Program-made: the position numbers and the translations under genes
In this document: positions 1 through 64,000 of the stretch, one piece after another
Layout of the letters: each line of letters begins with the position of its first letter
Numbering within the stretch: the stretch's first letter is position 1
From: a virus
Taxonomy: Duplodnaviria > Heunggongvirae > Uroviricota > Caudoviricetes
Virus record (IMG/VR): IMGVR_UViG_2851976983_000001
Coordinates: 36,474 to 100,473 of that record
Direction: 5' to 3' (one strand)
DNA length: 64,000 bases
Notes under the pieces: generated by a model
Database searches by the model: none
Seen by the model: only the letters and a program-made list of their open reading frames with translations
What the model was told of the DNA's origin: nothing

Positions 1-83
1 TTGATGCAGCTATCGCATCTGCGGTCGACAATATTGAATCAGCCGGTATCGGTGCAATTGTTGAATCCGTCGACTCGGCTCTT

Positions 84-410
84 GTGGGCTTAAGCGATAT
101 CGCGGAACTGACAGACCTGTCTCGCCAGGCAGTGGCGTTGCTCAAAGACGGTAAGCGCGGAAGCGGCGACTTCCCTTGCCCTGTACAACGCATAAAAGGC
201 CAGTCTCCTCTCTGGGATTGGGCTGATGTGGCTGAATGGCTCATGAATAACGGACGACTTAAAGAGGGCGATCAAATTGTCCAAAATGCCCGAACTTTGA
301 GTAAATGGAATCTGGCGCTTCGAAACAGCGTCTCGAAAGATTTCAACGAAATAGAGCAAATTGCGGAGAAACTGATTAAACGCCGCAAAGATATTGCGAA
401 ATGCGCATAA
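84..410 (+). CDS. hypothetical protein; frame is open to the window start, so possibly 5'-truncated
   Basis: ORF track 84..410 (alternative start); in-frame codons 3..83 contain no stop; followed by a hairpin terminator. Confidence 0.4.
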   Translation: MGLSDIAELTDLSRQAVALLKDGKRGSGDFPCPVQRIKGQSPLWDWADVAEWLMNNGRLKEGDQIVQNARTLSKWNLALRNSVSKDFNEIEQIAEKLIKRRKDIAKCA

Positions 411-411
411 T

Positions 412-445
412 GATGCCCGCCAATTGGCGGGCATCTGTTCTCTGT
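412..445 (+). terminator. rho-independent terminator-like hairpin
   Basis: GATGCCCGCC-AATT-GGCGGGCATC stem-loop followed by a T-rich tract. Confidence 0.5.
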
Positions 446-526
446 AAAGGTGTCTGGCATCGTCTGGTTCGTTAACGTTTACTAAACCAATGGTGACAAA
501 AATTAGTTATCTTTGAAAAATAAAGG

Positions 527-557
527 TTGCATGAAAAGAAGGGGTATGCGTTAATAG
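527..557 (+). promoter_or_regulatory. sigma70-type promoter candidate for the cold-shock gene
   Basis: -35 TTGCAT (527..532), 17-18 nt spacer, -10 TTAATA (551..556); resembles the E. coli cspA promoter; would give a ~175-nt leader. Confidence 0.45.
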
Positions 558-739
558 CATCGTTGGTTTGCAAGACAGACCTTATGTAAGCAGTTTTAGT
601 AAAGCAGTCTCAGTTCAGTGTTATCTTCTGATTTCCCTTCTTCGTGAGTCTCCTCCTTAAGTGCCTAAGTAAGTCCCAATCTATACAGATCAAATTCTCG
701 CCGCACTATGTGGCTCACAAAATTAAGAAGGTAATATCT

Positions 740-955
740 ATGTCTAATAAAATGACTGGTTTAGTAAAATGGTTTAACTCTGATAAAGGCTTTGGCTTTA
801 TTTCTCCTGCTGATGGCAGTAAAGATGTTTTTGTACATTTTTCGGCAATTCAGAGTAATAATTTCCGCACTTTGGAAGAAGGCCAGCAGGTCGAATTCTC
901 TATCGAGAATGGGGCTAAAGGCCCAGCAGCAGCAAATGTCGTTGCTCTAAGCTGA
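740..955 (+). CDS. csp: cold-shock protein, CspA family
   Basis: [23 protein letters not shown]...VFVHFSAIQ with RNP1/RNP2-like motifs; start refined to the internal ATG at 740 within ORF 644..955. Confidence 0.9.
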
Positions 956-1230
956 TTCAACGCTGATGATCCTCATTTCTACAATAACGAAGACGGTGTA
1001 AGCCTGAGTGGATAGATTTGTAGGATTGTACAAGTTGAATAAATTAGCATGGTAAGGCCATGCTAATTAAATCGACACAACGGCCAGTTTATTCCATAAA
1101 AGTGAATTGCCCATTGTGGCGAAATGCGGGGTTGCCGCATGAATAGTCAAAGGCAGAAGCTAACTGCCGGCATGGCAAAACAAAGTGCGTAAGAGGAGTG
1201 ACTTCCTCAACAAGCGCCATAATTCTTTAT

Positions 1231-1260
1231 AAACCCGCCAACAGGCGGGTTTTCTTTATT
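1231..1260. terminator. bidirectional terminator between csp and the polymerase gene
   Basis: CCCGCC-AACA-GGCGGG hairpin flanked by an A-tract upstream and TTTTCTTTATT downstream. Confidence 0.6.
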
Positions 1261-4200
1261 ACTTATTTATTGTCTCCGCGATATCAGCCAGAATGGCCTC
1301 CAGTCGCTCTCCTTCTTCCGGTCGGAAGTACAGGATATTCGGGTTAAATCCGTAGAAGACGGTTGCATCAAGCTCTGGGAAGTACTCCTTACGACCAATC
1401 AGATCTGATGGTTTACTCTTATTGTTAAATAGTGCGGTTGAACGACTACCACACGTCAAAATGTAGGTTGGTCGTACAAGATTAATTTCTTCCCGCATAA
1501 AGTCTGTGAACTGGCCTATCTCGTCTTTGGTATAGTCTTTCTCTTTGTCCTTAACCTTCTTACAAACACCCGTGACATAAAGATCGCCCATGCGCAGATC
1601 TCCAACTGTCAGTAGTTTTGCCTTAAAGTCGTCGTATCCGTTCTCCATGAAGTAGCCGGTACGAGCGTCATTGCCGTTCGCATTGTCCAGAATGATCATG
1701 ATTTTGGGTTTAATACCAATAGTCGGGCGTATCAACTCCTCACCCAAGCCCATTTCAGCCGCCATACGTGTCATGAGTACGTTGATTTCGGCAGAACGCT
1801 TAGGATTCATTTCGAACGGACGTGATGCTTTAACAGCGTCAATGATGAGATTGCCCATCAGTTCAGCCTGGTCGCGCAGTCGTTCAGGATCAGTTGCTGG
1901 CAGACTGCCTGGCTCAATTGACGCAAAAGCCCCTACTTTATGAAGCGACTCGCGTACACGACTGTTACATGCACGCTTCTCGACCGCTTCATCGAATTGT
2001 GCCACTGACTCGAATTTGCCACCAACTTTCTCACGCGCACGCATAATTGCCTGACAACCATTTTCAGAACAGCCTTTCACAGCAGAGAATGGCGCATACA
2101 GTGCCTGACTGCCGTCTTCGAGTGTGCGGATCTCAATTCGGTTAGATGACACATTAACGTCTGGTGGCAATACGCGAATGCCATAGGTCAGCGCATCCTT
2201 CACCAGCCCCTGATGCTTATCCTCGCCCAGAATGGTGAGCGCAGCTGCGAAGAACTCAGCAGGGTAGTGCGTCTTTAGCCACATAGACTGATAACTGATT
2301 AAAGAATAAGCAACGGAGTGTGATTTATTGAACTGATAGGCTCCGTTTTTCTCAAATGCAGTCCATATCTCTTTTGCCTTCGTCTCAGACAGACCTGGAT
2401 GTGACGTTGTAACGCGCACAACTGGCATTGGCAGCTTCACTCCATGCTCCAACGCCTCTTCAACTGTCCTCAGAGTACCGTCCTCGCATTTAAAATGTTC
2501 TGCGCGATGAATCCGTTGTATTGCGCCATTTTCAAGCTCTACGTCGATCCACCCAGCTTGAGCCTGAATGACAAATTTCTCACCCATGCTCCTCATCTTT
2601 TCCATGTTCTTCTTACCGATTGCTGAACGCACACCATCCGCCTCGGCCATTGTGAAACCAGCAAGAAGCCTTGTTGCGTTCATCGTTTGTTCCTGATAGA
2701 GAATCACTCCATTTGTTTCAGAGGTCAGTTCATCCAAGACAGGATGTAGTGATGTAGGCGTCATAAATCCTTTCGCAACGGAAACATAGTCATCCAACAT
2801 GCCGGATTGAATCGGTCCCGGTCGGAAGAGGGCGGTAGTTGCGACAACGGTTTTGAAACTCATTGGCTCGATGCCACCGCCCAGATCTTTAAGCAGCTTA
2901 CGCATGGGGCCGGACTCCAGCTGGAATACGCCCTGCGTGTACCCTGCAGCGAACCCATCCAGAACCTTGCGATCGTCCAGTGGGATAGCGTCGAGATTGA
3001 TGTCTTCACCGGTACTCTCTTTGATGTAGCGTTTCGCGCTATCCAGAAGATCGAGTGTTGCCAGACCGAGAACGTCCAACTTAATCAGCCCCATCGCCTC
3101 GCAGTAACGTTTATCGAACGCAATACATCGAGCATTGCCACGCAGCTCGACGGGCGTGCGCTCTACTAATGGAACGCCAGCGACGATCATCCCCGCAGCG
3201 TGACGACCAAAACCACGCATCAGGCTTTGCAGCTTACACGCCGCTTTGAACGCTTCCGGGTTTTTCGTGGCGTATTTGTCCAGGCTGGCCAGTTGCTCGC
3301 GCAGCTCTTCCAGAGACAGGCTGTCGTCCTCCATATTCTTGAACTCTTTGGATACCGCCATATCCGCAGCATCGACACCGTAAATACGTGCAGTGTCACG
3401 CAGCGCAGATGCCGCGCCCAGATAGGTGAAGTTCGGAATGCCTGCAACGTAATCTTCGCCGTAGCGTTCATTCAGATACTCGATCACCTCATGGCGACGT
3501 GCCTGGCTGAAGTCCAAGTCCGCATCCGGCAAGTCGAGACGCTCAGGGTTGATGAAACGCTCAAACAGAAGACCGTGACGGATTGGGTCGACGTTGGTTA
3601 TGCCTATGCACCACGCCACCAGAGAACCGGCAGAGGAACCACGACCAGGCCCGACAGGAATGCCAGTTTCACGGCTGTGATTCATCAGATCGCGTACCAT
3701 CAGGAAGTAACCACAGAATCCCAGGCGAGTCAGCGTGTCCATTTCGTACTTTAGCCGCTCAACATAAACCCTGTTCTCAGAAGCAGGTGGTGTGTATCCA
3801 AACTCTTTTGTGGTAAGACGTTTACGCAGCCCTGCAACAGCCAGTTTCATCAGCGTTGCAGGTTCGTCGTCTGCCATCTTGGGCAGTGCTGGTGGCAATT
3901 CATGCCAGCGCCATGTGCAGGCATCGATAATGGAGTCCTGCGTTGTTGAGGCCATTGCAGCTGTTACCGGCACATCCATGCGAACGGAGAAGGCTTTAAG
4001 CGCCTCAAGGAGATGGCGACGACCATTGATGGCGTTATCTCGCTGGTGGGGGATACGCAGACGATGCGGCTGGTCGATTTTTATGTTGTTCGTAACCATG
4101 TGCGCAATGTCTTTAATGTCTGCATCGTCGATCGATTCGTAATAAGCGGGATAGAACGCCACTGGCTCTATTTTCAATGCGCTGGCGACTTTCATCGCCC

Positions 4201-4777
4201 GGACGTTAATCTGGTCGTAGAATGGGGTAGGGTGCGGATAAACCACACTATAGAAGTTGTCTTTTCCACCCGCTGTAATCAGTGTGCTTATGATTTTTGC
4301 AAAATCGTTGCGTTGGAACACGCTACCGATGTCGGAAGTAAGCAGGATGATGTTACCTTTGGCATATGTAGAAACCAACTGTTCGAGCGAGAGACGCGGT
4401 ACAAAGTAGAACTGTTCTCGTGTGTTGGCCGCCGTCATTAGTTCGCAGATGTCGCGATATCCTTTCTCATTTTTAATTAGAGCGGTAAACGAGTAGTTAC
4501 GTCCTCGCTCCAATGATTCCATACATCCCTTAGACTCTTTAGCAAGTTTAGCCCGGTGCTCGTATGTGGGATCATCAACGATGTTTAGTTTCACACCACA
4601 AATAACCGCCATGTCGTCACCAGCGGCACGTTGTAGTGGAATAACGCTCGCAATATTCATGCTATCTGCTGAAATTACAGCGGTGTAGCCAGCTTCTCTG
4701 GCAATCTTCACCGCGTTTTCTGCTTTTAAAGCCGACTCCCCAAGTGAGAAGTCAGTTCGAACCATCAGTGCCTTCAT
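1259..4777 (-). CDS. dnaE: DNA polymerase III alpha subunit (DnaE-type replicative polymerase)
   Basis: 1172 aa; N-terminal PHP domain; core GFCGYFLMVRDLMNHSRETGIPVGPGRGSSAGSLVAWCIGITNVDP typical of Pol III alpha. Confidence 0.9.
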   Translation of the reverse strand: MKALMVRTDFSLGESALKAENAVKIAREAGYTAVISADSMNIASVIPLQRAAGDDMAVICGVKLNIVDDPTYEHRAKLAKESKGCMESLERGRNYSFTALIKNEKGYRDICELMTAANTREQFYFVPRLSLEQLVSTYAKGNIILLTSDIGSVFQRNDFAKIISTLITAGGKDNFYSVVYPHPTPFYDQINVRAMKVASALKIEPVAFYPAYYESIDDADIKDIAHMVTNNIKIDQPHRLRIPHQRDNAINGRRHLLEALKAFSVRMDVPVTAAMASTTQDSIIDACTWRWHELPPALPKMADDEPATLMKLAVAGLRKRLTTKEFGYTPPASENRVYVERLKYEMDTLTRLGFCGYFLMVRDLMNHSRETGIPVGPGRGSSAGSLVAWCIGITNVDPIRHGLLFERFINPERLDLPDADLDFSQARRHEVIEYLNERYGEDYVAGIPNFTYLGAASALRDTARIYGVDAADMAVSKEFKNMEDDSLSLEELREQLASLDKYATKNPEAFKAACKLQSLMRGFGRHAAGMIVAGVPLVERTPVELRGNARCIAFDKRYCEAMGLIKLDVLGLATLDLLDSAKRYIKESTGEDINLDAIPLDDRKVLDGFAAGYTQGVFQLESGPMRKLLKDLGGGIEPMSFKTVVATTALFRPGPIQSGMLDDYVSVAKGFMTPTSLHPVLDELTSETNGVILYQEQTMNATRLLAGFTMAEADGVRSAIGKKNMEKMRSMGEKFVIQAQAGWIDVELENGAIQRIHRAEHFKCEDGTLRTVEEALEHGVKLPMPVVRVTTSHPGLSETKAKEIWTAFEKNGAYQFNKSHSVAYSLISYQSMWLKTHYPAEFFAAALTILGEDKHQGLVKDALTYGIRVLPPDVNVSSNRIEIRTLEDGSQALYAPFSAVKGCSENGCQAIMRAREKVGGKFESVAQFDEAVEKRACNSRVRESLHKVGAFASIEPGSLPATDPERLRDQAELMGNLIIDAVKASRPFEMNPKRSAEINVLMTRMAAEMGLGEELIRPTIGIKPKIMIILDNANGNDARTGYFMENGYDDFKAKLLTVGDLRMGDLYVTGVCKKVKDKEKDYTKDEIGQFTDFMREEINLVRPTYILTCGSRSTALFNNKSKPSDLIGRKEYFPELDATVFYGFNPNILYFRPEEGERLEAILADIAETINK

Positions 4778-4957
4778 GTGTTTTTACCTTTCTGGTTTTT
4801 TTGATTTTGTCATTTGGGAAGCCTACGAACTTCCCATGCATCGAAATCGCAACTTCTTTTGCTGATTGGTGACAATCGGGCTTGTCTGGACACACCAGAC
4901 AAGCCTTACCAGTTTCAGAAGCAGCGATAAGAGAGCCGAAACATCCTTTACGCACGA

Positions 4958-6193
4958 TCAACCAAATATTTTTTGAACAACTTCACGAGCCGCTTGTGCA
5001 GAAGCTGAAGGGAGTTTGTTAATGAAAGAACGCTCAATACCTGTCACAAAGTCGCCTCGCATCATTCCAATCTTGGCCGACAACAAAAGTTCACGAGGGC
5101 CAATTGGCTGACTGATAAGGTGTTCTTCGTATCCATCGCGAACGATACCGGCAAACTTAACCATCTTTTCTGCGTATTCATCCACGATACCGGCATTTAT
5201 CAACATGTTGATCTCTGCCTCTTTGCTCATGTATTTCACATTCGAAACGATGCCAAAACGCGAAAAGTTCGCGGCGTTCTGGATGTTTGTACCCTGGTAC
5301 AAGCCGGTTTCATCACCAGATCCGTTCGTGTTGCCAGTGCCAATGAAAGCAAACCGTTCATGCGGAGTAATGCGACGCCATTCTGGAGTCGCCTCTTTGA
5401 TGACTAACGCTTCACCTTCCAGCACTGGCTGATACACGCCAAGAATTTGTGGAAACGCAAAGTCGTATTCATCCGCGAGGTAAACCCAGCCATGCTTCAT
5501 TGCGAGCGCAAGCAAGCCAGGCTCGAAATACGTAGAGCCATCACGCGCCAGAATTTGCCCCGTAACATGTGCCTCTTCCATTGATGCTGTATGTTGGGCA
5601 CGGATCAACGGACGATTGAGCAAAGCACATAGTTGTGTAGGCAATGACGATTTGCCTGTTCCTGCATGACCCCACAAATAGCCAGGTATGCCAAGTTCAA
5701 GCATCATGAAAATGTCTTTGATCAGTTCGAAGTCGCCATATACGTATCCCTTCTTCACTTCTGGAACGAACTCTGGAAACGGCGTATTGACGTTGACGCT
5801 AACCATGAGCGGCGTCCCACGTTTTGTTCCGAGTTCTTTCACCGTTACATTTAGCAGTTCGTGAGCTGCGACCAGATCTGTCTTGTACTCAACTGTGCCT
5901 GTGTAGCCTGGGCTACTGGTCACGCCAGATGATTTGGCCATTTCGCTTTTTTGCTCGGCACGTTTAGCTTGAATTGCATCAAGTGCCTTTTTCGATAGCG
6001 TTGGCTCATCTGGAAACTGTGTTGTGTACATTTTCAGTACGGTGTCAGGATCGGCATCTTTTACTGACTCAGGAATGCCCTCGCAATTACCATTGGCTAC
6101 ATGGGACTTAAAATAGTGAAATGATTTTCCGCACCACTTGCAAACAAGGTAATCAGAAGGATTTTTTTCATTTTGCAGTGCAGTAGTAGTCAT
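4958..6193 (-). CDS. AAA+ ATPase, CobS/MoxR-like
   Basis: Walker A GHAGTGKSS, Walker B-like VYLADEYD; N-terminal Cys cluster CKWCGK; immediately followed by a vWA partner. Confidence 0.6.
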   Translation of the reverse strand: MTTTALQNEKNPSDYLVCKWCGKSFHYFKSHVANGNCEGIPESVKDADPDTVLKMYTTQFPDEPTLSKKALDAIQAKRAEQKSEMAKSSGVTSSPGYTGTVEYKTDLVAAHELLNVTVKELGTKRGTPLMVSVNVNTPFPEFVPEVKKGYVYGDFELIKDIFMMLELGIPGYLWGHAGTGKSSLPTQLCALLNRPLIRAQHTASMEEAHVTGQILARDGSTYFEPGLLALAMKHGWVYLADEYDFAFPQILGVYQPVLEGEALVIKEATPEWRRITPHERFAFIGTGNTNGSGDETGLYQGTNIQNAANFSRFGIVSNVKYMSKEAEINMLINAGIVDEYAEKMVKFAGIVRDGYEEHLISQPIGPRELLLSAKIGMMRGDFVTGIERSFINKLPSASAQAAREVVQKIFG

Positions 6194-6288
6194 GCGTTTT
6201 TCCTTTGTTTTCTAATGAGCGTTCAACTTCTTATATAAATATATCATTATCTATCGTAAGTGGTTACTTATCGTTAAGGCTGTTTTGT

Positions 6289-8397
6289 TCACTTTAAAAT
6301 GATACGAGATAGTTCAGTAACTACAGATGAACCAAGACTATCAACGCTCGTTACCAGGGCATGTTTTGAGTAAAATCTCTCCGGTGCGTCAGTCATGATG
6401 CCAATTGCCATCAAATCAATGTCAGTCTGCGTTTCAATTTGCTTCGCAACCGAACGCAAATGAGCGTCAAAACCTCTCCCAACAGCCCACGGCGCGCCAT
6501 CACTCAGAACAAGCATGATCTTCCTGTCCTCCATGCGACCGGAAAATAACGATGCAAGGCTGGCTATGCTTTCACCATCCACGTTATTAAGAAGTGGGAA
6601 TGTGTAGCCTACGCACCCCATACGTGAGCGAACTTCGCGAGAATTTACCTTTTCATTCCAATTTTTGATGATAGGTAGCATTAAAGATTCAAAGCGAGAG
6701 AACTCATACTTGACAGCCTTAAGTTCTCCTGCCGCCATATGACTACCAAATGTAGTGAAGCCGGTGATAATGTTGGGAACATTTATTCGATCAAGGGCAT
6801 CGGCGATGGTATATGCACTTGCAAGAGCCAATTGTATCGTTATACCACTCATTGAACCTGATAAATCAATCACTTGTTGAACACAGGCGTTAACGGCTTT
6901 AGATTCTTCTTTTTTACGAAACACGCGATCATCATTCATTGCTAATCTGTAGATACTAGAACCATGAATGCGCCCCCGACGCTGGCCCGGTATAAACTGA
7001 ACTCTGTTTCTGCTTGCTATTGCTCGCTCCAGGTCTTTTGCCAGCGTCGACGAAACACCTGACGAAAGATGCTTTTCAATATATTTGTCGAAGAGCTGGT
7101 TGCCTTCAGGAACGATGCGATAGCGGCTGATTGGATATCCTCCTAAATCAATATCGGAGAATGTTTTAATAAGCCGTTTGATATGGGCTTCTGCCTGATC
7201 AATCGAGCCGATGAAGTCGTATGAGCGATTGTATGGCCTGTATTCGCTTTTCGAGCTTTCTGTTAACTCGCTTTTAATCGTTTCGGATAGAGCATCTTCT
7301 GTCATGCCTCCGACTTCATCTTCTATGCTATCCAGCTCCTCTAAAGCCTCTTCCAGACTCATTTTTGACGGAGTTGGGATATCTGAAGAGCCGTCTTCTG
7401 TCGTTTTTCTTTTTTCGTGGTCAGCGGTTAATGATTCTGACGCCGCGTTATCAGAAGCATCAGAATCTGATACCTCTTTATCATTTTCTGTATCATCGAA
7501 TATTGTTTCTGATGATTCAGAATTATCTGAATCATCACTGTCATTATTATCATGTTTGTACTTACTGTGTGACTCTGGTTTGATAGATTTGTGATTATCT
7601 AGCGATGAGGGTGTCTCATGATCTTCGTCGTCTTCATTGTTTTCTCCAGAGGCATCCGTCTGGTCAGCGTCTGAAGGATCGGAAGTTTTTCCCGGAGCTG
7701 ACTCCTTACCTTTGCTTTCACTTTCAGTGTCTTTGAGGATCTTAGCTATGGTCGCAGCCACCTTTACACAATCCTCGGTGCAAGACATGTTACGCACGGC
7801 CACATCGATACCATGTTCTTTTAATAATGAAATTGGTTTCTCAATGACAGGCCAGTATTCATCCATGAAATCTACGAACGGTGCTTGGCCATCCCAGGCT
7901 CTTACAACCGGACAGAGAAAGAAGTTTAGAAAAAGCGCGCGCTGATCTTTGCCACAATAAGCAATAGCCTCTGAAGCCTTTGGTTTAAAGACTTTTTCGA
8001 TTATAAGGCGTTGAGTTGCCATCAGATTACGTCTTGTTCCGTTAAAGACCTGCCCCATTTTTCGCTCGATGAACACGTCTTCTAAGGCATTCCATAGCGA
8101 CCAGGAAGGAACGCGTCCTTTTTCTCTCATTTTGTTGGACACACGAATATCGGTAAACAAAATGTGAGCAACCTCATGATCGAGAAATCCGCGCACAGCA
8201 TTCATCAATGCCGGTGTTGCGTTATCCGGGATTGATGGGATGTTTACGAGAATTGGCTCTCCATCATCGTTATAGCGTACATAAGCGTCGTCTCCTCGTT
8301 CTGCAACAGGGATGTTTTTACCTGAAAGGAGAGCGACTACTCGTTTTACACTGTCACGGAAGTCCTGAACCTCTTTGATGGAACGTTTTTTAGACAT
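6289..8397 (-). CDS. CobT-like von Willebrand factor A domain protein with acidic low-complexity linker
   Basis: C-terminal vWA MIDAS motif VIDLSGSMSG (DxSxS); central D/E/S-rich region; paired with the upstream AAA+ ATPase. Confidence 0.6.
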   Translation of the reverse strand: MSKKRSIKEVQDFRDSVKRVVALLSGKNIPVAERGDDAYVRYNDDGEPILVNIPSIPDNATPALMNAVRGFLDHEVAHILFTDIRVSNKMREKGRVPSWSLWNALEDVFIERKMGQVFNGTRRNLMATQRLIIEKVFKPKASEAIAYCGKDQRALFLNFFLCPVVRAWDGQAPFVDFMDEYWPVIEKPISLLKEHGIDVAVRNMSCTEDCVKVAATIAKILKDTESESKGKESAPGKTSDPSDADQTDASGENNEDDEDHETPSSLDNHKSIKPESHSKYKHDNNDSDDSDNSESSETIFDDTENDKEVSDSDASDNAASESLTADHEKRKTTEDGSSDIPTPSKMSLEEALEELDSIEDEVGGMTEDALSETIKSELTESSKSEYRPYNRSYDFIGSIDQAEAHIKRLIKTFSDIDLGGYPISRYRIVPEGNQLFDKYIEKHLSSGVSSTLAKDLERAIASRNRVQFIPGQRRGRIHGSSIYRLAMNDDRVFRKKEESKAVNACVQQVIDLSGSMSGITIQLALASAYTIADALDRINVPNIITGFTTFGSHMAAGELKAVKYEFSRFESLMLPIIKNWNEKVNSREVRSRMGCVGYTFPLLNNVDGESIASLASLFSGRMEDRKIMLVLSDGAPWAVGRGFDAHLRSVAKQIETQTDIDLMAIGIMTDAPERFYSKHALVTSVDSLGSSVVTELSRIILK

Positions 8398-8495
8398 GGC
8401 TAATCCTTTGTTATGAAAACAAATTATTTACTAGTGTGTTTAATGTAGCACTGCGCGAACAGGGAACTAAGCCATTCGCGCAGGGAGAAGAGGGG

Positions 8496-8708
8496 TTAAC
8501 AGATTCTGACGGCTAAAGACCCGGAGCCGGTATTGAGAAGCGTGAAGCGTTTGTTGTTAAGTTCGAATATAAAGCCAGTTGTGTCATTCACACCAACCTG
8601 AATCTGCTCATTCGGTAGATCGGTGAGGATGTCAGCTACACACTCATCAGCTAATTTCTGTACGTGTCCGATCTCAAGAGCGATTAGGCTGGAAATAGTG
8701 GTGTTCAT
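8496..8708 (-). CDS. hypothetical small protein
   Basis: 70-aa ORF in an otherwise non-coding, AT-rich divergent region. Confidence 0.3.
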   Translation of the reverse strand: MNTTISSLIALEIGHVQKLADECVADILTDLPNEQIQVGVNDTTGFIFELNNKRFTLLNTGSGSLAVRIC

Positions 8709-8884
8709 TCAATCAATCCATTCTAACTTATACTATGGTAAGGAATACTACTAAAATTTGTATCAATACTGAATACATTCATATCATATGCAAGTTAATT
8801 TTCTTACCTATTTTGGGCTAATTTTTCTCCGTGCAATGGCCTTTAACCGGTCTTTTAAGTGCCTATCGAAAATAATGATAATAG

Positions 8885-8912
8885 CTTTACAACCCTAACC
8901 TTTGATGTAATA
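8885..8912 (+). promoter_or_regulatory. sigma70-like promoter candidate for the HTH gene
   Basis: TTTACA (8885..8890), 16-nt spacer, TAATAT (8907..8912), ~50 nt upstream of the ATG at 8960. Confidence 0.35.
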
Positions 8913-8959
8913 TCGGTAAGCACTTACCAGAGAGAATTGAACGCGCAAAGGTTGTAACC

Positions 8960-9346
8960 ATGTCTGATAACAAGATTGAATTTATAGAAAGTCGCTACGC
9001 TGCTTTTATCGCAGGGTTGATTGAATCCTCACCTATGAGCCAGGCCCAGATAGCCAAAACAATTGGGTATAAAAACGCCAACAACCTTTCTTTAATTAAA
9101 AGTGGCAAAATTCCTTTGCCTATCGATAAGGTTCGTCCGCTGGCGCTGGCGCTGGGTATTGAGCCTAGTCGTCTTATGATGATGGTGCTGGAAGAACGCC
9201 AACCTGAACTCGCAGCATTTTTGTACAAAGAAGGCACCGCTCCTCTTAACGAGGACGAAAAACAGGTTCTTGCTGCATATAACGAGCGATTCGGTAAAGA
9301 GAAAGGCGCATCACAAAAGGTTGTTGAGGCCATAAAGTCTCTATGA
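8960..9346 (+). CDS. helix-turn-helix DNA-binding protein (XRE/Cro-CI-like regulator)
   Basis: SQAQIAKTIGYKNANNLSLIKSGK HTH-like segment; convergent with and overlapping the integrase 3' end. Confidence 0.5.
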   Translation: MSDNKIEFIESRYAAFIAGLIESSPMSQAQIAKTIGYKNANNLSLIKSGKIPLPIDKVRPLALALGIEPSRLMMMVLEERQPELAAFLYKEGTAPLNEDEKQVLAAYNERFGKEKGASQKVVEAIKSL

Positions 9347-10444
9347 AAAATTTACACGAATAAGCTCTGTTGATAGACGATCTCCCTTGAATTTGTGGTC
9401 AATTTCGTCTAAATCCGGTTGATCTACGATTGATGCGATGTACGTCGAGAAACTTTCTAAGGCGTCTCGCATCTCGTCCATATAATCGTGCCGGTCGTAG
9501 ACCCGATCTATCCCCTCAAGACTGTGGTTCATGATTTTGCGTGATACCTCCTGGCTTATGCCTAATGCTGGGAAGTAACTACGCGCAGTACGGCGCAAAT
9601 CTCGGGGTGTAAATGGCTCAAGCTCCATCAGTTCTGGTCGTTCCAGAATACGACGTAATGCCTGGGCTATTGCCACTTTAGACATAGGAAGGTCTTTCCC
9701 GATTTTTTTATTCGAAGGCACGAGCCACTGGCTGTCTTTACCGTATTCGAACAACTCTTCAATGCATGTGCGCATTAATGTGCTTAAAGGCAGCGAATGC
9801 TCACGTGCTGACTTGTTTCTCTTGCCTTGATTCCAAACTCCACGCTTAAGATTGAACTCACTTTTTTTAGCCCGCAGTACTTCGTCAGGTCGTCTTGCTG
9901 ATACAAGACACAGTCTGGCCGCCCATTTTGTACCAGCGCACACATTGAAGTAGTCCCATATATTCCAGAACACCCATACCTCTGCGTCGGTCAGCTTCCG
10001 CTCGCGAGGTGTGGGCTTTGCGCCACCGGCAACTTTGTTTAGTGACATATCGTTTAGCGGTGACACGTCTATCATCCCCTGGAAGGCGCACCAGCTAAGG
10101 AACTGCTTCATCAGAGAGAAAACGCGGCGGCCCATAACAATTTTGCCATCCAATATTAGAGGGTTGACCAGTTGGTTCACCATGAACCTATTAATGTCAC
10201 TTACTTTTACATCAGCAATGTGCGGCAAAACATGTATCAAAATACAATGAACAGCGATCTCTGGCCGACGTCTGGTTATCAGCAGAGATAAGCGAGTGAA
10301 TAACATGAATGCGTCCGAGAATCTCATATCATTGCTAACCTGCGAGATCATAACGGCCTGCATTTGAGATGCTCTTTCGAGATACTCAATCGCCTCTTTT
10401 GAGGTGTTCTCCGCAGCGCGTGCTCTGTCAAAGCTATTTTTCAT
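9341..10444 (-). CDS. int: tyrosine recombinase / phage integrase
   Basis: C-terminal catalytic signature FTPRDLRRTARSY...IMNHSLEG...VYDRHDY (R...HxxR...Y). Confidence 0.85.
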   Translation of the reverse strand: MKNSFDRARAAENTSKEAIEYLERASQMQAVMISQVSNDMRFSDAFMLFTRLSLLITRRRPEIAVHCILIHVLPHIADVKVSDINRFMVNQLVNPLILDGKIVMGRRVFSLMKQFLSWCAFQGMIDVSPLNDMSLNKVAGGAKPTPRERKLTDAEVWVFWNIWDYFNVCAGTKWAARLCLVSARRPDEVLRAKKSEFNLKRGVWNQGKRNKSAREHSLPLSTLMRTCIEELFEYGKDSQWLVPSNKKIGKDLPMSKVAIAQALRRILERPELMELEPFTPRDLRRTARSYFPALGISQEVSRKIMNHSLEGIDRVYDRHDYMDEMRDALESFSTYIASIVDQPDLDEIDHKFKGDRLSTELIRVNFS

Positions 10445-10542
10445 ATGACAATCACCGAGTTACGCCGATTCACTGTATAAGTAAACAGTATATTAGGCAT
10501 AGATTCTTATAGGATCAAGAGTAAAAGTAACTCATTTTCAGC

Positions 10543-10575
10543 AATGATTCCATACATAGTAGGTATGGAATCATT
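10543..10575. promoter_or_regulatory. 13-bp inverted-repeat operator-like site upstream of the integrase
   Basis: AATGATTCCATAC-N7-GTATGGAATCATT perfect inverted repeat ~100 bp upstream of the int start; half-site copies at 15560..15577 and 16582..16598. Confidence 0.45.
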
Positions 10576-10655
10576 TAGATGTTGTTTTTTGAATTTTAAG
10601 GGAAACAGGAGTGAGTTTGGTGGGAATAAAAAACGGCTCCTGTGAGCCGTTAAAA

Positions 10656-10904
10656 TCAGAGGGGGCTGACGTATGCAGCCAGTTCTGTGTATCCGCCAAT
10701 CGGTTGACCATCGATCAGTACTTGGGGGATAGTCTCTACCGGTTTACCAACAATTTCACTTAGTTTTTCCTTGTCGATACCGGCAGTGGTGATGTCGATG
10801 TACTCATAATCACCGTAGCCATGTCCCTTTAGTTGCTTCGCCATCTCGACCGCACGTTTGCAGTATGAGCAATTATCGCGTCCGTAGATAACGACCTTCA
10901 TCAC
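10656..10904 (-). CDS. glutaredoxin / NrdH-like redoxin
   Basis: MKVVIYGRDNCSYCKRA with CxxC active site; ~80 aa. Confidence 0.75.
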   Translation of the reverse strand: MMKVVIYGRDNCSYCKRAVEMAKQLKGHGYGDYEYIDITTAGIDKEKLSEIVGKPVETIPQVLIDGQPIGGYTELAAYVSPL

Positions 10905-11266
10905 TTCACCTCGTGCAACTGCTGCTTGAGAAGATAGCCTTCCAGGGGCCAGATTTTGGCAATCGCGTTCTGGCGTGCAATTTTACGTCCGATCTCCGGA
11001 TCAAAGTTCTCCGGGCTGGCGCACGCAGACTCGCCGGTTACGGTGTAGCCGTTCTCCAGCACAAGAACGCAGAAGGTCAGCAGTTCGAGTGATTGCAGGG
11101 CCGGTTCAGGCTCTTCCTGCTTCAGCCACAACGGTGAGCTGCGATATCCGTCCGCGCCGGTAAAGTAAAACTCGCCTGAGATAACAGCTTCAATGCGTTC
11201 CGGGGTAACACGCGCGGCCGTTTTGCCTTTGGCCACAATCTCTTTTTCGATATCCATATCGGTCAT
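10901..11266 (-). CDS. hypothetical protein
   Basis: 121-aa ORF; stop overlaps the glutaredoxin start (ATGA coupling). Confidence 0.5.
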   Translation of the reverse strand: MTDMDIEKEIVAKGKTAARVTPERIEAVISGEFYFTGADGYRSSPLWLKQEEPEPALQSLELLTFCVLVLENGYTVTGESACASPENFDPEIGRKIARQNAIAKIWPLEGYLLKQQLHEVK

Positions 11267-11281
11267 TTTGGTTTCCTTACG

Positions 11282-11488
11282 TTAAAAACGAGCGATCCGA
11301 GCAAGAAGAATCAGGTCATACGCCTTCATCGTGTCCAGCTGCTTAATGAGGATGATGCGGTCGACATACAGCAGGCGAGCAAACACGTCGCCTGCAATGT
11401 ACGCCTCCTGTTCTTTGATGCGACCACACAGTTCTTCGTGTTCATCCATGACACGTTTCTGGTGTGGCAGGTACTCTTTGGTCATTGG
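11282..11488 (-). CDS. hypothetical small protein
   Basis: ORF 11282..11626 trimmed to the internal ATG (MTKEYLPHQ...) that begins just after the PhoH stop. Confidence 0.4.
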   Translation of the reverse strand, partial: PMTKEYLPHQKRVMDEHEELCGRIKEQEAYIAGDVFARLLYVDRIILIKQLDTMKAYDLILLARIARF

Positions 11489-11495
11489 CTTTCCC

Positions 11496-12269
11496 TTACT
11501 GATAGGCTTCCAGTGCGACTTTGCATAGCTCAGAACGCACGCAATCTTCGGTCGCAAACTCAATAAGGCCAACATGGGAGGAAGGTTTAAATCGCTCCAG
11601 TGCATCTTCCAGACCAGACTTAACATTGCTTGGCAGGTCGCATTGCGTCACATCTCCGTTCACAATGACGGTTACGTTCTCGCCCATACGGGTCAGGAAT
11701 ATTTTCATTTGTGACGCTGTAACGTTTTGCGCCTCATCGAGAATGACTACAGCGTTCTCGAACGTGCGCCCACGCATGTAAGCGAATGGGGCAATCTCTA
11801 CTTTGGCCACCTCTGGCTTTAAGCAATATTCAAGGAACGAGCCACCCAAACGCTTCTGTAACACGTCATAGACGGGACGGAAGAACGGAGCGAACTTCTC
11901 GCTCATGTCGCCCGGAAGGAAGCCCAGATCTTCTTCTGCTTGCAATACTGGACGCGTCACGATGATCTTCCCGACTTCCTTATCCAGCAGACGCTGCGCT
12001 GCGACGGCAGCTGCCAGGTAGGTCTTGCCGCAACCGGCTTCACCAGTGGCGAACGTCAGAGGTTTGGTATCGAGGGATATAAGATAGTGGGCCTGGGCCT
12101 CGTTACGTGCTTCGATGGGAGAGTTGTCACGTTTAGGTTTTGGTGGCAGAGCAGGGGCGGCAGCCAGCTCGTCAACGATGATTGTGTCAATTTCGTAGCC
12201 GTGGATGCGTGGTTTTGACTTCAGCGCCTGACGAGCTGCGCGACGCGCCTGTTTACGTTTGTTTCCCAT
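11496..12269 (-). CDS. phoH: PhoH-family ATPase
   Basis: Walker A GEAGCGKTYLA and conserved PhoH core; start refined to MGNKRK with AAAGGA RBS. Confidence 0.85.
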   Translation of the reverse strand: MGNKRKQARRAARQALKSKPRIHGYEIDTIIVDELAAAPALPPKPKRDNSPIEARNEAQAHYLISLDTKPLTFATGEAGCGKTYLAAAVAAQRLLDKEVGKIIVTRPVLQAEEDLGFLPGDMSEKFAPFFRPVYDVLQKRLGGSFLEYCLKPEVAKVEIAPFAYMRGRTFENAVVILDEAQNVTASQMKIFLTRMGENVTVIVNGDVTQCDLPSNVKSGLEDALERFKPSSHVGLIEFATEDCVRSELCKVALEAYQ

Positions 12270-12382
12270 ATTGAGTCCTTTCAAGTGAGTAACTGAAAGA
12301 ACTATACCGACAAATCATAGGTAAGTCATTACCTATTTTTTGTGTATTATCCCTCTACCATATAGAGGGATATCTTCATGAC

Positions 12383-13171
12383 TCACGGCAGTTTTGCTCT
12401 AATTTCGAGTAATTTTTGTGCCGTGACGCTGATGTCATAAGCCAGATCTTGGGTTTGGTTAATGATTCCGTAAAAGCGCTCAACCTCTTCAGGATAAAAA
12501 CGTCTGATATGGGGGATGTCGATATAATCATAATACCCAAGCCCACCCGCGGAATATTCTCTGAAAAGCGCCCAAAAGTTGTTCACTTTCCCGACCAACT
12601 CCATACGGATTGTTTCTAAAACAACATCATTGAAGCTGTAAAAGGGGTTATAGGCAATATTATCAAATGCGTAGAGTGGGTCGGTAATGTTGGTGCTTAC
12701 TTTTGCCCGGAACTGTTCGCTCTTCAGCATTTGGAGGTAGTTATAATTAAAAATATCAGTAATAGCTTTTAGAACACCGATGTCTCTATCTGAGTAATTG
12801 TTCTGGCTCACCTGGTGCGTCATTTGAAGCAGTAAAGATTGCCGAGTTTCGGCCAGTTGCTTCCAGTTTTTCAATTGCTCAACAGAATAGATAGTGTGGT
12901 CAGAGTCAATGAGTGCGCCATGTGAACGACACATCCATATACCGTTATCAATCGAGCTTCGCTGTTCTGGGGTCAAGCTAGGATCATATCTCGGCCCACC
13001 TGGCGCTGCTGCTGTAATATGGGCCGCAATACCATTATTAATCCTGCCGTTTGTATCACTGCTATCCGGGCCTACTGTTGTCTGGTTGCAGCCAAGAAAA
13101 GAGCATTTCCAGCCTACGCGTTCGGCCAGTGTTCGCTTCACCGATTGGGGAAAATCATCTCTGTTACTCAC
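12383..13171 (-). CDS. HNH endonuclease-like domain protein with uncharacterised C-terminal domain
   Basis: N-terminal WKCSFLGCN...AAHI...NGIWMCRSHGALID (Cys pairs plus His/Asn spacing of HNH nucleases); the remaining ~150 aa match nothing I recognise. Confidence 0.5.
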   Translation of the reverse strand: MSNRDDFPQSVKRTLAERVGWKCSFLGCNQTTVGPDSSDTNGRINNGIAAHITAAAPGGPRYDPSLTPEQRSSIDNGIWMCRSHGALIDSDHTIYSVEQLKNWKQLAETRQSLLLQMTHQVSQNNYSDRDIGVLKAITDIFNYNYLQMLKSEQFRAKVSTNITDPLYAFDNIAYNPFYSFNDVVLETIRMELVGKVNNFWALFREYSAGGLGYYDYIDIPHIRRFYPEEVERFYGIINQTQDLAYDISVTAQKLLEIRAKLP

Positions 13172-13211
13172 GATTAACCTCGCTGTGTTTAAACAATCTT
13201 ATGGTTATTTG

Positions 13212-13781
13212 TTAGTGGCGTTTGTCTTCTTCCAGACGCGCCGTTTTTAAGTGTTTGTCGGTAAAGGTAAGTAACGTTACGCCCTCATCTTTATTCATGA
13301 AACCGGCACCGTTTATCATCATGATCAGGCGCTCTTTGCCGCGGAATACCTCATAATACTTTCCCGCTGCACATGACATTGTCTTGGCGCACTCCAACCC
13401 ATTCAAGGCTGTTTCATCAAATACCTGATCTTTAGTGGCAACCGGCTTCCCGTATTCTTTCGTAAGCATTTCGTCGAGCTGCATGAAGGTATACTTGCCG
13501 ACGTTGGTAGTCATGCTTGACTCAACTTTGCCATCAATCAATCCACCGGTGGTATGCGGTTCCTTACCTTCAGCCGCTGCTTTATCGAACAAAGCGAAGG
13601 CTTCGATGTTTGGGGTTCGTTTTTCAAAGTGGGTTTTGTACTGGCTCTCAAGGGAGTTTTTGTCCTGACCGATTAGTGTAATTTTATCGACTTCAGACTC
13701 GTTGCATCCCGTGAGTGTGAACGCGATTATTAGAGAGGTGAGAATAGTGAAGTTGCGCTTTTTCATTGATGCTATCTCCAT
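13212..13781 (-). CDS. lipoprotein
   Basis: MKKRNFTILTSLIIAFTLTGC signal peptide with LTGC lipobox. Confidence 0.6.
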   Translation of the reverse strand: MEIASMKKRNFTILTSLIIAFTLTGCNESEVDKITLIGQDKNSLESQYKTHFEKRTPNIEAFALFDKAAAEGKEPHTTGGLIDGKVESSMTTNVGKYTFMQLDEMLTKEYGKPVATKDQVFDETALNGLECAKTMSCAAGKYYEVFRGKERLIMMINGAGFMNKDEGVTLLTFTDKHLKTARLEEDKRH

Positions 13782-13844
13782 GCAAACAGCTACGTTCCTA
13801 CTACGGGTGGCACTTCAGATAAATACTTTAGACCTTGGCAGATA

Positions 13845-14573
13845 TTAACCGATGCTGTTTTGATACCTGCGAACTGCCGCATCCAATTCACTAACATATC
13901 GATTAAACTCACCCACAACATACTCCAAAAATTGATCGTCCATGAGGACACCGTTGAAGAAATTTACTGTTATACCGGCGTTTTCATTCTTTGCACGATT
14001 GATTGCGCGGATATCTCGCTTCTGTGTTTCTGACTTCTTTGCTTTTGATTTTAAAAGGTTATGATAGTTTTCGGCAACACCATCGTTGTGAGCCATGATA
14101 TTTCTGATGGCCGCCAGATGAGCAATATCCCTGATGCCTTTGCCTCCTATGGTTCCAGTAAGTCGCTTATGGCAATCTTCGACCGTTTTGAATCTTTTGT
14201 CTGTCACCTCGCCCGACAATCTATCCATGACCTCAAGGCATTCAACCATGCGGTGTTCAAATAACCCGAACATCGTCAGAAATGCCGAACGACGAGTAAG
14301 TTGTGAAATCAAGTGCTTGTATTCCGATTTGACTTCATCAGCATCGAATCCAGAACATGAACCGCAGGTAAAATACTGTACCGTATATAGATGAATTTTA
14401 CCTTCATCGTCCTCATGCTCATCGTCATACTCACCCTCCGAGACTGCGCCCGGAAGATCGGCATCACTAAGAGCGCGAGCAATGTTTACTTCAGCCTGTT
14501 CAGCTAGCATCTTCATGATTGTAATTGATTTCGTGGCTCCCCAAAGTTGTAGATTAATAAATATCTTTGCCAT
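13845..14573 (-). CDS. hypothetical protein with HEPN-like Rx4H motif
   Basis: IAHLAAIRNIMAHND contains R-x4-H; acidic N-terminal stretch; last gene upstream of the tRNA region. Confidence 0.3.
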   Translation of the reverse strand: MAKIFINLQLWGATKSITIMKMLAEQAEVNIARALSDADLPGAVSEGEYDDEHEDDEGKIHLYTVQYFTCGSCSGFDADEVKSEYKHLISQLTRRSAFLTMFGLFEHRMVECLEVMDRLSGEVTDKRFKTVEDCHKRLTGTIGGKGIRDIAHLAAIRNIMAHNDGVAENYHNLLKSKAKKSETQKRDIRAINRAKNENAGITVNFFNGVLMDDQFLEYVVGEFNRYVSELDAAVRRYQNSIG

Positions 14574-14656
14574 CTTCCTTGTTCCTTAGAGTGTTCGGAG
14601 AAGATCCAAATAGCGTCAACCAAATGCCGCTGAATTCATATGTACGACCGCAAAGC

Positions 14657-14680
14657 AAAATGGGGCCGAAGCCCCATTTT
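14657..14680. terminator. bidirectional terminator hairpin
   Basis: AAAATGGGGCCGAAGCCCCATTTT; same GGGGCCGAAGCCCC core as 15141..15164. Confidence 0.55.
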
Positions 14681-14835
14681 ATTCAAACTATTTATTCTGC
14701 TGGCACCTAAACAAAAGGTAAAGCATAAGCAGAGATAGGACTTGGCTATGCAGAGGAGCCTGAATAAATGTCGTTAGCATTTCACTCATCGAAAGATACC
14801 TCTATTCGATTAATCAAATGCGCTACGAGACCAAA

Positions 14836-14864
14836 TTGACGTAGATTCACCTTAGTTGTAAGAT
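14836..14864 (+). promoter_or_regulatory. strong sigma70 promoter candidate on the plus strand
   Basis: -35 TTGACG (14836..14841), 17-nt spacer, -10 TAAGAT (14859..14864). Confidence 0.45.
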
Positions 14865-14870
14865 GAACTT

Positions 14871-14969
14871 GTATTGACGTATCCGTTCTCGTAACGCGAT
14901 ATGAGGTTTTTAACGATGGCAGTCGTTAAAAACCAGAAAGAACTCCCGTTCGGGGGTTCTTTTTTTTTT
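14871..14969 (+). ncRNA. candidate ~100-nt small RNA
   Basis: Downstream of the promoter above; two hairpins (14905..14934 with an 11-bp stem; 14939..14960) followed by a T9 tract; no plausible ORF. Confidence 0.3.
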
Positions 14970-15140
14970 GCGTAGTAGTCACTTTCCCATTGCACTTCCC
15001 TCTCGTTGTATGAAAACTACGGATTGTAGCATTTCCAATAGCTTGTTTATAATTTGCATAGCATAGCACAACCCACATGCGCATGTAGGACTGACAGGAA
15101 TTGCCCCACAACGTATAAAAAAGTTTGTGATTATCAAAGA

Positions 15141-15164
15141 AAAAAGGGGCCGAAGCCCCTTTGG
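15141..15164. terminator. bidirectional terminator hairpin
   Basis: AAAAAGGGGCCGAAGCCCCTTTGG. Confidence 0.5.
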
Positions 15165-15236
15165 ATTATGGTTTGCGCTAAAAAAGTGTTGCTACGATGC
15201 TAAGAAGCAATGGTTAAGAACGTCTGCCGTGTCTAT

Positions 15237-15319
15237 CACAGCGCTGAACGGTTTGGCGACATTTGCGGAGTCTTTCCGTTCGGACGGTGGTGGCGAACTC
15301 CAAACCGTTCAGCGCTGTG
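15237..15319. repeat. long perfect inverted repeat (20-bp arms) abutting the tRNA 3' end
   Basis: CACAGCGCTGAACGGTTTGG ... CCAAACCGTTCAGCGCTGTG with ~43-nt loop. Confidence 0.6.
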
Positions 15320-15320
15320 T

Positions 15321-15395
15321 TGGCGATGGTGGGTGGACTCGAACCACCGACCAGTTGATTAACAGTCAACCGCTCTACCACTGAGCTACACCATC
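15321..15395 (-). tRNA. tRNA-Asn (anticodon GUU)
   Basis: Minus-strand sequence GATGGTG-TA-GCTC-AGTGGTA-GAGC-G-GTTGA-CTGTTAA-TCAAC-TGGTC-GGTGG-TTCGAGT-CCACC-CACCATC-G-CCA folds as a cloverleaf with encoded CCA; 75 nt. Confidence 0.85.
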
Positions 15396-15834
15396 ATATT
15401 TCGCGGCGGTACTTGTTGATGGACAACCAGGCAACCAGGAACTTTCCCGCAACTTGCACTTTACGTTAGTGCCAGACGAGGCTTGTGGCGCGCTCACATA
15501 GAGCAAAGATCTGGAATCCTTCTCGGTGGTTGACGGCCGCCAGATTCTTCGATCTTATTGGATGTATGGAATCATCCATGTTGTGAAACCAGGGGCTACA
15601 TAGGCAACAATGATTTCACCAGAGGGTTAAAGAATCCTGCTTTCACAACGTTGAGGCCGCTGAACCGATTTATGTTCGACCCAACATATTGATCAGTCAC
15701 TACAGCTCTGTGGAATCACCTGTATGATTAAAAGAAAAACAGTGACCTCAACGTTGTGCGCTGGCTAACCAAGCCAGCCGGGTTACGTCGCCGCTTTTAA
15801 CCCAAGATTAAACGACATAAGTAATGGAAATGAC

Positions 15835-15949
15835 GTAACAGGATGGACGGTCAGCTGGCTGAAACCGGGATGATGGAATGGAATGAGGAAACCAACCGTC
15901 CATCCTGTTACTTCATCGAATAGGGCATGGGTGGTGCAACATGCCCTAT
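15835..15949. repeat. two consecutive strong hairpins in an ORF-free region
   Basis: 16-bp perfect stem GTAACAGGATGGACGG/CCGTCCATCCTGTTAC (15835..15911) then 10-bp stem ATAGGGCATG/CATGCCCTAT (15920..15949). Confidence 0.5.
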
Positions 15950-16143
15950 CCTGCGTTCTGAAATCACACTCGCTCAGTGTGTCCCATTTCGGTGACGAGG
16001 CTGGAAACTGACCTCGCTGGTGTTTGGCTTCTTAGGCTACTGCCAGGTACGTATCTTCGTTTGCAGTTATATTTAACGTTCAAACAGTCGCATCTCAACG
16101 AAAACAAGTGAATCTTATACGTATTAAATAAGTAAGTAAATGC

Positions 16144-16449
16144 TTATTTTTCTGTGGCTCGTTCAGTTGCTATCTTTTTGATCAAACTCACCTTCTGTTC
16201 CGGCGTTCTCGTGATGATGGCCGTAAAACGCTTCGCATGAATAGTGATAGTTTCGTTCTCCTTCAGTTCACCGTAGTGAGTCTCCAGCAGAGAACCCAGG
16301 CGCCACAGGCCGTCGTCTATGCGTTTATGGCTGGCAAATCTGATCAGCAGTAGCTTTACGATTAACTGACCAATGTAAAAGGCATATCCGAAGCCGGCCG
16401 CCACAAGGTAGGTTACCAGCCACCAGTAGAAAGAGGTCAAATTGCTCAT
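16144..16449 (-). CDS. hypothetical membrane protein
   Basis: N-terminal hydrophobic helix FYWWLVTYLVAAGFGYAFYIGQLIV; start overlaps the upstream stop. Confidence 0.5.
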   Translation of the reverse strand: MSNLTSFYWWLVTYLVAAGFGYAFYIGQLIVKLLLIRFASHKRIDDGLWRLGSLLETHYGELKENETITIHAKRFTAIITRTPEQKVSLIKKIATERATEK

Positions 16450-16598
16450 TTCCGCACTCCCGTCTCGTGAACAACCCGATACAGACGCTTACCGATGCGA
16501 AGCGTTTTGGTTTCCAGTTCCTGCCTGACCATATCGCGACAGATACTGAAGCCGAGGGCCACGCCCCCAGCAAAAGATAATAGGATGTATGGAATCAT
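16446..16598 (-). CDS. small membrane protein (50 aa) missing from the ORF track
   Basis: Hand translation MIPYILLSFAGGVALGFSICRDMVRQELETKTLRIGKRLYRVVHETGVRK; start and stop overlap both neighbours. Confidence 0.4.
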   Translation of the reverse strand: MIPYILLSFAGGVALGFSICRDMVRQELETKTLRIGKRLYRVVHETGVRK

Positions 16599-16810
16599 CA
16601 GAACGCCCCCGCCTCAGTCAATTGCTGCAACAGTGAGTGTCCTTTTTCAGTGAGTTGATAGTTCTCCACACATCCCTTTGGCGAAACGTTAGCGACAAGA
16701 TTCATACGTTCCAGTTTGGCGCGGGTCTTTGGCTTCCAGTTGGAATAGAACTCTTTCCATTGGCTGATTTCACGCAGAGTTTCCTTCTCCCGTTTACTTA
16801 ACATGATCAT
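16598..16810 (-). CDS. hypothetical protein
   Basis: 70-aa ORF translationally coupled to both neighbours. Confidence 0.5.
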   Translation of the reverse strand: MIMLSKREKETLREISQWKEFYSNWKPKTRAKLERMNLVANVSPKGCVENYQLTEKGHSLLQQLTEAGAF

Positions 16811-16970
16811 CCTTAATCTCCTTCAGTGTGTACGTGATATCTACAATGCGGTTAATGCGGCCGCGCCTCTGCATGACACCGGCTTTTACGTAATCGTTGA
16901 TGCAGCTGGACGTAACCAGACTGCCGATAACAATGCCGACGACCAAAAATACAATCATCCAGCCGAGCAT
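16794..16970 (-). CDS. small membrane protein (58 aa) missing from the ORF track
   Basis: Hand translation MLGWMIVFLVVGIVIGSLVTSSCINDYVKAGVMQRRGRINRIVDITYTLKEIKDDHVK; ATG overlaps the ligase stop. Confidence 0.4.
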   Translation of the reverse strand: MLGWMIVFLVVGIVIGSLVTSSCINDYVKAGVMQRRGRINRIVDITYTLKEIKDDHVK

Positions 16971-18292
16971 CAGTCTTTATCTCCAATACGGTCTTCGGTA
17001 TCTCGCAGACATTTCGGCCACTTCAGACGTGGGTGGCGTAAGCTACCGTCCGGCGTTTTCTCATGGCAGTGAACCTCGACGATGCGTCCACGATACTTCT
17101 CCTGATTGTTCCAGATCTCATCCAGGTACTTATGCTTGATACCGCTGGCACGAACGATGACGCCGTTCTCCAGACGAATCACTATCTTGCCCAGCGTATG
17201 CGCAAAGCCAGAGTCCGGGTCGCCTGGCTCGAAGTCGATGATTTCACCGTCTTCGGAATCCTCGTCTTTCAACTTCCACCAGCTGCGGGTACGCTTGAAC
17301 TCGTAAACAGAATCCGGATCTTTGCCCATCTCCCCCTCTTCGTTCTCGTCCAGGCGCTTCATGAAGCGTTCGATAAAGTCTCCATGGCTATGGATGATGT
17401 AGAACGGATGCAGGTGGATATCTTGCGCGTAATCTTCCCCGCAAGTGTTGCGGAACAACGCCACCAGCATAGCCAGGCGCTCTTTCAGCTTCATGCCGGT
17501 CTTCAGGTACTCTTTGCTTTTTGCCTGAGCACGCCACTCCGGTAAGAAGAAATCGAAGATGTGGTAAACGGCACCAATGGCTTTCACGTTCTTCTTGCGA
17601 AGCGCCGATACGGACTGGTTGAACGTACCTGCAGTACCCTCACCATCGAAGAAGATGTGCTTGAACCCGGAGAGTCTGCCTCGCTCCAGCATGGCCGGTT
17701 TAAGGTGATCGAGTGACGTAATCGGATTTCCGGTACGCGTCAGGAAGTTCACCTCTTCCTCGTCAACGATGACTTCGCAGATAACCCGGAGACCATCGAG
17801 TTTGAGGCTGCCGATCATTGGCCACTTGGCCTTTGGATTTGGTTTAAATGGGTATTTGTCGCCTTTCTCCTTGTACGGAGACGCCAGCTGTACCTCAAAC
17901 TTCGGAATTGGGTTTTCGAACACCTTGTTGCACAGGCTGATGCCGACGCCGGCTTTCGGATCTTTCAGCAGGAAGCGACGAAACACGTCCTGCCCGTCAG
18001 CGCACATTGAGGCAACGAGTGATTCGACAGCAGTAATGGCCGCGTTCCCGGTCAGTTCGCGCGCCGCCAGCTTCTCCAGCAGCTCGACTACCTTCTGGTC
18101 GATGGGTACGGAAGTATCGAGTGGCTCGACCACTTTGTACTTCTTCACACCGAATCGAATGAATGGGTTGAGCATTAGCGAGACCATGCTCTGCTCAAAT
18201 TCATCAAGGTTGGCCAGCGCCTCTTTTTTGGCGTTGGTTCCCATCGTTTTTATGGCATCCAGCTTGTGCTTTAGGGCGATCAGTTTTTCCAT
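16970..18292 (-). CDS. ATP-dependent DNA ligase
   Basis: Adenylation motif I SLKLDGLR (KxDGxR); 440 aa. Confidence 0.85.
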   Translation of the reverse strand: MEKLIALKHKLDAIKTMGTNAKKEALANLDEFEQSMVSLMLNPFIRFGVKKYKVVEPLDTSVPIDQKVVELLEKLAARELTGNAAITAVESLVASMCADGQDVFRRFLLKDPKAGVGISLCNKVFENPIPKFEVQLASPYKEKGDKYPFKPNPKAKWPMIGSLKLDGLRVICEVIVDEEEVNFLTRTGNPITSLDHLKPAMLERGRLSGFKHIFFDGEGTAGTFNQSVSALRKKNVKAIGAVYHIFDFFLPEWRAQAKSKEYLKTGMKLKERLAMLVALFRNTCGEDYAQDIHLHPFYIIHSHGDFIERFMKRLDENEEGEMGKDPDSVYEFKRTRSWWKLKDEDSEDGEIIDFEPGDPDSGFAHTLGKIVIRLENGVIVRASGIKHKYLDEIWNNQEKYRGRIVEVHCHEKTPDGSLRHPRLKWPKCLRDTEDRIGDKD

Positions 18293-18326
18293 TAGTGTTT
18301 AACCTCCATCGGTCGCTCGGGAGTTT

Positions 18327-18791
18327 TCATGTGTTTTCTTTGGTTGCTTCTTCAATGAGTGCCGCGTACACGTCAGTGACAGGCCCCAGTGAATCGGTGG
18401 ACGTGGTTTCGGGTTTGGCTGGTTCTGTTTTCTTCGTGCGTTGAATCGTCATGGTGTTGCGCTTCCGGGTAAGCGTTCTGGCGTGGTCGTTTTGCTCTTC
18501 CACTTCTTTGATAAGCGCAGCCATATCGATGAAGTAGAGCTGTTCGCCTTTGCGGATCTCTTCGACCATCATCTTCAGCGCCTGGCATTTTCCAGCAGCA
18601 ATGGCCGCAGCGCAGGACTGGAACGATGTCGCTGGGAGACGCTTCTCTTTGTAGGCGAGGATGGTGTGCTGGCAGACTGTATAGCTGCAATGGGCCTCAT
18701 GGCCGTTGATCTTCACTTCCTGACAGCGCAGCGAATAACCGTTGTTTCCGGAGATAGACGGGATTTTCGACAAATCTGTTTTTGTGGACAT
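18327..18791 (-). CDS. hypothetical Cys/His-rich protein
   Basis: Trimmed to MSTKTDL; CQEVKINGHEAHCSYTVCQH zinc-binding-like cluster; ATAAGTAAGTAC motif ~20 nt upstream. Confidence 0.5.
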   Translation of the reverse strand: MSTKTDLSKIPSISGNNGYSLRCQEVKINGHEAHCSYTVCQHTILAYKEKRLPATSFQSCAAAIAAGKCQALKMMVEEIRKGEQLYFIDMAALIKEVEEQNDHARTLTRKRNTMTIQRTKKTEPAKPETTSTDSLGPVTDVYAALIEEATKENT

Positions 18792-18872
18792 GCTTCTAAC
18801 CGTAGTCGTGTACTTACTTATTGAGCGCAGTTTAAAAAAGCCCCACCAGGGGGCTAAATGGTTTATCAAGGC

Positions 18873-19667
18873 TTACCAGGTAGCCCAGCCAGTCATTTTG
18901 TCCTGAGCGGCTTCGAACCGGTATGGTTCCAGTAAATCGTTGGCATGGTGGACGGCGTAGGATTTTGCCTCCTGTTTAATCATCGGCAGCTCGTTGGCCA
19001 GGCGTGCCACCTGCCCTGCAAAACTGGCGAGCACACCGTCACATGTCTGACCCGCGTCGACAATGATGCGCACCAGGTCTAAGTCGCTGCGGCACATATC
19101 GCAGATGATGCCGTATTCCACCTCACGAATGCGCTCAACGGCTTTTTTGGTATCGCCACTGACCACCAACTCCAGCAAACCAGGTGGGGTTGTCAGATCT
19201 GTAACGCGTTCGGTAACTTCAGGCAGTTCGACAATGCTCAGGAACGCCGCGATAGAAGGATCATCCTCTACGCCAGCCCTGCCTTTGATCGCGCGAAGAG
19301 TCGCGTCGACAATTTCCTCAAACCGTTCACCTTCATCGCACACTGCCTGATTGGTGTAGACAACGCGACCGTCGTACCATGCACCGGCGCGTACTTCGAC
19401 CGTTGCGTCCTTCATTTTGCGAGTGAACGCCACGAGTGCCGCGCGTTTCTGTTTAACACCAGGCAGCTCCGGGGACTCCCCAAAACGAACCCAGACCCGC
19501 ATGTATTTCGAGCCTTCCGAAAGAGGTGCGGTGCTCACAGACGTGGCGATGTGCTCCAGCGCAGTCTGGATCGCCTCATCGATAATCTTCTGGCGCTCTT
19601 CTGTATCAATTTCTACGCCTGATTTGTCGATGATTTCGGTAACGGACTTCTGAATATCTGCTTTCAT
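18873..19667 (-). CDS. hypothetical protein
   Basis: 264-aa ORF; perfect ATAAGTA-N6-TACTTAT palindrome upstream at 19711..19730. Confidence 0.5.
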   Translation of the reverse strand: MKADIQKSVTEIIDKSGVEIDTEERQKIIDEAIQTALEHIATSVSTAPLSEGSKYMRVWVRFGESPELPGVKQKRAALVAFTRKMKDATVEVRAGAWYDGRVVYTNQAVCDEGERFEEIVDATLRAIKGRAGVEDDPSIAAFLSIVELPEVTERVTDLTTPPGLLELVVSGDTKKAVERIREVEYGIICDMCRSDLDLVRIIVDAGQTCDGVLASFAGQVARLANELPMIKQEAKSYAVHHANDLLEPYRFEAAQDKMTGWATW

Positions 19668-19850
19668 AAAGGTTCCTCAATTCCTTCGTCGAGCATATTC
19701 TTACAGAAATATAAGTATGTATCTACTTATCAATGTAGGCGTTTAGTTTCGTTTATAAAAAATGCTCTTAATCTTGTCCAGTTGTAGCTGTCAGGTCACT
19801 TCTATATGATTTCACTTAACTAATACGTTAAACACACAAGGCTTAGGTCT

Positions 19851-20903
19851 ATGACAACGTTGTCCAAAAACGTGATGCAACACAGGAAGGTATTGAAAGA
19901 AACTGGTTTGGCGTTTGCCAAATCTATACCGCTTGTTGGACCTCATATTGAGGCAGCGGAAAAAATGTTCACGTTGTTCTCAGAGATAAATGCGACGACT
20001 TGTCGTGATCGATTCAACCGTTACATTATGGGCATTGGTGAAATTTGCGACGATGAGGTCGATATCTCAAGAGAACACTTTTCGGCGTTAGTCAAAAAGC
20101 TCGTGCTTGATGATGAAGACAAGAAAACAGAATACTACATTCGCTTGACGGTAAGCCTAGCCCGCAGCAGCCTTAACGACGATGAAAAACTATTTTTTAT
20201 CCACATACTGAGTGGGTTAACCTGCTTTGATATTGAATATGCGCGCAAACTTTACATCACAACAAGCTCGCCAATAAAAGGCTATAAATCAACTGTATTA
20301 GCCCAAGTTAGCCTCACATCACAAAAAAGTGGAATGGCTCTGAGATCGCTAAATAAGCTCATAACCTCGGGTCTCGTCTACGAAGACAGGGCTGGCGAGA
20401 TCCAAGCGAACCCCATGTTCAAATTAACAGATGAACTTGAGCGTCTTTTAGGATTTATTTTTCACAAGGATGATTTGGAGCCTGAAGCTTTATCTATTGA
20501 GCCAAAGGAAGAATACGACGTCATTATCATTGAAAGCAGCGAAATCTATAGTGGGGCATATCCAAACAGCATTTATCGTAGTTTGAAAGCCGCCGGCATT
20601 AAGGTTTGCATAGAAAAAAATGAAGACTGCATTACAACCAAGCTGGCAAAGTACTTCATCTCAGTCAAAACAGGGAGCGGACTCAATGGTGAAGGTGAGT
20701 GGATTGAATTTGGGCAAATTTACGTCCTCAAACGCCTAGATTCAAGCAGTAAACGTTTCTATGAAAATGAGCACAGTGAGACAGTCAGTATCAGCAATTT
20801 TAAACCTAAGGATAACGACCAAACATATGATGCAAGTTTGCTAAATATAGCACTAAATAATATCGCTGCGTTTGTCCTGAACCGTCTGTCTCCCACAACT
20901 TAA
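19851..20903 (+). CDS. hypothetical protein; orphan plus-strand AT-rich gene
   Basis: 350-aa ORF opposite to the surrounding minus-strand replication genes; no motif I recognise. Confidence 0.6.
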   Translation: MTTLSKNVMQHRKVLKETGLAFAKSIPLVGPHIEAAEKMFTLFSEINATTCRDRFNRYIMGIGEICDDEVDISREHFSALVKKLVLDDEDKKTEYYIRLTVSLARSSLNDDEKLFFIHILSGLTCFDIEYARKLYITTSSPIKGYKSTVLAQVSLTSQKSGMALRSLNKLITSGLVYEDRAGEIQANPMFKLTDELERLLGFIFHKDDLEPEALSIEPKEEYDVIIIESSEIYSGAYPNSIYRSLKAAGIKVCIEKNEDCITTKLAKYFISVKTGSGLNGEGEWIEFGQIYVLKRLDSSSKRFYENEHSETVSISNFKPKDNDQTYDASLLNIALNNIAAFVLNRLSPTT

Positions 20904-20904
20904 A

Positions 20905-22086
20905 CTACACGAGTGACTCGATACCGAGCACTTTGCATTTTAACTCCAGCTGTTTGGAGTAAGGCTTGGCACGATAATAGGCTTTGAGGATCTGCTCTGG
21001 CGTCGCGTCGCCGGGGTCGAGACCTTCTTCGCCCAGACAGGCCACTTTGACATTTAGTCCGATGCTGGTGAGGCGTTTGGCCGCCGACATGGTGTTGCGG
21101 ATCGCTTGCTTCTCGCTATCCCACATCATGATGACGTTGCGTAATCCACGCGCCTTGAGCGTCAGGAACGCGCCCAACTGATCTTCAGCGTCCTCATTCA
21201 TATTTCCGGACAAGTGCATCCCGAACGTGCCAATTGGCTCTACATAATCCCTCAGCGTCTTTTCGTCGAAGATGGCTCGCTTCACGCCCATTACGTCAAA
21301 TGCCCCTTCACACACAACGACTGTTTGTTTCCCGACTGCGTTGTGGCCGTTGTAGAGAAACTTACCCGACGCCGGCAGCTGCATAGGGAAGAGATAACGG
21401 CGTTCTGCTGCACCGGTAATGTCACGCCCCTGGAAGGTCTTCATCACGCCATCCAGATCGTAAACCGGTATCAGGATGCGCATATCAAACACCTGCCCTT
21501 TGACCTGGTCTGTGTACGGATCGACGTATGCGTGCTTGCCTTCGACGCAGTAACGCAGATCAAAGTATTTGGCCAGATCCGGGGAGATATGGCGCTCCAC
21601 CAGATAATCAGGAAGACGACCGTCAATGGGGAGTTCGTAATGTCGAGGGAGAGCTACTGGCCCTTCGAGTTCAACCTTGCTGGCCAGCACGACCTCTTCC
21701 TTCTTCGGCGCCCATCCTTGTGAGATCAGCGCGTTCTGCACATATTCCTCGAACTGTCGTCGTGATTTACCGCTGTAGTGCTTGAGGAAGACCAGCTTAT
21801 TGAACTGAATCTCTTCGGGATGATCACCAGCAAAGCATTTGCCGACGCCACTGGTCAGATTGAAATATACCTTCCAGTTGGAGCTGCCACATACCGGACA
21901 CTCCTTGATATTCACTTCACGACCGCGAGCACTCACGCCTCCACGTCGATAAACGATACCTTCAGTGTCCAACCATTGTTCAAAATCTAATTCGGTAATT
22001 AGCTCTTTCAGCTCGCTCACGATAATTCCACTTTTAATAGGCAATATTGTGACCAACCTAAATGTTGATATAACATAAAGGCTCAT
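20905..22086 (-). CDS. DNA primase (zinc-ribbon + TOPRIM)
   Basis: CPVCGSS...CFAGDH zinc-binding motif and TOPRIM VVVCEGAFD; start uncertain (ATG at 22086 or GTG near 22021; the ORF-track start 22158 lies beyond a hairpin). Confidence 0.7.
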   Translation of the reverse strand: MSLYVISTFRLVTILPIKSGIIVSELKELITELDFEQWLDTEGIVYRRGGVSARGREVNIKECPVCGSSNWKVYFNLTSGVGKCFAGDHPEEIQFNKLVFLKHYSGKSRRQFEEYVQNALISQGWAPKKEEVVLASKVELEGPVALPRHYELPIDGRLPDYLVERHISPDLAKYFDLRYCVEGKHAYVDPYTDQVKGQVFDMRILIPVYDLDGVMKTFQGRDITGAAERRYLFPMQLPASGKFLYNGHNAVGKQTVVVCEGAFDVMGVKRAIFDEKTLRDYVEPIGTFGMHLSGNMNEDAEDQLGAFLTLKARGLRNVIMMWDSEKQAIRNTMSAAKRLTSIGLNVKVACLGEEGLDPGDATPEQILKAYYRAKPYSKQLELKCKVLGIESLV

Positions 22087-22167
22087 GTGTTTTTCTTTTG
22101 TGGTTTGGCAAAAGAAAAGTTGTTTCACCAATGAATCAAGCGTGGAGGTGTTCTCCACGCTTATTTT

Positions 22168-23508
22168 TTAGGTAACGTCTAAGATTCGCTCAATGAAGCG
22201 CATTTGTTCGAGTTTTTGTTTAACGCGAATGCTGATCCCTCCCTGCTGGTTACGTGAACCAGCAAAGTAGAGACGAGCCTCTCCTTTCGCTTCTTCTTCT
22301 TCGGTTTTGTTGATCGTTATTACCAGGTCAGCAATACGTACTTTTTCGATGTTGTCGGCGGCGTGCATCATTGTGGCAACTTCTGACGCGCCACCTTCAC
22401 GGTTTGTCTGCGATGCCGTGATTCCAGCAACGTTATGTTTGTCATAAAGAGCACGTAAATCGGTGTAGATACTACGAATGTTGGCGCGATCATCACGAAG
22501 GTCATAACTGGCACGCATCAAATCTGCGTAGTCGACAACAACCATGTCAGGCACCATGCCGTTGGCTTTCATGCTGTTAAGCATACGGTCCAGATCTGCC
22601 GGTGACATACTTCCTGACGGACGCTCAACCACCCACAAACTACCAATCCCCTTCGTGGCTCCCAACTCTGCCAACTTACGATGAACCTCATCGCGCCGTT
22701 CCACCAGCTTGGACATTTCCGTCTCCGACAATCTTGCATCAAAACGGTCGGATAAAATGGTAGTGTGAACCTCCAGCGAGAGATACAGAACATTGTAGCC
22801 AGCAAGCGTTGCGTTTATGGAAAACTCACCCATTGCGGTCGATTTACCGGATTTAGCGAACCCCATGAAGAGCACCATTTCACGCTTCGCCCAGCCTTTT
22901 TGGTACAGCAACCTATCGAGCAGAGGGAGTCCAGTTGTAATGCTGTTTGGCACATACTCCTCTGAAGCCTCATATTCACGCGCTTTCAATCGCTCACTTG
23001 CGGAGGTGTAGTAGTCATAGATTCCGGTCGCTTCGTTCGATCCAATCTGCTGAACCTTGGCCATGATTGCCATCGCCCCCTGAAAGTCGCCTTTCTCTTT
23101 CAGTTCAGCAGCCTTAATCAGAGCATCATCAAACGCTACGCTTTTTGCGAAGGTTGATACCTGGTCAACCATGTACGAGGTATCGGACAATTTTTCTGCA
23201 AGGATGCGCTTAAACGCAGCAACAACATCGGCGAATAGTTCCTCACGGATAGTCTTATCGCGTTTCGCACGCTTAAGCATATCCAGAATTGCAGATGAAG
23301 AGGGCGCGCTCTTGTACATACGGTAATAGCCCGAAACCATATTAACCAATATGGCATTGGCCGCATTGGCAAATTGGCTAGGCACAACCAGATCTCCCGC
23401 ACGAGTAAGAAACTCGTGATCACGACAAAAATATGCCGTCAGTCTGTTCTGGAAATCTTCATCAAACTCTTCGGACAGCCCGCGTCCTGTATGGCAAAGT
23501 TCGGTCAT
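22168..23508 (-). CDS. DnaB-type replicative helicase
   Basis: Walker A GFAKSGKST and RecA-like C-terminal core; 446 aa. Confidence 0.85.
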   Translation of the reverse strand: MTELCHTGRGLSEEFDEDFQNRLTAYFCRDHEFLTRAGDLVVPSQFANAANAILVNMVSGYYRMYKSAPSSSAILDMLKRAKRDKTIREELFADVVAAFKRILAEKLSDTSYMVDQVSTFAKSVAFDDALIKAAELKEKGDFQGAMAIMAKVQQIGSNEATGIYDYYTSASERLKAREYEASEEYVPNSITTGLPLLDRLLYQKGWAKREMVLFMGFAKSGKSTAMGEFSINATLAGYNVLYLSLEVHTTILSDRFDARLSETEMSKLVERRDEVHRKLAELGATKGIGSLWVVERPSGSMSPADLDRMLNSMKANGMVPDMVVVDYADLMRASYDLRDDRANIRSIYTDLRALYDKHNVAGITASQTNREGGASEVATMMHAADNIEKVRIADLVITINKTEEEEAKGEARLYFAGSRNQQGGISIRVKQKLEQMRFIERILDVT

Positions 23509-23551
23509 GTGCTTTCCTTTGTTTTTTAAACAAATTGTTTTCTAGTATTAG

Positions 23552-24292
23552 TTAATTAGATAGGGGATCAATAAACCGCCGTGCTTCTTCCAGTTCTTCT
23601 GGAAAGTGGGCGGAAATAAGGCGCTCTGGAACGATTTCCATTAGCCAGATAGCGGAGAAAATTGCGCGTATGCGCTTGCTGCGGGGGATGGTGCGTAAAC
23701 GCTCCAGAATCCACTCAAAATAGCTTTCCTGGATCGGGTTGAACTGCATGTCTCCCATATGCTTAAAGCTAACCAGAGAGTCATCCAGACGGGTTGTTGC
23801 GCGTCTGGCTAATTTCTCTTCAAATATCTCAATCAGTTCTGGCTGCCATAAATGCTGTGGGCGCGGCAGCTTGTCCCACAGCCGTCGTGCAGCTGCGGAA
23901 AGAACGGTGGAGATAAAGTAGTCGTATGAGCAGCAATAGCGGTCAGCAAACTGGCGTGCTTTCCATAGAGACGTTTTATTGGCAGTCGACAACTCCTGAT
24001 AAGGCAGGCGTTTTAACCCGGTGGTGAACGGAGCTGTTTCAAAGTGTTCTCGACCGTGCGTCAGCATGATATTTGAGTACTGACGTTTGTATGCCTCCGT
24101 AAAAAGACAGGTGGCCATGAGAGGATGCATGTCGCGGTAATCAAACCACTTCGTCTCGAAGAGTTCAGCCTCGTCTTTACAGCGCGACAAACCAATGTTT
24201 TCAGCGACCCACTTGTCCATAACAGCGGTATTCCACTCTGTCATGAAGTCGTACTGGTCGTTGTCGATGGTATCGAAAAAGATTTGGCTCAT
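23552..24292 (-). CDS. hypothetical protein (possible helicase loader by position)
   Basis: 246-aa ORF immediately upstream of the helicase; GATAAGTAAGTAA motif ~20 nt upstream of the ATG. Confidence 0.45.
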   Translation of the reverse strand: MSQIFFDTIDNDQYDFMTEWNTAVMDKWVAENIGLSRCKDEAELFETKWFDYRDMHPLMATCLFTEAYKRQYSNIMLTHGREHFETAPFTTGLKRLPYQELSTANKTSLWKARQFADRYCCSYDYFISTVLSAAARRLWDKLPRPQHLWQPELIEIFEEKLARRATTRLDDSLVSFKHMGDMQFNPIQESYFEWILERLRTIPRSKRIRAIFSAIWLMEIVPERLISAHFPEELEEARRFIDPLSN

Positions 24293-24408
24293 GTGGCTCG
24301 CCTGGTAGGTAGTTACTTACTTATCACAATGAGCGAATGATAGCGACTGGTGGCAGTTTTTGGAAGTGGAAACGGAAGGGAGTTGTTCTGGTGGTGTCTT
24401 TTAAAAGA

Positions 24409-24463
24409 CCTGCTTCCGTATATATTTAATAAGTTACTTATTATTTATATATACAGAAGCAGG
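24409..24463. repeat. 55-bp palindromic element, copy A
   Basis: CCTGCTTCCGTATATATTTAATAAGTTACTTATTATTTATATATACAGAAGCAGG; near-identical copy at 61865..61919. Confidence 0.8.
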
Positions 24464-24574
24464 CATAACTTGTCGTCTTAGACGCCCAGAAGCTCTACAC
24501 TTTGAGCCTGTTAAATTGATTAAAAACTTATGTGTAAAATAGAACGCATTAGTCAGTAGCTAAGAGATGCAATA

Positions 24575-25342
24575 ATGGACGATTTATCGGTATACGCGAG
24601 ATCATTGGATAAGGCTAAATACTATGTTTACTGTCTCTATGATACAGAAGACAAGATGAAAAGACCGTTTTACATAGGAAAAGGCAAATCGACTCGTTGT
24701 CTCGATCACATCAAGTATCCCGATGACTCTCCCAAATCCATGCGGATCAAAGAACTTTTGGCTAATAAAAAATTAGGCATAGATATACTTCGTCATGGTA
24801 TGGATGAAACCACAGCCAAACTTGTTGAGGCGACATGCATCGACCTTATGGGGGTCGGAGAGCTTACGAATAAGGTTCGAGGAAGTGGTTCCATGATGGG
24901 CAGAATATCACTGGACGCCTACCATCACTTAGTGCTGCAAGAGGAAACTGAAATTGCTCCTGAGCACGCCGGTCTTGCCTTCCTGCTAAACAGCACCTAC
25001 AAGTCAGGAATGTCCGCTCTGGCATTATATGAAGCTACGCGTGGCGTATGGGCAAAGGTTCCAAGAGACGAGAATCTCAAATATGCCTACGCTACATATG
25101 GTGGGCTGATAATGGAAGTTTATCAGATTGAATGCTGGGTCAAAGCCGGTTCTCAGCAGTACTTTACAAGGGATATAGCTCTTGGCCCCGACACAAAACG
25201 TTATGAATTTGTTGGCAGAATAGCCGATGAGCATATTAGAAAACTGTATGTAGGCAAATTAATCAAGAAGCCACCAAGCTACGGTAGCCCTTTTGTGAAG
25301 GTTGGGGTGGTTAGGACTGAACATAGTGTTAGCGCGGCATAA
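24575..25342 (+). CDS. GIY-YIG nuclease-domain protein (homing-endonuclease-like)
   Basis: N-terminal YYVYCLYD...PFYIGKGKSTRCLDH resembles the GIY-(x10-13)-YIG...R core; plus strand, own terminator. Confidence 0.45.
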   Translation: MDDLSVYARSLDKAKYYVYCLYDTEDKMKRPFYIGKGKSTRCLDHIKYPDDSPKSMRIKELLANKKLGIDILRHGMDETTAKLVEATCIDLMGVGELTNKVRGSGSMMGRISLDAYHHLVLQEETEIAPEHAGLAFLLNSTYKSGMSALALYEATRGVWAKVPRDENLKYAYATYGGLIMEVYQIECWVKAGSQQYFTRDIALGPDTKRYEFVGRIADEHIRKLYVGKLIKKPPSYGSPFVKVGVVRTEHSVSAA

Positions 25343-25359
25343 AGCTGACACAGTAGTTA

Positions 25360-25396
25360 TGCATTGGCGCAACGTACGCGCCAATGCATGATTTTT
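25360..25396 (+). terminator. rho-independent terminator of the GIY-YIG gene
   Basis: TGCATTGGCGC-AACGTAC-GCGCCAATGCA followed by TGATTTTT. Confidence 0.6.
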
Positions 25397-25754
25397 AACC
25401 TTTTTTCATCAACTCTCGTTTGATTTCATCGGTACGCATCGTGACATCGGCAGCTGTGATCGCCTCGTTAAGTTTCACGATGTCCTCGATTTCCTGCGGT
25501 GACTTCTCTGCCAGATGGAAAATGGCTGCGCGAATCACGTCTGAACGGGTGAACTTCTCGAAGCGAGGGATGAACTTCATCATCTCCAGCAGTTCGAAGT
25601 ATTCGTCCTCCAGTGACATTGTGCGGCTTTTAATTTTCTCTTTGCCACGAGTCGGGCGTCCCTGTGGTCTGACTGGTTGGCGCAAAGGAGTTGTGTTCTT
25701 AGCCGGTGCATCAGGCTCTTTGCGCTTTGCTAGGTCACCCATTTTCATGGACAT
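25395..25754 (-). CDS. small partition/centromere-binding protein candidate (ParG/ParB-like)
   Basis: 119 aa, basic N-terminus; translationally coupled to the ParA gene (ATGA overlap). Confidence 0.4.
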   Translation of the reverse strand: MSMKMGDLAKRKEPDAPAKNTTPLRQPVRPQGRPTRGKEKIKSRTMSLEDEYFELLEMMKFIPRFEKFTRSDVIRAAIFHLAEKSPQEIEDIVKLNEAITAADVTMRTDEIKRELMKKG

Positions 25755-26422
25755 TATTCTTCTTCCTCCAGACTCAACAGATAATCTACAAATTCTTCAA
25801 ACTCGGCTTCCGCCTTTTTGTCGCGCTCGCTACCGGTCATTTCAAAGATAGAACGACCAGACTCTTCCGCATCATCATAGACGTTGCGGTTATATAGATT
25901 GACTGGCGCAGACTCGATGCCAAACGTCTCAACAATCTCTTTAGCCGCCAGAATGCGAGACACTTGTGATGGCAAAGCCGGGCACTGGTTCATGACCGCG
26001 CGGACCTTCACTTTATCGTTTACATTACGAACATTGTCGATAATAGGATCGATGTCACGCAGAGATTTCAAATCACGACGCTTAGGACGAAGCGGGATAA
26101 TGATAACGTCGGCCATCAGCATCGCTTGTCGCTGAATTTCGGAGTCAAAGCCACCAGCATCTACCACTACATACTCAGCTCTACCCTGAAGCGATTTTAG
26201 GTGCTTAATGATGTCATCCTGAACGTATGCAAAAGGAATCAGCTCAAGGTCTTCGTTCTGTCGACGGTCTTCACACCAGCTCGTTGTCGTGCGCTGAATA
26301 TCTATATCGGTGATATAAACCTTCTTCTTCTTTTTGACTTTCAGGCAAACGGCAATTTGCTGGGCAACGGTGGATTTGCCAGGCCCGCCCTTTGTGCCGC
26401 CAACCACAAAGATCTTGGTCAT
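25754..26422 (-). CDS. parA: ParA-family partition ATPase
   Basis: Deviant Walker A VGGTKGGPGKST; 222 aa, typical of small type Ib ParA. Confidence 0.8.
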   Translation of the reverse strand: MTKIFVVGGTKGGPGKSTVAQQIAVCLKVKKKKKVYITDIDIQRTTTSWCEDRRQNEDLELIPFAYVQDDIIKHLKSLQGRAEYVVVDAGGFDSEIQRQAMLMADVIIIPLRPKRRDLKSLRDIDPIIDNVRNVNDKVKVRAVMNQCPALPSQVSRILAAKEIVETFGIESAPVNLYNRNVYDDAEESGRSIFEMTGSERDKKAEAEFEEFVDYLLSLEEEE

Positions 26423-26568
26423 TGGAGAGTTCCCTTTGCGTATATAATTATCGTCTGAAACAACTTGTTTTCTTATATGTGATATAGCCTAAATGCCTAC
26501 GGCTGTGGTGTAAAGGTTAAATGGTAGGTGCTGCCTTAGAATTTTTAGGCGAGAATCAATGGCTGTTA

Positions 26569-26594
26569 ACAAAAAAGGCGACCAAAGTCGCCTG
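26569..26594 (-). terminator. rho-independent terminator after the 26599..27351 gene
   Basis: On the minus strand: GGCGAC-TTTG-GTCGCC followed by TTTTTT. Confidence 0.6.
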
Positions 26595-26598
26595 ATTT

Positions 26599-27351
26599 TT
26601 AATCTTTTAGGTATAAACCTACTGGAGTTCTTGTTTTGCGGGAGATGATAAGTACGATAAATTTCTGAACGTTAACTTGCACTTTGTTTGGGAGCCAAGA
26701 GCTTAACTCTGCATCAAGCAACAATCCTCTGTTCCACGGCAAAAATCCGGTTTCTTTCCCCATCCCGTACTCGCCTAACACATCCTCGAACGTTTCTGTT
26801 TTGGCATTGTATATACGCACATCGCCGGTTCGCATGAGAGGCCCTGCCCAGATCTTAGCACCAGGAATGGTTTGTGTATCGTCGCAGACTAAATGCTCAT
26901 ACCAATGAAGAAGAAAGAGATAGGTACGGTGACACAATCCTCGCTGACGACGCTCTCTGACAGTTTCGACACCAGCTACCTGGTAACATTCGATCTCATT
27001 ACCGTCTTCAACAAAACTATATTCACGCAGAGCTATCCTACCAGCGATCGTATTTTTGTTTTCGTCCAGAAGCCCGGACTGGAGCACCTCTTTGATAATC
27101 TCTTCTTCAGGGGCATCTTCATCCGCTCGATCTAAGATGAATTCGCTCAGGTCGCCTTGGTCGCGCGCACCTACACGTTCCATAGAGACATACAGGCAAA
27201 TGTCATCTTCTGGTTCAATGATTTCAATTTCTGAGATTTTATAGAGGGAGGCTTCATTGATAAGAAAGCCAAAACGAACAACACGAGTCTCCCCTTTATG
27301 AGGAAACTCGCTTAGATCTTTTGAATATGCGCTATCTAGTGTAGGAGCCAT
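26599..27351 (-). CDS. hypothetical protein
   Basis: 250-aa ORF overlapping the upstream 127-aa gene. Confidence 0.5.
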   Translation of the reverse strand: MAPTLDSAYSKDLSEFPHKGETRVVRFGFLINEASLYKISEIEIIEPEDDICLYVSMERVGARDQGDLSEFILDRADEDAPEEEIIKEVLQSGLLDENKNTIAGRIALREYSFVEDGNEIECYQVAGVETVRERRQRGLCHRTYLFLLHWYEHLVCDDTQTIPGAKIWAGPLMRTGDVRIYNAKTETFEDVLGEYGMGKETGFLPWNRGLLLDAELSSWLPNKVQVNVQKFIVLIISRKTRTPVGLYLKD

Positions 27352-27719
27352 TTTGTAGCAGAATCATCAGCCTTAACCGTGCTGACAATGCTACCATGAT
27401 TGCGTAAGAAGCGGCGAATAGAATGTTCAATAACCTCCGAAAAAGCCTCGATAAAACGAGACAGCTCAGGGTACTGTTTAGCTGGCTTGACTACAAAACG
27501 AACACGACCATTCAGGTAAATTGCTTCAGCTAATGGCTTCACGCTTGCACCAGCGCGCTCAACATCGTCTTTGAAGGTAACGATGAAGCGTGAGTCTTCC
27601 GGTTCAATAGCGTCATTATTGAGCTTACGTACTTCAAGCTTGTGCTGATTCAGCACATGAGTCTCGATAATACTCGTGCAATCGCGAATAGTTTGTATAG
27701 AACGTTTCTCGTTCAGCAT
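27336..27719 (-). CDS. hypothetical protein
   Basis: 127-aa ORF; first gene of a two-gene unit downstream of the lysis cassette. Confidence 0.5.
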   Translation of the reverse strand: MLNEKRSIQTIRDCTSIIETHVLNQHKLEVRKLNNDAIEPEDSRFIVTFKDDVERAGASVKPLAEAIYLNGRVRFVVKPAKQYPELSRFIEAFSEVIEHSIRRFLRNHGSIVSTVKADDSATKWLLH

Positions 27720-27943
27720 GTGTCCACCTTAGCCGTTAACACAAGTGTCATTGCGGCACCCCTCTCGGGGTTGAAGGCTACGAGGATGCGTAGCCTGTAT
27801 GTGCCCACTTACGTGGATGCCTAATAAATCTACATCAAATTACTAAATGATTCAACATGAGCTTGAGTGAACAGGCGTGTATATGAGTGAAGATGCCATC
27901 TTTAGGATAAAAGGTAAACTGAGACCACTCATCAATCATCGCC

Positions 27944-28171
27944 TCAGTTCAGGTGCCCCCACTCACACAGCCTTTCACCTATCGTATTGTGGATAAGCAA
28001 CTGTCGCTCCGTTTCCTCAGTCATAAAATCCTCTCTACTCACATAGATAGGATTTGCAGCATCGCAGAATAGCACGCCTGGAGCCTGCGTCTTAATCACG
28101 CACCCATTTATCAAGCAGCTCGCGATGAACACCAGAGGCATCTTTTTGCCGCACTTCATTAACCGTTTCAT
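27944..28171 (-). CDS. outer-membrane spanin candidate (Rz1-like lipoprotein)
   Basis: MKRLMKCGKKMPLVFIASCLINGC with lipobox, encoded in an alternative frame overlapping the 3' part of the Rz-like gene; start uncertain. Confidence 0.5.
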   Translation of the reverse strand: MKRLMKCGKKMPLVFIASCLINGCVIKTQAPGVLFCDAANPIYVSREDFMTEETERQLLIHNTIGERLCEWGHLN

Positions 28172-28343
28172 TTTTGACATCCACTGTGCTTTGAAGTCGT
28201 TTTCTGTCTTCCTGTTTTGCCTTCTCTTCCATTGCTCGTCGCGCCGCATTTCCGCCCATCGTGTAAGCGCCGACAAGAACGAAAAGAACGGCAGCCAGCG
28301 TAATCAAAGCAACTTTTAGCTTTGTCATCAGGCTGCCTAGCAT
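28092..28343 (-). CDS. inner-membrane spanin candidate (Rz-like)
   Basis: N-terminal TM ALITLAAVLFVLVGAY followed by a charged region. Confidence 0.55.
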   Translation of the reverse strand: MLGSLMTKLKVALITLAAVLFVLVGAYTMGGNAARRAMEEKAKQEDRKRLQSTVDVKNETVNEVRQKDASGVHRELLDKWVRD

Positions 28344-28344
28344 A

Positions 28345-29064
28345 TTAGACCATCCCTTTCTGGTGTCTTCTTACCTGCGACCAGGCGATAAATCCAGCCA
28401 CAACAATAGTGGCAATACCGAAGATGATGCGTACTGTATCCCCGCTAGAGATATGACCTTGTGCTTTATCCATAGCAGCGGAAACCTGCGGCATAACATC
28501 TGCCAGCTGCGCCAGACCAATACCTGCTGTAACAGTTGCGCCAGCGGTTTCTTTAGTTACAGGAACAGCCTTCACGGTTTTCACCGGCTTAACGACGCCA
28601 GCTCGACGCAGACCTTCCTCAATAACTTCTGCCGCATACCAGGTGTTCAGCGTTTTTAGTGGACCTCGACCATTCTCGTGGCGAATGATTGCCTCAACCA
28701 AAGGTCGAAGGATGTCGTAATCATGCAGATCGATGATCATGTCTGCGGTTACACCAACGGCTTTAGACACCTCATTAATGTAGGCGTCAGTGTTGTTTTC
28801 ATTCGGCGGTGCCCAACGTTCAATAACTTCACGAATGGTATCGATACTTGAGCCGTCTTTTGCGCGACGTTTGTCGTGGTAGGTAATTAGAGTCACCGCC
28901 AGCGCACGAATCCCCCAAACAGGGTCTTTAAACGTGCAAAAGCGCGGTTCGTCTGGATTCGCAACCAGACCTTGCCACGGTGATCCTTTATCAAGATTAC
29001 CGGGGTTATTATTACGAATGCCTCTCGGAGTCTTCATCCTTGATCTCCTGTTATTGCAGTCCAT
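28345..29064 (-). CDS. lysis-cassette protein, possible endolysin/peptidoglycan-associated with C-terminal TM anchor
   Basis: Sits between holin-like and spanin genes; N-terminal GIRNNNPGNL motif; C-terminal hydrophobic helix IIFGIATIVVAGFIAWSQV; enzymatic class not established. Confidence 0.35.
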   Translation of the reverse strand: MDCNNRRSRMKTPRGIRNNNPGNLDKGSPWQGLVANPDEPRFCTFKDPVWGIRALAVTLITYHDKRRAKDGSSIDTIREVIERWAPPNENNTDAYINEVSKAVGVTADMIIDLHDYDILRPLVEAIIRHENGRGPLKTLNTWYAAEVIEEGLRRAGVVKPVKTVKAVPVTKETAGATVTAGIGLAQLADVMPQVSAAMDKAQGHISSGDTVRIIFGIATIVVAGFIAWSQVRRHQKGMV

Positions 29065-29386
29065 TTTTTACGCCATACGCGGCTAACCCCAAAAGCAGTG
29101 CAGTAATAATGAACGACGTTATTTTAGAAACAATGCCGCCAAAGAACCCACTGGAGATGGAATCTAACCGGTTAAGGAGCTTGTCCAGGTTGGAGTGTTG
29201 AATACTATGTTGCGCTGGGGTCATATCACCAAAGTAGGTTTTCAGCTGATCATTGACCTCCTGGCCAATTTCTTCACGTAGCTCTTTGCCTAATTTGCCA
29301 ACAACCTCCCGAGCAACGATCGCGGCAATACGCTCAACTTGCTCTGTTGTAACGCCCGCCATCTCGTTCGACATGTTTTCCTCCAT
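29051..29386 (-). CDS. holin-like small membrane protein
   Basis: 111 aa with C-terminal TM ITSFIITALLLGLAAYGV; first gene of the lysis cassette. Confidence 0.45.
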   Translation of the reverse strand: MEENMSNEMAGVTTEQVERIAAIVAREVVGKLGKELREEIGQEVNDQLKTYFGDMTPAQHSIQHSNLDKLLNRLDSISSGFFGGIVSKITSFIITALLLGLAAYGVKNGLQ

Positions 29387-29452
29387 GAAAAGTCAAATCG
29401 GGATGGCGGATTTATATCACATTTCACCCTTTTGTTGTAGGTGTGTACTTAC

Positions 29453-29689
29453 CTACCATTCAGCATTGCAACGGACTGATGAGAAAGCACCTACTCCTAC
29501 CCATCGCCAGTTATAGATGCTACCCGCTTTGTATAAGGTATAGTCGTTCACTTTTTTAACAGCATATATGGGTATGACTGTCTCCTGTCCACCAATGATA
29601 GCCTCACCATAACATATAGGTGTCGGCAATTTCTGGCAGCCAGTAAGAGAGAGAACAACAGCTATTGTTAGAAATAATCTTTTCATCAT
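29453..29689 (-). CDS. small lipoprotein
   Basis: MMKRLFLTIAVVLSLTGC signal peptide with LTGC lipobox; 78 aa. Confidence 0.6.
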   Translation of the reverse strand: MMKRLFLTIAVVLSLTGCQKLPTPICYGEAIIGGQETVIPIYAVKKVNDYTLYKAGSIYNWRWVGVGAFSSVRCNAEW

Positions 29690-29696
29690 TTACTCA

Positions 29697-30305
29697 TCAG
29701 TTATACAGATTTCTATTTATTACCGGTACTCTGCCATTTACGCTAAAACTATGGCCGCCATTAAGTTGGTTTACGAATATAGAGCTAACAGTATTTCCAT
29801 ATGCCGCATATCCATAAACCATTGTCATGGCCCCGCCCGGTACTGGAACCGCGAACACATTTGCATATGTTGGGATTATCGCTGGCGGGTAATCAAAAAC
29901 ATGCCCTCCAGAACTGTTCCACTCCGTATTATTAAGAAAGGTAAATGAAAGTGGGATATTTGCCGTATTATAGATCTCCTCTCCTCGCGCATTGAAAAAA
30001 CTCATGCCCCAAGTTTCTTTTTTGGCTATACCTTTCGAAAATACGTATATCGTGGCACTAGAGTCGCTACCCTGACCTCCGAAACTGTAAATCACCTGGT
30101 TGTTACGCACTATTCTGTTGGCTATTAATGAAACAGCTTTCGAATAGGAAACAAAAATCATCGGTGAACGATCTGGAGATATTTGGGTGTTAAACTCTGT
30201 CCCGCCAGACAAAGAAACAACCTGCTTTCTCTGAAAAACGATAGGAGACAAAGAAGGAGACATCCAGACCTTCCCGTCAGATCGATATATCTTGCTTCCG
30301 TACAT
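29697..30305 (-). CDS. hypothetical protein downstream of the tail fibre
   Basis: 202-aa ORF. Confidence 0.5.
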   Translation of the reverse strand: MYGSKIYRSDGKVWMSPSLSPIVFQRKQVVSLSGGTEFNTQISPDRSPMIFVSYSKAVSLIANRIVRNNQVIYSFGGQGSDSSATIYVFSKGIAKKETWGMSFFNARGEEIYNTANIPLSFTFLNNTEWNSSGGHVFDYPPAIIPTYANVFAVPVPGGAMTMVYGYAAYGNTVSSIFVNQLNGGHSFSVNGRVPVINRNLYN

Positions 30306-30559
30306 TATTTTTGAAAAACCAATATGTTTAAATTGCCACTAGCTCCAGACCATGAAATGGTATTTCCAGAAACCGTAAGACTTGTGTATTTCCCATTGGT
30401 TACGTCCATTATGTAATAGTCGATTCCCAATCCCGCCTCAACCTCATATGTTCTACTTCCAGAACCAGAGGGAGTAAAATAATCGAGGTAATAAACAGGG
30501 GCCAACGCATCGACCATCTCCTGTCTTGATGGCGACCATACCTGTGCACCATAGCTCAT
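30305..30559 (-). CDS. hypothetical protein downstream of the tail fibre
   Basis: 84-aa ORF; start overlaps the next gene's stop. Confidence 0.45.
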   Translation of the reverse strand: MSYGAQVWSPSRQEMVDALAPVYYLDYFTPSGSGSRTYEVEAGLGIDYYIMDVTNGKYTSLTVSGNTISWSGASGNLNILVFQK

Positions 30560-32023
30560 AAATATATCCTTATACTTTTAAGCAGGGGCTGGTTTAGTTC
30601 CAGCCCCGATTGAAGTTGTTTATTCTTTAGGTGAATTTAACTTCGTTTCAAGCTCCTCAACCCTTTTGGTCAATTGCTGAATATGATGAATGAGTGGTAC
30701 AACCAAACGCTCATACATCACCCCTTCAGCGACCATACCATTTGAGGAAATATCTTCTGGAGAATCATTATTTGTTGGTTCACGCCAATGGACATATTGC
30801 GGGGCAATCTCACCTACCTCTTCAGCAATAAGGCCGTAATACCCCCAATCCTTTCGGTCACCTCGACAAATTGAACGATACCAAACAGGTCTTAATGACA
30901 AAAGTTCATCAGCATATCGATCTTGTAATGTTTCAATATCCTTTTTATAGCGCCTTGAAGATGTTGAACGCCAAACTGTATTGATACCTGGGTTTGGATC
31001 AATGTACATATTGGCACCGCTAGTAGTTGTGCCAATATCCCATATAGCAAACCCTCCACTACCGCCTGATTTGACAACCAGTGTTTCAGCAATAATATCC
31101 AGGTTGCCACTATAGCCTGTCAGTGATGATCTGCTTGCATAGGAACTTAGAAGGTTTGTTACCTCTGTTTTCGTGTAAGCATTAAGGTTAGCCGCAGTCA
31201 AAGTAATATCGGCAGAGCCATCAAACGCCACACCAGCAATTTTCCTTGCTGTCTGCAATTTTGTGGCTGTTGCGGCATTACCAGTAGTATTCTGATTACC
31301 GGTTGTATTCACACCAGGGATTGAATCCTTAGCAGTATATACCTGCGCCCACGCTGACCATGCCGCATCTGTGGTATCTCTTCGTGAGCGAATGAAAACT
31401 GGCGCATGTGCACCGCTCGTACCACTCCAGCCAATAAGCAACTCGCCCTCACCAGCAGCACTCGCACCTTTCATGTGCAATACGTTGCCATACGTGGTCG
31501 GATAGCTATTGTTGTACGCCTCGTACATTTGAATGCCAGCAGTGCCTTGAGTAGAGCCGCTTAATGCCGTAACTCGGCCACGAGATACCAGTGTATTAAT
31601 GTTGATATCGCCTGAGCCATCAAACTTAACACCATTGATGTTTCTCGCTGTTTGCAACTTCGTAGCTGTTGAAGCATTACCGTTCAAACTACCATTTACG
31701 CCACCAGTCACATTTAGTCCATTACCAATTGATACCGCACCGCTGGTATTATTAATTGTAATAGGTCGCAAACCGTTCCATGAACCTAATGTGTCTCCTG
31801 ATGCTGTTAGCATGAAATATGTGTTCGATCCATCATTACGGATAAAGAACCCAAAGCTACCGTAAGCAATGCGGAAACCATTTGCATATTTTGAAATGAT
31901 CTCACCAGAAGACGTTAATCCGCCAGTTAACGCTCCTCCAGATAGTGGTAAAGCTCCGACATCAGCCGCAGTAGGCTTGTTTTTAGTGTTATACGCTCTG
32001 CGCCATCCTGGTTGGATTTGCCC

Positions 32024-32929
32024 CTATATTTCCAGACATCTGTTATCACTTAACCCATTACAAGCCCGCTGCCGCAGATATTCCCGTGGCGAGCGATAAC
32101 CCAGCGCACTATGCGGATGCCATTCGTTATAATGCTCGAACGCCTCTGCAAGGTTCTTTGCTGCCGTTAACCCGTCTGGTTTGGGCATGATACTGATGTA
32201 GTCACGCTTTATCGTTTTCACGAAGCTCTCTGCTATTCCGTTACTCTCCGGACTCCGCACCGCCGTGTTCTTCGGTTCAAGTCCCAACATCCGGGCGAAC
32301 TGGCGTGTTTCATTAGCCCGGTAGCATGAACCATTATCCGTCAGCCACTCCACTGGAGACGACGGAAGATCGTTGCCGAAGCGGCGTTCCACCGCTCCCA
32401 GCATGACGTCCTGTACTGTTTCACTGTTGAAGCCGCCGGTAGTCACCGCCCAGTGCAGTGCCTCACGATCACAGCAGTCCAGCGCGAACGTGACACGCAG
32501 TCTCTCTCCGTTATCACAGCAGAACTCGAACCCGTCAGAGCACCATCGCTGATTGCTTTCTTTCACGGCCACTCTGCCTGTATGTGCCCGTTTCGATGGC
32601 GGTACAGCAGGTTTTCGCTCAAGCAACAGCGCATTCTGGCGCATGATCCGGTAAACACGTTTGGCATTGATCGCAGGCATACCATCAAGTTCTGCCTGTC
32701 TGCGAAGCAGCGCCCATACCCGACGATAACCATACGTGGGCAGCTCTCCGATAACATGGTGTATACGGAGAAGCACATCCGTATCATCAGTGTGACGACT
32801 GCGGCGGCCATCCATCCAGTCATCGGTTCGTCTGAGAATGACGTGCAACTGCGCACGCGACACCCGGAGACAACGGCTGACTAAGCTTACTCCCCATCCC
32901 CGGGCAATAAGGGCGCGTGCGCTATCCAC
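32024..32929 (-). CDS. insD: IS2 transposase OrfB
   Basis: 301 aa, recognised as IS2 InsD. Confidence 0.9.
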
Positions 32930-33252
32930 TTTTTTGCCCGTCCATATTCAACGGCTTCTTTGAGGAGTTCATTTTCCATCGTTTTCTTGCCGAGCAGGCG
33001 CTGGAGTTCTTTAATCTGCTTCATGGCGGCAGCAAGTTCAGAGGCAGGAACAACCTGTTCTCCGGCGGCGACAGCAGTAAGACTTCCTTCCTGGTATTGC
33101 TTACGCCAGAGAAATAACTGGCTGGCTGCTACACCATGTTGCCGGGCAACGAGGGAGACCGTCATCCCCGGTTCAAAGCTCTGCTGAACAATTGCGATCT
33201 TTTCCTGTGTGGTACGCCGTCTGCGTTTCTCCGGCCCTAAGACATCAATCAT
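32887..33252 (-). CDS. insC: IS2 OrfA (HTH)
   Basis: [41 protein letters not shown]...; ORF-track start trimmed to the IS2 orfA ATG. Confidence 0.9.
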
Positions 33253-36134
33253 CTGTTCTCCAATGACTAGTCTAAAAACTAGTATTAAGACTATCACTTA
33301 TTTAAGTGATACTGGTTGTCTGGAGATTCAGGGGGCCAGTCTACTGGTGAATAGCTCGTCCCGTTAAATACATAGATAAACTCCGCATTAGTGAGAGCAC
33401 CAGAGACACTCGTCGTTGTGGCCGTTGTTATACGGATCGTATAATTGTTTGAGCTACTACCGTTATTAAATACCTCTATAACAGCTCCTGCTAATGGAAT
33501 AACGCCACAACCAGTTTCACTATTTGGTATGGTTGCACTATTGGCATAGGCCCACGCACATCGAGCAATCCATGACTTTGTGTTAAATGCTCCATTATTT
33601 TGCAATAACGTCACTAACTGTGCTGTTGTTATTGCTCCGCCATTACTTCCTGTAGTTAACCAACCAGTAGGAGATGCCGGGCAACCTATATTTGCTGGCG
33701 ACAAGGAAATATTTGCCGAGCCGTCAAACGACACCCCATTGATAGTACGCGCAGTCTGCAACTTCGTAGCAGTAGCCGCGTTGCCCGTTGTATTCTGATT
33801 ACCAGTCGTATTAACACCTGGCAAATTAATATTCGCAGTACCATCAAAGCTCACGCCGCCGATAGTTCTTGCCGTCTGAAGTTTTGTAGCAGTTGCAGCA
33901 TTACCAGTGGTGTTCTGATTACCCGTAGTATTTACACCTGGAAGGTTGATATTTGCAGAACCGTCGAAACCAACTCCACCGATAGATCTTGCCGTCTGCA
34001 ATTTCGTTGCTGTACTTGCATTACCATTTAATGTTCCGGTGATCCCACCAGTAACAGACAACGGACCTGAAACTGTTCCTCCGGTTGTTGGCAGTGCTCC
34101 AATATCTAACGGCGTCGGTTTCTGATGTGTGCTATACATCGTATAAACAACACCATCGGTAACGCTGGAAGGCTTACTAGCTGAATATGTTGGCGATGTA
34201 TAAATAGAAACTGTCGCATTTGCAGTACAATCCCAATGGATATTTACACGAGTCGCATAATTGCCAATCTCAACGTAAATATCATATGTATCGCCGGATG
34301 TGTTGATCCAGGCGAAATTCGTTAATCCGACAGCTGTACGCTTCCACAAAGCACCTGTAATCCCTTTGGGGTTTCCATTGCCTGCTCGTAGAACCAGTTC
34401 TGAAATGCCTGCCTGATGTGGGGAGCCGACGTTGTAACCAGCGCCACCAATCAATGCGATGTAAACGATGGAACTCGCTTGTGGCATTGTAACAGTAGCC
34501 AGTTTGAACCACCCGGCCCCGCCAGAGAAAGACATCGTTATTGAATTTAAAGTACCAATATCTTTCGGCGTTAATGTGATATCCGCAGTCAGTGCTTTCC
34601 CGTTAATTTTTCGGTTAGATGGCACCCTGCTGTTCGCATTGTCATTGACTACTTTAACTGCTTTTGGCGTTGCGGCCAGCGATTCACTGGTGCTGTCGAC
34701 AGCACTGCTAAGTTTCACAACACCTTTAGTTGTAAGGCTTGCGTCTTCCATCGCAACTGCACCGGCAATCTCTTCAGCACGATCAGCAGCAGCTTCCGCA
34801 CGGGTCGCAGCGGATTCAGCAGCAGTTTTGCTCTGAGATGCTGCCGTCGCACTGCCTGCCGCCTCTGTTGCTTTCGTGGATGCCGTCGTGGCGCTGCCCT
34901 TCGCTGCTGACGCCTGTCTGGTCGCCTCATCTTTTGAAGCAGACGCAGATGATGCCGATGACGCTGCCGAACTGGCGGACGATGCGGCTGCCGTTTTTGA
35001 GGATTCTGCACGGGTTTCCGACGCTTTCGCGTTCGTTTCGGATGTCTTCGCTGCGGAAGCAGACCTCGCTGCTGCGCTGGCCTGTTCAGTGGCTTCGCCA
35101 GCCTTCGTTGTGGCTGTTGAAGCAGACGATGCGGCACTTTCTGCCGATTTTCCGGCGGCGGTGGCACTGGCTGAGGCCTGCCCGGCACTTGTTGACGCGG
35201 CACTGGCAGACGACGCAGCCGCTGTTTTTGAGCCTGCCGCAGCCGAGGCGCTCTGTCCCGCTGCCGTTTCAGAAGACCTGGCGTTCGTCTCGGACGTTTT
35301 TGCCGCCTTCGCGGAATTTCCTGCCGCCGTTGCCGAGGAAGCGGCATTACTGGCGCTCGAGGCTGCGCTCGTTTCTGATGATTTCGCTGCCTCTTTTGAG
35401 GCCGCCGCATCCCGGGCTGAGGTGGCAGCTTCTGACGCCTTCGTGGTCGCGGTGGATGCAGAAGTGGCTGCAGATTTTTGTGACGCTGCAGCATTCGTTT
35501 CAGACGTTTTCGCGGCACCGGCACTGGTGGCCGCCGCGCTTTTTGAGGACTCTGCAGCGGATGCACTTTGAGACGCTTGAGAGGCTTTTTCTCCAGCGGT
35601 ATTGGCGCTTTCTGCTGCTGCGGCAGCACTGGCCGCCGCCTCACGAGCTTTGTCGCCAGCAGCATCAATCGCGTCAGTGTTATTTTTATACCACTCAACG
35701 TTTTCGTTGTGCTCGTTGACGATCTGCATTAGCGGCTTAACGGCCACTTCTGTACCGTCTTCACGCTCGATTGTCACCTCATCCAGAGCAGTCAACCAAC
35801 TGCGCATGGACTTGGAATCAGCCGACATACGCGACATTAGTGCTGTAAAGCGCGCGCTAAACTGTGTTAAGTCGCCTTCATAGGTCGTAATGATTCGGCA
35901 CGGAACTTCAGACTGAGTTTCGCCGGTATAAGGTTCTGAGAGAACAATGTTCGTATCACTGGTTACGCGCTTGATCTCATACAGCTTATTGTCGGGGCCA
36001 ATGACGATCATCCCCGGCAACACACCATTAGCTGTTACGTTCCAGGCTGTCCCTGCCCCAACCAGAGTATTGCTGCCCTGTGTAAATGTGATAGTACCTT
36101 CCCTGTACCACATGTTGAATATGCTCCTTGATTT

Positions 36135-36155
36135 GGTGGGCTATCCTTGCCCACC
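36135..36155. promoter_or_regulatory. hairpin between the J-like stop and the tail-fibre start
   Basis: GGTGGGC-TATCCTT-GCCCACC; preceded on the minus strand by an ATAAGTA-type palindrome (36156..36176). Confidence 0.4.
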
Positions 36156-39100
36156 ATTAAGTATGTACCTACTTATTTTTACCTATATAAATATTTTTTT
36201 CTACATTACAGAAGGCCAATTCTTACTCGTAGGACGTTGTTATCGTCATAAACGTCAATCCGCTGACCATTTATGACCAGTCGCCCATTACCCCCGCTAT
36301 TACCGTTGATCTCAAGCGTTCCATTTTTGCCGAACCGCCATCCAGATCTACCGCTAACAAAATTGGTAGATTGCAGATCGCCTACTTTTGCATTGGTGAT
36401 TGTGCCATCCTTGATATACGCACCATTCATATAGGCGATACTGTTTTCGATAACAAATGGCGTGGTGATCTTCCCGTTAACAGAGTTGACCAAACCAAAC
36501 CTGTCAGCCTGCACCAAAAACTGAGAAAGGCCAGTGGTGTCGATACCAAGCGCAATACCAGCAACATACTTCTGCCCTCCGCTCGTTGAAGTCTCCATTT
36601 TCAACGTCCACGCGGTTGACACTTTTTTGTTGGTATCAGCAATAGCTGTTGCCTGCTGTTGAATTGTCGCGGTATTTCCATCCACCTCTGCTTTCAGAGT
36701 GTCGATTCGCCCACTTAGAGCATTATCTGCCTGCGTTCTCGCTGTCGTTTCAGTTGTGACCGCCGCAGAAATGTTGGCTGCTGTTTGAGACTCTAAGTTT
36801 GTGATTTGAGTCGCCAATGCCGCATCTTGCTCTGTACGCGTTTTCGTTTCGGTTGCTACAGCCGCTTTAATATCCTCTTTGTATTGAGAGGTCAGCTTGG
36901 TGATCTGAGACGACAACGCCGAGTCAGCATCAGTTCGAGCCTGCGTTTCAACTGCAACGGCCGCACTAATATCTTTCGCTGTCTGTGCTTTTAAACTTGA
37001 AACCTCTTTTGTTAAAGCGGTATCACCATCAGCACGAGCCGTTGTTTCTCTGGCAAGAGATGCCTCGAGATCATTAGCTTTTGCTGTAAGAGACGAAATC
37101 TGAGTGGACAATGCACTATCGGCATCAGTCCTTGCCTTTGTCTCTACAGCAACCGCTGCGGCAATATCAGTTCCGGTTTGTGCTCGCAGGCTGTTAATTT
37201 CTCGTGAGAGCGCCTGGTCAGCACTTGCTCTGGTCTCCTGCTCCTGAGTGATGGCAGCGGATATATCACCGTCAACCTTTGACTGAAGCTGGTTTATTTG
37301 TTTGGCTAACGCAGAGTCCCCGCTTGCTCGGGCCTCCTGCTCACTACGTATTGCAGCAGAAATATCATCATCAACCTTTGCCTGAAGTTGGGTGATCTGG
37401 CTTGCCAGAGCCGAATCTTCCGTTGCTCGGGCTTCTTGCTCTTCCTTAATAGCTGCGACGATATCGTTGCTTACTTTCGACTCAAGCTGAGTGATCTGTG
37501 TCGTCAGAGCTTCATCGGCAGATGTGCGAGCCTCCTGCTCTGTACTAATCGCCGCGCTGATATCTCCTTCAAACTTAGATTGCAGCTGAGTGACACGCTT
37601 TGCCAACGCTTCATCGCCATCGGCACGAGCGGTGGACTCTTCCAGAATACTGGCCTTAATGTCTTCGCCAATTTCTACGCGAATTTCCTCAACCTTCGTG
37701 GCCATTGCAGACATATCATCAGCAAAGGTTTTCTGTGTTGTTGCGATCTTCGCGTTATTGACCATCTGCTTGTGCTGGTCTTCATCTTGACGAAGAGCCA
37801 GGTCAATATTTGTTTTGGCTAACGCCTCAATGTTCGTAGTCAGTTCTGCACTGGCACGATCGACCTCTGCAACCGTCTTTTTCATTTCTTCAACGGCAGC
37901 GGAGCTTTCCTCTACCGTTGACTGCAACACTTCCAGTTGTTTAGCGTTTGCAGCATCGCCTTCAACACGAGCCTCGCTTTCCTTAGCAATAAGAGCCGCC
38001 GCTTCATCTCTTGCAGCCTTTATTGCCTCGACTGTATTAGCGAGAGCTTTATCGTGTTCAGATACGGTGTTTTCGATTTCAACAATTGCAGCATCAGTAG
38101 CATCAATTTTTTCAAACGCTTCATTGACCTTGTCGATCGTTGCCGAAACCTCACCTTTAAGCTCGGTTTGTGCGTTCTCCAAAGCATCGCTACGCTCGTT
38201 GAATTTTATTTCAAAACCCGCGAGGTTATCGCTGAACTGCTTATCTAATTCAGCTATATCTTCCTTAACGTCGTTTACCGACCCCTCCAAAGATTCGACG
38301 CTCTGGTTGATATGCTCATTTAACTCGTCAACTGCTTCTTGAGAGGCTTTGCTGTTGATGTCCTCAAGCAGAGCCTGACCAAGCTCGGAAGATGTAATTT
38401 TGCCAGCCAGGAACGACAGTACATCGCGAGTTGTCGCCTCTGTACCCAAGTTTGAGTTCGGAGGGCTTAACATACCTCGCTTGTTCGATGCTCGAACCCA
38501 GTAATACCACGTTTCGCTATCCCCAAGACCAGCATGTGTAAAGGTGGTGCTTGCAGACTCTGCGATCAGTTTCGCCGTATCCAGATTGTTGGTCTGGGAT
38601 GCGTAAACATTAATGTGATCAAGGTCTACCGAATCTGGATTAACCCAATTCAGTATCACATTACGATAGTCTCCAACGGCCGTTAATGACGTTGGGGCAT
38701 CCGGCGGTGTCATTGTGCCCAACACCTGATAAACGGTACTGATAATCTCTGTTTTTTTACCGTTGAATGAAACCGCATACAGTTGGAAGTCGTAGTGTCC
38801 ATTCTCCGCGACATTAACGATTTCGTATTGCTCTTCGGTTACACGCGCCGATTGCCAGTTCGATACATTGTTTTCATCAGAACGTCGCCAACTGATCCAA
38901 TACTCTGGAGATTTTCCTTCCCATGTTGCAGTCAGTTTTACTGACAGGTTGCCCGGGCTTGAGAGATAAGTCCCTTCAGTGATTTGCAGATTAGATGGCT
39001 TGGAGTAAGTTGGGTCCAATACCGTCGTATTCTGCGGGATCAGCGTTGCGCCATTGTCGATTGCCTCATATTTAGACGGATTGTTCTCAACAGCGGTGAT

Positions 39101-39229
39101 GTCAAAGCTACCCGGCGTTTCCCCCTGCGCGATGTTAACGATGCGAACGCGCATAGGTTCGAGATCTGGTTCTGTAATTGTCCAGACACCGTTCAAAACA
39201 GGCGTTTCCGCTGACGACAGGGCTTTTGA

Positions 39230-41174
<1,945 letters not shown>

Positions 41175-41199
41175 ACTTCCTGAGAAAGAGGTAAACAGG

Positions 41200-41522
41200 A
41201 TGACTAAAAATACTCGTTTTTCCCCCGAAGTCCGTCAACGGGCAGTCCGTATGGTTCTGGAAAGTCAGGATGAATATGACTCACAGTGGGCGGCAATTTG
41301 TTCCATTGCCCCAAAGATTGGCTGTACGCCGGAGACTCTGCGTGTCTGGGTTCGCCAGCATGAGCGGGATACCGGGGGCGGTGATGGTGGGCTCACCAGC
41401 GCTGAACGTCAGCGTCTGAAAGAGCTGGAACGTGAAAATCGTGAACTGCGCCGCAGTAACGATATCCTTCGCCAGGCTTCCGCTTATTTTGCGAAGGCGG
41501 AGTTCGACCGCCTCTGGAAGAA

Positions 41523-41526
<4 letters not shown>
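41200..41526 (+). CDS. IS3-family transposase OrfA
   Basis: [57 protein letters not shown] (HTH + leucine zipper). Confidence 0.9.
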
Positions 41527-42551
<1,025 letters not shown>

Positions 42552-44219
42552 CGATTTTGCCTTCCTGATTCAATATCCGAATAAAGCTGCCACTTTTAGC
42601 TAACGACACAGGCGCATCGAGAGTGATGCTGTTTTTGGTAAACTCCACAATTCGACCGGAGTTACGTTTACCTGCACGATATTTGTTCTGAATCAGAACG
42701 GTTTCACCAGGCATCAGAAATGAGGCGTCTAAGCCGGCAGTAAATGTAATTACATCCGACTCCATTCTGGCGGTATACAAAAGCCACAAACCAACTCGGT
42801 GAGCCTGGCCTCGGCTTGTACATCCAAATGCTACGACTTCTGTTTTACGCTCACCATAACGGCGCATTGCGTCCTGATCTTCAACGTATTCGATGTTTTG
42901 CTTATAACCGTCCTCCTTGTTGTTGTAGGTTACGAGCGCAACGGATGGGCGATCTTTACGCGCAGAACCTTTATAGGTAAACAGTCCATCTTTGACGTTG
43001 GAGTTGGTAAACATCATTACCGGATCTGATGGGCTATCCTGCATGATGTTAACCATGCCACCAGCCCAAAACACCATGCCGCGGAATGCACCGGCAATAT
43101 CCTGAATTAATCGGTATGCGTCTTGTCGACTGGTGATCTGCGTATTGATTGCAAAGCGTTTCTCTTTACCCCCAAAGCCATCATCGACCTCTTCGTCACA
43201 ATATCGACCAATCTGGTAGAGCTGGCCGAGGTCAATCATGGATTCCGACACAAATTGCCCAAGACCATACCGAGTATTGGTAAGCAAATCGTAGAGAATC
43301 CACGCAGGGTTTGAAGAAGACAACAGCTTAAAAGTACCGTCCCATACGCCGACATAAGTATTGGTGTATTCGTTGTAGTTTGACGGTACTCGGATTTTGA
43401 TACCGCGCACCAAATACGAACGGGAAGGGATTGTGCTACCAAACTGCTCTGAATTGACCTTCAAGCCAACAAGAGCAGAGTTAGGGTAGTTCATTGGCGT
43501 GTCGACAATCTCACCGATGGAATCAACCCATGTGTCGTTGTAGAGGTACTGGCTACTATTATCATCTGTAAGACGAATCACCCTAACCTTGTATGCACGA
43601 CCAGGCTTAGGCAGTTTCAGCTCATAGCTACGGTAATACACGCCGGTTTTCTTTGCCGTTAGCGTGATATCAACGCTTTTCTCACCTTCTGCCACTACAT
43701 CAGAAAATGTTGCGTCTGCGTTGGCGATCTGGAATTTGTACTTCACCGTAGTGCCATTTGTATCGCCAGAGCTTTTATCAACGCTACGTAAAGAGGGGAA
43801 TTTCATGATGACACGAACGCGATCAGCTTCATCGTTATCGATTGAAACCGTAACGTCGTGTGTTTTTTTAAGCTGAATATTTACGGACTTAGGCGTTTCG
43901 ACAAAATCAAAACCAGCCATTGGCGTCTGATCTTGTGAGCCGTCACGAAAATCCCATGTAATACCGCTGAAGTTGGAAGAGCCATCTTCATTCAAGATCG
44001 GTAAATCGTCGATGAAGATCGACTTTGCGCCATTTACCAGGCCACCGATAACCCCCTCGCCAAGAAGGTCGAGGATGGCTGCCATAGCACGAGAATTGAC
44101 AGTATCATCAGCTTCAACCGGGGTACGGCTGGAGCTTTTACTTTTCTTGCCACCAGCACCGGCAATAAGAAGCGGTAATTTTTTCTTCTTGAACTGTTCC
44201 ATGTCCAAAAAATCCTTGA

Positions 44220-44810
44220 TTACATAAGCTGGTCGATGGTGATAGAAGAACTCACGACCTGTGAGCCAACTAAAATTTCCTCGCCATAGATAAGCTGTAC
44301 AGGGTTCCCCTGGTTTGTTGTGTTTTGAGGTCCATCAAAGTAATAAGAGTTCGAGTTATCCGCCTGCCTCACACTTTCGTTAGTGGCTTGCGGAGATATG
44401 ATTTGCGCTATACCGCCCATCATCAGTGACAAACCGAGAGGCGCAAGAGCGGGCACCCATATCGAGGCAACCATTAATACTGCTCCAACAACCGTCTGAA
44501 ACCATCCAAAAGCAGATCCACCACTTCCTCGCGGAACAGGGGTAATGCGGATTTTTGCAATATTGTCAGACTGCCCCATCATCTGATATTCACTCTCGTC
44601 CACAGACCACTTGTGGCCCTGTTTATTGGTGATCTGGATGTGGTATCTGTCATAGGTTTTGATATTGCGCTTCATCCATGCTTTAAACCCAGGCTTGTTG
44701 GCCTCAATTAAATCCAGAGCCTGTTTTGTATTACGCACCTTTAGATGCCAGTGGCGGCCAAAATGTTTGGCCATAGGGCCGCCAAGCTGCACATGAACTA
44801 ACTCAGACAC
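44220..44810 (-). CDS. tail assembly protein, lambda gpI-like
   Basis: 196 aa; hydrophobic central segment; position between K-like and J-like genes. Confidence 0.65.
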   Translation of the reverse strand: MSELVHVQLGGPMAKHFGRHWHLKVRNTKQALDLIEANKPGFKAWMKRNIKTYDRYHIQITNKQGHKWSVDESEYQMMGQSDNIAKIRITPVPRGSGGSAFGWFQTVVGAVLMVASIWVPALAPLGLSLMMGGIAQIISPQATNESVRQADNSNSYYFDGPQNTTNQGNPVQLIYGEEILVGSQVVSSSITIDQLM

Positions 44811-45622
44811 GTCTCATCTCCCTTGAGCAAGTCTCTGTGACGCAAGTGATGCGTCGTATGTTTCTGATACATCCCGCCGTAATAAGCACGACAACTAAGG
44901 CGGTCGATCTGGTGATGAAGAATCATTCCATCGCCGATATAAACCGCACAGTGGTCAGGCATTTTTCCGTATTGGATAAAGAAGACGTCCCCACGTTGAG
45001 GTTCTGTTCCGGGCGCAAGCCGTACCAATCCTTCGTTTCGGTAGTTCTGATCGAGAATGTCGTTATCGCCGGTGTACCACGATGGAATATGCAGGTGTGC
45101 GTTCGGGTTTAGTTCGACGTTAAACTCACGCTTCAAATAGTCCCGACACAACATCCAGCAATCAAATACGCCAAATACATACGGTCTGCCCAGGTATGGC
45201 ATTTCGAAACCATCAGGAGTGATCACATTCATCTCGCTAAAATGGAAAGGGGCATCTCCCTCAACATTCTTGCGAATAGCCAGAATCATCCACGGAACTT
45301 CCGTCGCTTCGCAGCCTGCACGATCGGCATCAGATGCTTCTGCTGATTCATCAGTATGTGAATGCCAGATTGCGATAACATCACCCGCATCCTCTGCCGC
45401 CATAATGTCGTCAACGTGCATTACAAAAGTGTTCTGCGGGTTCTCCGAAACATTCCGCGCTTCCATAAAGCGATATTTGTCGCCATTAGTTCTAACCAGA
45501 AAGCCACACGCTTCATTAGGGTAGCGATTTATGGCGCAGAGATAGATTTGCTGCATAACGTCAGAGCCAAGCTCAGGGATTGCTTTATTACCCATACCGC
45601 GTAGCTCCAATAAATCCGCCAA
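44798..45622 (-). CDS. tail assembly protein, lambda gpK-like (JAB/MPN + NlpC/P60)
   Basis: EACGFL...HSH JAB-like motifs and DCWMLCRDY NlpC/P60-like Cys motif. Confidence 0.75.
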   Translation of the reverse strand: MADLLELRGMGNKAIPELGSDVMQQIYLCAINRYPNEACGFLVRTNGDKYRFMEARNVSENPQNTFVMHVDDIMAAEDAGDVIAIWHSHTDESAEASDADRAGCEATEVPWMILAIRKNVEGDAPFHFSEMNVITPDGFEMPYLGRPYVFGVFDCWMLCRDYLKREFNVELNPNAHLHIPSWYTGDNDILDQNYRNEGLVRLAPGTEPQRGDVFFIQYGKMPDHCAVYIGDGMILHHQIDRLSCRAYYGGMYQKHTTHHLRHRDLLKGDETCLS

Positions 45623-46286
45623 AATGGATCACACCGTCGGCAAAATAATTCCGACGCGCATTACAGGCGTCATAACGTTTTGTGCAGTAATCAGCACCAG
45701 ACATAGACGTCTGCTGGTTATTTTTGTCGAAATATGGACCGGTATAGCCGCATTCTGGCCCTCGGTATTTCCACGGGCAGGTGTTTTTAATGATCTGACG
45801 ATACGGCAGTTGCACCCCCATCAAATCGAACACACTGGACAATTCAAACTCGACAACCTGATGAGTTTCGAGAGTTTTCTGTTCGATAAACCACATTTCA
45901 TCCGGGAAATGTTGGTTTGGATCTGCTGTTGGGTTGCCGTCTTTAAAATTAACGGCATCGAGGAAGCGAGCCAGCGTCATCTTGCGAATAATGCGGCAGC
46001 CAACAAGATCGTCGTTCGCCTGAACTTCCGCAGAGACGGTTCCGGCAAAGTTCGATACCTGAATTTTTGGACGTGGCAACGTTCCCTGGCCAGTTTTGTC
46101 AAAGCCTGATGCTTTGATTGGCCACGGCTCGTATGTCACTCCTTGCCAGACGACCGGTTGCATCAGTTCGTTTGTTCCGGCGTGGAAGAATAGCTTCCCC
46201 CCTGAAGTTGTGTTCGACATATCCAGTACGAACAACTCAATGAGTGCAGAGGGAGATAAGCTCTGAATATCAGCTTTAATTCCCAT
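45588..46286 (-). CDS. minor tail protein, lambda gpL-like
   Basis: Collinear with lambda L (...VVWQGVTYEPWPIKASGFD..., C-terminal Cys cluster); start trimmed to MGIKADIQ with AAGGA RBS. Confidence 0.8.
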   Translation of the reverse strand: MGIKADIQSLSPSALIELFVLDMSNTTSGGKLFFHAGTNELMQPVVWQGVTYEPWPIKASGFDKTGQGTLPRPKIQVSNFAGTVSAEVQANDDLVGCRIIRKMTLARFLDAVNFKDGNPTADPNQHFPDEMWFIEQKTLETHQVVEFELSSVFDLMGVQLPYRQIIKNTCPWKYRGPECGYTGPYFDKNNQQTSMSGADYCTKRYDACNARRNYFADGVIHFGGFIGATRYG

Positions 46287-46368
46287 TGTTTCATCCTTGA
46301 AATAAGTAGGCGCTGACATCCTGTCAGCGCCACAATGATAGTAAATTAGTACTTACTTATCCAGATAC

Positions 46369-46704
46369 TTAAGCCTCAAATACTTGTCTGAATGTAGCAG
46401 TTAAGACACAGTACCCCTGATATCGCTTGACCGTATGACTGTCACATACAACTACAATCTGCTTGCCTCTTGGATTAACCCAATAGAACGATTCAACGCC
46501 TGATCGCTCAGTCAGGAAGTCATCGATTGCATTAATTTCGTTGTATGATCTGGTAAAGGTTAACGACCATTCTTCTTTAATACGATTAAGACCTTGAGCC
46601 TGTCGCTGCTCGTAGTCATCACCAAAATTAAGTACCGTTACATTCGGTTTTACGCTTTTTTCAGATTCGTAATCTGGATACCAATTAAACGTTTGTCTTT
46701 CCAT
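46369..46704 (-). CDS. minor tail protein, lambda gpM-like
   Basis: 111 aa; position and size match lambda M. Confidence 0.65.
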   Translation of the reverse strand: MERQTFNWYPDYESEKSVKPNVTVLNFGDDYEQRQAQGLNRIKEEWSLTFTRSYNEINAIDDFLTERSGVESFYWVNPRGKQIVVVCDSHTVKRYQGYCVLTATFRQVFEA

Positions 46705-46746
46705 CTCACATCCTTGTGAGACTGCCCCGGTCGGGGCAGTCGATAG

Positions 46747-49700
46747 TTAGTTACGTTGAGTGTTTGGGTTGAGTGATCCGCCAGGGCGTTTCTCTTGAGC
46801 GATAGTCTCAAGCGCGATTGCTTTCATCCGTTGAGCGGCATTGTTCCATATGCTTTCTGTATCGCCGGATTCAGTTGTGCTACCGTCACTATGGACGTTG
46901 ATCTCAATTGATACCGGAGAAAGAACATTTCCTCCTCCACTCATACCATCGGTACTGAGCGTTACAGGGATTGTTCGACCATCAGGCAATGGAACATACG
47001 CCTCATTCATATCGCCTTCCCCAAACAACGCCAATTGAGGTGAGTTGGCGATACCGCCTTTCTGGTATGCCCGGAGCGGGATCACGCCGTCTTTTCCGAA
47101 TATGCCACCATTTGCAAACTTCGGAATTGCAGGAATACCATTCGTGCCATCGGCAGCAGAACTGGTCAGATTGTTGAACCCGGAAGTTGAGCCAGAAGAA
47201 CCGGACATCAATCCATCGAATCCACCACCAGCCCATACTGAAACCAAACCAGATGCAACTGTCGCGCCGAAATTCAACCACTTATTACCAGAGCCGGAAG
47301 CATTAGCTCCAAGCATTGCAAACGCGGCAGACAGAGCGCCGGTAACAGAGCTGAGGTTCTGCATCGAGAAGATGGAGTCCTTCACTGCTTTTGTCTCAGC
47401 ATCTTTGGCTTCGGTGCTATCAAATAGCCCCGATACCCAGCTACCAATCGCATTTGTTGCTGTGCCAATTGCGCTGGTGGTCTGCTGTGTTGTTTGCCCC
47501 AATCCAGTTACCGAACTGGACGTCTCCTTCGTGGCTTCTCCTACCGACTTGTCGCCATTAACAGTGTTGCCCATTCGTACACCTTGATTGGCAACGGCAG
47601 AAGCAACTCCAGTGAGCAAATTGCCACTCTGTGAACTACCAGCTGCGGTGGTTCCCATCCCCAACATGTTCATTAGAGGCAGCGTGATTTGCGACTTCAC
47701 GACCATATTGGTGATATCTTTCAAAATGGACTGAGATAGGCTGGAGAAGCTCATCTTCCCGTTAATAACGAAATCAGTCAGGACATCAGTTAAGCCACTA
47801 AACAAATCAGTCCAGGTGCTTTCGATCTGCTCTGCCAAGTTTTCGTATTCCAGTGCCAACTTCTGCGTCGCAGTCCCCGTCTCTTTAATAAGCGCGGTAT
47901 TGCCAGCAGCAATCAGTTGATTGATTTTCTTTGTATAAAGCGCCACAACTTTAGGATCAGACGCCTTATCACGAAGTTCTATCAACGCTTTGAGATTGCG
48001 GTTGTAGGTGTCTTCGAAATCAGCAACTTTCTCTTCGCGAGACGGCGTATAGCCAGCACTAATAATGGAATCCGCCTCCGGTGCCCAAGTGGAGATCATC
48101 TGCTCAACATTGCGGCGATTAAACATCTCGCGATATTCAGGTGTCGCATTTTTGAGGTCTTCAAGACGTTTTTTCGCCTTGTCGATCATCTCTTGAGTGA
48201 TGAACTCGTTAGGAACCGCATTAGCCAAATCTGTCAGCGATTTCGTTGTATCGCGAAGAGACTGATCAAACGATACCGTAGCCTTAGAGCTTTCACCCAT
48301 TTGCCCCATAAGCTGATCGGCTTTGTCCAGAGCCTTCTGGTATCCGGCTGCCAGTTTCTGTTGCGCTGCCTGTTCCTTCTTGGCCGCACGCTGCGAGGCG
48401 TTAGCTGATCGTTGGGCTGCTTTCTCGGCAGCTGCTGCATCCTGTTCACGAGCTTTAGTTAGTGCAGCAATGGCTGCGGCACGCTCTTCATCGCTCATTT
48501 TCTCCAGAGAGCTGGCGCTGGATGCTTTCTGCAAATTAAGCTGCGTCTTGAGTTGTTTAGGCCCAATAATCGGCTTACCTTCGAAGTCCATCATCGGAGT
48601 GCCGTCAGGCAAAGTACGCTGATAAGTCGCAGAATCCATCTGGTTTCGCATATATTGCGCCAACGCCTTCTGAGCAGCTTTATCAGTTGTACCTAACCCA
48701 AGAACAGTCCCCTGGTTTGACATTACGCCCTTACCAGTTTTGGCCGCGTTATCTCTCTCGAACTCTGCCTGAGTAAGTTCCTGAGCAACGGCTTCCAAAT
48801 GCTCCTGATAACCACGAATACTGCCTTGCAGTTTCTGGATTTGCTCGGTATTGCCATCCTTTTTGGCTTTTTCAAGCTGATCATTAAGAGTCGCGATTTG
48901 CTTCTCGGTCGCATTCTTACGAGAAGAAAGTGAATCAACCAGTTTTTGCGCAGGCTCCAGATAGCTTTTGTTTACCGTTTCACGTAACGGTGCCAATAGC
49001 TTGTTCTTTTCGTCATCTGAAAGTGAACCGTCATCATTGATTTTCTGGATCTTGTCCAGAGCCTCCTGCCGGGCTTTCACGAATGTTGCCGCGAAAATCT
49101 GGTTTTCCGCTCGAATTTTCTCAATCTGAGATTCGGCAGCCTCTTTAGCCAAACGCTTTGCTACAGCGCCGTCACCAAGAGCTATCGTGCCGGTTATCTT
49201 TTGATATTCTTCCTGATTTTTTTTCAGGCGTGCTTCGATGTCAGCCTTCGACTCTTTGTGAGTAATAACACCGGCAGAGTTAGATACGTAATTAACACCC
49301 TCACCAGTTTTTAATGCTCGTTGATCAGCAAGAATCTGCTTTTCGAGCTTTTCTGCGCGGTCGGCCATTTGTGCACGTTTGGCCGCCGTCATCGCCTCTG
49401 GTATTTTCCTAATCTCGTCAACGACCTTTGAAGTTTCGCTGCGGAGCATGGTCATGTACGTGATTAGGCCAGCAACAGCTACAGTGGCAACTGTAAATGC
49501 TGCCCCTATAGGGTTTGCTGCAATGAACGCCGTTAATCCAGCAAAAGCGCCTTTAAGCCCCGTAATCGCCCCACGGATGGCGAAAATAAGAGAGGGGATC
49601 GGAGCCAGCCCCATACGTGCCGCACGATTGAATCGAGTTACTGCTGTAGCGCCGAGGTTAAATGGAGTCTGTATGGCGGTCGCCATCGTGGCAAAGGTGC

Positions 49701-51339
49701 TAACCATCTGGCTCCCAGCGCCAACTACCCCCATGATCCCTGCTCGCATCAGTTTGAACGCAACCATCGCGGCCACGACCTTACCGAGATTAATTACCAG
49801 TTCTTGGTTCTTTGCTAACCATTGAGCAAGCTGACGCAACCCATCGATTGCCGTTGTTAACCCCGAACCTAAAGAATTGGCAAACGAAATCCCTTCGGCG
49901 CTATTCATGATTGAAGCCAGTTCTTTCATCCCCTTCGATAGAGAATCCAGATATCCGGCCTGACCAACCCGATCAGCAAATAACGTGAATGACGTCTGAA
50001 GTTGCGCCAGCGCACCTGTGTAGGTTTGCATCATGTCTTTCGCTGCGTTCTCATTCTCCGCACGCAGACCAACAAACATCAGAGACAACGCCTGTTTTGC
50101 CTCAACCGTACCGCTGGCAACGGCTTTAGTCAGTTCCCCCATAGTGATGCCTGCGGCGTCTGCCATTGCCTGCATCGCGTTAGGAACGGCTTCACCTAAT
50201 TGCTGACGTAGCTCTTCCATTGACACAACGCCCTTACCGGACATCTGCTGAACGGCCACAGCCGCACGTTTCAACAGCTCACTATCACCACCAAAACGAG
50301 CAACGGAGTCCACCAGCGCCTTCAGAGAACCATCGGTTGGATCTAAGCCAGCAGAACGAAACTTCACGAAGGAGTCTGTTAACGCCTGCATCGCGAACGG
50401 CGCATTTTGAGCCATGTCTACGATGTACTTCATATCATCAGCCGCAGCCTGGCCCGGGTTGGACTTCTCCTTATTCAACCCTCGAAGCATCACCCGCATA
50501 CGTTCCATTTCGGCCGCAGCTTCAACAATAGGCTTCTGCCACCCAAACATGATGTCAGTAACCGTTCTGGCTGCATCTCCGATCTCGCCAAGCAGGAAAA
50601 TGTTGCCACGAAGGCCAGAGAACATACCTCCTTCGTTACTTTTACCGCTATGGCCAGAAGCGCCGCTACGCCGCCCGCTACCACCATCGCCACTTCCAGA
50701 TGTACGAACGCGTACCGGCTTGCTAATCAGTTGCTGACGTCCGATAACTTCGTCCATCTGCTCACGAACCTTTTTCAGTCCCTCGGCAGCCTGACTCGTT
50801 GTGACACCCCAATTACTGAGTCGCTTCGTCGTGGTATTAAGGCGCGTATTCATGCCACTCACGGACACAGAGGCTTCTTTGACCTCCGTACCAAAGCGGC
50901 TTGCGCTTTTGCTTGCATAGGTCGCCCAATCAGAGAAATCATTTAGCTCTGATTGCACTTTACGTAATGACGCGGTGAGTTTATCTACTGAAGAAGTTGT
51001 CGTATCGACGCGCTCAATCAGGGCTTTAAGACCAGAATTGAGGCTGGTGATGTTGCCACGCATTTTACGCGTAGCATCTGAAGCAAGCTCAAAACCGGCA
51101 GCTACATCCTGTAGTTTATCTGCCGTAGAATCGAGCTTGCTTTCCAGAACGCCAATGATACGGGCGACCGAACCCAAAGAGCGTTCAAAGGTTTGGATTT
51201 TTTGAGCAGGCTTTGTTACCTGCTCACCAAATCGAGTAAGCAGTTTCCCCGCACGATCGATTGACGCTGTAAACTGTTTGTCTTCCAGCGACAGGATAAA
51301 CTCTACGTTTTGTGACATTCCCTTGTCATCCTCTGCCAA
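46747..51339 (-). CDS. tail tape-measure protein
   Basis: 1530 aa, long helical/coiled-coil core, Gly-rich hydrophobic segments, lambda gpH-like C-terminal region. Confidence 0.9.
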   Translation of the reverse strand: MAEDDKGMSQNVEFILSLEDKQFTASIDRAGKLLTRFGEQVTKPAQKIQTFERSLGSVARIIGVLESKLDSTADKLQDVAAGFELASDATRKMRGNITSLNSGLKALIERVDTTTSSVDKLTASLRKVQSELNDFSDWATYASKSASRFGTEVKEASVSVSGMNTRLNTTTKRLSNWGVTTSQAAEGLKKVREQMDEVIGRQQLISKPVRVRTSGSGDGGSGRRSGASGHSGKSNEGGMFSGLRGNIFLLGEIGDAARTVTDIMFGWQKPIVEAAAEMERMRVMLRGLNKEKSNPGQAAADDMKYIVDMAQNAPFAMQALTDSFVKFRSAGLDPTDGSLKALVDSVARFGGDSELLKRAAVAVQQMSGKGVVSMEELRQQLGEAVPNAMQAMADAAGITMGELTKAVASGTVEAKQALSLMFVGLRAENENAAKDMMQTYTGALAQLQTSFTLFADRVGQAGYLDSLSKGMKELASIMNSAEGISFANSLGSGLTTAIDGLRQLAQWLAKNQELVINLGKVVAAMVAFKLMRAGIMGVVGAGSQMVSTFATMATAIQTPFNLGATAVTRFNRAARMGLAPIPSLIFAIRGAITGLKGAFAGLTAFIAANPIGAAFTVATVAVAGLITYMTMLRSETSKVVDEIRKIPEAMTAAKRAQMADRAEKLEKQILADQRALKTGEGVNYVSNSAGVITHKESKADIEARLKKNQEEYQKITGTIALGDGAVAKRLAKEAAESQIEKIRAENQIFAATFVKARQEALDKIQKINDDGSLSDDEKNKLLAPLRETVNKSYLEPAQKLVDSLSSRKNATEKQIATLNDQLEKAKKDGNTEQIQKLQGSIRGYQEHLEAVAQELTQAEFERDNAAKTGKGVMSNQGTVLGLGTTDKAAQKALAQYMRNQMDSATYQRTLPDGTPMMDFEGKPIIGPKQLKTQLNLQKASSASSLEKMSDEERAAAIAALTKAREQDAAAAEKAAQRSANASQRAAKKEQAAQQKLAAGYQKALDKADQLMGQMGESSKATVSFDQSLRDTTKSLTDLANAVPNEFITQEMIDKAKKRLEDLKNATPEYREMFNRRNVEQMISTWAPEADSIISAGYTPSREEKVADFEDTYNRNLKALIELRDKASDPKVVALYTKKINQLIAAGNTALIKETGTATQKLALEYENLAEQIESTWTDLFSGLTDVLTDFVINGKMSFSSLSQSILKDITNMVVKSQITLPLMNMLGMGTTAAGSSQSGNLLTGVASAVANQGVRMGNTVNGDKSVGEATKETSSSVTGLGQTTQQTTSAIGTATNAIGSWVSGLFDSTEAKDAETKAVKDSIFSMQNLSSVTGALSAAFAMLGANASGSGNKWLNFGATVASGLVSVWAGGGFDGLMSGSSGSTSGFNNLTSSAADGTNGIPAIPKFANGGIFGKDGVIPLRAYQKGGIANSPQLALFGEGDMNEAYVPLPDGRTIPVTLSTDGMSGGGNVLSPVSIEINVHSDGSTTESGDTESIWNNAAQRMKAIALETIAQEKRPGGSLNPNTQRN

Positions 51340-51595
51340 ATATTTGCATCAGTTGCTCTTTGGCGTCAGGGTCTGCCTTATCCTGGCTTGGATCGTAGAC
51401 TTTATCTGTTACGACTGGTCTTCCAATCCTGAGTTGCAAACCCTCCATGAACGCCTTCACAGCCTCGCCATCCGCCTGGGACGCACGAGCGACTTGTAAG
51501 TTGCGGACATCCTCTTCCGCACGCAGACGGTCTATATTGCGACTGAGCATCCAGAACATCGTGAGAGGAACGTTCAGTAGCTCTAATGGCGACAC
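51326..51595 (-). CDS. tail assembly chaperone T-portion (GT frameshift product)
   Basis: Frame stays open upstream of the annotated start and overlaps the G stop in the -1 frame. Confidence 0.5.
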   Translation of the reverse strand: MSPLELLNVPLTMFWMLSRNIDRLRAEEDVRNLQVARASQADGEAVKAFMEGLQLRIGRPVVTDKVYDPSQDKADPDAKEQLMQIFGRG

Positions 51596-51675
51596 GGCGT
51601 AGTGAGCAACTACACGACTGAAATAGAATCCGAGATCTATTGAGACGGTCCTTGTCCCGGATTCATCGCGGGAAA

Positions 51676-51993
51676 TTACTTTGCCCCTTCGCCAGCCGCT
51701 TTTTCGTTTTCTTCATCAATCACTTCCATAGCGAAGGTGAAGATCTGCTGGAGTTGCGGAACAGTCAGTTTTTCAAGAACTTCGTCAGGTACTGAAGGGA
51801 TAACCTTACGAACCAGATCTGCATAAGCTGTCACTTGCTCAACAGGAGACATGTTCATGAGATCTTTACCTTCCATCTGCTTGATGGAAACGAACAGACC
51901 TACCGTCATTTCAACGATGGGATATTCCTGACCGCCAAATTTGATGCTTTTCTTCGGAGGCAGAATGGAATCGAGATCGAGTAATTTGGTCAT
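51676..51993 (-). CDS. tail assembly chaperone (gpG-like)
   Basis: 105 aa acidic protein between major tail and tape-measure genes. Confidence 0.6.
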   Translation of the reverse strand: MTKLLDLDSILPPKKSIKFGGQEYPIVEMTVGLFVSIKQMEGKDLMNMSPVEQVTAYADLVRKVIPSVPDEVLEKLTVPQLQQIFTFAMEVIDEENEKAAGEGAK

Positions 51994-52048
51994 TGGTTAA
52001 AATCCTTTTAAAAGAGAGGCCCATCCTGAGCCTCTGCTTAATTACTGA

Positions 52049-52795
52049 TTAATCTGCGGGGTTAATCGTTACTGATTTAGTTGCCTTCTTACCACCGCTA
52101 TTGCTGGTGAAGGAGATATTTGTAGAACCCTGCGCCACACCACGTACCAGACCCGTTTGATCTACCGTGGCCTTTTCCTGGTCTTCGGATTCCCAAACAC
52201 CGGTTTTGTCTGCGGCATCAGCTGGAGTGATTTCGGCTGTCAGTTGCACAGTTTCTCCAGCTTTTACGGTTGGAGATTCCGGTGCGATCGACACAGTTTT
52301 TACCGGTTTAGGGCCGCTCATTCTTCCCAGAACGCCTTCGTCATCAGGGTATGCGCTGAACTGAACAGAGAACACACGAACATCATCAGACTGGTAGGTC
52401 ATAGTGAAGTTGCCCGCGGTTGCCGCTTTCGGGATGGTCAACACATAGTCGGTGGTGTCCTGCGGAGTCAGAACCAGCTCCTTCGCCACATCAATCAGGT
52501 TAACGCCCTGTGCAGATGTGATCGTGACAGAGTTGTCATCTTCGCTCAGAGTAGAACCAGGCATCAGGTCAACCATGTTTTGGAGTACAGACTCAGCCAG
52601 AGGCGCGGTGATGGTAATGTTGCGCCCCTGAACTAATTCGGAAATTACGGTCTGCCCCAACTGATCGACGGTGACTTTCAGTGTTTCAGTGGCTACTTCA
52701 ACCTGAACACCACCTTTGGTGTAACCCAAATCCACACCACCAAACGACACCTTACAGGCACCAAGTTTGATGTTTTTTACATGGGTATTAGACAT
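52049..52795 (-). CDS. major tail protein with C-terminal Ig-like (Big_2) domain
   Basis: Start trimmed to MSNTHVK with AAGGAG RBS; C-terminal Ig-like segment VKTVSIAPESPTVKAGETVQLTAEITP... Confidence 0.7.
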   Translation of the reverse strand: MSNTHVKNIKLGACKVSFGGVDLGYTKGGVQVEVATETLKVTVDQLGQTVISELVQGRNITITAPLAESVLQNMVDLMPGSTLSEDDNSVTITSAQGVNLIDVAKELVLTPQDTTDYVLTIPKAATAGNFTMTYQSDDVRVFSVQFSAYPDDEGVLGRMSGPKPVKTVSIAPESPTVKAGETVQLTAEITPADAADKTGVWESEDQEKATVDQTGLVRGVAQGSTNISFTSNSGGKKATKSVTINPAD

Positions 52796-52844
52796 TGATG
52801 GAAAACTCCTTTTTCCGTTAATTCTACGCATTCATTGCGCTAAT

Positions 52845-52862
52845 AGTAAGTATATACTTACT
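52845..52862. promoter_or_regulatory. perfect 18-bp palindrome upstream of the major tail gene
   Basis: AGTAAGTATATACTTACT. Confidence 0.45.
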
Positions 52863-52869
52863 AATTGAG

Positions 52870-53376
52870 TTAATTCAATAAATAGCCAGCAAATTCAACA
52901 GGAATGCCTGCTTCTATTAATGCCCCATCATTTTTGGGATAAATGATTGGCATCGCCATCGGTCGAACAAGTCGAAAATAAACACCACCAGATTCCGTTT
53001 CCTCTACTGGAAACATCTCAATGATTTTATTGGCTTTCTCAACCGTCGTAGTAATTGACGAACCACGCACAATTATTGTGAATGATTCGTGGTAAAAGCC
53101 CTGTAGCTCATGATCGATGCTGATACCGGTATTTGGGTTAATAAGCAGGACGCCAGATTTCACATTGGCAGGCAAGTAGTGACAGAAAATGTCAGTCCCG
53201 ACCGTGCCAATCTTTGCCTTCTGCATCAAACTTGCAAACGCTTCAATAAACACATTAACCTCTCGTAAAACCGGCTTTTCTGGCAGCCTCAAGAATCGCT
53301 TCTGAGAACTGCTTCTCGCTAATTTCCACCGCTCTTTCCAGAAAGTGTGGCCCAACACGAGGTTTAACACCGGCAA
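52870..53376 (-). CDS. tail completion/terminator-like protein (by position)
   Basis: ORF 168 aa; true start probably internal because of overlap with the upstream gene. Confidence 0.4.
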   Translation of the reverse strand: MPVLNLVLGHTFWKERWKLARSSSQKRFLRLPEKPVLREVNVFIEAFASLMQKAKIGTVGTDIFCHYLPANVKSGVLLINPNTGISIDHELQGFYHESFTIIVRGSSITTTVEKANKIIEMFPVEETESGGVYFRLVRPMAMPIIYPKNDGALIEAGIPVEFAGYLLN

Positions 53377-53728
53377 TTGGTGGGTTTGTCACGTTCTTCA
53401 TTCGAGAAAGATAACCGAGTCGGTATTTACCCAGCTCCATGTACTTAGCATAGTCACCTACTTCTACGCCCGGATGCCCCTGACGTGGTTTTGCTCCAGA
53501 CACAGAAAGCTCAATACGCAGCCCTGAATAACCTTCTTTAATCACCCTGGCAAAGATGGCTGTCTCCAGAGATCCGGTTTCCAGCGGGGCCATTGCACGG
53601 CTGAGACGCTCAACCAAACGCGCCAGCTTTTCCATGTCCCGAATAAGATATCGCTTAAATGCTTTCTGGCTGTTGTTGAGTCGATTCCCCGCACGTTTGA
53701 ACTGATGCGCATCGTATTTCAGACCCAT
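53255..53728 (-). CDS. head-tail joining/tail component protein (by position)
   Basis: 157-aa ORF in the head-tail connector block. Confidence 0.4.
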   Translation of the reverse strand: MGLKYDAHQFKRAGNRLNNSQKAFKRYLIRDMEKLARLVERLSRAMAPLETGSLETAIFARVIKEGYSGLRIELSVSGAKPRQGHPGVEVGDYAKYMELGKYRLGYLSRMKNVTNPPIAGVKPRVGPHFLERAVEISEKQFSEAILEAARKAGFTRG

Positions 53729-54159
53729 ATATTCGCCCCTACTTCAAGATGCCCTGGTCTTCCTCGTAGCCCCCAGCGGCGATGAACACTGGACACCTTT
53801 AATTTTTGACCTTCAAGGATCAGTACATCATCAAGTTGTACAGCCGCTTCCAAAGGGACAACTAACACAGCATCAAACAGCTCCAGACTCGCCTTACCAC
53901 GACTACCAGAGCTATCAGCACGAACTGACGATTTCTCATTACTCTGTTCGAACTTAACCACGCCGACATTCGTCTTCCTGACGAATTGTAATTGCGCCTC
54001 ACCGTAAACGTTCTTTGCGCCAAAGCGGTAGATCGCAATTTCTGTTTGCCATGAAATATTCATGCTCTCTCCCTGTTGTTGTCGGTCGCTCTCATTACTG
54101 GCCAAAAACCCTTTAGACCAAAAGTAAATAATGCGACTGGCGTTACGCACGGCGAACAA
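53719..54159 (-). CDS. head closure/head-tail adaptor (by position)
   Basis: ORF 146 aa, probable internal start MNISWQTE. Confidence 0.4.
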   Translation of the reverse strand: MFAVRNASRIIYFWSKGFLASNESDRQQQGESMNISWQTEIAIYRFGAKNVYGEAQLQFVRKTNVGVVKFEQSNEKSSVRADSSGSRGKASLELFDAVLVVPLEAAVQLDDVLILEGQKLKVSSVHRRWGLRGRPGHLEVGANIWV

Positions 54160-54976
54160 TCATACGGTTGTTGATGTAACTGACCAGCAAGCGCCAGGTA
54201 CTGCGAGCCACATGCACGTTTGCAGCTTTACCGGTACGGTACATGTTGGTTGTTTCACCGATTGACTCTGACAAAATGCCATCCTCTCGTGCTGCGGCAA
54301 CATCATTGCCATTTGCGATCTCACACGCTTCGTTGACAACGGCAAGCATCAACGCTTCTTTGAAGTAGTCAGGGAACTCTTCAAACTTCTCCTGCGTCAT
54401 CTTTTCCCAATCGACTAAATCATGCCGGTACGCTCCATCTGCTCCCCACGGAATGTCATACACATTCAGCATATTTTGAGGGCGATCGTATCGGTCAAAG
54501 TCGATACGTAGAATTTTGCGGATTGAGAACGGTAAAGTTTTAATTCGTCTGGTAGCCTCAATGAGACGCTTGCGCATTAAGCCTTCACCATCCGACAGCA
54601 AAGTGTCCCCATTCAGCATATCGATCGCCTGCATTTGAGCATCAGCGACAGTTGCAAACGACTGTTCTGGTATCGACAGTTCAAAACTATTCAGCAGAAC
54701 ATACATTTGCCGCTCTTCATGCATCAGACCCGATGCAACAGCCTTCACAATGACGTACCGCAGATCGCGTTCTTTCTCAGAGAGCTGGTTATATTCAGCC
54801 GACACGACAACCGGAATCGACATTTGACCGCTGGTGATTTCTAGCGGCTCGCCATCAACGAGAATAGCCCCGGTGCTGTCCTTTACTGTGTAGGTAGCAG
54901 ATTCGATATCCAGCACGTTGAAGGCAAATGAAAGGGAAACAGCTTCACCGCTACGATACGAGTCGATCTGCGCCAT
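54143..54976 (-). CDS. hypothetical virion protein
   Basis: 277-aa ORF in the head-tail block. Confidence 0.4.
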   Translation of the reverse strand: MAQIDSYRSGEAVSLSFAFNVLDIESATYTVKDSTGAILVDGEPLEITSGQMSIPVVVSAEYNQLSEKERDLRYVIVKAVASGLMHEERQMYVLLNSFELSIPEQSFATVADAQMQAIDMLNGDTLLSDGEGLMRKRLIEATRRIKTLPFSIRKILRIDFDRYDRPQNMLNVYDIPWGADGAYRHDLVDWEKMTQEKFEEFPDYFKEALMLAVVNEACEIANGNDVAAAREDGILSESIGETTNMYRTGKAANVHVARSTWRLLVSYINNRMIVRRA

Positions 54977-55410
54977 TACTCACCGCCTTGTGCTTTCAGG
55001 ATGCCTTCAATCATCTCGACAATTCCTTTCGCTTTGACACCAACCTGATTACCAATCACACGTAGACCGGCAATGCCTTCATTGTCTGCAATTGACTCCA
55101 ACTCTTCTCGTGTGAAAGTCTGGATCTGTTTGGCCGGTTCATCTGGTGTCCCACGTTTCATTGGCACAATGTCAGGTGCTGCTGGCTCGGTAATCAGGTC
55201 TGCGGTCAACTCGCCACGATCACTGTATGCGGCAGACGGAGAAACATTTTTGCCCTCGACTGTTGATGCTCGCATTGAGGCACAAATCCTTTGCTGATCG
55301 ATAAAAGGCAACTCCGCTACGGACACCCCGTTCTCGAACTGAACGCCGCACAACATTCCCGAATAACCGGAAAATTGCGGTTCTAATAAAACAATTTTTG
55401 CTGGTTTCAT
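54976..55410 (-). CDS. hypothetical virion protein
   Basis: 144-aa ORF. Confidence 0.4.
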   Translation of the reverse strand: MKPAKIVLLEPQFSGYSGMLCGVQFENGVSVAELPFIDQQRICASMRASTVEGKNVSPSAAYSDRGELTADLITEPAAPDIVPMKRGTPDEPAKQIQTFTREELESIADNEGIAGLRVIGNQVGVKAKGIVEMIEGILKAQGGE

Positions 55411-55454
55411 AACGCATTCTCTCTACATGGGCGGCTTTCGCCGCCCAATATTGA

Positions 55455-56375
55455 TTATTCCTGTGCAGCAGTGACTTCTACGGTCGCTGTCGCTTTGTGG
55501 CTACCATCTTGGGTAGTAACCTCGATTGTGGCAGTACCAGCCGCAACGCCAGTTACAACACCGGTTTCGCTATCCACCGTTGCAAACTCGGTATTTTTGG
55601 ATTCCCAAGTAACGGTTTTATTTGTTGCTCCTGCCGGCTCGACATTTGCGGTCAGCTGAACAGTTTTGTTTGCCTCAACGGTTGTGCTATTTGGGTCGAT
55701 TTCGACGCCGGTAACAGCCACAACAGGCGCAGTTACTTCCACCGTTGCAGTTGCCTTTTTGCTGCCATCTTGGGAAACGATCTCAATCGTCGCAGTGCCA
55801 ACTTCTACACCAGTAACGTTCCCGCTCTGGTCTACCGTTGCCTTATCTTCATTTTTGGAAGACCAGGTAACAGCCTTATTCGTCGCATTTGACGGCTGAA
55901 CATTCGCTTTCAGACTGACTGATTTCCCTTTCTCAACAGACGTTGATTCTGGCGTTACCGTTACGGATTGAACGGCTACCGGATTTACGGTGACTTCCAC
56001 TGAAGCGGAAAGCTGGGTTTCCTGATCAGTTGCAGTAATTTTTACTTTGCCTGGTGCTACGCCAGTTACTAATCCAGTGCCGTTAACGGTTGCAATTTGG
56101 TCATTGGCTGACTTCCAGGTGAATGAACTGGCACTCTTACCCATACTAATACCTGCACTAAGTTGAACAGTTTTCCCAACCAAAACTGACGGTGAAGCCG
56201 GGGTTATGTTTACGGATTGGGAGAGGGGAACCGCCTGCAAACAAGCAGATAGCTGACTTTGTTGCCGCTCGGTTAAAGGTTCATCGGAGATAGAATTGGT
56301 AAATCCGGCACGGCACATATGCCCCGTAAAATCCGAAAATGCCTCTTCCGTAATCTTCATCTTTTGTTCTGGCAT
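55455..56375 (-). CDS. Ig-like (Big_2) repeat protein, probable capsid decoration protein
   Basis: Three tandem ~90-aa Ig-like repeats (TVQLTANVEPAGATNKTVTWES... pattern), also visible as DNA-level tandem repeats. Confidence 0.6.
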   Translation of the reverse strand: MPEQKMKITEEAFSDFTGHMCRAGFTNSISDEPLTERQQSQLSACLQAVPLSQSVNITPASPSVLVGKTVQLSAGISMGKSASSFTWKSANDQIATVNGTGLVTGVAPGKVKITATDQETQLSASVEVTVNPVAVQSVTVTPESTSVEKGKSVSLKANVQPSNATNKAVTWSSKNEDKATVDQSGNVTGVEVGTATIEIVSQDGSKKATATVEVTAPVVAVTGVEIDPNSTTVEANKTVQLTANVEPAGATNKTVTWESKNTEFATVDSETGVVTGVAAGTATIEVTTQDGSHKATATVEVTAAQE

Positions 56376-56385
56376 TTCTCGCTCC

Positions 56386-56416
56386 TACAAAAAGGGTGGG
56401 CGTATAGCCCACCCTT
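56386..56416 (-). terminator. terminator/attenuator hairpin between capsid and decoration genes
   Basis: Minus strand: AGGGTGGGC-TATA-CGCCCACCCT followed by TTTTTGT. Confidence 0.55.
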
Positions 56417-56448
56417 TAACATAGATAACTACTTATCTACTACACTGA

Positions 56449-57324
56449 TTAAATTTTTACATTGGTCAGTGCAGCGATAGCCTTATCGTGCTTATTCGCC
56501 AGAGAGCAGTACCACTTCACACGGGTACGTACTGCGTCTTTGTTCTGTACAGTACCAATGTTTTCAACAACGATACCTGCGTTGTCGCCGCCATACAGAC
56601 CAGTAACGCCGTTCTCTTCTGACAGATGCAGGCAGTAGATGCTTGCTTTGCCAGAATCGGTCGGGATGAAGTCGTTGATGATGAACGGAACGCCGTTATG
56701 ACACAGCATCGGACGACCGAAGTTCTCCATCATGATTTCAGACGGACCTACGTTTACTGTACGCAGCAGCGCACGGTAAGCACGCAGGTGCTCTGAACGC
56801 ATCATGATGCAGTCAGCACCAAGATCTTTCACCGCATCGACCAGTTCGTCGAACATAGAGAAAGTCATAGATGCACCGGCGATATCGATCTTCTGATCTG
56901 CGTGCATCAGGCGTGGAATGCCGTCAAACGCCTTGTTGTTGGAGCTGGAGTCACCCAAAATCAGGTTGCGACGGAACGCACGAGCCAGACCTTTAACTTT
57001 CTGACGAACCTGAATAGCCAACTGGTTGTTGGTGTCGGCCATAGTGGTCGCCAGGAATTTATCAACGTCTACGTCACCTGCCAGAATACGCAGTTTCGCA
57101 ACGCATTCTTCGAAGGTTGCTGCACCTTCAGGGATGGTGTCGTTAACGTCGATGAAGGTAGCTTCACTCAGCGTTTTTTCACGGTTGTACAGATATGCCT
57201 TTGAATTAATTTTCATAAAAGGCAGGATGGCAAACAGGTCATCGCGATCGATGATGGTTTCAATCACGCCCTGTTCAAGTTCGTTGTTAGACAGCTTTTC
57301 AGCTTCTTCACGCAGTAATGGCAT
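56449..57324 (-). CDS. major capsid protein candidate
   Basis: 291 aa, directly downstream of the scaffold-like gene and followed by a terminator; abundant-protein context. Confidence 0.6.
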   Translation of the reverse strand: MPLLREEAEKLSNNELEQGVIETIIDRDDLFAILPFMKINSKAYLYNREKTLSEATFIDVNDTIPEGAATFEECVAKLRILAGDVDVDKFLATTMADTNNQLAIQVRQKVKGLARAFRRNLILGDSSSNNKAFDGIPRLMHADQKIDIAGASMTFSMFDELVDAVKDLGADCIMMRSEHLRAYRALLRTVNVGPSEIMMENFGRPMLCHNGVPFIINDFIPTDSGKASIYCLHLSEENGVTGLYGGDNAGIVVENIGTVQNKDAVRTRVKWYCSLANKHDKAIAALTNVKI

Positions 57325-57349
57325 CTATCAATTCCCTTTGATTTAGATG

Positions 57350-58237
57350 TTACTTAAGTCCAATTTTCCCCAGACCGGAGGCCAACTTATCCATAGTCGA
57401 CTTGTTCTTCGGTTGGGATATTGTGTAGGTCGATTTGGAATGTGAGCCTACACCCTGCTTGGCTTCGCTACGCATCAATGCGTCAGCTTCCGGATCTGCC
57501 CGCACAATGCGTTCAATCGCGGATTCAAACGGCAACGGCTTACCTTCACCGTCAACCAGAACAGCTCGTTCTTTGTGACCTGCCGGTTTGTCATAACCCA
57601 CTACGCTACCGTCTTCACCCACTTCAAAATGAGAACCGTAGATCACGCGGGCTTTTGCCGGAGTCATCAGAACTTTGTCACGTAGGAAGAGAGAGTTACT
57701 GAAGGAAGCGCCCACGGTCATCTCGACTAATTGAGATTTCAGTGATGCGTTTTCACTTTCCAGTGCTGCATAACGTTCGTCACGCTGTGCCAGCTCTGCC
57801 TGGTGTGCTTCGATCATCTGTTTTTTAACAGCATCGAACTCACCACGACGCTCCAGTTCAGCTTGCTCCGCCTCACGACGTGCGTTTTCTGCGGCCTGTT
57901 CAGCTTCTAAAAGCTGGCGAGCACGAGCCGGATCGATATCACCGTACTGAGCAAGCTGATCGGCCAATGTGCGCTCTTTCTCTTTGCGCTTCATGTTCTC
58001 CTTCAGCAGTTCAGCACCAGCTTTCTTGGTTTTACGAAGTTCGGCCAGTAACTCTTCCTGAGTCATGCCAGCGTATTCGTCATCGCCCTTCGGCTGCTCT
58101 TTTTGTTCACCCTGTTTGTCAGGATCTTGTGTACTCTGCTCATTATCAGCAGCTACACCGCCAGCGCCTCCACGCTCATGCGCTTCAGCGACATCCATCA
58201 GACCACGACGGGCCAAAAGCATTTGCCACAGATTCAT
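57350..58237 (-). CDS. scaffolding protein candidate
   Basis: 295 aa, strongly charged coiled-coil-like centre (EAEQAAENARREAEQAELERRGE...). Confidence 0.55.
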   Translation of the reverse strand: MNLWQMLLARRGLMDVAEAHERGGAGGVAADNEQSTQDPDKQGEQKEQPKGDDEYAGMTQEELLAELRKTKKAGAELLKENMKRKEKERTLADQLAQYGDIDPARARQLLEAEQAAENARREAEQAELERRGEFDAVKKQMIEAHQAELAQRDERYAALESENASLKSQLVEMTVGASFSNSLFLRDKVLMTPAKARVIYGSHFEVGEDGSVVGYDKPAGHKERAVLVDGEGKPLPFESAIERIVRADPEADALMRSEAKQGVGSHSKSTYTISQPKNKSTMDKLASGLGKIGLK

Positions 58238-58258
58238 AAAAATTCCTTTTGTTACTTA

Positions 58259-59833
58259 TCACTCGTTCTCTTGAGTAGATGAGTCCCCATTCCCTCGGGG
58301 TTGATCTTGCCCGCTTTCTTGGGCTGCACCACGATCATAAGTAAGTACTGACTTATTTTCAAGGGTATTTAGATCATTTTTTGGAGGAAAATTCAAGAGA
58401 TCTTTATCAAATTCCTTTTTCATCGCCTCAGTAATGTTCGGGAAAATCTTCTCAATAAGCATTTCCATCTGGTGACGACGTACAGAGTCCGGTGCCTGAA
58501 GTAATGACAGTTTCTCGGCAACAGAAAATTCATCAGTAAGGCCACGAATATCGAAACTTTCTGGATACGCAATTAAAGAGTGGTCTTCGTCCAGATCTAC
58601 CCCCATCCATTTCGCAACCAGTAGCATGATTTGGCGTTCAGCCCTTTCCAGACGCTCTGCTTTTGTGACAAGCAAGCTATTTACACGCTGGAAGTCATAC
58701 ATTTTTGCGGCACCAGATGAGTTATCGATTCCCTGTGCGTTGTCCTGCTTCGTTCGCTCACCAGCTACACCAACTGAATGGTAGATTTCGTTAATCACCG
58801 TCTTAATCGTAGTGATGATCATCTGAGCTTGTTTCGGGTCTGGTGACAGATAAAACGGCTGGTTTCCACCTTCAGAATCGTAGGTGAAGACTCGCTTTGT
58901 GCCCATTTCAAGCACTTTAGTGTGGTTTTCATCACCAGGTAAAAGCGACTGTACTGGTATAGCCAACTGGCTAAATGTCTGATCCTGAATAATGGCATCA
59001 AGGTTTGACAGATAGTTTGCAACCGCACGATCAAGATAAGCGATATCATCGATCAACGATGGGCTGAAATACGGTGATTCACTTTCTCCAATACAATCAA
59101 CAGGAAACACAGGAACTACGCCGAGATTATGCTCACCGCTATCCTCTAAAATAACTTTTGCCTGACGGCGACCTGCTCCACCAGCGCCCTTCTTCACTTC
59201 CTCACGGAACAGATACCACTCGTTTTGTGTCCACAGACGATAACGTTGGTATTCCTGACCTGTAGAAGTAAAAGGATCTGCGTCATCGCGAGCGACTTCC
59301 ACAATTAACGCCCATAACATATTCCCGTCGTCGTCCCATGCCACATCCAGCATTTGCTGAGGTGAAATCCAGTAGGCGTAGGCGCGAGCATCTTTCTTTT
59401 TCTCGTCAGCTACTGACTCAACATCACCACTCATCGTGCTATCGACAACAACCCATATGCGACCGTAAATAGACGACTGCAAATCAATAGCGGCCATAAA
59501 TGAGTCAATAGAGGCATTCTGGCGAGTCGCACGTTTCCAGAAATTGCGGATCTGCTCTGGTGCCTCTTCGATATTTCTATGAATGTCTTCTTTAAAGAGA
59601 TATTTGTTGATGAGGTTTACCACCTCACGAGTGTGGTTGAAGCGATAAGCACGTTCAACTCGCTCCTTAAACTCCTGATCTCCCTCTTTAAAGTAACGAA
59701 AGATATTGTCTGTAAACCAACCACGCCCGCCAGCGTAAGTGCTGGCGAGGAAGTCCCAATGTTCTTTTTTCTTTTCGTATTCCGGGTGGCGTCGCGCCAC
59801 CAGATCCTTAATTTGTTTGTCGTTCAATTCCAT
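58259..59833 (-). CDS. portal protein
   Basis: 524 aa between large terminase and scaffold; acidic C-terminus. Confidence 0.7.
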   Translation of the reverse strand: MELNDKQIKDLVARRHPEYEKKKEHWDFLASTYAGGRGWFTDNIFRYFKEGDQEFKERVERAYRFNHTREVVNLINKYLFKEDIHRNIEEAPEQIRNFWKRATRQNASIDSFMAAIDLQSSIYGRIWVVVDSTMSGDVESVADEKKKDARAYAYWISPQQMLDVAWDDDGNMLWALIVEVARDDADPFTSTGQEYQRYRLWTQNEWYLFREEVKKGAGGAGRRQAKVILEDSGEHNLGVVPVFPVDCIGESESPYFSPSLIDDIAYLDRAVANYLSNLDAIIQDQTFSQLAIPVQSLLPGDENHTKVLEMGTKRVFTYDSEGGNQPFYLSPDPKQAQMIITTIKTVINEIYHSVGVAGERTKQDNAQGIDNSSGAAKMYDFQRVNSLLVTKAERLERAERQIMLLVAKWMGVDLDEDHSLIAYPESFDIRGLTDEFSVAEKLSLLQAPDSVRRHQMEMLIEKIFPNITEAMKKEFDKDLLNFPPKNDLNTLENKSVLTYDRGAAQESGQDQPRGNGDSSTQENE

Positions 59834-59859
59834 TTGAATAACCTTAGATAATTACTTAC

Positions 59860-61116
59860 CTATCGAGAACCACCAAGAATAACACGGTTTTTGACTGGAT
59901 ACCTACGATGTACTGGATAGCCCAATGCGTCTGCACTATGCTCAATGCCACCTGTCTTATCCATATCTCGTGTTCCAGGCTTGTAGATGACTTTTTCCAG
60001 TGAATCAATCAAATGCTTGCACTTCGGATCGATATACAGCCGGATATCTCCAGATGCGGTCATCAGCATTCGGTTAACAGCATTAACACGATCCGCAATT
60101 GGCGGGTGCTTTTTCGAATAATCGACACGTAAGAATCCCTTCTCTTTGAATATGTCGACGTCAGACTCCCCGCGAGCATGTTGGCGATAAGCACCTGCCG
60201 GATCTGGAAATACCGTTATCTGTGATTTCCAGCGCCAGAAGCGTCTCTCAAGCTCATCACAAACCTCTGCCGTGTTAGAGGAAAAGAGCACCAATTCATC
60301 AATTGCCCATAGCTCACCATTTGGCTGAGGTTGCAAAATTACGGAAGACATCGGGTCAATGTTGAAGTCCTGCCCTACCCATATAGGCAACCGAGGGTTG
60401 AACTGAAGCGGTTTTACATGCACGTTACGATCGAACGGGTAGTAAACGCGCCCGGACATGTTCTCAAAGCTGGCCAGGTACTCCTGAGCGAACGATTTGG
60501 GGTCCATATCGTTCTTAGCAGCTTCAATTTCCGCCGTAGGTACAAACGGAGAATCGGCAGTTACAAACTGCCAGCTCTTCCACTGTCCCTTTCTTTGCAG
60601 CTCTACGTTCTGGCCTATAGTCCACAGTTTGTGAAATTCCGAGAAGCCTTTTGGCGTACCAATGATCAGTGCACCGCCGCGTGTCGATGAAAGAGTAGGT
60701 CGTAACACCTTGTACCAAGTGTCAGCCTTCATATCCTGAAATTCATCAAGCACTACAAAATGCAACGCTACGCCGCGCAGAGTGTCAGGCTTATCAGCAC
60801 CTTTGAGGGCGATCTCCGAACCGTTCTTCAACACGATTGTCATCGTGGTGTCGTTCTTTTTCCTAACCCACTTACGAGGCAGAACTTCCTGTAGATCGTC
60901 CCACAAAATCTGGCGAGCCATCTGGTAAGTAGGAGCGACATACCAGACCCTTTGCTTTTTTTCCTTTGCCGCCGCACGAATAATAGTGGAGATCGACAAC
61001 CGGGATTTTCCCCAGCGTCGACCAGCACAAACAACTTTAAATCGATGCGGAGACTGGAAGACTTTCATCTGTCCAGAATGCAGTTGCACAAGACTGAGCG
61101 AGGACGGGATTGCCAT
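59860..61116 (-). CDS. terminase large subunit
   Basis: Walker A VCAGRRWGKS, Walker B-like HFVVLDEF; 418 aa. Confidence 0.8.
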   Translation of the reverse strand: MAIPSSLSLVQLHSGQMKVFQSPHRFKVVCAGRRWGKSRLSISTIIRAAAKEKKQRVWYVAPTYQMARQILWDDLQEVLPRKWVRKKNDTTMTIVLKNGSEIALKGADKPDTLRGVALHFVVLDEFQDMKADTWYKVLRPTLSSTRGGALIIGTPKGFSEFHKLWTIGQNVELQRKGQWKSWQFVTADSPFVPTAEIEAAKNDMDPKSFAQEYLASFENMSGRVYYPFDRNVHVKPLQFNPRLPIWVGQDFNIDPMSSVILQPQPNGELWAIDELVLFSSNTAEVCDELERRFWRWKSQITVFPDPAGAYRQHARGESDVDIFKEKGFLRVDYSKKHPPIADRVNAVNRMLMTASGDIRLYIDPKCKHLIDSLEKVIYKPGTRDMDKTGGIEHSADALGYPVHRRYPVKNRVILGGSR

Positions 61117-61748
61117 TATTCGTCCTCCCCTTCACTTCCATCATCTGTCGCATCAAATTCGCTTAGAGCTTCTTCTTCCAACGTCTCAAGCAATTCGTCA
61201 TCGATGATTTCAGGCTCGTCGTCTTCCTGACGTAATTTCGCCACCTGGGAAGGCGTAAGCTCACCAAATACCAGATTCGGAATTTCTTCCTCGTCATTTT
61301 CCGCATGATCCATGCCCAATGCTTTGGACGAAACTTCAAAGCATTTTGCAAGGGTATTACTGGCTCTCTGTAAGCTCTTGAGAGAATCCTCAATCGCCCC
61401 TAAAGGCTTACCCTCACGTTTGGCCGTAGTGACTTCGACCATCACCATCTGCCCCAACGCATACGCCCAGCCGTCATAACGTGTACGACGTTCTTCTATC
61501 TTTTCTGCACGGGCTTTAGCGCGAAGCTCTGCGTCAGATTTAAGAGACTCACGAACCATCTTCCCAACAGAGTCCGCGCCTTTCTCTAATCCTCGCTTTT
61601 TGAAATGTCTGGAGAGTGTTTCACGACGAATGCCGTACTCTTCCTCCAGCTTTGAGAGTGTATATTCGCCTGACGTCCATTTGGCTTCAGCTTCGGCCCA
61701 CTCCGCTGGTGTCAGGCGAGTTTTTACCTCGTCTTTTTCGACCGTCAT
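61116..61748 (-). CDS. terminase small subunit candidate
   Basis: 210 aa, N-terminal HTH-like segment, acidic C-terminus, ATGA-coupled to the large subunit. Confidence 0.6.
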   Translation of the reverse strand: MTVEKDEVKTRLTPAEWAEAEAKWTSGEYTLSKLEEEYGIRRETLSRHFKKRGLEKGADSVGKMVRESLKSDAELRAKARAEKIEERRTRYDGWAYALGQMVMVEVTTAKREGKPLGAIEDSLKSLQRASNTLAKCFEVSSKALGMDHAENDEEEIPNLVFGELTPSQVAKLRQEDDEPEIIDDELLETLEEEALSEFDATDDGSEGEDE

Positions 61749-61864
61749 AGATCCCTCTAAAACACACAGAGCGCGTCCATGCGCTCTAAAACAACTTGTT
61801 TACTGCATCTGCTAACCAACTTGTTTTCTGGGGTGTTTAATTAGGTCTGGCATGTCTTACGAAG

Positions 61865-61919
61865 CCTGCTTCCGTATATATTTAATAAGTTACTTATTAT
61901 TTATATATACAGATGCAGG
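61865..61919. repeat. 55-bp palindromic element, copy B
   Basis: CCTGCTTCCGTATATATTTAATAAGTTACTTATTATTTATATATACAGATGCAGG; one mismatch relative to copy A. Confidence 0.8.
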
Positions 61920-61943
61920 TCTTTAAATAAGCTCCCAGACCGA

Positions 61944-62210
61944 TTACATCACCAGTAACTTCGCTTTGGCTCGACCTAAAGTGGTTAACCCAAGAGTTCG
62001 GCGGTGATAGCGATTGTCACTGCGTTGGCGCGTATGCCCTTTCTCCACCAGCCCCTTTTTTATCAGAGCGCGAATTGAGAACTGGATACTTTGCTTGGTT
62101 GTCTTGTACGGCAAAACTTCAAGCAATTCGTCCAGGTCAAGTAGATGACCTCGCTCATAACCGAGATTGAGCGTTTTGATGATGTCCTTTTGTTTATCGG
62201 TTAACGTCAT
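61944..62210 (-). CDS. small DNA-binding protein (winged-helix-like)
   Basis: 88 aa, basic; ...KQSIQFSIRALIKKGLVEK... recognition-helix-like segment. Confidence 0.4.
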   Translation of the reverse strand: MTLTDKQKDIIKTLNLGYERGHLLDLDELLEVLPYKTTKQSIQFSIRALIKKGLVEKGHTRQRSDNRYHRRTLGLTTLGRAKAKLLVM

Positions 62211-62219
62211 GGCAAATCC

Positions 62220-63110
62220 TTATGCCGGTAAAGCAATTTCTAACGGTTTATCCAAAGGTTGTTTGTCGAATGCCAGCAGTGGCAGCGTGTCAGGCAGTCG
62301 ACGGCCAAAGTCAGGGTTTCGGTACACACCATACAACGGAGACGTAAAGCTCAGGTTGTGAATGTCCTTGAGCAGCTTCACAATGCTGGCCTCGTCCACC
62401 AGACTGTCGGCAATGTCCTGAATCGTCGTGCCACGATTCCGCCCAGCTTTTGCCAGGGAACTGTTCTTGTGGTAGTCCGCCACCAGATCACGCAGTGCAC
62501 GGCGACGACGAGACTCGCTCATTGCGAACAACTCTTTGACGATCGCCTCGTTATCACCCGGGTCGGAACGGAAATGGCGCTGGAATACACGCAGTGCACT
62601 TTCATAGCTCTTCGGTCGCTCAGGGCGGATGAACTTAAACCCTGCTTTCATGGCGAAGGGATTGTATTTGCTCATCGAGGACTGGATCTCAATGATTGGC
62701 CGGTCATGCATCCTGCTAACCAGGTTAATCATTCGATAAGAGACGCCTACGCCACGATACTGAGTATCCACAACTGAGCGACTGATCACCGCAAAGTTGT
62801 TATTTACGTACCGACCCCAGTACTGGTTAGCCACGGTGGTATTAGTGGTTGGTTTCAACTTAGGAAACATGCGGTGGCGAGGTGCCAGCAGTAGTTTCGG
62901 GTAAGCCATAACCACGACGCCCACCAGACGGTCATCAAGTTCGCAGCGATAGTAAGTTGGCGCGAAAGGTTTGCCGTCTGTTTTGTAGTGAAGCGACTTA
63001 AGAGCGTGCCAGTCCTCTACAGTTCCCTTTGTGACAGTCATTCGCTCCAGAAAGTCCAGATGACGCGGAAACTCTTCAGGGCGGTAGCGTTTAATGATGA
63101 TGTCCGTCAT
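62220..63110 (-). CDS. GNAT-fold acetyltransferase-like protein with C-terminal extension
   Basis: VVDTQYRGVGVSYRMINLV (Q/RxxGxG motif A) and ...NPFAMKAGFKFI; ATGA-coupled to the upstream ATPase. Confidence 0.45.
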   Translation of the reverse strand: MTDIIIKRYRPEEFPRHLDFLERMTVTKGTVEDWHALKSLHYKTDGKPFAPTYYRCELDDRLVGVVVMAYPKLLLAPRHRMFPKLKPTTNTTVANQYWGRYVNNNFAVISRSVVDTQYRGVGVSYRMINLVSRMHDRPIIEIQSSMSKYNPFAMKAGFKFIRPERPKSYESALRVFQRHFRSDPGDNEAIVKELFAMSESRRRRALRDLVADYHKNSSLAKAGRNRGTTIQDIADSLVDEASIVKLLKDIHNLSFTSPLYGVYRNPDFGRRLPDTLPLLAFDKQPLDKPLEIALPA

Positions 63111-63772
63111 AAATGAACCTCATCATGACTACCATTGTGATATTCCACCTTCACGCGTTCTTTGTAGTGCTTGGTTATCTGCATATCCGGGCGCAGCGCG
63201 TTCTTCAGGTCTTCGTGAGTCGTCGCCACCATTACCGTTGCACCAACCTTTCGAGCGGCACGCTGGAGGTTAGATGCCACAACCTGAGCGGTTACACGGT
63301 CTAGAACAGCACCGAACTCGTCAGCAGCCCACACTTTAGCGCCTGACTCAATCAGTTTGGCAATCTTGAGACGATATTTCTGACCGTCTGACATTTCAGA
63401 AGGCTTGCGAACAAACAGATATGCATCGTTCAGACCAGCCATAGATAACAACCCAAGCGCATCGCTGGTCGTTTTGCCCAACTGATCGATGACGTTAACC
63501 TCATTATCGAAGGTAAAATCATCGATGGAGGCTACAGACAGCCCTTCATCCTTCATCTGTCGTTGCAACTCGCGCAGCACAACGGATTTGCCGGAACCGG
63601 ATTGGCCGGTGATGTACACCACATCGCCCTGCTTCACTTCCAGCTCCAGATTGTCGTAAAGCGTCCACTCTTTTTCGTCCAGGCCAAGCCCGAACGACTC
63701 AGCGATTTCCAACGTGCGCGTGGTTTTATTTACGCGTGTCTGAAACGATACGTTGATGATGTATTTGCTCAT
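63107..63772 (-). CDS. soluble ABC-type ATPase (nucleotide-binding domain only)
   Basis: Walker A GQSGSGKS, signature-like MSDGQKYR, Walker B VWAADEF, H-loop ATTHE; 221 aa, no TM segments. Confidence 0.65.
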   Translation of the reverse strand: MSKYIINVSFQTRVNKTTRTLEIAESFGLGLDEKEWTLYDNLELEVKQGDVVYITGQSGSGKSVVLRELQRQMKDEGLSVASIDDFTFDNEVNVIDQLGKTTSDALGLLSMAGLNDAYLFVRKPSEMSDGQKYRLKIAKLIESGAKVWAADEFGAVLDRVTAQVVASNLQRAARKVGATVMVATTHEDLKNALRPDMQITKHYKERVKVEYHNGSHDEVHL

Positions 63773-64000
63773 GCAGCCATCTCCCCGGAAGAGATCTTCT
63801 CCGCATATGCCACAAATGCGTCTACCCCGCTTTCTCCCGTCATTTCTTCCATGTGGGCAAGCAAATCACCAACAACAATGGCAGAGCCAGCAGGAAGCGT
63901 TTTAAAGCCCAATACGTCGACAACACGTACTTCTTCCGCTGCAACTTCACGACTGATCTCGGTGTGTTCATCCTTCTGTCGTTTAGTTTCTTCGCCAAGA
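63769..64000 (-). CDS. hypothetical protein, 5' end beyond the window
   Basis: Open frame from the window edge ending ...FVAYAEKISSGEMAA with a stop overlapping the ATPase start. Confidence 0.4.
   Translation of the reverse strand, partial: LGEETKRQKDEHTEISREVAAEEVRVVDVLGFKTLPAGSAIVVGDLLAHMEEMTGESGVDAFVAYAEKISSGEMAA

Follow-up and report, generated by a model that had tools for sequence, protein, structure and literature searches.

PD-T4-3 originates from a functional selection carried out in E. coli (Vassallo 2022, PMC9519451; the name PD-T4-3 does not occur in the body of that text). The CMoRE/PD-T4-3 enzyme restricts phages T2, T4 and T6 by direct defence (Liu 2026, PMC12923530). It binds and degrades only DNA that contains 5-hydroxymethylcytosine (5hmC) or glucosyl-5hmC (5ghmC) and cuts CN11/N9G between two modified cytosines (PMC12923530). 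A tetramer (dimer of dimers) with V92 and L96 at the interface is needed for function, the linker between the domains is disordered, and the 5-hydroxymethyl group is contacted by Y127 through its main-chain oxygen (PMC12923530). An acidic loop of 15 residues serves as the safety catch of the enzyme, since neutralization of its four acidic residues leads to cutting of ordinary DNA and to toxicity; this autoinhibitory loop, inserted between helices 2 and 3, is present in “most” family members, not in all (PMC12923530). For the sensing domain, no structural homologue was reported by the CMoRE authors (PMC12923530). A 48%-identical PD-T4-3 homologue of Capnocytophaga is modification-dependent as well and cuts both T4 and Mu DNA (PMC12366544), and PD-T4-3 is active against Tevenvirinae in its native host NILS69. 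In a survey of phage-plasmids, PD-T4-3, PD-T7-5, PrrC or RM were found on E. coli/Shigella elements of the SSU5 group (10.1101/2025.09.12.675607).

The gene described here resembles CMoRE/PD-T4-3 of E. coli ECOR68, APEC O1 and O157:H7 in being a single gene of ca. 250-260 codons carried by a mobile element. The encoded proteins share an N-terminal GIY-YIG domain with an extra tyrosine (YxY...YIG) and catalytic Arg, Glu and Asn, followed by a flexible linker and a homologous C-terminal modification-sensing domain. The differences include the low identity of 27-29% and the location on an SSU5-like phage-plasmid.

The DNA analyzed (hereafter, the window) is a stretch of 64,000 nucleotides related to Salmonella phage SSU5. 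The region of interest is 98.8-98.9% identical to Escherichia phages CMS-2020a and PhiR41_1, and two E. coli plasmids (CP025897.1 and NZ_CP025870.1) match the window with 100% identity; nothing useful on phage PhiR41_1 was found in the literature. Judged by these phage and plasmid matches, the window represents an E. coli phage-plasmid of the SSU5-like type. The gene and its surroundings are organized as follows.

23552..24292, minus strand: 246-aa gene, first in an operon that also contains a DnaB-like helicase and a primase
24409..24463, no strand: imperfect 55-bp palindrome, AT-rich with GC-rich ends; backbone element and left border of the variable slot
24464..25394, plus strand: exchangeable cassette (leader, one gene and terminator), delimited by breakpoints against five relatives
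24464..24574, plus strand: cassette leader, AT-rich (36% GC), with the presumed promoter, as read from the sequence
24575..25342, plus strand: GIY-YIG ORF of 255 aa, from the reading frame
24575..24856, plus strand: part of the ORF before the interdomain linker (N99 lies just beyond, inside the linker)
24857..24910, plus strand: aa 95-112, a flexible connection of the two domains (aa 95-106 have a pLDDT below 50)
24911..25309, plus strand: beta-rich domain at the C-terminus (aa 113-245), a homologue of the CMoRE sensing domain with a predicted PUA-like (ASCH/EVE/YTH) fold
25355..25399, plus strand: hairpin resembling an intrinsic terminator (16-bp stem, 7-nt loop) with a T5 run
25395..25754, minus strand: 119-aa gene (ParA partner), followed by the gene of a 222-aa ParA

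The 255-aa ORF is the only credible gene within the exchangeable segment 24464-25394. Its ATG is the first start codon after an in-frame stop located five codons upstream, is preceded at a distance of 7 nt by an AAGAGA ribosome-binding site in the leader, and falls in the same alignment column as the starts of homologues. No consensus σ70 promoter passed a scan of positions 24200-25500; a weak candidate picked by eye, TTAAAT-N18-TAAAAT, is located at 24511-24540, and the promoter of the cassette is presumed to lie in the leader. As had been noticed in the first-pass annotation, the ORF runs against its neighbours, both of which are on the minus strand, and it is followed by a terminator of its own. 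The hairpin at ca. 25355-25393, followed by GATTTTT, has a folding energy of -26.9 kcal/mol (z -5.6), and 0 of 200 shuffled sequences folded as well; an inverted-repeat search found that 25359-25370 and 25378-25389 pair as 12-bp arms without a mismatch. The terminator was thus recognized by folding, though a simple consensus scan of 24200-25500 did not flag it, presumably since no more than four T remain in the tail window once the stem is extended in full. Since the hairpin lies inside the variable segment, it is part of the cassette. The roles of the neighbouring genes were taken from annotations of relatives, and the 246-aa and 119-aa proteins themselves have no Pfam or PADLOC match. The slot occupied by the cassette is positioned between a replication module (primase, DnaB-like helicase and the 246-aa gene) and a partition module (the 119-aa gene and ParA).

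The PADLOC profile of PD-T4-3 (PDLC04031) matches aa 11-231 of the protein along profile positions 11-238 of 256 (E 1.3e-23, 81.9 bits), and a phmmer comparison with the CMoRE crystal structures 9U7U/9U75 covers aa 12-230 (E 2e-15). An AlphaFold model built from 36 homologues (pLDDT 82, pTM 0.78) has two domains connected by a disordered linker at aa 95-106. When the PDB was searched with Foldseek, the best four hits were the four CMoRE entries, aligned over the full length with probability 1.0, E values of ca. 1e-11 to 2e-12 and 27-29% identity; the next-best hit was the UvrC GIY-YIG domain. The global TM-score between the model and 9U75 is low (0.38), because the predicted domain arrangement differs from that in 9U75. 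The sole Pfam match is PF22945, LEM-3-like GIY-YIG (30.1 bits with a cut-off of 27), from which the NCBI product name follows. This match, and with it the likeness to LEM-3 of C. elegans and human ANKLE1, is confined to the catalytic domain (aa 32-104), whereas LEM-3 and ANKLE1, which have ankyrin and LEM domains, are nucleases of chromatin bridges in eukaryotes and functionally unrelated to our protein. An NCBIfam search of the protein gave no match, and the matching PHROG, phrog_5356, has no known function.

The protein belongs to a large family, with 3112 clusters at E<=1e-3 in a representative library, whose members are mostly bacterial and chromosomal. In Providencia, Shewanella and another gammaproteobacterium, homologues with 54-73% identity to our protein are encoded singly on the chromosome, at spots that vary: one adjoins the mutS region and another stands beside RelA/SpoT-like genes and IS elements. 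The system is single-component, as segment 24464-25394 contains no partner gene and the chromosomal homologues are solitary. Together with the defence-related cargo of the slot (see below), the PD-T4-3 profile match and the CMoRE homology bear out what had been offered before as a fallback, namely that the gene could be a defence nuclease. We consider it probable that the gene encodes a divergent (27-29% identity) modification-dependent defence nuclease of the PD-T4-3 family.

The N-terminus, KYYVYCLYD...RPFYIGKGKSTRCLDH, is a GIY-YIG core. Residues Y17, Y19, Y33, G35, R41, H45, E85 and N99 align with the motif and catalytic residues of CMoRE, with Y17-V-Y19 and Y33-I-G35 matched to CMoRE Y17, Y19 and Y31, so that the three-tyrosine GIYxY...YIG motif is present. 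Motif and catalytic residues are invariant in the alignment of 36 homologues, and 104 of 110 full-length relatives at a greater distance have them too. The initial call of a GIY-YIG nuclease is therefore confirmed, with the PF22945 match and with the catalytic Arg and Glu in place. At the positions of the CMoRE interface residues V92 and L96, our protein has V84 and C88, the latter invariant in the clade.

One element of CMoRE is missing. H45 and L61 are separated by 15 aa (IKYPDDSPKSMRIKE) versus 23 aa with DDDE or DDDD in 9U7U/9U75, so that the segment is eight residues shorter; in place of the 15-residue acidic loop of CMoRE the model has a loop of ca. five residues (YPDDS, aa 48-52) without a conserved acidic run, the DD pair itself not being conserved. 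A 15-aa segment is found in 70 of 110 relatives and an acidic run of at least four residues in none of the 110, this sample having been drawn from the best 150 relatives of the query subfamily's profile and being biased to the query's own clade. Despite the bias, the sample shows a sizeable “short-loop” branch of the PD-T4-3/CMoRE superfamily. No experimental study of the short-loop clade of the SSU5 type was found in the literature, and the paper on PD-T4-3 of NILS69 gives no location of the gene.

A short loop that is typical of a whole clade may mean that these nucleases, while modification-dependent and of the same family, have another target, such as Mu-type carbamoylmethyl-adenine, arabinosyl-hmC or modified thymidines, or another form of control with a looser margin between self and non-self. 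The identity to the 5hmC-specific enzymes, just 27-29%, and the cutting of both T4 and Mu DNA by a PD-T4-3 homologue (PMC12366544) point the same way. On the other hand, the acidic loop is a feature of only “most” family members in any case (PMC12923530), the sensing domain aligns with that of CMoRE along its whole length, and positive evidence for another substrate is nil. We regard this variant as unlikely.

The C-terminal part of the protein had been taken for an uncharacterized region, possibly a DNA-binding module. This view has to be abandoned: rather than a module of the I-TevI/Seg type, the C-terminal ca. 135 aa are, in the whole-length alignment, a homologue of the domain by which CMoRE/PD-T4-3 senses modification. 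At the level of fold, the domain resembles the PUA-like modified-base readers VcaM4I, McrB-N and THYN1-5mC (3-13% identity); in the model this likeness, which is of low Z, is suggestive and would fit the role of a base reader. The modification-dependent type IV enzymes VcaM4I, MspJI, PvuRts1I/AbaSI, McrBC and GmrSD also rely on PUA-like, SRA or EVE readers, but their nucleases are HNH, PD-(D/E)XK or others rather than GIY-YIG. The position of CMoRE Y127 is occupied here by L121, in a variable linker. Since the CMoRE contact is made by the main chain and the aligned site is variable, specificity is not readable from the sequence. By analogy to CMoRE, we lean slightly toward 5hmC/5ghmC as the specific substrate.

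The gene had originally been interpreted as a free-standing GIY-YIG homing endonuclease, which would cut a site in cassette-free phage-plasmids so that repair copies the cassette in. The comparison with I-TevI and T4 SegA-G is natural, as they share the GIY-YIG catalytic domain. They differ from our protein, however, in what is attached to it: a NUMOD, HTH or zinc-finger tail is lacking here (no Pfam match to any of these at E<=1), the extra tyrosine motif is present, and a modified-base reader of the CMoRE sensing type replaces the sequence reader. Homologues in jumbo phages are annotated “putative homing nuclease”, which favours homing at first sight; they have the full two-domain architecture and more likely belong to the same family under a wrong name. 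That the wider family consists of solitary genes in bacterial chromosomes, and that its characterized members have no strict sequence specificity (PMC12923530), also speaks against homing.

The borders of the cassette bear on the same question, since a self-contained gene that is present in some close relatives and absent from others is what homing would leave. We compared the window with five relatives that have both flanks and lack the gene (Cyrano, CMS-2020a of strain SCU-175, pLAU-OXA1, pF404-2 and the plasmid of strain elppa6). In all five, homology to the window stops on the left at 24463-24473 and resumes on the right at 25391-25397. From these coinciding breakpoints, the exchangeable unit is 24464..25394. 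The single-gene cassette proposed earlier is thus real, while its span, originally 24409-25396, has to be trimmed to 24464..25394/6. The insertion point, which the first-pass annotation had suggested looking for in cassette-less relatives, is defined by this comparison, and other cargo is found there: neither the five relatives nor SSU5 contain an empty site. Homing is poorly compatible with the lack of an empty target site among the relatives examined and with unrelated cargo at identical breakpoints.

The GC content of the cassette is 43.7% versus ca. 48-49% in the flanks. Plasmid pLR-62-2_1 shares 98.1% identity with the window in the cassette and only 80-90% in the flanking genes, from which it follows that the cassette moved between diverged backbones. 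Identity rises toward the cassette, which is far better conserved than the flanks; co-conversion during homing would give this pattern, but ordinary exchange at a hotspot explains it equally well. As for distribution, the cassette is carried by 132 of 249 PLSDB plasmids with the same intergenic backbone; the remaining 117 are without it and have other cargo instead. Among 5426 complete E. coli genomes, 104 (ca. 2%) have the cassette, which is plasmid-borne in all of them, the carriers being SSU5-like phage-plasmids (median of one and maximum of two copies per positive genome). One copy per element and no chromosomal copy across the 104 positive genomes is again at variance with homing. Taken with the CMoRE-type C-terminus, the occupied slots, the solitary chromosomal homologues and a palindrome that belongs to the backbone (see below), these results make homing very unlikely, and on sequence comparison this reading is replaced by membership in a divergent clade of a known, recently characterized defence family. 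Two other explanations of the cassette were considered and rejected. It is not a transposon, as terminal repeats and a transposase are lacking and the breakpoints fall where genes and the palindrome end; nor is it an addiction or RM-like module, as it contains no methylase or partner gene.

The alternative cargo in the five relatives takes up ca. 0.8-2.0 kb between the breakpoints and differs in orientation. In one relative, the slot houses a DUF2971 protein that matches the PADLOC candidate system PDC-S31 (3e-41); in another, a KAP-family P-loop NTPase (PDC-S49, 3e-22); in a third, PD-T7-5 (1e-139) together with a DUF2971 protein. Thus, slot cargo of three of the five relatives has a PADLOC match to a defence or candidate defence system. 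The slot proteins of the other two, of 352 aa (phrog_22329) and 225 aa (phrog_1353), have no Pfam or PADLOC match. In SSU5 itself, the corresponding slot is filled by three genes, of which one encodes a DUF2971 protein and two are unknown. Since different cargo is found at identical breakpoints, the slot is a cargo-exchange hotspot, and most of its identifiable cargo is defence-related. As in the defence hotspots of temperate phages and satellites (P2/P4) and in the defence cargo of phage-plasmids, there is a fixed slot between conserved modules with sharp breakpoints and interchangeable, mostly defensive cargo of a single gene or few genes. What sets it apart is its setting: it belongs to an SSU5-like phage-plasmid, where it separates the replication module from the partition module, and it is bordered on the left by a 55-bp palindrome of which a second copy occupies the presumed packaging site.

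The dispensability of the gene, which is missing from 117 of the 249 related plasmids in favour of other cargo, is also an argument against a nuclease that serves the phage-plasmid's own cycle, be it by degradation of host DNA in the manner of T4 EndoII or in replication, recombination or repair, and against an anti-defence function. The gene does adjoin replication genes, in divergent orientation, as one might expect in the former case. Its product, however, has no EndoII match beyond the shared catalytic fold, and its two-domain architecture includes a modified-base reader; profile searches gave no link to known anti-defence families. A role of this kind seems highly improbable to us, and a defence nuclease of the PD-T4-3 family is preferred.

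The palindrome in front of the ORF, which had been counted as part of the cassette, is genuine (17-nt outer arms with 94% complementarity, fold z -7.8), but its membership in the cassette does not stand. Cyrano, PhiR41_1 and SSU5 have it too, as do plasmids whose slot contains other cargo; since it is conserved in relatives without the gene and in SSU5, it is a backbone element. A search of Rfam returned only a chance match to a miRNA hairpin (E 0.59). The window contains it just once more, 37 kb away at 61865-61919, where it has one mismatch and unrelated flanks; this second copy is located between an 88-aa gene and the genes of the small and large terminase. The linear records of SSU5 and Cyrano begin and end inside that second copy (...CTTATTAA/ATATATACGGAAGCAGG..., where the stroke marks the ends of the records). 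By its position, the copy at 61865-61919 is very probably the packaging (cos) site; nothing useful on a cos site or cohesive ends of SSU5 was found in the literature. The copy at the border of the slot might be a terminator or insulator for minus-strand cargo, given the UCUUUU tail behind it on the minus strand. Alternatively, it might be prone to breaks and in this way promote the exchange of cargo.

The missing lid and the palindrome can be joined into one broader reading. There would be a large short-loop clade of PD-T4-3/CMoRE nucleases without the acidic lid, which would tell self from non-self by other means or have a target other than 5hmC/5ghmC, through a previously unrecognized PUA-like (ASCH/EVE/YTH) reader, and the sharp left border of the hotspot would be owed to a duplicated cos-like palindrome acting as an insulator or as a break- or recombination-prone site. 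We put this combination forward tentatively and think it doubtful as a whole.

For the preferred reading, a PD-T4-3-family defence nuclease, a mechanism can be proposed, which we infer, together with expression, modification, oligomeric state and defence phenotype, by homology to CMoRE. The lysogen would make the nuclease from the cassette's own putative promoter. The C-terminal PUA-like domain would bind hypermodified bases of incoming phage DNA, most probably the 5-hydroxymethyl- or glucosyl-hydroxymethyl-cytosine of T-even phages, and the N-terminal GIY-YIG domain (Y17/Y19/Y33, R41, E85, N99 and a divalent metal) would then cut nearby. Unmodified DNA of the host and of the phage-plasmid would not be bound and would be spared, and the host, hence the resident phage-plasmid, would be protected without abortive infection. 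Speaking against this reading are the low identity to the characterized enzymes and the absence of the lid that keeps CMoRE from cutting unmodified DNA.

Conceptually, there is nothing new in the presence of PD-T4-3 on these elements, which is already covered by DefenseFinder-based surveys. What the analysis provides is, first, a predicted function: a gene listed as “hypothetical” or “LEM-3-like GIY-YIG” is moved to a defined class, that of type IV restriction enzymes directed against hypermodified phage DNA. Second, a precise cargo slot is defined in a clinically common phage-plasmid family, and the unannotated genes found in it (those of the 352-aa phrog_22329 and 225-aa phrog_1353 proteins) become candidates for new defence genes. 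The absence of the acidic lid amounts to a natural test of the CMoRE autoinhibition model. Finally, lysogens of such elements would be expected to resist T-even phages, which would affect host range in phage therapy.

In two of the five relatives that share both flanks of the cargo slot at 24464-25394 (L004 and L005), the equivalent position is occupied by genes other than that of the 255-aa GIY-YIG nuclease:

L004 1609-2667, plus strand, alternative cargo gene encoding a 352-aa protein (phrog_22329)
L005 1694-2371, plus strand, alternative cargo gene encoding a 225-aa protein (phrog_1353)

Searches of Pfam and PADLOC returned no matches for either protein. Since the slot otherwise hosts genes matching the PADLOC defence or candidate-defence entries PD-T4-3, PD-T7-5, PDC-S31 and PDC-S49, we consider both genes candidates for defence genes that are not recognised as such.

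The following features of the window lie at the slot border, next to the slot or further away:

19851..20903, plus strand, 350-aa ORF, oriented opposite to its neighbours
24409-24463, 55-bp palindrome, copy at the slot border
25395-25754, minus strand, 119-aa gene directly upstream of parA
26530-27956, second variable slot, between parA and the lysis genes
61865-61919, second copy of the 55-bp palindrome, with one mismatch to the first and unrelated flanks

The genes for both terminase subunits, small and large, are located directly downstream of the palindrome copy at 61865-61919. In the linear GenBank records of the related phages SSU5 and Cyrano, both termini fall inside this copy, which is therefore probably the cos/packaging site; one would expect symmetric nicks in it to leave an overhang of ~19-21 nt.

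The 119-aa gene is named “RelE/ParE putative toxin” in the Cyrano record. This label looks doubtful, since the protein has no Pfam match and its gene is located where a small centromere-binding partner of ParA (ParG-like) is expected. Beyond parA, the second variable slot contains 250-aa and 127-aa genes, both on the minus strand and without matches in Pfam or PADLOC. In Cyrano and several plasmids it is occupied by a DUF1778 antitoxin and a GNAT (KacT-like) toxin, while PhiR41_1 and SSU5 carry different DNA there that cannot be aligned with the window. Homology of Cyrano and PhiR41_1 to the window begins only at 20930, within the 3′-terminal part of the gene for the primase, and the 350-aa ORF to the left of this point had no Pfam or PADLOC matches. 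Positions 19851-20929 may be a third cargo slot.

Homologues of the cassette nuclease (25-36% identity) are also found in lytic jumbo phages such as Serratia phage Moabite (NC_048792, 6439-7125), Klebsiella phage N1M2, Pseudomonas phage OBP and Pantoea phage Survivor. The majority of the matches span 71-88% of the protein, those of OBP and Survivor just 39-52%. Though labelled “G-I-Y Y-I-G endonuclease” or “putative homing nuclease” in their records, they may be modification-dependent nucleases that serve phage-phage competition rather than homing enzymes.

Follow-up and report, generated by a model that had tools for sequence, protein, structure and literature searches.

The window, the whole stretch of 64,000 nt analysed here, is an Escherichia coli phage-plasmid of the SSU5/pHCM2 type. 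It contains two sites of a 55-bp palindrome, termed copies C and B (Table 1). An earlier note on this DNA had described a near-perfect palindrome occurring twice. Both sites were confirmed, whereas the arms proved imperfect and the count of two holds for the window only. The single A/T difference between the two sites lies where that note had placed it, and the gene context was as described: a 246-aa gene, which adjoins a DnaB-like helicase gene, and a GIY-YIG gene surround copy C, and an 88-aa gene (p88) and the small-terminase gene (terS) surround copy B. Judged from the residues, the 88-aa protein is probably winged-helix-like; Pfam assigned it to no family. The 119-aa partner of ParA reads as a ribbon-helix-helix-like protein. 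ParB_N domains were confirmed in two proteins encoded upstream of copy B, in the same operon as p88. Cyrano, SSU5 and pJN2-26 either lack the GIY-YIG gene or have other DNA in its place. The putative promoter downstream of copy C was read from an alignment and lies below the threshold of the consensus scan; its equivalent in the Pseudomonas phage hairong is TAGACA-N17-TATCAT. The terminator-like hairpin before terS is conserved with compensatory changes, and an analogous hairpin precedes terS in Nickievirus. The D5 motif is a regulatory repeat different from the palindrome and much more abundant.

Table 1. Palindrome copies and neighbouring features in the window (positions in nt; strand as annotated).
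Feature	Position	Strand	Remarks
246-aa gene	23552..24292	-	phrog_2500, function unknown; first gene downstream of copy C
Putative sigma70-like promoter, TTCCAA-N17-TATCAT	24337..24365	-	43 nt downstream of copy C; 246-aa/helicase/primase block
Outer arm TTCTGG, copy C	24386..24391		partner CCAGAA at 24486-24491
T-rich tail TCTTTTAAAAGA	24397..24408	-	directly 3' of copy C on the sense strand
Palindrome copy C	24409..24463	- (sense)	55 bp; 116 nt upstream of the ATG of the 246-aa gene heading the helicase-primase block
Outer arm CCAGAA, copy C	24486..24491		partner TTCTGG at 24386-24391
GIY-YIG gene	24575..25342	+	variable cargo between par operon and copy C
parA (222 aa) and 119-aa partner, putatively ribbon-helix-helix-like	25395..26422	-	lysogenically expressed operon; transcripts run toward copy C
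Small-terminase candidate, 210 aa	61116..61748	-	first gene downstream of copy B; name from the Cyrano record
Canonical terminator-like hairpin and T run	61757..61788	-	separate from the palindrome; immediately before the terS ribosome-binding site
Two D5 motifs (GAAAACAAnTTGTTT-like)	61785..61829	-	between copy B and the terS terminator hairpin
Outer arm GGTCTGG, copy B	61844..61850		partner CCCAGACC at 61934-61941
Palindrome copy B	61865..61919	-	55 bp; between the stop of the 88-aa gene and the terS candidate; 116 nt upstream of the terS ATG
Outer arm CCCAGACC, copy B	61934..61941		directly after the stop codon of the 88-aa gene
88-aa gene (p88), putatively winged-helix-like	61944..62210	-	last gene upstream of copy B

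The palindrome is composed of nearly invariant 17-bp arms (CCTGCNTCYGTATATAT), an AT-rich, variable centre and, outermost, a TCTGG/CCAGA inverted repeat. Its fold comprises a 17-bp outer helix, an asymmetric 3x1 internal loop, a 7-bp inner helix and a 3-nt loop. The outer helix contains one mismatch or G.T in copy C and two imperfect positions in copy B, a mismatch and either another mismatch or a G.T. About 35 bp of core sequence consist almost entirely of A+T, with GC clamps, and fold readily as DNA (-15.2 and -11.9 kcal/mol for the two window copies). Sense-strand RNA folds reach -41.7 and -44.2 kcal/mol, with z-scores of -6.8 and -8.0 versus shuffles, and the sense hairpin is more stable than the antisense hairpin in both copies. 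Together with its outer-arm extension the palindrome is the dominant predicted fold of the window region homologous to the gap between CYRAN_30 and CYRAN_31 in Cyrano. Four upstream contexts with nothing else in common all have a TCTGG-like arm at a distance of about 15-25 nt (three times TCTGG, once TCTTGG), and short CCAGA-type repeats flank each copy. The asymmetric internal loop caused a gapless palindrome finder to overlook B and C, and a self-reverse-complement local alignment was used instead. A whole-genome scan of minimum free energies was dominated by GC-rich coding hairpins and of no use for the palindrome. Within the window, the 13-nt core ATAAGTTACTTAT occurs at the two palindrome sites only (four strand-hits versus 0.06 expected from shuffles). 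The longest alignment between the two copies is 72 nt at 88%. With similarity confined to about 55-72 bp, the copies are not parts of a longer duplication, a reading that the earlier note had named as its own refutation.

Several known elements were compared with this anatomy and rejected. Tyrosine-recombinase core sites have inverted arms of 11-13 bp, a spacer of 6-8 bp and, usually, a position beside the recombinase gene. A lox-, dif- or FRT-type site is excluded on geometry, as the palindrome has 17-bp arms, a 21-bp spacer and a distance of at least 14 kb to the integrase gene. A separate 13-7-13 palindrome belongs to the integrase (10541-10577). The arms of XerCD dif, compared by eye, did not fit those of the palindrome. 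A T4 late promoter was considered for TATAAATA, found on the sense strand of both copies and five times in the window versus 1.3 expected, but three of the five lie on the opposite strand elsewhere; to our knowledge, no gp55-like factor is known for such a promoter here. No convincing match to a MotA box (TGCTT), or to the IHF, Fis and DnaA consensus sequences, was seen by eye. In Rfam 15 nothing reached the gathering threshold at the palindromes, and the sub-threshold matches were eukaryotic miRNA-precursor hairpins only. Neither a description of the palindrome nor its arm sequences were found in the literature searched.

Complete relatives possess three copies (A, B and C), the third of which lies outside the window. 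They are located at 13.4, 45.6 and 75.1 kb around the circle and rank among the four best palindromes of a 108-kb relative. In PhiR41_1, SSU5 and pJN2-26 all three are direct repeats, co-oriented with the genes and placed in gaps between co-directional genes; each copy precedes the next start codon by 96-118 nt. Copy C is syntenic in PhiR41_1, SSU5, pJN2-26 and Cyrano. The position of copy B is kept in 44 fetched loci, and the full B palindrome aligns over 100 bp in PhiR41_1. The flanks assigned 97 of 98 further fetched instances to one of the contexts A, B and C. The palindrome was found in 252 of 5,426 complete E. coli genomes, with no chromosomal copy among them, and in 797 PLSDB plasmids from Klebsiella, Escherichia, Enterobacter, Yersinia and Salmonella. 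The Yersinia plasmids are presumably of the pMT1 type and those of Salmonella of the pHCM2 type. A scan of species-representative genomes with a two-arm pattern yielded copies on Kluyvera and Yersinia contigs of 92-109 kb, the size of phage-plasmids, and one copy on a 30-kb contig of a metagenome bin labelled Bacillota. Two Kluyvera copies, the Yersinia copy and the metagenome-bin copy were confirmed to lie beside terS/terL homologues. Thus, neither the E. coli genomes nor the two-arm scan of species representatives revealed a copy outside this element family.

More distant phages retain part of the arrangement. Pseudomonas Nickievirus has palindromes at the syntenic positions B and C, two of the three. 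A Rhizobium phage has one at the terS position and none at the replication genes. In the Stenotrophomonas phage BUCTxx99 no palindrome was seen upstream of terS. Nickieviruses have been reported as lytic, and their records list no ParA. The location of one copy immediately upstream of the small-terminase gene, recorded in the earlier note, is conserved from Rhizobium to E. coli phages, and its view of a conserved, non-random cis element was borne out. That distant lytic phages keep the position points to an ancient trait of genome organisation in this superfamily.

A recombination linker or selfish repeat, i.e. a PeSL- or MITE-like boundary sequence that promotes modular exchange and has no dedicated regulatory role, is very improbable. 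Homology between lineages does break exactly at copy C, upstream of which four unrelated contexts and the variable GIY-YIG cargo are found, and the two arm alleles with their frequent hybrids are expected from recombination or conversion between copies. Across genera, however, neither the three syntenic positions of the copies nor their orientation has changed, and two of the positions persist even in the distant Pseudomonas phages. Target-site duplications are missing, and none of the 5,426 E. coli genomes has a copy on the chromosome.

The flanks are about 79% identical or unalignable, compared with nearly invariant arms. Two arm alleles exist, and hybrid palindromes with two uncompensated mismatches are common. 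Double changes that keep the arms complementary were observed in pJN2-26 (T5/A51 and T8/A48) and in L007 (G6/C50 and T9/A47). The arms of Nickievirus differ among phages yet are complementary, e.g. CCAACCCACCCCT/AGGGGTGGGTTGG in hairong, and copies B and C have different outer arms within one Nickievirus genome. The centre varies freely, as between copy C of Cyrano and that of the window. A covariation test on the outer 13 bp gave a weak signal: three pairs had changed on both sides, 24 of 500 shuffles gave at least as many, and the overall score equalled the shuffle mean. G.U-type and C.A-type mismatches are about equally frequent, so that no clear strand signature emerges. Short arm motifs recur in very distant phages (Rhizobium, TTCCGG..CTCCCTTC..GAAGGGAG..CCGGAA; nickie, CCTTGCTTTCC; hairong, CCTGCTTTCCCC; enterobacterial, CCTGCTTCC), although these cross-phylum similarities are short and were spotted by eye.

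Arms of such constancy are accommodated by an operator or roadblock, which is a close rival of the terminator reading given below and a possible, somewhat less probable explanation. The palindrome would be bound by a phage-encoded, symmetric DNA-binding protein that co-ordinately silences, insulates or activates three blocks. In contrast to the diverging flanks, the 17-bp arms vary across genera at positions 6 and 9 only. Separate reading of each arm would explain why mismatched hybrids are tolerated, and the weak covariation and the recurrence of arm motifs in Rhizobium phage, nickie and hairong fit as well. One and the same sequence occupies three fixed inter-block sites, as would a stoperator. 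Candidate binding proteins conserved in the family along with the palindrome are p88, whose gene or a p88-like one is a neighbour of copy B in every relative examined, and the pair of ParB_N-domain proteins from its operon. A FljA-like protein is a further candidate DNA-binding protein. The protein would act either as a stoperator-like roadblock to elongation or, in the manner of KorB at OB, on promoters about 20-100 bp downstream. In Nickievirus, palindrome B borders immediately on a TATAAT hexamer lacking a -35 element. Against an operator, the proteins are candidates only, and a 17-bp arm lacking internal symmetry, with the arms 38 bp apart from centre to centre, is awkward for a simple dimer. 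The consensus scan showed no sigma70-like promoter overlapping or adjoining the palindrome in the window, and the distance to the putative downstream promoter differs between B and C. The differing outer arms of B and C in one Nickievirus genome also argue against a single arm-reading protein. A more far-reaching version is rather improbable: the palindromes may be loading or binding sites for a conserved phage protein, e.g. the ParB_N pair or p88, which would define three independently silenced, chromatin-like domains. Such a KorB- or stoperator-like insulator would be ancestral to the superfamily of siphoviruses of about 110 kb in Rhizobium, Pseudomonas and Enterobacteriaceae and would decide between plasmid and lytic phage behaviour.

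The sense strand is rich in T directly downstream of copies A and C. Of 21 loci with copy C, 20 have 5-7 T among the first 9 nt (TCTTTTAA in the window, TTTTTTT in pJN2-26), and of 32 loci with copy A, 31 have at least 4 T in 9 nt (CTGTTTT, CTTTTT). The antisense tails are poorer in T at most A and C loci. Copy B (CTTCGTAAG; 2-4 T in 9 nt) and the palindromes of Nickievirus are devoid of a T tract. In Cyrano, some 30 nt separate the stop codon of the preceding gene from the start of copy C. RNA-seq of the LF82/Cyrano lysogen gave log2 values of 5.7-10.4 for CYRAN_30 and of 2.3-4.2 for the next gene, CYRAN_31, which is close to the table floor of 2.32 (PMC9928086, supplementary table). This corresponds to a drop of roughly 9- to 200-fold across copy C, at gene-level resolution over the 193-nt gap; a protein roadblock, or RNase III cleavage with subsequent decay, would give the same picture. 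The data are uninformative at A and B because the genes upstream of these copies are silent. A consensus scan detected no sigma70-type hexamer pairs in or beside either window copy, and the gene downstream of C is near the RNA-seq floor in the lysogen; both results speak against the bidirectional promoter that the earlier note had offered.

The best evidence points to a function that was not among the suggestions of the earlier note. Sense T tracts at two of three copies, the placement after the last gene of the upstream block and the RNA drop at C suggest, with a probability of about 0.4, that the palindrome is a family-specific, hairpin-based transcriptional boundary (insulator) or terminator element. 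The uniform orientation of the copies with the genes, the stable sense-strand folds, the double changes that preserve pairing, the complementary arms of Nickievirus and the freely varying centre speak for it as well. The phage-plasmid of about 108 kb is transcribed almost wholly in one direction, and the copies lie at the joins of co-directional blocks: A between a nucleotide-metabolism/replication block and an accessory-early block, B between the block running from ParB-like genes to p88 and the terminase-structural block, and C between the structural-lysis-par block and the helicase-primase-polymerase block. Polymerase arriving from the upstream block would transcribe the copy into an RNA hairpin of about 24 bp, which the TCTGG/CCAGA arms can lengthen to about 40 bp. 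At A and C, hairpin and U tract would constitute an intrinsic terminator, the hairpin itself causing the stop. It may also shield the 3' end of the upstream message, and the next block would rely on its own promoter within the conserved leader of about 100 nt. Copies A and B probably act like C; at B, the second, canonical terminator hairpin before terS may back up or replace termination at the palindrome. Several observations count against a terminator. Copy B, the most deeply conserved position, has no U tract and needs a separate terminator; the Nickievirus palindromes have no U tract either; the arm sequence is conserved far beyond the need of a terminator; hybrids with uncompensated mismatches are common, covariation is weak and a clear strand signature is missing; and the stem of 17 and 7 bp is AT-rich with an internal loop. 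Intrinsic terminators typically have a short, GC-rich stem of 5-14 bp and a loop of 3-8 nt. A consensus terminator scan did not call the palindrome. For the operator, the RNA drop at C is equally suitable.

RNA cleavage is the next alternative and an unlikely one. In read-through RNA, host RNase III would cut the interrupted, AU-rich hairpin of about 24 bp (about 40 bp when extended) and uncouple the stabilities of the upstream and downstream messages. The length of the hairpin and its internal loop fit known substrates, i.e. interrupted double-stranded RNA of at least about 20 bp between cistrons, and the hairpin is intercistronic and co-oriented with transcription. A U tract is not required, so that copy B and Nickievirus also fit. 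The weak Rfam likeness is to generic pre-miRNA-type hairpins only, and the RNA drop at C is compatible. Cleavage is putative, however, and the arms are conserved beyond what RNase III needs, with weak covariation. A 100-fold drop further requires cleavage plus efficient decay of the downstream fragment.

A site for lytic replication or recombination, slightly less likely again, would involve melting of the palindrome or extrusion of a cruciform, either as a (multi-)origin or as a resolvase-cut entry for recombination-dependent replication. It would be driven by the helicase, primase, Pol III alpha, RecA-like and RuvC-like proteins of the element. Copy C lies directly upstream of the genes for the 246-aa protein, the DnaB-like helicase and the primase; the A+T core can fold as DNA; three copies are spread round the circle, with CCAGA-type repeats beside each; and RuvC-like and RecA-like genes are annotated in relatives. 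The replication site of the earlier note nevertheless gained no positive evidence. The cumulative GC skew has no inflection at any copy, its profile being monotonic and uninformative. The plasmid replicon is a separate RepA elsewhere, neither an initiator protein nor an iteron array is evident, and the Rhizobium relative has the copy at terS and none at its replication genes. Block boundaries fully account for the positions of the copies.

Packaging, the other cis function that the earlier note had named, is as improbable as the recombination linker. Copy B would be the site of recognition and cleavage by the terminase (cos/pac), with A and C as cryptic duplicates. It is two-fold symmetric and adjoins the terminase genes, preceding terS by 116 nt, and its position is kept from Rhizobium to E. 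coli phages. The linear GenBank record of SSU5 is cut inside copy B, at 37|18. The large terminase of Nickievirus has been reported to cluster with 3'-cos phages (PMC8537276), but Nickievirus Nican01 was assigned long direct terminal repeats by PhageTerm (PMC11256456). Three full copies per genome, outer arms included, fit badly with a unique cleavage site. The corresponding cut in the Cyrano record is offset by one base from that of SSU5; this record is assumed to have been oriented to match SSU5. In several of the IMG/VR loci fetched, the sequence on one side of the palindrome is no longer than about 20-150 nt. If such locus ends are contig ends, assemblies break at the three-copy repeat, and the SSU5 cut may then be an assembly artefact. 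The literature searched contained no mapping of the SSU5 termini. In a PDB sequence search the best match of the large terminase was 4zni, titled "phage terminase large subunit", which is not diagnostic of the packaging mode; the entry is presumably that of Thermus phage P74-26. The small terminase had no match in the same search. An RNase III site, an origin, a cos site and a recombination linker are thus all less likely than the boundary or terminator element.

Phage-plasmids of the SSU5/pHCM2 type are common and can carry resistance genes. Copy C sits exactly where the expressed par genes adjoin the silent replication genes, and a boundary element in three copies offers a testable handle on how about 100 kb of co-directional lytic genes are silenced amid expressed plasmid-maintenance genes. 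The palindrome is in addition a diagnostic signature for the phage-plasmid family. Provided that the ends of the IMG/VR loci are contig ends, its three copies are a likely cause of short-read assembly breaks in these plasmids.

Known systems share single features with the palindrome. The telRL site of N15, a 56-bp protelomerase target, is a perfect palindrome present in a single copy on a linear, hairpin-ended plasmid. A size of about 55 bp, the two-fold symmetry and one copy beside the terminase genes recall telRL and cosN of the lambda type. A telRL-like target is excluded, since the palindrome is imperfect, three copies exist and the records of PhiR41_1 and pJN2-26 are circular; no protelomerase annotation occurs in the stretches covered, namely the whole of PhiR41_1, the whole of SSU5 and the first 100 kb of pJN2-26. 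The promoter-early stem-loops (PeSL) of T4-type phages and lambdoid boundary sequences are likewise repeated stem-loops at module borders and mosaic breakpoints, whereas the palindrome is limited to three syntenically fixed copies and the repeat itself has no associated promoter. The KorB-OB system of RK2 and the centromere sites of N15 have in common with it scattered palindromes, variable promoter distances and element-encoded proteins of the ParB family. OB and parS sites measure 13-16 bp. In contrast to these systems, the DNA-binding domain of the ParB_N proteins is putative here, and palindromes are also found in Nickieviruses.

Stoperators of L5 and C1 operators of P1 are asymmetric sites of 13-17 bp, with about 17-30 per genome. 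Like the palindrome, they are dispersed over the prophage, intergenic, in one orientation to transcription and associated with a transcription stop in the lysogen; three 55-bp palindromes with candidate binders only differ from them, and the D5 motif is closer to this class. The early RNA of T7 contains intercistronic RNase III sites, and the Bacillus phage SP82 three near-identical ones. These are several related, long, interrupted hairpins between cistrons that need no U tract, as in the present family. The arms of the palindrome are more strictly conserved, copies also occur upstream of promoters, and cleavage is putative. The terminators tR' of lambda and T-phi of T7 are intrinsic (Rho-independent) and insulate operons from one another. 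Compared with them, the stem of the palindrome is long (17 and 7 bp, up to about 40 bp), AT-rich and near-identical in three copies and across genera, and copy B and the Nickievirus homologues have no T tract. Common to both are a hairpin with a sense T tract (at A and C), a position after the last gene of a block and the fall in RNA at C.

The palindrome CCTGCTTCCGTATATATTTAATAAGTTACTTATTATTTATATATACAGA(A/T)GCAGG is a real and strongly conserved cis element. The two window copies are direct repeats with one base different, and the 13-nt core has no other site in the window (0.06 matches expected by chance). Both positions reported in the earlier note, which described a 55-bp near-perfect palindrome present twice, 37 kb apart, were confirmed. 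The copies are not parts of a longer duplication, a possibility raised there, since their likeness is gone within ~72 nt (88% identity over 72 nt). The term palindrome holds, but near-perfect is generous. The outer helix of 17 bp is disturbed once in copy 1, by a mismatch or G.T, and at two imperfect positions in copy 2. It is followed by an asymmetric 3x1 internal loop, an inner helix of 7 bp (AATAAGT/ACTTATT) and a terminal loop of 3 nt.

The window shares 98-99.8% identity with 'Escherichia phage CMS-2020a' and PhiR41_1; Cyrano (pLF82) and Salmonella phage SSU5 are relatives. This kinship identifies it, on sequence grounds, as 64 kb of a ~108-kb SSU5/pHCM2-type phage-plasmid. The palindrome occurs in 797 PLSDB plasmids (Klebsiella 313, Escherichia 234, Enterobacter 92, Yersinia 62, Salmonella 49, others) and in 252 of 5,426 complete E. 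coli genomes, plasmid-borne every time. A two-arm pattern, run against species-representative genomes, yielded copies only on phage-plasmid-sized contigs (92-109 kb) of Kluyvera and Yersinia, apart from a single one on a 30-kb contig from a metagenome bin, labelled Bacillota. Homologues of terS/terL adjoin the copies from Yersinia and the metagenome bin and two of those from Kluyvera.

Complete relatives carry three copies each, designated A, B and C. All are oriented like the almost uniformly co-directional genes, and 96-118 nt separate the palindrome end from the next start codon at every copy. Flanks assigned 98 palindromes from the loci fetched by then to B (44), A (32) and C (21); one with too little flank was left unplaced. 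In a gapped self-reverse-complement scan of the 108 kb of PhiR41_1, B ranked first, extending to 100 bp, C joint second and A fourth. Second rank is shared with C by a 13-7-13 lox-like site next to the integrase gene.

Palindrome copies and other features (window positions unless a record is named)
Feature	Record	Position	Strand	Remark
Copy A	PhiR41_1	13435		Dam-type methylase gene / 76-aa gene; outside window
Copy A	SSU5	78304
Copy A	pJN2-26	15270
Copy B	window (copy 2)	61865-61919	-	88-aa winged-helix-like gene (p88) / small-terminase candidate (terS)
Copy B	PhiR41_1	45582
Copy B	SSU5	across record ends
Copy B	pJN2-26	38533
Copy B parts in two fetched loci	SSU5 (NC_018843)	L003 1-18; L004 3964-4000
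Copy C	window (copy 1)	24409-24463	-	par operon and variable cargo / 246-aa, helicase and primase genes
Copy C	PhiR41_1	75115
Copy C	SSU5	33458
Copy C	pJN2-26	about 74846
Copy C	nickie	41058-41134		77 bp; best palindrome of this genome
Putative weak sigma70-like promoter	window	24337-24365	-	TTCCAA-N17-TATCAT
GIY-YIG (LEM-3-like) gene	window	24575-25342	+	beside C
119-aa protein	window	25395-25754	-	downstream of parA
Terminator hairpin and T run	window	61757-61788	-	directly before terS ribosome-binding site
D5 repeat GAAAACAAnTTGTTT	window	8417-8429; 23528-23540; 26458-26470; 61789-61801; 61814-61826
Tyrosine-integrase gene	window	9341-10444	-
Lox/FRT-like 13-7-13 palindrome	window	10541-10577		AATGATTCCATAC-ATAGTAG-GTATGGAATCATT; ~100 nt upstream of integrase gene
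Further half-sites GTATGGAATCAT	window	4513-4524 (-); 15564-15575 (+); 16587-16598 (+)
Two large palindromes	window	15237-15319; 15830-15916		20-22-nt arms, 43-nt spacers
tRNA	window	15324-15395	-
Terminator-like hairpins GGGGCCGAAGCCCC	window	14651-14683; 15135-15167		duplicated
cspA thermoregulator 5'-UTR	window	562-980	+	Rfam
IS3-family insertion	window	41146-42455		tail-gene region
25-nt inverted repeats	window	41146-41170; 42431-42455		of IS3-family insertion
ALIL frameshift pseudoknot	window	41481-41597		Rfam; inside IS3-family insertion
CYRAN_43	Cyrano (OV696614)	40268-40822
CYRAN_81	Cyrano (OV696614)	78657-78791

The arms are nearly invariant (consensus CCTGC[T>G,A]TC[C/T]GTATATAT). 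They enclose an AT-rich, variable centre of 19-23 bp, in which any nucleotide is possible as central base; copy C of Cyrano has a wholly different centre. An outer inverted repeat surrounds every copy: read on the sense strand, (G/T)TCTGG lies 13-22 nt upstream and CCAGA(C/A) 14-20 nt downstream. The DNA upstream of C comprises four unrelated sequences by lineage and retains a TCTGG-like arm (TCTGG in three, TCTTGG in the fourth), which suggests a functional unit of ~100 bp. Two arm alleles, CCTGCTTCCG and CCTGCGTCTG, form both matched and hybrid palindromes. Compensated double changes occur in pJN2-26 (T5/A51 and T8/A48) and in the fetched locus L007 (G6/C50 plus T9/A47). Covariation is weak: three pairs are altered on both sides, and 24 of 500 shuffles reach this count; the overall score does not exceed that of the shuffles.

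A consensus scan detected no sigma70-type hexamer pair in or beside either window copy. Downstream of C, the leader is strongly conserved; the putative promoter on this side has a hairong counterpart, TAGACA-N17-TATCAT. T-rich sense-strand tails follow A (at least 4 T in 9 nt at 31 of 32 loci) and C (5-7 T at 20 of 21 loci, TTTTTTT in pJN2-26), while B is followed by 2-4 T only. RNA-seq of the LF82 lysogen covers the genes on both sides of C. Upstream, log2 values are 5.2-10.1 for CYRAN_28 (parA), 6.3-10.8 for CYRAN_29 and 5.7-10.4 for CYRAN_30, the last gene before C. The first gene downstream, CYRAN_31 (246-aa homologue), has 2.3-4.2 (supplementary table, floor 2.32; PMC9928086). From CYRAN_30, CYRAN_31 and the floor, these gene-level data give an RNA drop of ~9- to 200-fold over a 193-nt gap (PMC9928086). 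The predicted fold of the homologous window region is dominated by the palindrome and its outer-arm extension. Nothing can be read from the lysogen for A and B, because the genes upstream are silent too.

Of the explanations weighed, a transcriptional boundary built on a hairpin fits best, with a probability of about 0.4. Such a function would account together for an orientation fixed with respect to the genes, the placement directly behind the gene that closes each upstream block, T tracts at two copies (A and C), a centre free to vary, long-range complementarity across three tiers and the RNA drop measured at C. Its weaknesses are that B, the most conserved position, and the Nickievirus palindromes have no T tract, that the arm sequence is conserved well beyond the needs of a terminator, and that mismatched hybrids are common and covariation is weak. 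Every one of them favours the chief alternative, an operator or roadblock bound by a protein, which is rated only slightly less probable. It would produce the same RNA-seq picture, and candidate binding proteins, the winged-helix-like p88 and ParB_N proteins, are encoded beside B. Processing by RNase III, a variant of the RNA reading for which T tracts are not needed, appears improbable.

Homologues of terS and of the 246-aa protein (26-33% identical) occur in ~110-kb siphoviruses of Pseudomonas (Nickievirus, reported as lytic; PMC8537276), Rhizobium, Stenotrophomonas and Xanthomonas, with the same gene order in those examined. Nickievirus has long palindromes at the positions matching B and C. 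The arms of nickie and hairong differ in sequence with complementarity kept, and the centre motif TTACAAG is retained. Their B arms (CCTTGCTTTCC in nickie, CCTGCTTTCCCC in hairong) resemble the enterobacterial CCTGCTTCC; a TATAAT hexamer abuts the B palindrome, and ACAAGTTGTT motifs similar to D5 lie inside it. In Rhizobium phage RHph_N1_10, a three-tier palindrome of 85 bp lies between a p88-like gene and terS, and the replication genes have none. The B-position palindromes in Nickievirus and the Rhizobium phage argue that the B position upstream of terS is ancient. C is common to enterobacterial elements and Nickievirus; among the genomes examined, A was seen only in enterobacterial elements.

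Between B and terS, two D5 motifs precede a canonical terminator hairpin that is conserved by compensatory changes and has an equivalent before terS in Nickievirus. With the small p88 gene directly before it, the late operon resembles lambda pR'-tR' in layout and appears to be under antitermination control. The linear SSU5 record is cut inside B (37 nt/18 nt), and that of Cyrano at the equivalent position, one base off; either an assembly break at a three-copy palindrome or a physical end would explain these cuts. Symmetric nicks in B would imply an overhang of ~19 nt. A cos site at B, as its position and the SSU5 cut might indicate, is very unlikely in view of three full copies and of the long terminal repeats reported in a Nickievirus (PMC11256456). 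In several fetched IMG/VR loci, moreover, one flank of the repeat is only ~20-150 nt long; if these locus ends are contig ends, assemblies break there. A replication origin or cruciform, for which support is circumstantial, is quite improbable; the GC skew has no inflection.

D5, with ~20 copies in PhiR41_1, is far more abundant than the palindrome. Its copies lie mostly 15-35 nt upstream of start codons, several ~13 nt after a -10-like hexamer. It looks like the main dispersed operator or 5'-UTR element of the phage-plasmid, and an encoded FljA-like protein (Pfam Flag1_repress) is a candidate partner. The 13-7-13 palindrome is a candidate resolution or recombination site, its half-site having five matches in the window versus 0.23 expected.

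The GIY-YIG gene belongs to the variable cargo upstream of C. Within ~10 bp of palindrome C, homology to Cyrano and CP054387 ends, and SSU5, pJN2-26 and Cyrano have unrelated genes in this slot, which is a mosaic hot spot. From its sequence, the 119-aa protein looks like a centromere-binding partner of a small type Ib ParA, of the ribbon-helix-helix (ParG-like) type; its annotation in Cyrano as 'RelE/ParE putative toxin' is probably wrong. In the published lysogen RNA-seq, CYRAN_43 exceeds background ~700-fold. Expression is also high for the tiny CYRAN_81, which lies ~300 nt downstream of where A is expected, in a gap between genes; both may be non-coding RNAs. The two large palindromes, the tRNA and the duplicated hairpins share a gene-poor stretch (~14.6-16.1 kb). 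The Rfam match to the cspA 5'-UTR indicates that the phage-plasmid carries a cold-shock gene.

No Rfam family was matched by the palindrome. In the literature searched, arm sequences were not printed and no description of the element was found. It falls outside the telRL, lox/dif and cosN classes, because defining features of these that were looked for are absent. Its kind, boundary hairpin or operator, is already known; a ~100-bp three-tier palindrome in triplicate, at positions conserved across a phage superfamily, is an unusual architecture. From general knowledge, its distribution resembles that of stoperators, P1 C1 operators and KorB sites, and the palindrome itself recalls the RNase III hairpins that recur in T7 and SP82. 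In its mode of action, the closest counterpart would be a terminator or insulator between operons.

Follow-up and report, generated by a model that had tools for sequence, protein, structure and literature searches.

A mobile two-gene cassette with a structured RNA leader in a polymorphic accessory slot of SSU5/pHCM2-like phage-plasmids

The window analysed here, a 64,000-nucleotide stretch of viral DNA (IMGVR_UViG_2851976983_000001:36474-100473), is, as judged by sequence similarity, part of an SSU5/pHCM2-like phage-plasmid. Its parA side shares 92-99% identity with phages Cyrano, CMS-2020a, PhiR41_1 and SSU5, and many E. coli plasmids of ~110 kb each contain the region discussed below with 99.7-100% identity. 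This region carries two genes, referred to as A and B, in the same orientation as the lysis genes and parA. On one flank lie the ORFs for holin, endolysin and the Rz/Rz1 spanin (phrog_1026, phrog_1275), and on the other a ParA-type ATPase gene (25754..26422) with a small partner. The first-pass annotation of this DNA had described overlapping 127-aa and 250-aa ORFs between an Rz1-like gene and parA, ending at a rho-independent terminator (26569..26594). We found the two ORFs exactly so, flanked by the Rz/Rz1 ORFs and the ParA-type ATPase, together with a terminator hairpin bordered by T-runs that closes the A-B operon. The two genes and the terminator were thus confirmed, whereas the unit's own promoter and structured leader (27720..27855) had been omitted (Table 1).

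Genes A and B overlap by 16 nt (27336..27351), and the same 16-nt overlap is present in SSU5, Dickeya, Erwinia and K. aerogenes, which suggests translational coupling. In PHROG searches both products matched a family over their full length, A with an E-value of 7.9e-46 and B with an E-value of 2.8e-98, and neither family has an assigned function. Each has dozens of conserved homologues across Enterobacterales, and the order A then B is maintained down to ~20% identity. The full-length PHROG matches, the conserved homologues and the kept gene order demonstrate that A and B are real genes and not chance ORFs. All databases label both of them "hypothetical", and our literature search found nothing about the slot or the A/B family.

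Table 1 Features of the A-B cassette and its borders (window coordinates; a dot marks features without an assigned strand)
Feature	Coordinates	Strand	Details
Variable cassette (accessory slot)	26530..27963	.	blastn against Cyrano, SSU5 and PhiR41_1
Hairpin over the Rz1 stop codon, then U-rich stretch	27917..27950	-	MFE fold of the window sequence alone
Sigma-70-type promoter	27827..27855	-	TTGAAT (27850..27855), 17-nt spacer, TAGATT (27827..27832)
Structured 5' leader RNA, ~105 nt	27717..27820	-	covariance model, covariation, folding z-scores
Leader hairpin P1	27805..27816	-	predicted
Leader hairpin P2	27776..27795	-	predicted
Leader hairpin P3	27758..27771	-	predicted
Leader hairpin P4	27732..27757	-	predicted
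Invariant Shine-Dalgarno and start sequence	27717..27731	-	UAAGGUGGAnACAUG, after P4
Gene A	27336..27719	-	127 aa, ATG start, phrog_2594
Gene B	26599..27351	-	250 aa, ATG start, phrog_3307
Bidirectional intrinsic-terminator hairpin	26576..26593	.	7-bp stem, 4-nt loop, T-run on either strand

The terminator stem (AGGCGAC-CAAA-GTCGCCT, with five GC among its seven base pairs) spans 26566..26593 when the minus-strand T-run is included. Since T-runs flank it on both strands, the terminator is bidirectional, and parA is isolated by it as well. Its support comes from its position, 5 nt past the B stop codon, and not from the count of the terminator scan, which overall returned 5 sites against 5.0 in shuffles and hence no excess. 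At the opposite border, upstream of the cassette promoter, the late lysis transcript may end weakly at the hairpin predicted over the Rz1 stop codon.

When the region was compared by blastn with Cyrano, SSU5 and PhiR41_1, similarity of 86-99% extended until 26529-26532 and resumed from 27957-27985, and only the leader aligned in between, at 74-76%. The intervening 1.43-kb segment has sharp boundaries and holds the promoter, the leader, the two overlapping genes and the terminator. We then compared the contents of this slot among related phage-plasmids. SSU5, PhiR41_1 and p7.2.1 carry A-B alleles sharing 33-41% amino-acid identity with those of the window, at loci where parA is 86-99% identical at the nucleotide level; Klebsiella-type alleles are closer, at 80-88% amino-acid identity. 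A genuine TacA1/DUF1778 antitoxin with a GNAT toxin, in the opposite orientation, occupies the slot of Cyrano and of E. coli LF82 and S56; overall, 143 plasmids have this pair. The Cyrano antitoxin matches PF08681 (E 8e-26), and its KacT-type toxin, of 173 aa, matches Acetyltransf_1 and Acetyltransf_7. Cronobacter carries a 402-aa protein annotated as HEPN-domain, in which Pfam and PADLOC identified no domain, pHCM2 an unrelated 183-aa ORF, and in K. pneumoniae pRHBSTW-00636_4 the slot is empty. The flanks of Cyrano, S56, Cronobacter, pHCM2 and pRHBSTW-00636_4 are 94-99% identical. Of 5426 complete E. coli genomes, 60 contain the allele of the window itself, each time on a plasmid, and a B-family gene is found in ~260 enterobacterial and 79 Acinetobacter plasmids of PLSDB.

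These data show that the A-B unit is a real, self-contained and mobile cassette in a polymorphic accessory slot. The proposal that the unit is a moron-type accessory element therefore holds, as relatives with near-identical flanks lack the unit or have other slot content and the pair also occurs outside phages; it was incomplete rather than wrong, having overlooked the homologous, very divergent alleles in SSU5's own slot. A function serving the neighbouring genes, either as a lysis regulator or timer or as a partition or centromere accessory protein, would fit the position of the unit and the orientation it shares with the lysis genes and parA, and nothing further. The unit is however missing from pRHBSTW-00636_4 and replaced in Cyrano, S56, pHCM2 and Cronobacter. 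It possesses a promoter and a terminator of its own, and copies reside in chromosomes and lambdoid prophages with neither parA nor matching lysis genes nearby. A and B display no similarity to known lysis or partition proteins, and no homology of this kind is conserved across the relatives, which differ in what the slot contains. Such an accessory function is effectively excluded, and rather than serving lysis or partition the cassette most likely represents an addiction or defence module that is as yet uncharacterised.

Outside the slot, the pair with its leader is found by itself in the chromosomes of Dickeya, Erwinia and K. aerogenes, at three different sites and with housekeeping genes on either side, and these chromosomal neighbourhoods are no defence islands. 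The pair adjoins integrases in a Citrobacter prophage and in the lambdoid PhiR12. An A-family gene lies directly upstream of every B homologue inspected (more than 60 loci), even where the homologue comes from Acinetobacter or a metagenome and is only 20-23% identical (hmmsearch E 3e-14 to 4e-7), and no stand-alone B was encountered among these loci, a limited sample. A occurs without B at ~36 viral loci and in the P1-like D6 and RCS47, sometimes as two divergent copies, and in five PhiR12 phages A is intact while B is frameshifted. Within the limits of this sample, the patchy mobile distribution, with orphan A but no orphan B, constitutes a toxin-antitoxin-like pattern.

Comparison of the window with SSU5, PhiR41_1, Dickeya, Erwinia, K. 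aerogenes and Citrobacter revealed that the 130 non-coding nucleotides upstream of A are better conserved than the genes themselves. This segment contains a sigma-70-type promoter, which a generic consensus scan had missed (score 8/12). Among 22 distinct promoter variants taken from divergent loci, 20 have the arrangement TTGnnn-17-TA[GA]ATT at a constant distance from the leader. No obvious operator palindrome was seen at the promoter in the window. Downstream of it, the leader folds into a predicted row of adjacent hairpins, without a closing multi-helix junction, that stops 4 nt before the invariant Shine-Dalgarno sequence. A covariance model built on 22 leaders gave a single match in the window (27717..27806, minus strand, 85 bits, E 7e-22) and exactly one match per locus in 52 enterobacterial loci carrying both genes (40-99 bits). 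It matched nothing in A-alone loci, PhiR12, Acinetobacter or Cyrano. Since the versions of the pair in Acinetobacter and PhiR12 have no leader, it is not a core component.

Several measures support a conserved structure. In the model-based leader alignment, changes on both sides of a pair were counted in 43 cells, against 16.1 in shuffles. The covariation score was 0.165 versus 0.070; none of 500 shuffles reached 0.165, and slid controls remained at or below 0.081. The support for covariation comes from P3 and from the inner part of P4. P1 is the 5'-terminal hairpin in nearly all leaders and is built from at least 10 different stem sequences. The folding energy of the leaders had a mean z of -2.4 relative to dinucleotide shuffles, with 25 of 39 leaders below -2. 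P2 was rejected as a covariation-supported helix, as no compensatory change was seen in it and SSU5-type leaders have a degenerate 5' arm; it stays a predicted hairpin, and its 3' arm, CUCGUAGCC, is invariant. An upstream ORF starting at an AUG inside P4 was also discarded, the AUG not being conserved. Dickeya, Erwinia and one viral contig have a longer version of the leader, in which P4 is duplicated and a U-run follows an internal terminator-like hairpin. Searches of Rfam 15 (4227 families) returned no match at E <= 1 in 27717..27860, and over 25000..29500 the sole match was a sub-threshold PhrS located elsewhere than the leader. We conclude that the leader is a candidate new regulatory RNA.

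A 14-base pattern, GCATNCTCGTAGCCT, proved too unspecific on genome contigs, with 120 matches in phylogenetically unrelated genomes, seemingly by chance. With a longer pattern applied to metagenomes, 23 of 52 matches were attributable to chance, for example to repeated coding sequence without A or B downstream.

How the leader would act was approached from its predicted folds. Default occlusion of the Shine-Dalgarno sequence was rejected, since its partition-function accessibility was 0.34 compared with 0.18 in dinucleotide shuffles, indicating that the site is more open in the real leaders. Control by a factor binding near the ribosome site thus appears more likely than a default closed state. 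The leader resembles protein-binding autoregulatory leaders and riboswitch-type 5' UTRs in that conserved, covarying hairpins abut the ribosome-binding site of the first gene, and in the existence of a variant with an internal terminator-like hairpin. It differs from them in the missing Rfam match, in a Shine-Dalgarno sequence more open than in shuffles, and in a P2 without covariation. Pairings that would fit the rejected occlusion had come from RNAalifold, which joined the Shine-Dalgarno sequence to the invariant 3' arm of P2, and from some minimum-free-energy folds, which joined the Shine-Dalgarno sequence and the AUG to the 5' end.

We next turned to the proteins. The structure model of B displays a mixed alpha/beta GNAT fold, in the order beta1-alpha1-alpha2-beta2-4-alpha3-beta5-alpha4-beta6-7, and on this basis B is modelled as a GNAT-fold, acyltransferase-like protein. 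The initial statement that the pair has no recognisable motifs stands at the sequence level, where Pfam, NCBIfam, PADLOC, PDB phmmer and PDB profile searches provided no usable annotation for A or B, but not at the level of the fold, where structure prediction exposed the GNAT fold of B that had been overlooked. Pfam yielded no match for B at E <= 0.1, including the Acetyltransf_* GNAT models, and PADLOC-DB v2.0.0 none. The link to the Pfam GNAT models is only transitive: the B profile covers residues 171-258 of protein P0098, the site of an Acetyltransf_1 match (38.4 bits, cut-off 20.7). The closest folds are HAT1, Naa40, RimJ and RimL, which are protein N-terminal and histone acetyltransferases, and the majority of the top fold matches are protein acetyltransferases; at 5-14% sequence identity, HAT1, Naa40/NatD, RimJ and RimL have no sequence-level relation to B. 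About 68 residues of the model have a pLDDT below 50, some of the most conserved residues among them.

Seven residues, P3, Q124, Y144, D157, Q160, W168 and W206, are invariant across the family down to ~16-20% identity, and the N-terminus M-[AS]-P-x-[LIVF] is retained throughout, even where B does not overlap A. At the motif A site (Q/R-x-x-G-x-G/A, at the start of alpha3), B of the window reads R135-Q-R-G138-L-C140, PhiR12 has Q-S-A-G-L-A, and other close homologues H-R-K-G-I-M or Q-Q-Q-G-L-S; the motif A glycine is kept in at least 90% of close homologues and is not invariant in the wide family. The invariant residues and the retained N-terminus suggest that B is an active enzyme whose N-terminus matters for its function. 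B is also acidic, with a pI of about 4.8-4.9 and a net charge of -15, of which residues 21-100 hold a net -14.

An exhaustive profile search against 1.84 billion representatives recovered only 46 relatives of B. They include the phage polyvalent proteins P0098, P0111, P0116 and P0118, of 1430-1486 aa, each with two to three B-like modules that adjoin DdrB-like ParB domains (E 2e-8 to 1e-3 library-wide, and 2e-12 to 5e-17 in a local re-search of the four proteins). The similarity of the GNAT modules of polyvalent proteins (PMC5512222) to the core of B covers profile positions ~95-184, with the common motif G-[LI]-x4-Y-x2-L-x5-L-[VI]-[SC]-D-x2-Q-T-x2-G-x-[KR]-[IL]-W. The modules are fused within proteins of more than 1400 aa, together with DdrB-like ParB and DUF6934, and are presumably delivered with DNA, whereas B is free-standing, has the obligatory upstream partner A and is transcribed from its own sigma-70 promoter.

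This kinship raises the question of whether the cassette is a non-toxic moron, in which B would acetylate a specific host or phage protein, with A as its specificity or regulatory subunit, for lysogenic conversion, counter-defence or superinfection exclusion without self-poisoning. Iyer et al. 2017 (PMC5512222) described the GNATs of polyvalent proteins as probable protein modifiers that act at an early stage of infection, and the recurrence of B-like modules two or three times alongside DdrB-like ParB domains fits such a role. So do the closest folds of B, an acidic enzyme suited to basic protein substrates, and the conserved N-terminus with its invariant P3. By contrast, protein modification without toxicity leaves unexplained that B never occurs without A while A is often alone, that chromosomal copies have no surrounding phage, and that the alternatives found in the slot are a toxin-antitoxin pair and a HEPN-annotated protein. 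In addition, the profile of A found nothing significant in polyvalent proteins (best E 0.098). Overall we regard a non-toxic modifier as possible, though rather unlikely.

Another conceivable role is small-molecule resistance or detoxification, in which B would acetylate a toxic small molecule, for instance an antibiotic, an amino-acid analogue or a microcin-like compound, and the leader would be a riboswitch-like sensor that, in the presence of the compound, switches on translation or, in the Dickeya type, relieves termination. The majority of protein acetyltransferases among the top fold matches speaks against this role. The leader hairpins have no closing multi-helix junction and no Rfam match, and distant A-B loci have no leader. 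Detoxification would also leave the lone A genes and the obligatory A partner unexplained, and for a detoxifying enzyme it would be unusual that both proteins diversify so extremely within a single slot. We consider it improbable.

A is mildly basic (pI ~8.8) and has an invariant N-terminal motif, RSIQTIRD. Its model is alpha/beta, with a beta-sheet, a long helix and a C-terminal tail of low confidence, and covers only part of a GNAT fold. A has no Pfam match, and no RHH, HTH or DUF1778 DNA-binding fold was recognised. Foldseek against viral structures returned nothing at E <= 0.001, and PADLOC-DB v2.0.0 only a chance-level match to PDC-S39 (12 bits). The similar order of secondary-structure elements made A a candidate paralogue of the N-terminal half of B, which an hhalign probability of 0.2% did not support.

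Taken together, we infer that the cassette is quite plausibly new toxin-antitoxin-like or defence/abortive-infection cargo, composed of a GNAT effector and a novel partner, although this assignment is tentative. A toxin-antitoxin or exclusion role is suggested by the asymmetric co-occurrence of A and B, the GNAT toxin-antitoxin pair that substitutes for them in the slot, the loci with a frameshifted B and an intact A, and the operon architecture. We also counted in its favour the charge complementarity of the two proteins (pI ~8.8 for A, about 4.9 for B), and the autonomy and extreme allelic diversification of the unit in one slot. Against it, A is unlike classical type II antitoxins, which is reflected in the missing RHH, HTH and DUF1778 folds, and the equivalence of slot contents is guilt by location.

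The systems closest in layout are TacA-TacT, KacA-KacT and AtaR-AtaT, which likewise have a small gene upstream of, and overlapping, a GNAT gene in one operon. Their antitoxin is a DUF1778/RHH protein, whereas A has no PF08681 match and is modelled as alpha/beta. The toxin of this type has 173 aa (the KacT-type protein of Cyrano), compared with 250 aa for B, in which an acidic part is added at the N-terminus and a long insert separates beta6 from beta7. With its pI of 4.8, B is also unlikely to bind tRNA, and it has no direct Pfam GNAT match. The A-B unit further differs from these systems by its conserved RNA leader and, in the window, by the lack of an obvious operator palindrome at the promoter. 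The size of B, above that of the known tRNA-acetylating GNAT toxins, and its strong acidity make a TacT-like attack on aminoacyl-tRNA unlikely. The unit fits best among GNAT-based two-gene conflict modules, a known kind, with A as a new partner protein and the leader as a new candidate regulatory RNA.

For toxin-antitoxin-like or defence cargo, the following scheme can be proposed. B would be an acyl-CoA-dependent acyltransferase acting on a basic protein, either from the host or from an incoming phage, and if unrestrained would halt growth or phage development. A would bind and restrain B, or guide it to its target. The leader may serve as an operator-like platform by the ribosome-binding site, at which the products of A and B or a host factor would tune translation. 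In a lysogen, the cassette could stabilise the plasmid prophage through post-segregational killing, exclude other phages, or both, and the allelic diversity and the stand-alone A genes, as candidate neutralisers, may be traces of an arms race. In its most specific form, the proposal describes a new toxin-antitoxin or phage-defence family, in which an acidic GNAT acetyltransferase, B, is held in check by a partial-GNAT-like A, with a new cis-regulatory RNA leader in the enterobacterial members, lone A genes of P1-like and other phages acting as anti-B counter-defence, and hypervariable alleles behind a shared promoter and leader recording a continuing arms race in a phage-plasmid hotspot. We consider this specific version possible, though less likely than not.

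Clinical E. coli, Shigella, Salmonella and Klebsiella commonly carry SSU5/pHCM2-like phage-plasmids. Should the cassette prove to act in addiction or exclusion, it would help to account for the persistence and competition of large plasmid prophages, add a new kind of partner protein to GNAT-based conflict systems, and provide a functional handle on the GNAT modules of polyvalent proteins. The slot itself is a compact natural "cassette exchange" site, useful for finding more conflict genes. Parts of the cassette are shared separately as well: ~15 further E. coli genomes have only its promoter and leader (27712..27963, 95-99% identity), joined to other gene alleles, and the breakpoint of this sharing is the start codon of A.

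Three cassettes proved to be mosaics, among them that of an E. coli ST131 plasmid. Their promoter and structured leader RNA are near-identical to those of the window, while both protein genes, the upstream A and the GNAT-fold B, belong to another allele, with an A protein only about 32% identical to the window's. The junction between shared leader and foreign allele is the start codon. A longer form of the leader was detected in Dickeya, in Erwinia and in L152, with hairpin element P4 in two copies, and in the first of these the Shine-Dalgarno sequence is degenerate. Between the two copies stands a strong hairpin followed by a U-run, an arrangement that resembles an internal attenuator.

Genes of the A family also occur alone, with neither B nor leader, in about 36 viral contigs as well as in the P1-like phages D6 and RCS47. 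Four of the contigs (L166, L167, L187 and L192) bear a second, divergently oriented A paralogue about 320 nt away. In five lambdoid PhiR12 phages, an A homologue lies next to a B gene broken by a frameshift into 66 and 196 aa, and this pair adjoins the integrase. The enterobacterial leader is absent from these five phages, a terminator-like hairpin standing ahead of A in its stead. B-like GNAT modules, two or three per protein, are further found in four proteins of 1430-1486 aa from the representative library (P0098, P0111, P0116 and P0118). The DUF6934 domain is repeated in these proteins, which also have DdrB-like ParB nuclease motifs (DGHHR) and are typical phage "polyvalent proteins".

Features of the window and of the comparison loci
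Feature	Sequence	Position	Strand	Family or match
Hairpin over Rz1 stop codon, U-rich stretch after	window	27917..27950	-	
Endolysin	window	28345..29064	-	phrog_873
119-aa gene directly 3' of parA	window	25395..25754	-	phrog_5111, function unknown
255-aa ORF	window	24575..25342	+	LEM-3-like GIY-YIG nuclease domain PF22945, E 5.5e-07
Mosaic cassette	L256 (E. coli ST131 plasmid p7.2.1)	1671..2935		
Further mosaic cassettes	L207, L253			
Long-form leader	L005 (Dickeya)	7467..7623		
Long-form leader	L008 (Erwinia), L152			
Stand-alone A-family gene	L003 (phage D6)	3989..4339		
Stand-alone A-family genes	L166-L201 (viral contigs)			
A homologue and frameshifted B	L004 (phage PhiR12_1)	360..1479		
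402-aa slot occupant	L263 (Cronobacter plasmid)	1205..2413		annotated as HEPN-domain
183-aa ORF, slot occupant	L261 (pHCM2)	1719..2270		

Elsewhere, the slot between Rz1 and parA is occupied by a 402-aa protein in a Cronobacter plasmid and by a 183-aa ORF in pHCM2, neither of which was matched by the Pfam and PADLOC models. Because similarity to the related phage Cyrano restarts only at 27964, the final six or so codons of Rz1 fall within the variable segment. The neighboring endolysin has a hydrophobic segment at its C-terminus, as read from the translation, and its top PHROG matches are internal portions of large virion proteins; on this sequence evidence, its type is unusual for a lysis cassette.

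On the parA side, Pfam returned no match for the 119-aa gene, whose position suggests that it encodes the ParA partner or a centromere-binding protein, making doubtful the label "RelE/ParE putative toxin" given to the phrog_5111 gene in the Cyrano annotation. The GIY-YIG ORF, which is encoded on the other strand, adjoins the far side of this partner gene. The corresponding position in pHCM2, in one K. pneumoniae plasmid and in one Cronobacter plasmid is taken by a gene for a DUF2971 protein in the orientation of parA; it looks like a second polymorphic slot.

Follow-up and report, generated by a model that had tools for sequence, protein, structure and literature searches.

The extended cor cassette has been described in phages T1, HK022, N15, ES18 and phi80, all of them FhuA-dependent, and in the BASEL collection all three genes together were exclusive to FhuA users (10/10) (PMC13164509). 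In small siphoviruses, the locus downstream of gpJ is regarded as the one for receptor specificity, encoding RBP, accessory and exclusion proteins (PMC8594841; bioRxiv 10.64898/2026.04.02.716166); within the extended cassette, proteins of the gp23 family are taken to be putative receptor-binding or accessory proteins (PMC13164509; bioRxiv 10.64898/2026.04.02.716166). Cor inactivates FhuA functionally, and Llp of T5 binds to FhuA at its periplasmic face, with an allosteric effect (bioRxiv 10.64898/2026.03.26.714494; PMC9586334). The two lipoproteins are reported to share a common fold at ~20% identity (bioRxiv 10.64898/2026.03.26.714494; PMC13164509; PMC9586334) and to have an intramolecular disulfide in common (PMC9586334). 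Cor-like proteins have also been found in BtuB-using phages (PMC13164509).

The DNA analyzed here, a stretch of 64 kb (the window), is, judged from its nucleotide matches, part of an E. coli phage-plasmid of the SSU5/pECOH89 type. Over 2.5 kb around the gene of interest, identity was 100% to plasmid p503829_100 (NZ_CP025870.1) and 98% to pECOH89, and 19.9 kb (window positions 26001-45900) matched p503829_100 at 99.995%. The lysis genes matched those of phages Cyrano, PhiR41_1 and SSU5. A single pairwise comparison gave two nucleotide differences between the gene and its counterpart in pECOH89.

The gene, cor, is located at 29453..29689 on the minus strand and was read from an ATG start as a 78-aa prolipoprotein (MMKRLFLTIAVVLSLTGCQKLPTPICYGEAIIGGQETVIPIYAVKKVNDYTLYKAGSIYNWRWVGVGAFSSVRCNAEW). 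Homologues began to align with the window protein at its second Met (pairwise alignments), so the true start may be the ATG at 29686, which would give 77 aa. The precursor has a predicted signal peptide of residues 1-17, with K3/R4, an h-region without charge and the lipobox L-T-G followed by C18, and a Gln at position +2. This signal peptide and lipobox (MMKRLFLTIAVVLSLTG, directly before C18) are of the lipoprotein type expected of the Cor family, in which the lipobox Cys is near residue 17-18. The PROSITE-type lipoprotein rule was satisfied, and of the 812 ORFs in the 64-kb window with an ATG start and a length of 40 aa or more, only 3 distinct ones fitted that rule. The Pfam model LPAM_1 gave a weak match to the window protein, at 17.2 bits, below the cut-off of 20. 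A 78-aa lipoprotein with an LTGC lipobox, as the earlier note had described it, was thus confirmed. The mature protein comprises 61 aa (6.8 kDa) and contains conserved Cys26 and Cys74. Lipoproteins are sorted according to the residue at +2, and by this rule the Gln predicts an outer-membrane location; mature Cor is most likely anchored there facing the periplasm. A second predicted lipoprotein with an LTGC lipobox was observed elsewhere in the window (13212-13781, minus strand; 189 aa, or 184 aa from the ATG at 13766; MKKRNFTILTSLIIAFTLTGC...). It belongs to PHROG 15156 (E 1e-110), for which PHROG gives the function as unknown.

Family membership was assessed with curated profiles. The window protein matched PHROG 1119 ('Cor superinfection exclusion protein') with E 8.9e-31 over profile positions 1-78 of 78, and the NCBIfam equivalog model NF047972 (lamb_exclu_cor, 'phage exclusion lipoprotein Cor') with 80.6 bits against a cut-off of 31 (E 6.1e-23), a full-length match to a curated Cor model above its cut-off. 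In RefSeq the gene has the name 'cor: phage exclusion lipoprotein Cor', both on NZ_CP025870.1, the plasmid of 100% identity, and on other plasmids, and the SSU5 homologue (SSU5_025) has a Cor-like annotation in the SSU5 record. Identity to the window protein was 57% for SSU5, 53% for a Stx-converting phage, 49% for HK75 (HK022 type), 43% each for phi80 and N15, 33% for grams and 28% for T1. Identity between the Cor proteins of T1 and phi80 is only 38% though both phages depend on FhuA, and the window protein is nearer to phi80 Cor than T1 Cor is; by these identities it falls within the range of Cor proteins from FhuA-dependent phages. The SSU5, Stx-phage and window proteins form a subgroup of their own, 53-57% identical mutually and 43-49% identical to lambdoid Cor.

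In an alignment of 60 homologues, C18, C26, G56 and C74 were invariant, and G34, V39, A55 and F69 were conserved in at least 90% of the sequences, so that both the Cys pair and the core motif of the family are present; C26 and C74, the second and third Cys, appear to correspond to the disulfide reported for Llp and Cor. A profile built from 8 Cor proteins returned 278 matches from a word index of 5.8 billion proteins, compared to only 4 near-identical fragments for the single-sequence query in the same index, and phmmer against 1.84 billion representatives returned 18 clusters only. One metagenomic protein of 1,087 aa (P0124) scored E 8e-24 against Cor. It consists of ~19 perfect 57-aa tandem repeats and was rejected as a relative because its score was the sum of 19 weak stretches over these repeats; an artefact of assembly or of repeats is the probable explanation. 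Given the full-length family matches and the hundreds of homologues, the reading of cor as a chance ORF was rejected, and on these comparisons it is a real gene. The window gene is almost certainly a member of the Cor family, and a function in exclusion is highly probable. The earlier guess of a superinfection-exclusion lipoprotein is therefore supported by PHROG 1119, by NF047972, by the 43-49% identity to Cor of phi80, N15 and HK75 and by the RefSeq name; homology to a tail-assembly component, named beforehand as what would refute it, was absent for Cor in Pfam, PHROGs and NCBIfam. The annotation as Cor was already public in RefSeq and in the SSU5 record, and the finding is in this respect correct but ordinary.

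For the structural comparison, the best match to Cor among predicted viral structures was a Cor protein of a Dhillonvirus, followed by lipoproteins of T5-like phages, and by its model the window protein resembles Llp in fold. Foldseek against the PDB gave nothing significant for Cor, and Llp was absent from the top 50. When the Cor profile was run against PDB sequences, Llp (8a60_B) was reached at E 0.08, with the signal peptide and ~25 residues aligned; pairwise BLASTP of Cor against an approximate Llp sequence aligned the signal peptide alone and was given no weight. In the profile comparison, nothing significant beyond the signal peptide was found between the Cor and Llp sequences, and the E of 0.08 agrees with the reports of a shared fold at ~20% identity.

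Two genes precede cor. The 84-aa gene (30305..30559, minus strand; PHROG 557, E 1.3e-24) is the first of the cassette and a homologue of N15 gp22, phi80 gp22 and T1 ST32; the 202-aa gene (29697..30305, minus strand; PHROG 425, E 6.6e-49) is a homologue of N15 gp23, phi80 gp23 and T1 ST31. PHROG 557, 425 and 1119 therefore follow each other in order on one strand, with the content and order of the extended cassette, and the same order was found in N15, HK75, phi80, T1 and SSU5. The PHROG 557 and 425 families include N15 gp22/gp23, phi80 gp22/gp23, HK75 p21/p22, T1 ST32/ST31 and grams gp50/gp51; in those genomes the gp22/gp23-type genes directly precede cor, and in T1-like phages they face it. 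Identity to the counterparts in N15, phi80, HK75, T1 and grams was 18-24% for the 202-aa protein and 24-26% for the 84-aa protein. Receptor-specific RBP families have been delimited by >30% full-length identity (bioRxiv 10.64898/2026.04.02.716166), and both proteins fall below this value, with homology still clear at profile level. No PADLOC model matched any of the three cassette proteins. [quoted passage not shown] By eye, no obvious N-terminal signal peptide was seen in either protein. Across phages, the N-termini of the 202-aa and 84-aa families are alike in an M-x-YG-x-x-hydrophobic motif.

The last ~200 aa of J were 30-39% identical to J of phi80, T1, N15, HK75 and grams. As evidence for FhuA use this was dropped, as the domain occurs in 1,606 phage records, including phages of Klebsiella, Pseudomonas, Vibrio and Burkholderia; the likeness is also non-discriminating because J of Cyrano is 98% identical and the cassette is absent there.

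The stop of the 202-aa gene and the start of cor are separated by 7 nt in the window and by 11 nt in SSU5. N15, phi80 and HK75, in contrast, have a ~110-nt spacer before cor, with room for a promoter of its own, and in T1 cor is on the opposite strand. A consensus scan for promoters and terminators around cor gave sites no more often than in shuffled sequence, with none directly upstream of cor; the regions upstream of cor in the window and SSU5 showed coding-type conservation only, and no Rfam element was found in 28900-30700. Directly downstream on the minus strand is the lysis cassette (27944..29386), made up of holin (29051-29386), endolysin (28345-29064), the Rz i-spanin (28092-28343) and the Rz1 o-spanin (within 27944-28276); the spanins were assigned with PHROG 1026 and 1275 (27944-28343). 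With the holin on one side and the 202-aa gene, the 84-aa gene and the side fibre on the other, cor was found where the earlier note had placed it, between the lysis cassette and the genes downstream of the tail fibre. From the 7-nt gap, the lack of a detectable promoter of its own and the lysis genes directly downstream, cor probably shares a transcript with the late genes for tail and lysis, which would fit an Llp-like role in lytic growth. The 66-nt spacer between cor and holin (29387..29452, minus strand) had no detected terminator. It contains a motif, TGTGATATAAAT, that resembles an extended -10 element; as the motif lies within a block kept in cassette-less relatives, it may serve to transcribe the lysis genes as their promoter.

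Among sister elements, Cyrano and PhiR41_1 are relatives without the cassette; their homology to the window extends from the lysis genes across this spacer as far as 29455, where the stop codon of cor has its first base. The cassette is absent from Cyrano, p2018-11-1BCC_2 and pPK8276, and PhiR41_1 and pAVS0747-B have other small genes (PHROG 1361, 1443) between the tail-fibre genes and holin. These form an unrelated small pair, among or after the tail-fibre genes in some sister elements. In many sister phage-plasmids the C-terminal part of J is 98% identical, yet the whole cassette is missing. In SSU5-like phage-plasmids, the interval between side tail fibre and holin is a host-range locus of hypervariable content. 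To count the allele, a 374-nt query, reaching from the cor-holin spacer across cor into the 3' end of the 202-aa gene, was run against 5,426 complete E. coli genomes; 167 genomes matched part of it and 64 carried this cor allele, always on plasmids. Outside the SSU5 group, the nearest Cor relatives were in Stx-converting podophages (Sepvirinae), adjoining a tail fibre adhesin, where a blocking of the phage's own receptor by Cor is not obvious. In the Stx-related vB_EcoP_phi367, a relative 58% identical to Cor (tblastn) is located at 4986-5213, and gp22/gp23-like genes are found 3 kb away at 8454-9355, beside lom.

The copy in the window carries insertions in two tail genes. A complete IS2 (32013-33343, 1331 bp, with InsC/InsD ORFs) lies inside the side tail fibre gene and is flanked by a target duplication of 5 bp (32008-32012, 33344-33348) relative to Cyrano. 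It splits off the N-terminal ORF (33294-36113) from the C-terminal part of the fibre (30620..32012, ORF 30620-31813, minus strand), which bears a peptidase S74 intramolecular-chaperone domain. J, the tail-tip gene, is interrupted relative to pECOH89 by a 3.26-kb block of IS100 (istA/istB) and an IS3-family element (39285-42548), leaving fragments with ORFs at 36206-39313 and 42535-44208. The sequence suggests that this copy of the phage-plasmid is tail-defective; with side fibre and J both split by insertion sequences, infectious virions from it are unlikely. The intact cor could still protect the host of such a copy.

Taken together, the locus is likely to encode a Cor-family superinfection-exclusion lipoprotein of an SSU5/pECOH89-like phage-plasmid that would inactivate FhuA. 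Lipoproteins are exported, lipidated and cleaved by an established pathway, and the Cor precursor would accordingly be exported, lipidated at Cys18 and freed of its signal peptide after Gly17. The fold predicted for the 61-aa mature protein is a small SH3-like beta-barrel, probably held together by a disulfide between Cys26 and Cys74, as the model and the invariant cysteines suggest. It would then bind the periplasmic side of FhuA, a TonB-dependent transporter, and lock it in a state unusable by T1, T5, phi80, N15 and HK022-type phages; this step is modeled by homology and analogy on Cor genetics and on the structure of T5 Llp. Cor being the last of a gp22-like/gp23-like/cor series that accompanies FhuA use in other siphoviruses, FhuA is probably the terminal receptor of intact members of the group. 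Speculatively, Cor made late would shield the infected cell and keep progeny off debris. These proposals draw on sequence features, family membership, the cassette and fold resemblance, from which we infer the target and effect of Cor.

Several observations count against this explanation, namely the position of the cassette after the side fibre, the cassette-less sisters, the nearest outside relatives in Stx-converting podophages, the lack of a cor promoter, the null Foldseek result and the E of 0.08 for Llp. With J and the side fibre disrupted in this copy, no virion can benefit from its Cor, which also speaks against it. For SSU5 a single receptor has been reported, the LPS core oligosaccharide, to which the tail fibre binds (PMC4138488, PMC12312913), and the literature search found no experiment on an SSU5-group Cor and no link between SSU5-type elements and FhuA. 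The assignment of FhuA is weakened by that receptor and that missing link, by partner proteins less than 30% identical and by the Cor-like proteins of BtuB phages; by analogy with the characterized Cor proteins the evidence still tilts towards FhuA as the target.

The 18-26% identity of the 202-aa and 84-aa partners to their counterparts in FhuA phages could also be read as the mark of a Cor-family lipoprotein retargeted, for example to BtuB or another TonB-dependent transporter, to match a diverged receptor-binding pair upstream. Many TonB-dependent transporters have been put forward as targets of Llp-type lipoproteins (PMC9586334), Cor-like proteins accompany BtuB use in some phages (PMC13164509), and the SSU5, Stx-phage and window proteins stand apart as a subgroup (53-57% mutual identity against 43-49% to lambdoid Cor). 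Nevertheless, among phages with known receptors the complete cassette is found only with FhuA use (PMC13164509), the NCBIfam equivalog model was passed by a wide margin, and the window protein is nearer to the Cor proteins of phi80, N15 and HK022 type than T1 Cor is, all from FhuA users; retargeting is considered unlikely. A defence of moron type, in which Cor inactivates FhuA against unrelated phages and the carrier itself uses another receptor (heterotypic exclusion), would agree with LPS core as the sole published SSU5 receptor (PMC4138488, PMC12312913), with nearest relatives that adjoin a tail fibre adhesin in Stx podophages, with sister plasmids that have nearly the same J without the cassette, and with a cor kept intact though this copy cannot make functional tails. 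We regard it as improbable, since cor begins 7 nt from gp22/gp23-like genes that are elsewhere tied to FhuA recognition and is without the separate promoter and ~110-nt spacer that mark it as a moron in N15, phi80 and HK75.

A small outer-membrane lipoprotein like Rz1, encoded directly upstream of holin and downstream of tail genes, might be expected to serve lysis or virion assembly, as an o-spanin-like lipoprotein or a tail-assembly factor, instead of exclusion. An o-spanin gene lies in or beside an i-spanin gene, whereas cor does neither and has no spanin match, and Rz and Rz1 are encoded separately, at 27944-28343 (PHROG 1026 and 1275). Pfam, PHROGs and NCBIfam gave no similarity to a spanin or tail chaperone, and Cyrano and other sister elements keep the same lysis cassette without cor. 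The spanin and tail-assembly readings were rejected on the separate Rz/Rz1, the lack of family similarity and the absence of the gene in sisters, and such a role has hardly any probability left. The reading retained is the exclusion lipoprotein of the Cor family, probably directed at FhuA.

As a known annotation within a known cassette, cor is of limited interest in itself; the mildly interesting point is the use of FhuA by SSU5-type phage-plasmids and the cross-protection of their carriers. Phage-plasmids of the SSU5/pECOH89 type frequently carry CTX-M-15 in E. coli, and the LPS core is the only receptor published for this group. From the cassette it can be predicted that these phage-plasmids, a widespread ESBL-carrying group, have FhuA as their terminal receptor. 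It can also be predicted that carriers may gain cross-protection against phages that depend on FhuA, a point that bears on the choice of therapeutic phages against such strains. More tentatively, and with somewhat less than even confidence in the whole, the observations may be joined into one reading: SSU5/pECOH89-type phage-plasmids would use FhuA terminally via a strongly diverged gp22/gp23-type module relocated to a place after the side tail fibre, Cor from the multicopy plasmid would give carriers resistance to T1-, T5- and phi80-like phages, colicin M, albomycin and microcin J25, and sister plasmids that have the cassette (~64/167 among complete E. coli genomes) and those that lack it would represent two types of host entry.

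Compared with the described systems, the window protein resembles Cor of phi80, N15, HK022/mEp167 and T1 in size (a precursor of 75-78 aa and a mature protein of ~60 aa), in its lipobox, in its Cys pair and in the AG..F/NW.WV motif, and in those systems cor is preceded by the same two families, gp22-like and gp23-like, as in the window. The classical cassette follows gpJ directly, whereas in the window, SSU5 and pECOH89 it is not immediately downstream of gpJ and comes after the side tail fibre (and tfa in SSU5). The carrier of the window and SSU5 genes is a large phage-plasmid, unlike the classical Cor phages, and the partner proteins are much more diverged from the classical systems (18-26% identity) than Cor itself (43-49%). 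With regard to Llp of T5 (PDB 8A60, 7QJF), the cor gene of the window differs in that it does not adjoin a receptor-binding gene of pb5 type. Rtp45 of phage Rtp, which is LptD-directed (PDB 9RPS), and the RBP-locus exclusion proteins downstream of gpJ are likewise small, encoded beside receptor-specificity genes and part of a swappable host-range locus; Rtp45 belongs to another protein family with another target than the window Cor, and similarity between the two was not detected here.

Follow-up and report, generated by a model that had tools for sequence, protein, structure and literature searches.

An IS2 insertion has almost certainly knocked out the side tail-fibre gene of a phage-plasmid in enterotoxigenic Escherichia coli (ETEC), at codon 924 of its 1385 codons. 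The window, the whole stretch of 64,000 nucleotides analysed here, belongs to plasmid p503829_100 (NZ_CP025870.1), a 100,470-bp circle from ETEC strain 503829. By gene content, this plasmid is classed as an SSU5-like phage-plasmid, defined by SSU5-type structural and replication/partition genes on a circular replicon of ~100-110 kb. Its major capsid protein is 93.8% identical to that of SSU5 and 100% identical to that of phage Cyrano, and it carries RepB, ParB, terminase, portal and tape-measure genes, collinear with 110-kb relatives.

IS2 is common in E. coli and routinely inactivates prophage genes; the insertion is an ordinary knockout of this kind and by itself carries little weight. Its modest value lies in a clean, datable case of the decay of a phage-plasmid to a plain plasmid within a pathogen lineage, and in an IS copy that afterwards drove fusion with a virulence plasmid.

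A complete IS2 with a perfect target-site duplication

The element and its flanks comprise the following features, in window coordinates:

32013..33343, minus strand: complete IS2 (IS3 family), 1331 bp, its transposase genes codirectional with the fibre gene
33302..33343, minus strand: IS2 IRL, ~42 bp, starting TAGACTGGCCCC in IS orientation (terminal alignment; length per PMC3299598)
32013..32053, minus strand: IS2 IRR, ~41 bp, ending ...GGGGCAAATCCA in IS orientation (terminal alignment; length per PMC3299598)
32887..33252, minus strand: IS2 orfA (InsC), 121 aa, with an HTH_Tnp_1 domain
32024..32929, minus strand: IS2 orfB (InsD), 301 aa, with the rve DDE integrase core and also HTH_21 and rve_3
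32929..32935, minus strand: A6G (AAAAAAG) window of the -1 programmed frameshift joining orfA to orfB (sequence, RefSeq note and PMC3299598)
33344..33348, no strand: target-site duplication, IRL side, CTGGT on the plus strand and ACCAG in gene orientation
32008..32012, no strand: target-site duplication, IRR side, CTGGT

The earlier note had described a complete 1331-bp IS2 between identical CTGGT repeats, and both its extent and its flanks proved exact. Over all 1331 bp it matches annotated IS2 / InsD copies with 100% identity, the identity to a feature labelled 'insertion sequence:IS2' is 99.6%, and RefSeq labels the element 'IS3-like element IS2 family transposase, programmed frameshift'. 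Its termini read TGGATTTGCCCC... and ...GGGGGCCAGTCTA; the aligned ends TGGATTTGCCCC... and TAGACTGGCCCC... form imperfect inverted repeats. This anatomy agrees with the published description of IS2, which has imperfect inverted repeats (IRR of 41 bp, IRL of 42 bp) and orfA and orfB joined at an A6G frameshift (PMC3299598). The direct repeat is exactly 5 bp long, as the sixth base differs between the two copies.

IS2 would have entered in the way usual for it, by copy-out/paste-in transposition via a minicircle intermediate. Since its ORFs and ends are intact, this copy is presumably active in transposition. The case matches the IS2 inactivation of other E. coli genes, including prophage genes, in the 1331-bp element, the inverted repeats, the A6G motif and the 5-bp duplication; the mechanism is the same, and what sets this case apart is solely its target, the side-fibre gene of an SSU5-like phage-plasmid. 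In the phage collection, genes of Stx phages and of SfX also hold IS2.

In-frame restoration of the fibre gene

The two parts of the gene, and the two domains recognized in the restored protein, map as follows:

33344..36113, minus strand: fibre gene 5' part, native codons 1-923 and base 1 of codon 924, including the right-hand copy of the duplication
30620..32012, minus strand: fibre gene 3' part, from the remainder of codon 924 to codon 1385 and the stop
31754..33395, minus strand: Gp34_trimer-type domain, residues 907-1008 of the restored protein (Pfam PF21446, E = 5.7e-30)
30791..30961, minus strand: Peptidase_S74 intramolecular chaperone (auto-processing) domain, residues 1273-1329 of the restored protein (Pfam PF13884)

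When IS2 and one repeat copy are deleted in silico, 4158 nt remain, a length divisible by 3 that encodes 1385 aa with a lone terminal stop and none internally. The junction reads ...TSYSP followed directly by GWRRAYNTKNKP..., and the 939-aa and 397-aa ORFs are thereby fused in frame, as had been proposed. From end to end, the restored protein fits a PHROG profile of length 1385, and nothing in the sequence speaks against an insertion.

The 939-aa ORF (33294..36113, minus strand) consists of 923 native residues followed by 16 IS2-encoded codons, with its stop side at 33294. RefSeq annotates this region as WP_024171767.1, 'phage tail protein', and the sequence AAGGAG lies 8 nt upstream of the fibre ATG at 36113. 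The 397-aa ORF (30620..31813, minus strand) is the distal portion of the 3' part, for which RefSeq records an incomplete pseudogene at 31814..32017 and a 257-aa 'tail fiber domain-containing protein' at 30620..31393. At the level of annotation the insertion is thus already known, as RefSeq marks both the IS2 transposase and a fibre pseudogene fragment. The database 'proteins' of 939 aa and of 397/257 aa are then to be read as pieces of one 1385-aa fibre.

Several lines of evidence identify this protein as a side tail fibre, in agreement with the earlier assignment. It matches intact relatives without gaps, its gene lies in the tail module directly after J, and numerous PHROG tail-fibre families match it. 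Nucleotides 525-1478 are 88-95% identical to lambdoid-phage genes annotated 'side tail fiber protein'.

Domain architecture and predicted effect of the break

IS2 cuts the Gp34_trimer domain after residue 923, leaving native coding segments at 33344..33395 and 31754..32012. PDB chains of Mu protein S and T4 gp34 also match, from exactly the 'MLTASGD' Met onward. The chaperone-like C-terminal domain that had been suggested is recognized as Peptidase_S74, with a PF13884 match of 27.2 bits above the gathering cut-off of 22. No strong match of this domain to a solved structure was found; the C-terminal region aligns instead weakly (E = 0.02) with the C-terminus of the T5 L-shaped tail fibre (8hqz).

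The restored fibre thus shares a PF13884 match above the gathering score with other S74 fibres and spikes, such as the K1F endosialidase and the T5 L-shaped fibre pb1. In the same weak alignment (E = 0.02), TSGIEYKKDV...FGVIAEEA of the T5 fibre pairs with TSSRRYKKDIE...YGLIAEEV, and S-G-I-E-Y-K, in the region of the putative catalytic Ser...Lys motif, pairs with S-S-R-R-Y-K. Unlike these K1F and T5 systems, the restored fibre otherwise combines, as a mosaic, a lambda-Stf-like shaft rich in Ala and Ser with gp34/Mu-S-like domains.

The break leaves a 923-residue N-terminal fragment with 16 IS2 residues, cut off from the distal receptor-binding region and the Peptidase_S74 chaperone. Chaperones of the S74 type are required for the folding and trimerisation of the upstream fibre. 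Because of this role, and because the cut falls within the gp34-type trimer domain, the shortened protein probably misfolds or has no function. The distal fragment, for its part, would have neither start signals of its own nor a virion-attachment end, and we infer that the fibre is dead.

A functional division is conceivable, with a 939-aa shaft and a 397-aa receptor-binding tip made as two proteins, much as certain phages build their fibres from two parts. In its favour, each ORF is a long open frame, proteins are called on either side of the element by gene callers and by RefSeq, and a 397-residue PHROG profile fits the distal ORF exactly. However, in every close relative the gene is a single continuous one of 1385 aa, the break lies within the Gp34_trimer domain, 66 native codons would be lost between IS2 and the distal Met, and the distal piece has no virion-attachment region. 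The distal Met itself is internal to the conserved trimer domain, where Mu S and T4 gp34 read MLT[A/N]SGD. Unlike the true start with its AAGGAG, it lacks a Shine-Dalgarno sequence, nor is a promoter predicted near it; an independent start at this position was therefore rejected. A consensus scan found no outward IS2 or hybrid promoter for the distal part at the junction, with total hits no more numerous than in shuffled sequence. We consider such a division highly unlikely. The 397-aa ORF of the earlier note is accordingly correct in its coordinates, but it represents no independent gene, as it starts at an internal Met of the gp34/Mu-S-type domain. Loss of the fibre through IS2 insertion remains the preferred reading.

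Intact relatives and the empty site

An intact fibre in related phage-plasmids, the search for which had been proposed as a check, was found. The restored fibre aligns without gaps and at equal length with the intact 1385-aa fibres of related ~110-kb E. coli plasmids, differing from NZ_CP107145.1 at 52 nt and 10 aa and from NZ_CP027358.1 at 44 nt and 8 aa. Intact SSU5-like side fibres (WP_250200283.1 on pS2-S1K81-2, and the pLF82 / phage Cyrano fibre) are encoded by the same 1385-codon gene in the same place downstream of J, followed by the same small ORFs and the cor gene. Their nucleotide identity to this copy is 98.8-99%, without gaps; this copy is broken at codon 924. NZ_CP053233.1 is among several relatives in which the target site is uninterrupted, with an identical junction. 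A 300-bp stretch over this empty site is 99.3% identical in uninterrupted relatives, and both mismatches lie more than 60 nt from the junction. The same fibre gene of another plasmid carries an independent IS66-family insertion.

Against the closest relatives, 33 mismatches cluster at fibre nt 2750-2873. The corresponding 125-nt mosaic patch around the site is of the NZ_CP053233.1 type, the allele of a second relative group, and not that of the nearest overall relatives. An origin of the cluster as an IS-induced scar or by gene conversion was rejected, as uninterrupted alleles carry the same patch. Since these alleles share it, the patch would predate IS2, and the cluster is best read as ordinary fibre mosaicism older than the insertion.

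Spread and age of the insertion

The exact 939-aa product occurs in at least 11 contigs and under several independent NCBI accessions. Short-read contigs from more than 20 samples match with 100% identity and end 54-77 nt within IS2, and the carriers of the fibre-IS2 junction include one metagenome scaffold. No substitutions separate the carriers, and the IS2 is identical to a copy on a co-resident plasmid.

These carriers bear directly on whether IS2 was misplaced in the fibre gene by a repeat collapse or mis-join in the PacBio assembly. IS2 is multi-copy in the strain, with an identical copy on p503829_52, and a sister assembly is arranged differently around the same IS2, as such an error might produce. 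However, a perfect 5-bp duplication is the signature of transposition and not of a mis-join. The same junction recurs at 100% identity in independent short-read assemblies and the metagenome scaffold, contigs reading 54-77 nt into IS2 effectively span it, and the identical 939-aa product stands under independent accessions. An assembly artefact was rejected on the strength of these independent assemblies, and its probability is vanishingly small.

A genuine IS2 insertion might still act as a reversible switch, toggling fibre production or host range by precise excision at the 5-bp repeats. With a perfect duplication and intact flanks, precise excision would restore the wild-type gene, and the IS66-family insertion in another plasmid hints at recurrent inactivation. 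Yet no excised allele of this exact sequence was found among the carriers; all recovered contigs have the insertion. Precise excision of IS2, an IS3-family element, over 5-bp repeats is a rare accident and is not programmed. J is also independently broken, and restoring the fibre alone would therefore leave infectivity lost. A switch is extremely improbable, and a lasting knockout is the reading followed here.

The earlier note had called the insertion recent. The perfect duplication, the identical IS2 copies and the absence of substitutions among carriers all point to an evolutionarily recent insertion, but not to a one-off event: its presence in more than 20 samples marks it as a lineage-fixed allele. 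The main text of the ETEC genome paper that includes strain 503829 mentions neither the phage-plasmid nor the IS2 nor a cointegrate (PMC6446980).

Decay of the host element

The gene adjacent to the fibre is also disrupted:

36206..44202, minus strand: host-specificity gene J (tail tip), broken (RefSeq pseudogene halves on both sides; alignment to intact J genes)
~39284..42550: IS100 within J, with an ACGAT duplication (IS ends)
~41147..42455: IS1203-like element, ~1.31 kb, nested in the IS100 of J (mapped against the second IS100 copy)

The second IS100 lies outside the window and marks a 16.8-kb deletion of accessory genes on the plasmid. The lack of further decay that had been noted thus holds inside the fibre gene but not outside it, where J is split by IS100 with its nested IS1203-like element and 16.8 kb are lost beside the second IS100. 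Overall, the decay amounts to four IS copies, two broken tail genes and the 16.8-kb deletion, with no decay by point mutation.

Some siphoviruses form plaques without side fibres, and laboratory lambda lacks a functional Stf. The fibre break by itself is therefore no proof of a dead phage. With both J and the fibre disrupted, the sequence predicts failure of the lytic cycle and of infectious virion production. As J is also split by IS100 and 16.8 kb are deleted, the element as a whole is most likely confined to existence as a plasmid and passed on vertically within a single ETEC lineage.

Defective P1-like phage-plasmids have been found to become plain plasmids as they lose genes and acquire transposase insertions (Pfeifer & Rocha 2024, PMC10879196). 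As in those elements, IS copies here disrupt essential virion genes (J and the fibre), a block of 16.8 kb is lost, and the replication/partition genes persist. The elements differ in that the published case is P1-like and the present one SSU5-like, with a loss of phage function predicted from its sequence.

IS2-mediated plasmid fusion

The co-resident F-type plasmid p503829_52, which encodes the Longus pilus, carries the identical IS2 with a 5-bp TTGCG duplication. In p500465_152 of a sister strain, IS2 has exchanged its flanks (ACCAG/TTGCG) compared with the plasmids in their separate state. At the level of the assembled sequence, this demonstrates that recombination between the two IS2 copies joined the phage-plasmid to the Longus-pilus plasmid as a 152-kb cointegrate, on the basis of one PacBio assembly without annotation, in which 152,530 bp compare with 152,524 bp for the summed plasmids (6 bp off).

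A broader reading is that IS2 serves as a recombination handle that reversibly fuses a crippled, non-mobilizable SSU5-like phage-plasmid to an F-type Longus (CS21) colonisation-factor plasmid within the same ETEC lineage. We put this forward tentatively and regard it as rather unlikely. If it were true, the 152-kb hybrid replicon would hold both maintenance sets and an F-type transfer origin region, and the phage-plasmid remnant could be retained and spread within a virulence plasmid. The separate and the fused states have both been sampled, in sister strains.

Insertion site and reconstruction of the fibre gene

The side tail-fibre gene of p503829_100 is interrupted by a single element of exactly 1331 bp. 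The sequence at window positions 31950..33420 gives a left junction of ...GCGCCATC CTGGT | TGGATTTGCCCCTATATTTCC... and a right junction of ...CAGGGGGCCAGTCTA | CTGGT GAATAGC.... The direct repeat is 5 bp long, with the sixth base not matching, and the element ends form an imperfect inverted repeat (TGGATTTGCCCC versus TAGACTGGCCCC).

Features of the interrupted locus (window coordinates; ORFs from the ORF list)
30620..31813, minus strand: 397-aa ORF
32013..33343: element between the CTGGT copies, exactly 1331 bp
32929-32935: A6G slippery window
33294..36113, minus strand: 939-aa ORF
between the 939-aa and 397-aa ORFs, same strand: 136-aa and 301-aa ORFs

Joining 30620..32012 to 33349..36113 yields 4158 nt, that is, 1385 codons with a single stop at the end, and a restored junction reading ...FNGTSYSP|GWRRAYNTKNKPTAADVG.... 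The earlier note had described a complete IS2 with identical CTGGT flanks, separating 939-aa and 397-aa ORFs that rejoin exactly in frame; coordinates, repeats, ORFs and frame are all reproduced, so that its observation is confirmed in every element and its core interpretation is correct. Its "side tail-fibre" label is supported by the shaft (nt 525-1478), which is 88-95% identical to lambdoid-phage genes annotated as 'side tail fiber protein'.

Identity of the inserted element

The insert is IS2. It is 100% identical over its full length to many plasmid copies annotated as 'IS3-like element IS2 family transposase' or 'insertion element IS2 transposase InsD', and it shares 99.6% identity with the SfX record's 'insertion sequence:IS2' feature. 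One of its two ORFs carries HTH_Tnp_1 and the other HTH_21, rve and rve_3; orfA proper has 121 aa, versus 136 aa in the ORF list. The hallmarks of IS2 are 41/42-bp imperfect inverted repeats, orfA/orfB and an A6G window (PMC3299598), and the insert shares its inverted repeats, orfA/orfB and A6G window with that element. RefSeq annotates a programmed frameshift for the transposase. The frame of orfB (InsD) is also that of the downstream fibre fragment (window 32013..32030), with the InsD TAG stop as the sole separation (...NRCLEI*GQIQPGWRRAYNTK...); this is probably a coincidence.

Intact relatives and the empty site

The window corresponds to positions 8190-72189 of NZ_CP025870.1 (plasmid p503829_100, 100,470 bp), from E. 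coli 503829, a human stool isolate from India included in an ETEC genome study. The intact fibre that the earlier note proposed to seek in related phage-plasmids was found: plasmids of about 110 kb carry an unbroken gene of exactly 4158 nt in the same place, directly downstream of the host-specificity / tail-tip gene J; in one plasmid the annotation reads 'tail fiber domain-containing protein' (1385 aa). The restored protein is likewise covered end to end by a 1385-position PHROG profile. The restored sequence aligns without gaps to two intact relatives, differing from them at 52 and 44 nt (10 and 8 aa). Thirty-three of these differences fall in a 125-nt patch surrounding the insertion site (fibre nt 2750-2873; window ~33241..33364 and ~31905..32012), where the gene departs from its overall closest relatives.

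A 300-bp query of the restored site recovers the same patch from a second group of relatives, at 99.3% identity and with no insertion; the patch thus predates IS2 and represents ordinary fibre mosaicism, pointing to recombination within the fibre gene. A true empty site therefore exists: in NZ_CP053233.1 neither of the two mismatches is within 60 nt of the junction, and ACCAG is present once. Fibres of this second group are shorter (1194 aa).

Effect of the break on the fibre

Pfam places Gp34_trimer at residues 907-1008 of the restored protein (E = 5.7e-30), and IS2 falls within this domain, after residue 923. The chaperone-like C-terminal domain proposed earlier is borne out by a Peptidase_S74 match ('chaperone of endosialidase') over the gathering score at residues 1273-1329. 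The C-terminal region also shows a weak alignment (E = 0.02) to the chaperone end of T5's L-shaped fibre, pairing TSSRRYKKDIE with TSGIEYKKDV and YGLIAEEV with FGVIAEEA. In S74-type fibres the chaperone is required for folding and trimerisation of the upstream part, so the fragment of 923 + 16 residues would be non-functional.

The 397-aa ORF begins MLTASGDTLGSWNGLRP...; its counterpart in Mu tail fibre protein S is internal (residues 301-340, MLTNSGDNMGTYNGLRP), and T4 gp34 aligns here as well. The first Met of the ORF is thus a conserved residue inside the protein rather than a start. It lacks a Shine-Dalgarno sequence, whereas AAGGAG stands 8 nt before the true start at 36113, and a consensus scan found no promoter at the IS2/fibre junction. 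Pieces of the split gene circulate in databases as proteins: phrog_37852 (397 positions) matches the distal ORF (30620..31813) end to end, and separate NCBI accessions exist for the fragments.

Inheritance and age of the insertion

The insertion is genuine and has been passed down within a lineage. In the protein collection the 939-aa product recurs exactly, down to the 16 residues encoded by IS2; it has several NCBI accessions and is encoded by at least 11 contigs. Five further loci, one of them on a metagenome scaffold, represent more than 20 samples; each matches the window at 100% identity across ~5.8 kb and ends 54-77 nt inside IS2. Judging by their sizes (6.05-6.15 kb), these contigs would break again shortly after entering the IS100 in J. 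The earlier description of the event as recent holds in evolutionary terms: the insertion is young, given the absence of substitutions, the perfect duplication and an IS2 identical to the copy on p503829_52.

The break is a textbook IS knockout with nothing new in it; RefSeq already marks the IS2 transposase, the adjacent fibre pseudogene fragment and one called CDS per side. Nor is the event unique. A different SSU5-like plasmid, p899037_3 (CP091407.1, UK), carries a ~2.5-kb insertion with an IS66-family tnpB at ~nt 3045 of the homologous fibre gene (4549..7092 of the stretch compared), so insertion sequences have struck the fibre gene more than once, independently.

Decay elsewhere in the phage-plasmid

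By gene content, p503829_100 is an SSU5-like phage-plasmid. Its major capsid protein matches phage Cyrano's at 100% identity and Salmonella phage SSU5's at 93.8%, and the replicon holds RepB and ParB genes along with terminase, portal and tape-measure genes. The claim that further decay is lacking fails outside the fibre gene, where J is split and a second IS100 takes the place of 16,767 bp.

Insertions in J (window coordinates)
36206..44202: J gene, annotated as two pseudogene halves
39284..42550: ~3.27-kb insertion, from alignment to intact J genes
~41147..42455: ~1.31-kb IS1203-like IS3-family element nested in J's IS100, near its right end

The insertion in J has IS100-type ends and a 5-bp ACGAT duplication, and comparison with the plasmid's second IS100 reveals the nesting; the tail module thus carries a nested insertion and three IS copies in all. 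Given the disrupted J gene, the element has very probably lost its capacity to form infectious particles. The second IS100 lies outside the window (NZ_CP025870.1 ~93,728..95,678), with a truncated DNA modification methylase gene on one side and a truncated AAA ATPase gene on the other. It stands in place of 16,767 bp found in NZ_CP027358.1, a block that includes nrdAB, thymidylate synthase, dfrA51, rnhA and an exonuclease; the loss is an IS-adjacent deletion. For P1-like elements, gene loss and transposases are the described general route by which a phage-plasmid decays to a plasmid (PMC10879196).

Fusion with the Longus plasmid

The same strain carries p503829_52, an F-type plasmid with Longus (lng) type IV pilus genes, whose identical IS2 (4001..5331 of the stretch read), flanked by a TTGCG duplication, sits within a PAS-domain gene that separates traY from traM. 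In a sister ETEC strain from the same locality, p500465_152 (CP025897.1) has two IS2 copies with swapped flanks.

IS2 copies of p500465_152 (two stretches of CP025897.1)
L003 8771..10101: IS2
L007 3351..4681: IS2

One junction reads fibre-5'-ACCAG|IS2|TTGCG-traM side and the other traY side-TTGCG|IS2|ACCAG-fibre-3'. This exchange of 5-bp flanks is the mark of IS2×IS2 homologous recombination, and at 152,530 bp the plasmid differs from 100,470 + 52,054 by 6 bp. Together these features indicate that p500465_152 is p503829_100 and the 52-kb Longus-pilus plasmid joined at two IS2 copies. Separate plasmids are the ancestral state, since each IS2 there has matched duplications. Fusion with a colonisation-factor plasmid is a demonstrated consequence of the IS2 copy, and the sole mildly interesting extension of the knockout.

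Neighbouring cargo

Downstream of the fibre gene, window 29453..30559 holds two small ORFs (84 aa and 188-202 aa) matching the PHROGs 'outer membrane protein' and 'membrane associated protein / moron', followed by a cor phage-exclusion lipoprotein gene. Both small ORFs are absent, in a possibly incomplete PLSDB gene table, from the one examined relative with a different fibre C-terminus, and they may travel with this fibre cassette. The slot at ~24466..25397 is variable, a possible hotspot of accessory or defence genes: the window encodes a LEM-3-like GIY-YIG protein there, on the opposite strand, where relatives have a P-loop NTPase, or a DUF2971 protein and a hypothetical protein.

The phage-plasmid also has its own replication and translation genes.

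Replication and translation genes (window coordinates)
1262..4780: dnaE (Pol III alpha)
15324..15398: tRNA-Asn
16973..18295: ATP-dependent DNA ligase
22171..23508: DnaB-like helicase

RefSeq annotates metG and apbC outside the window. This set is unusually large for a temperate element, and likewise in the examined relatives.
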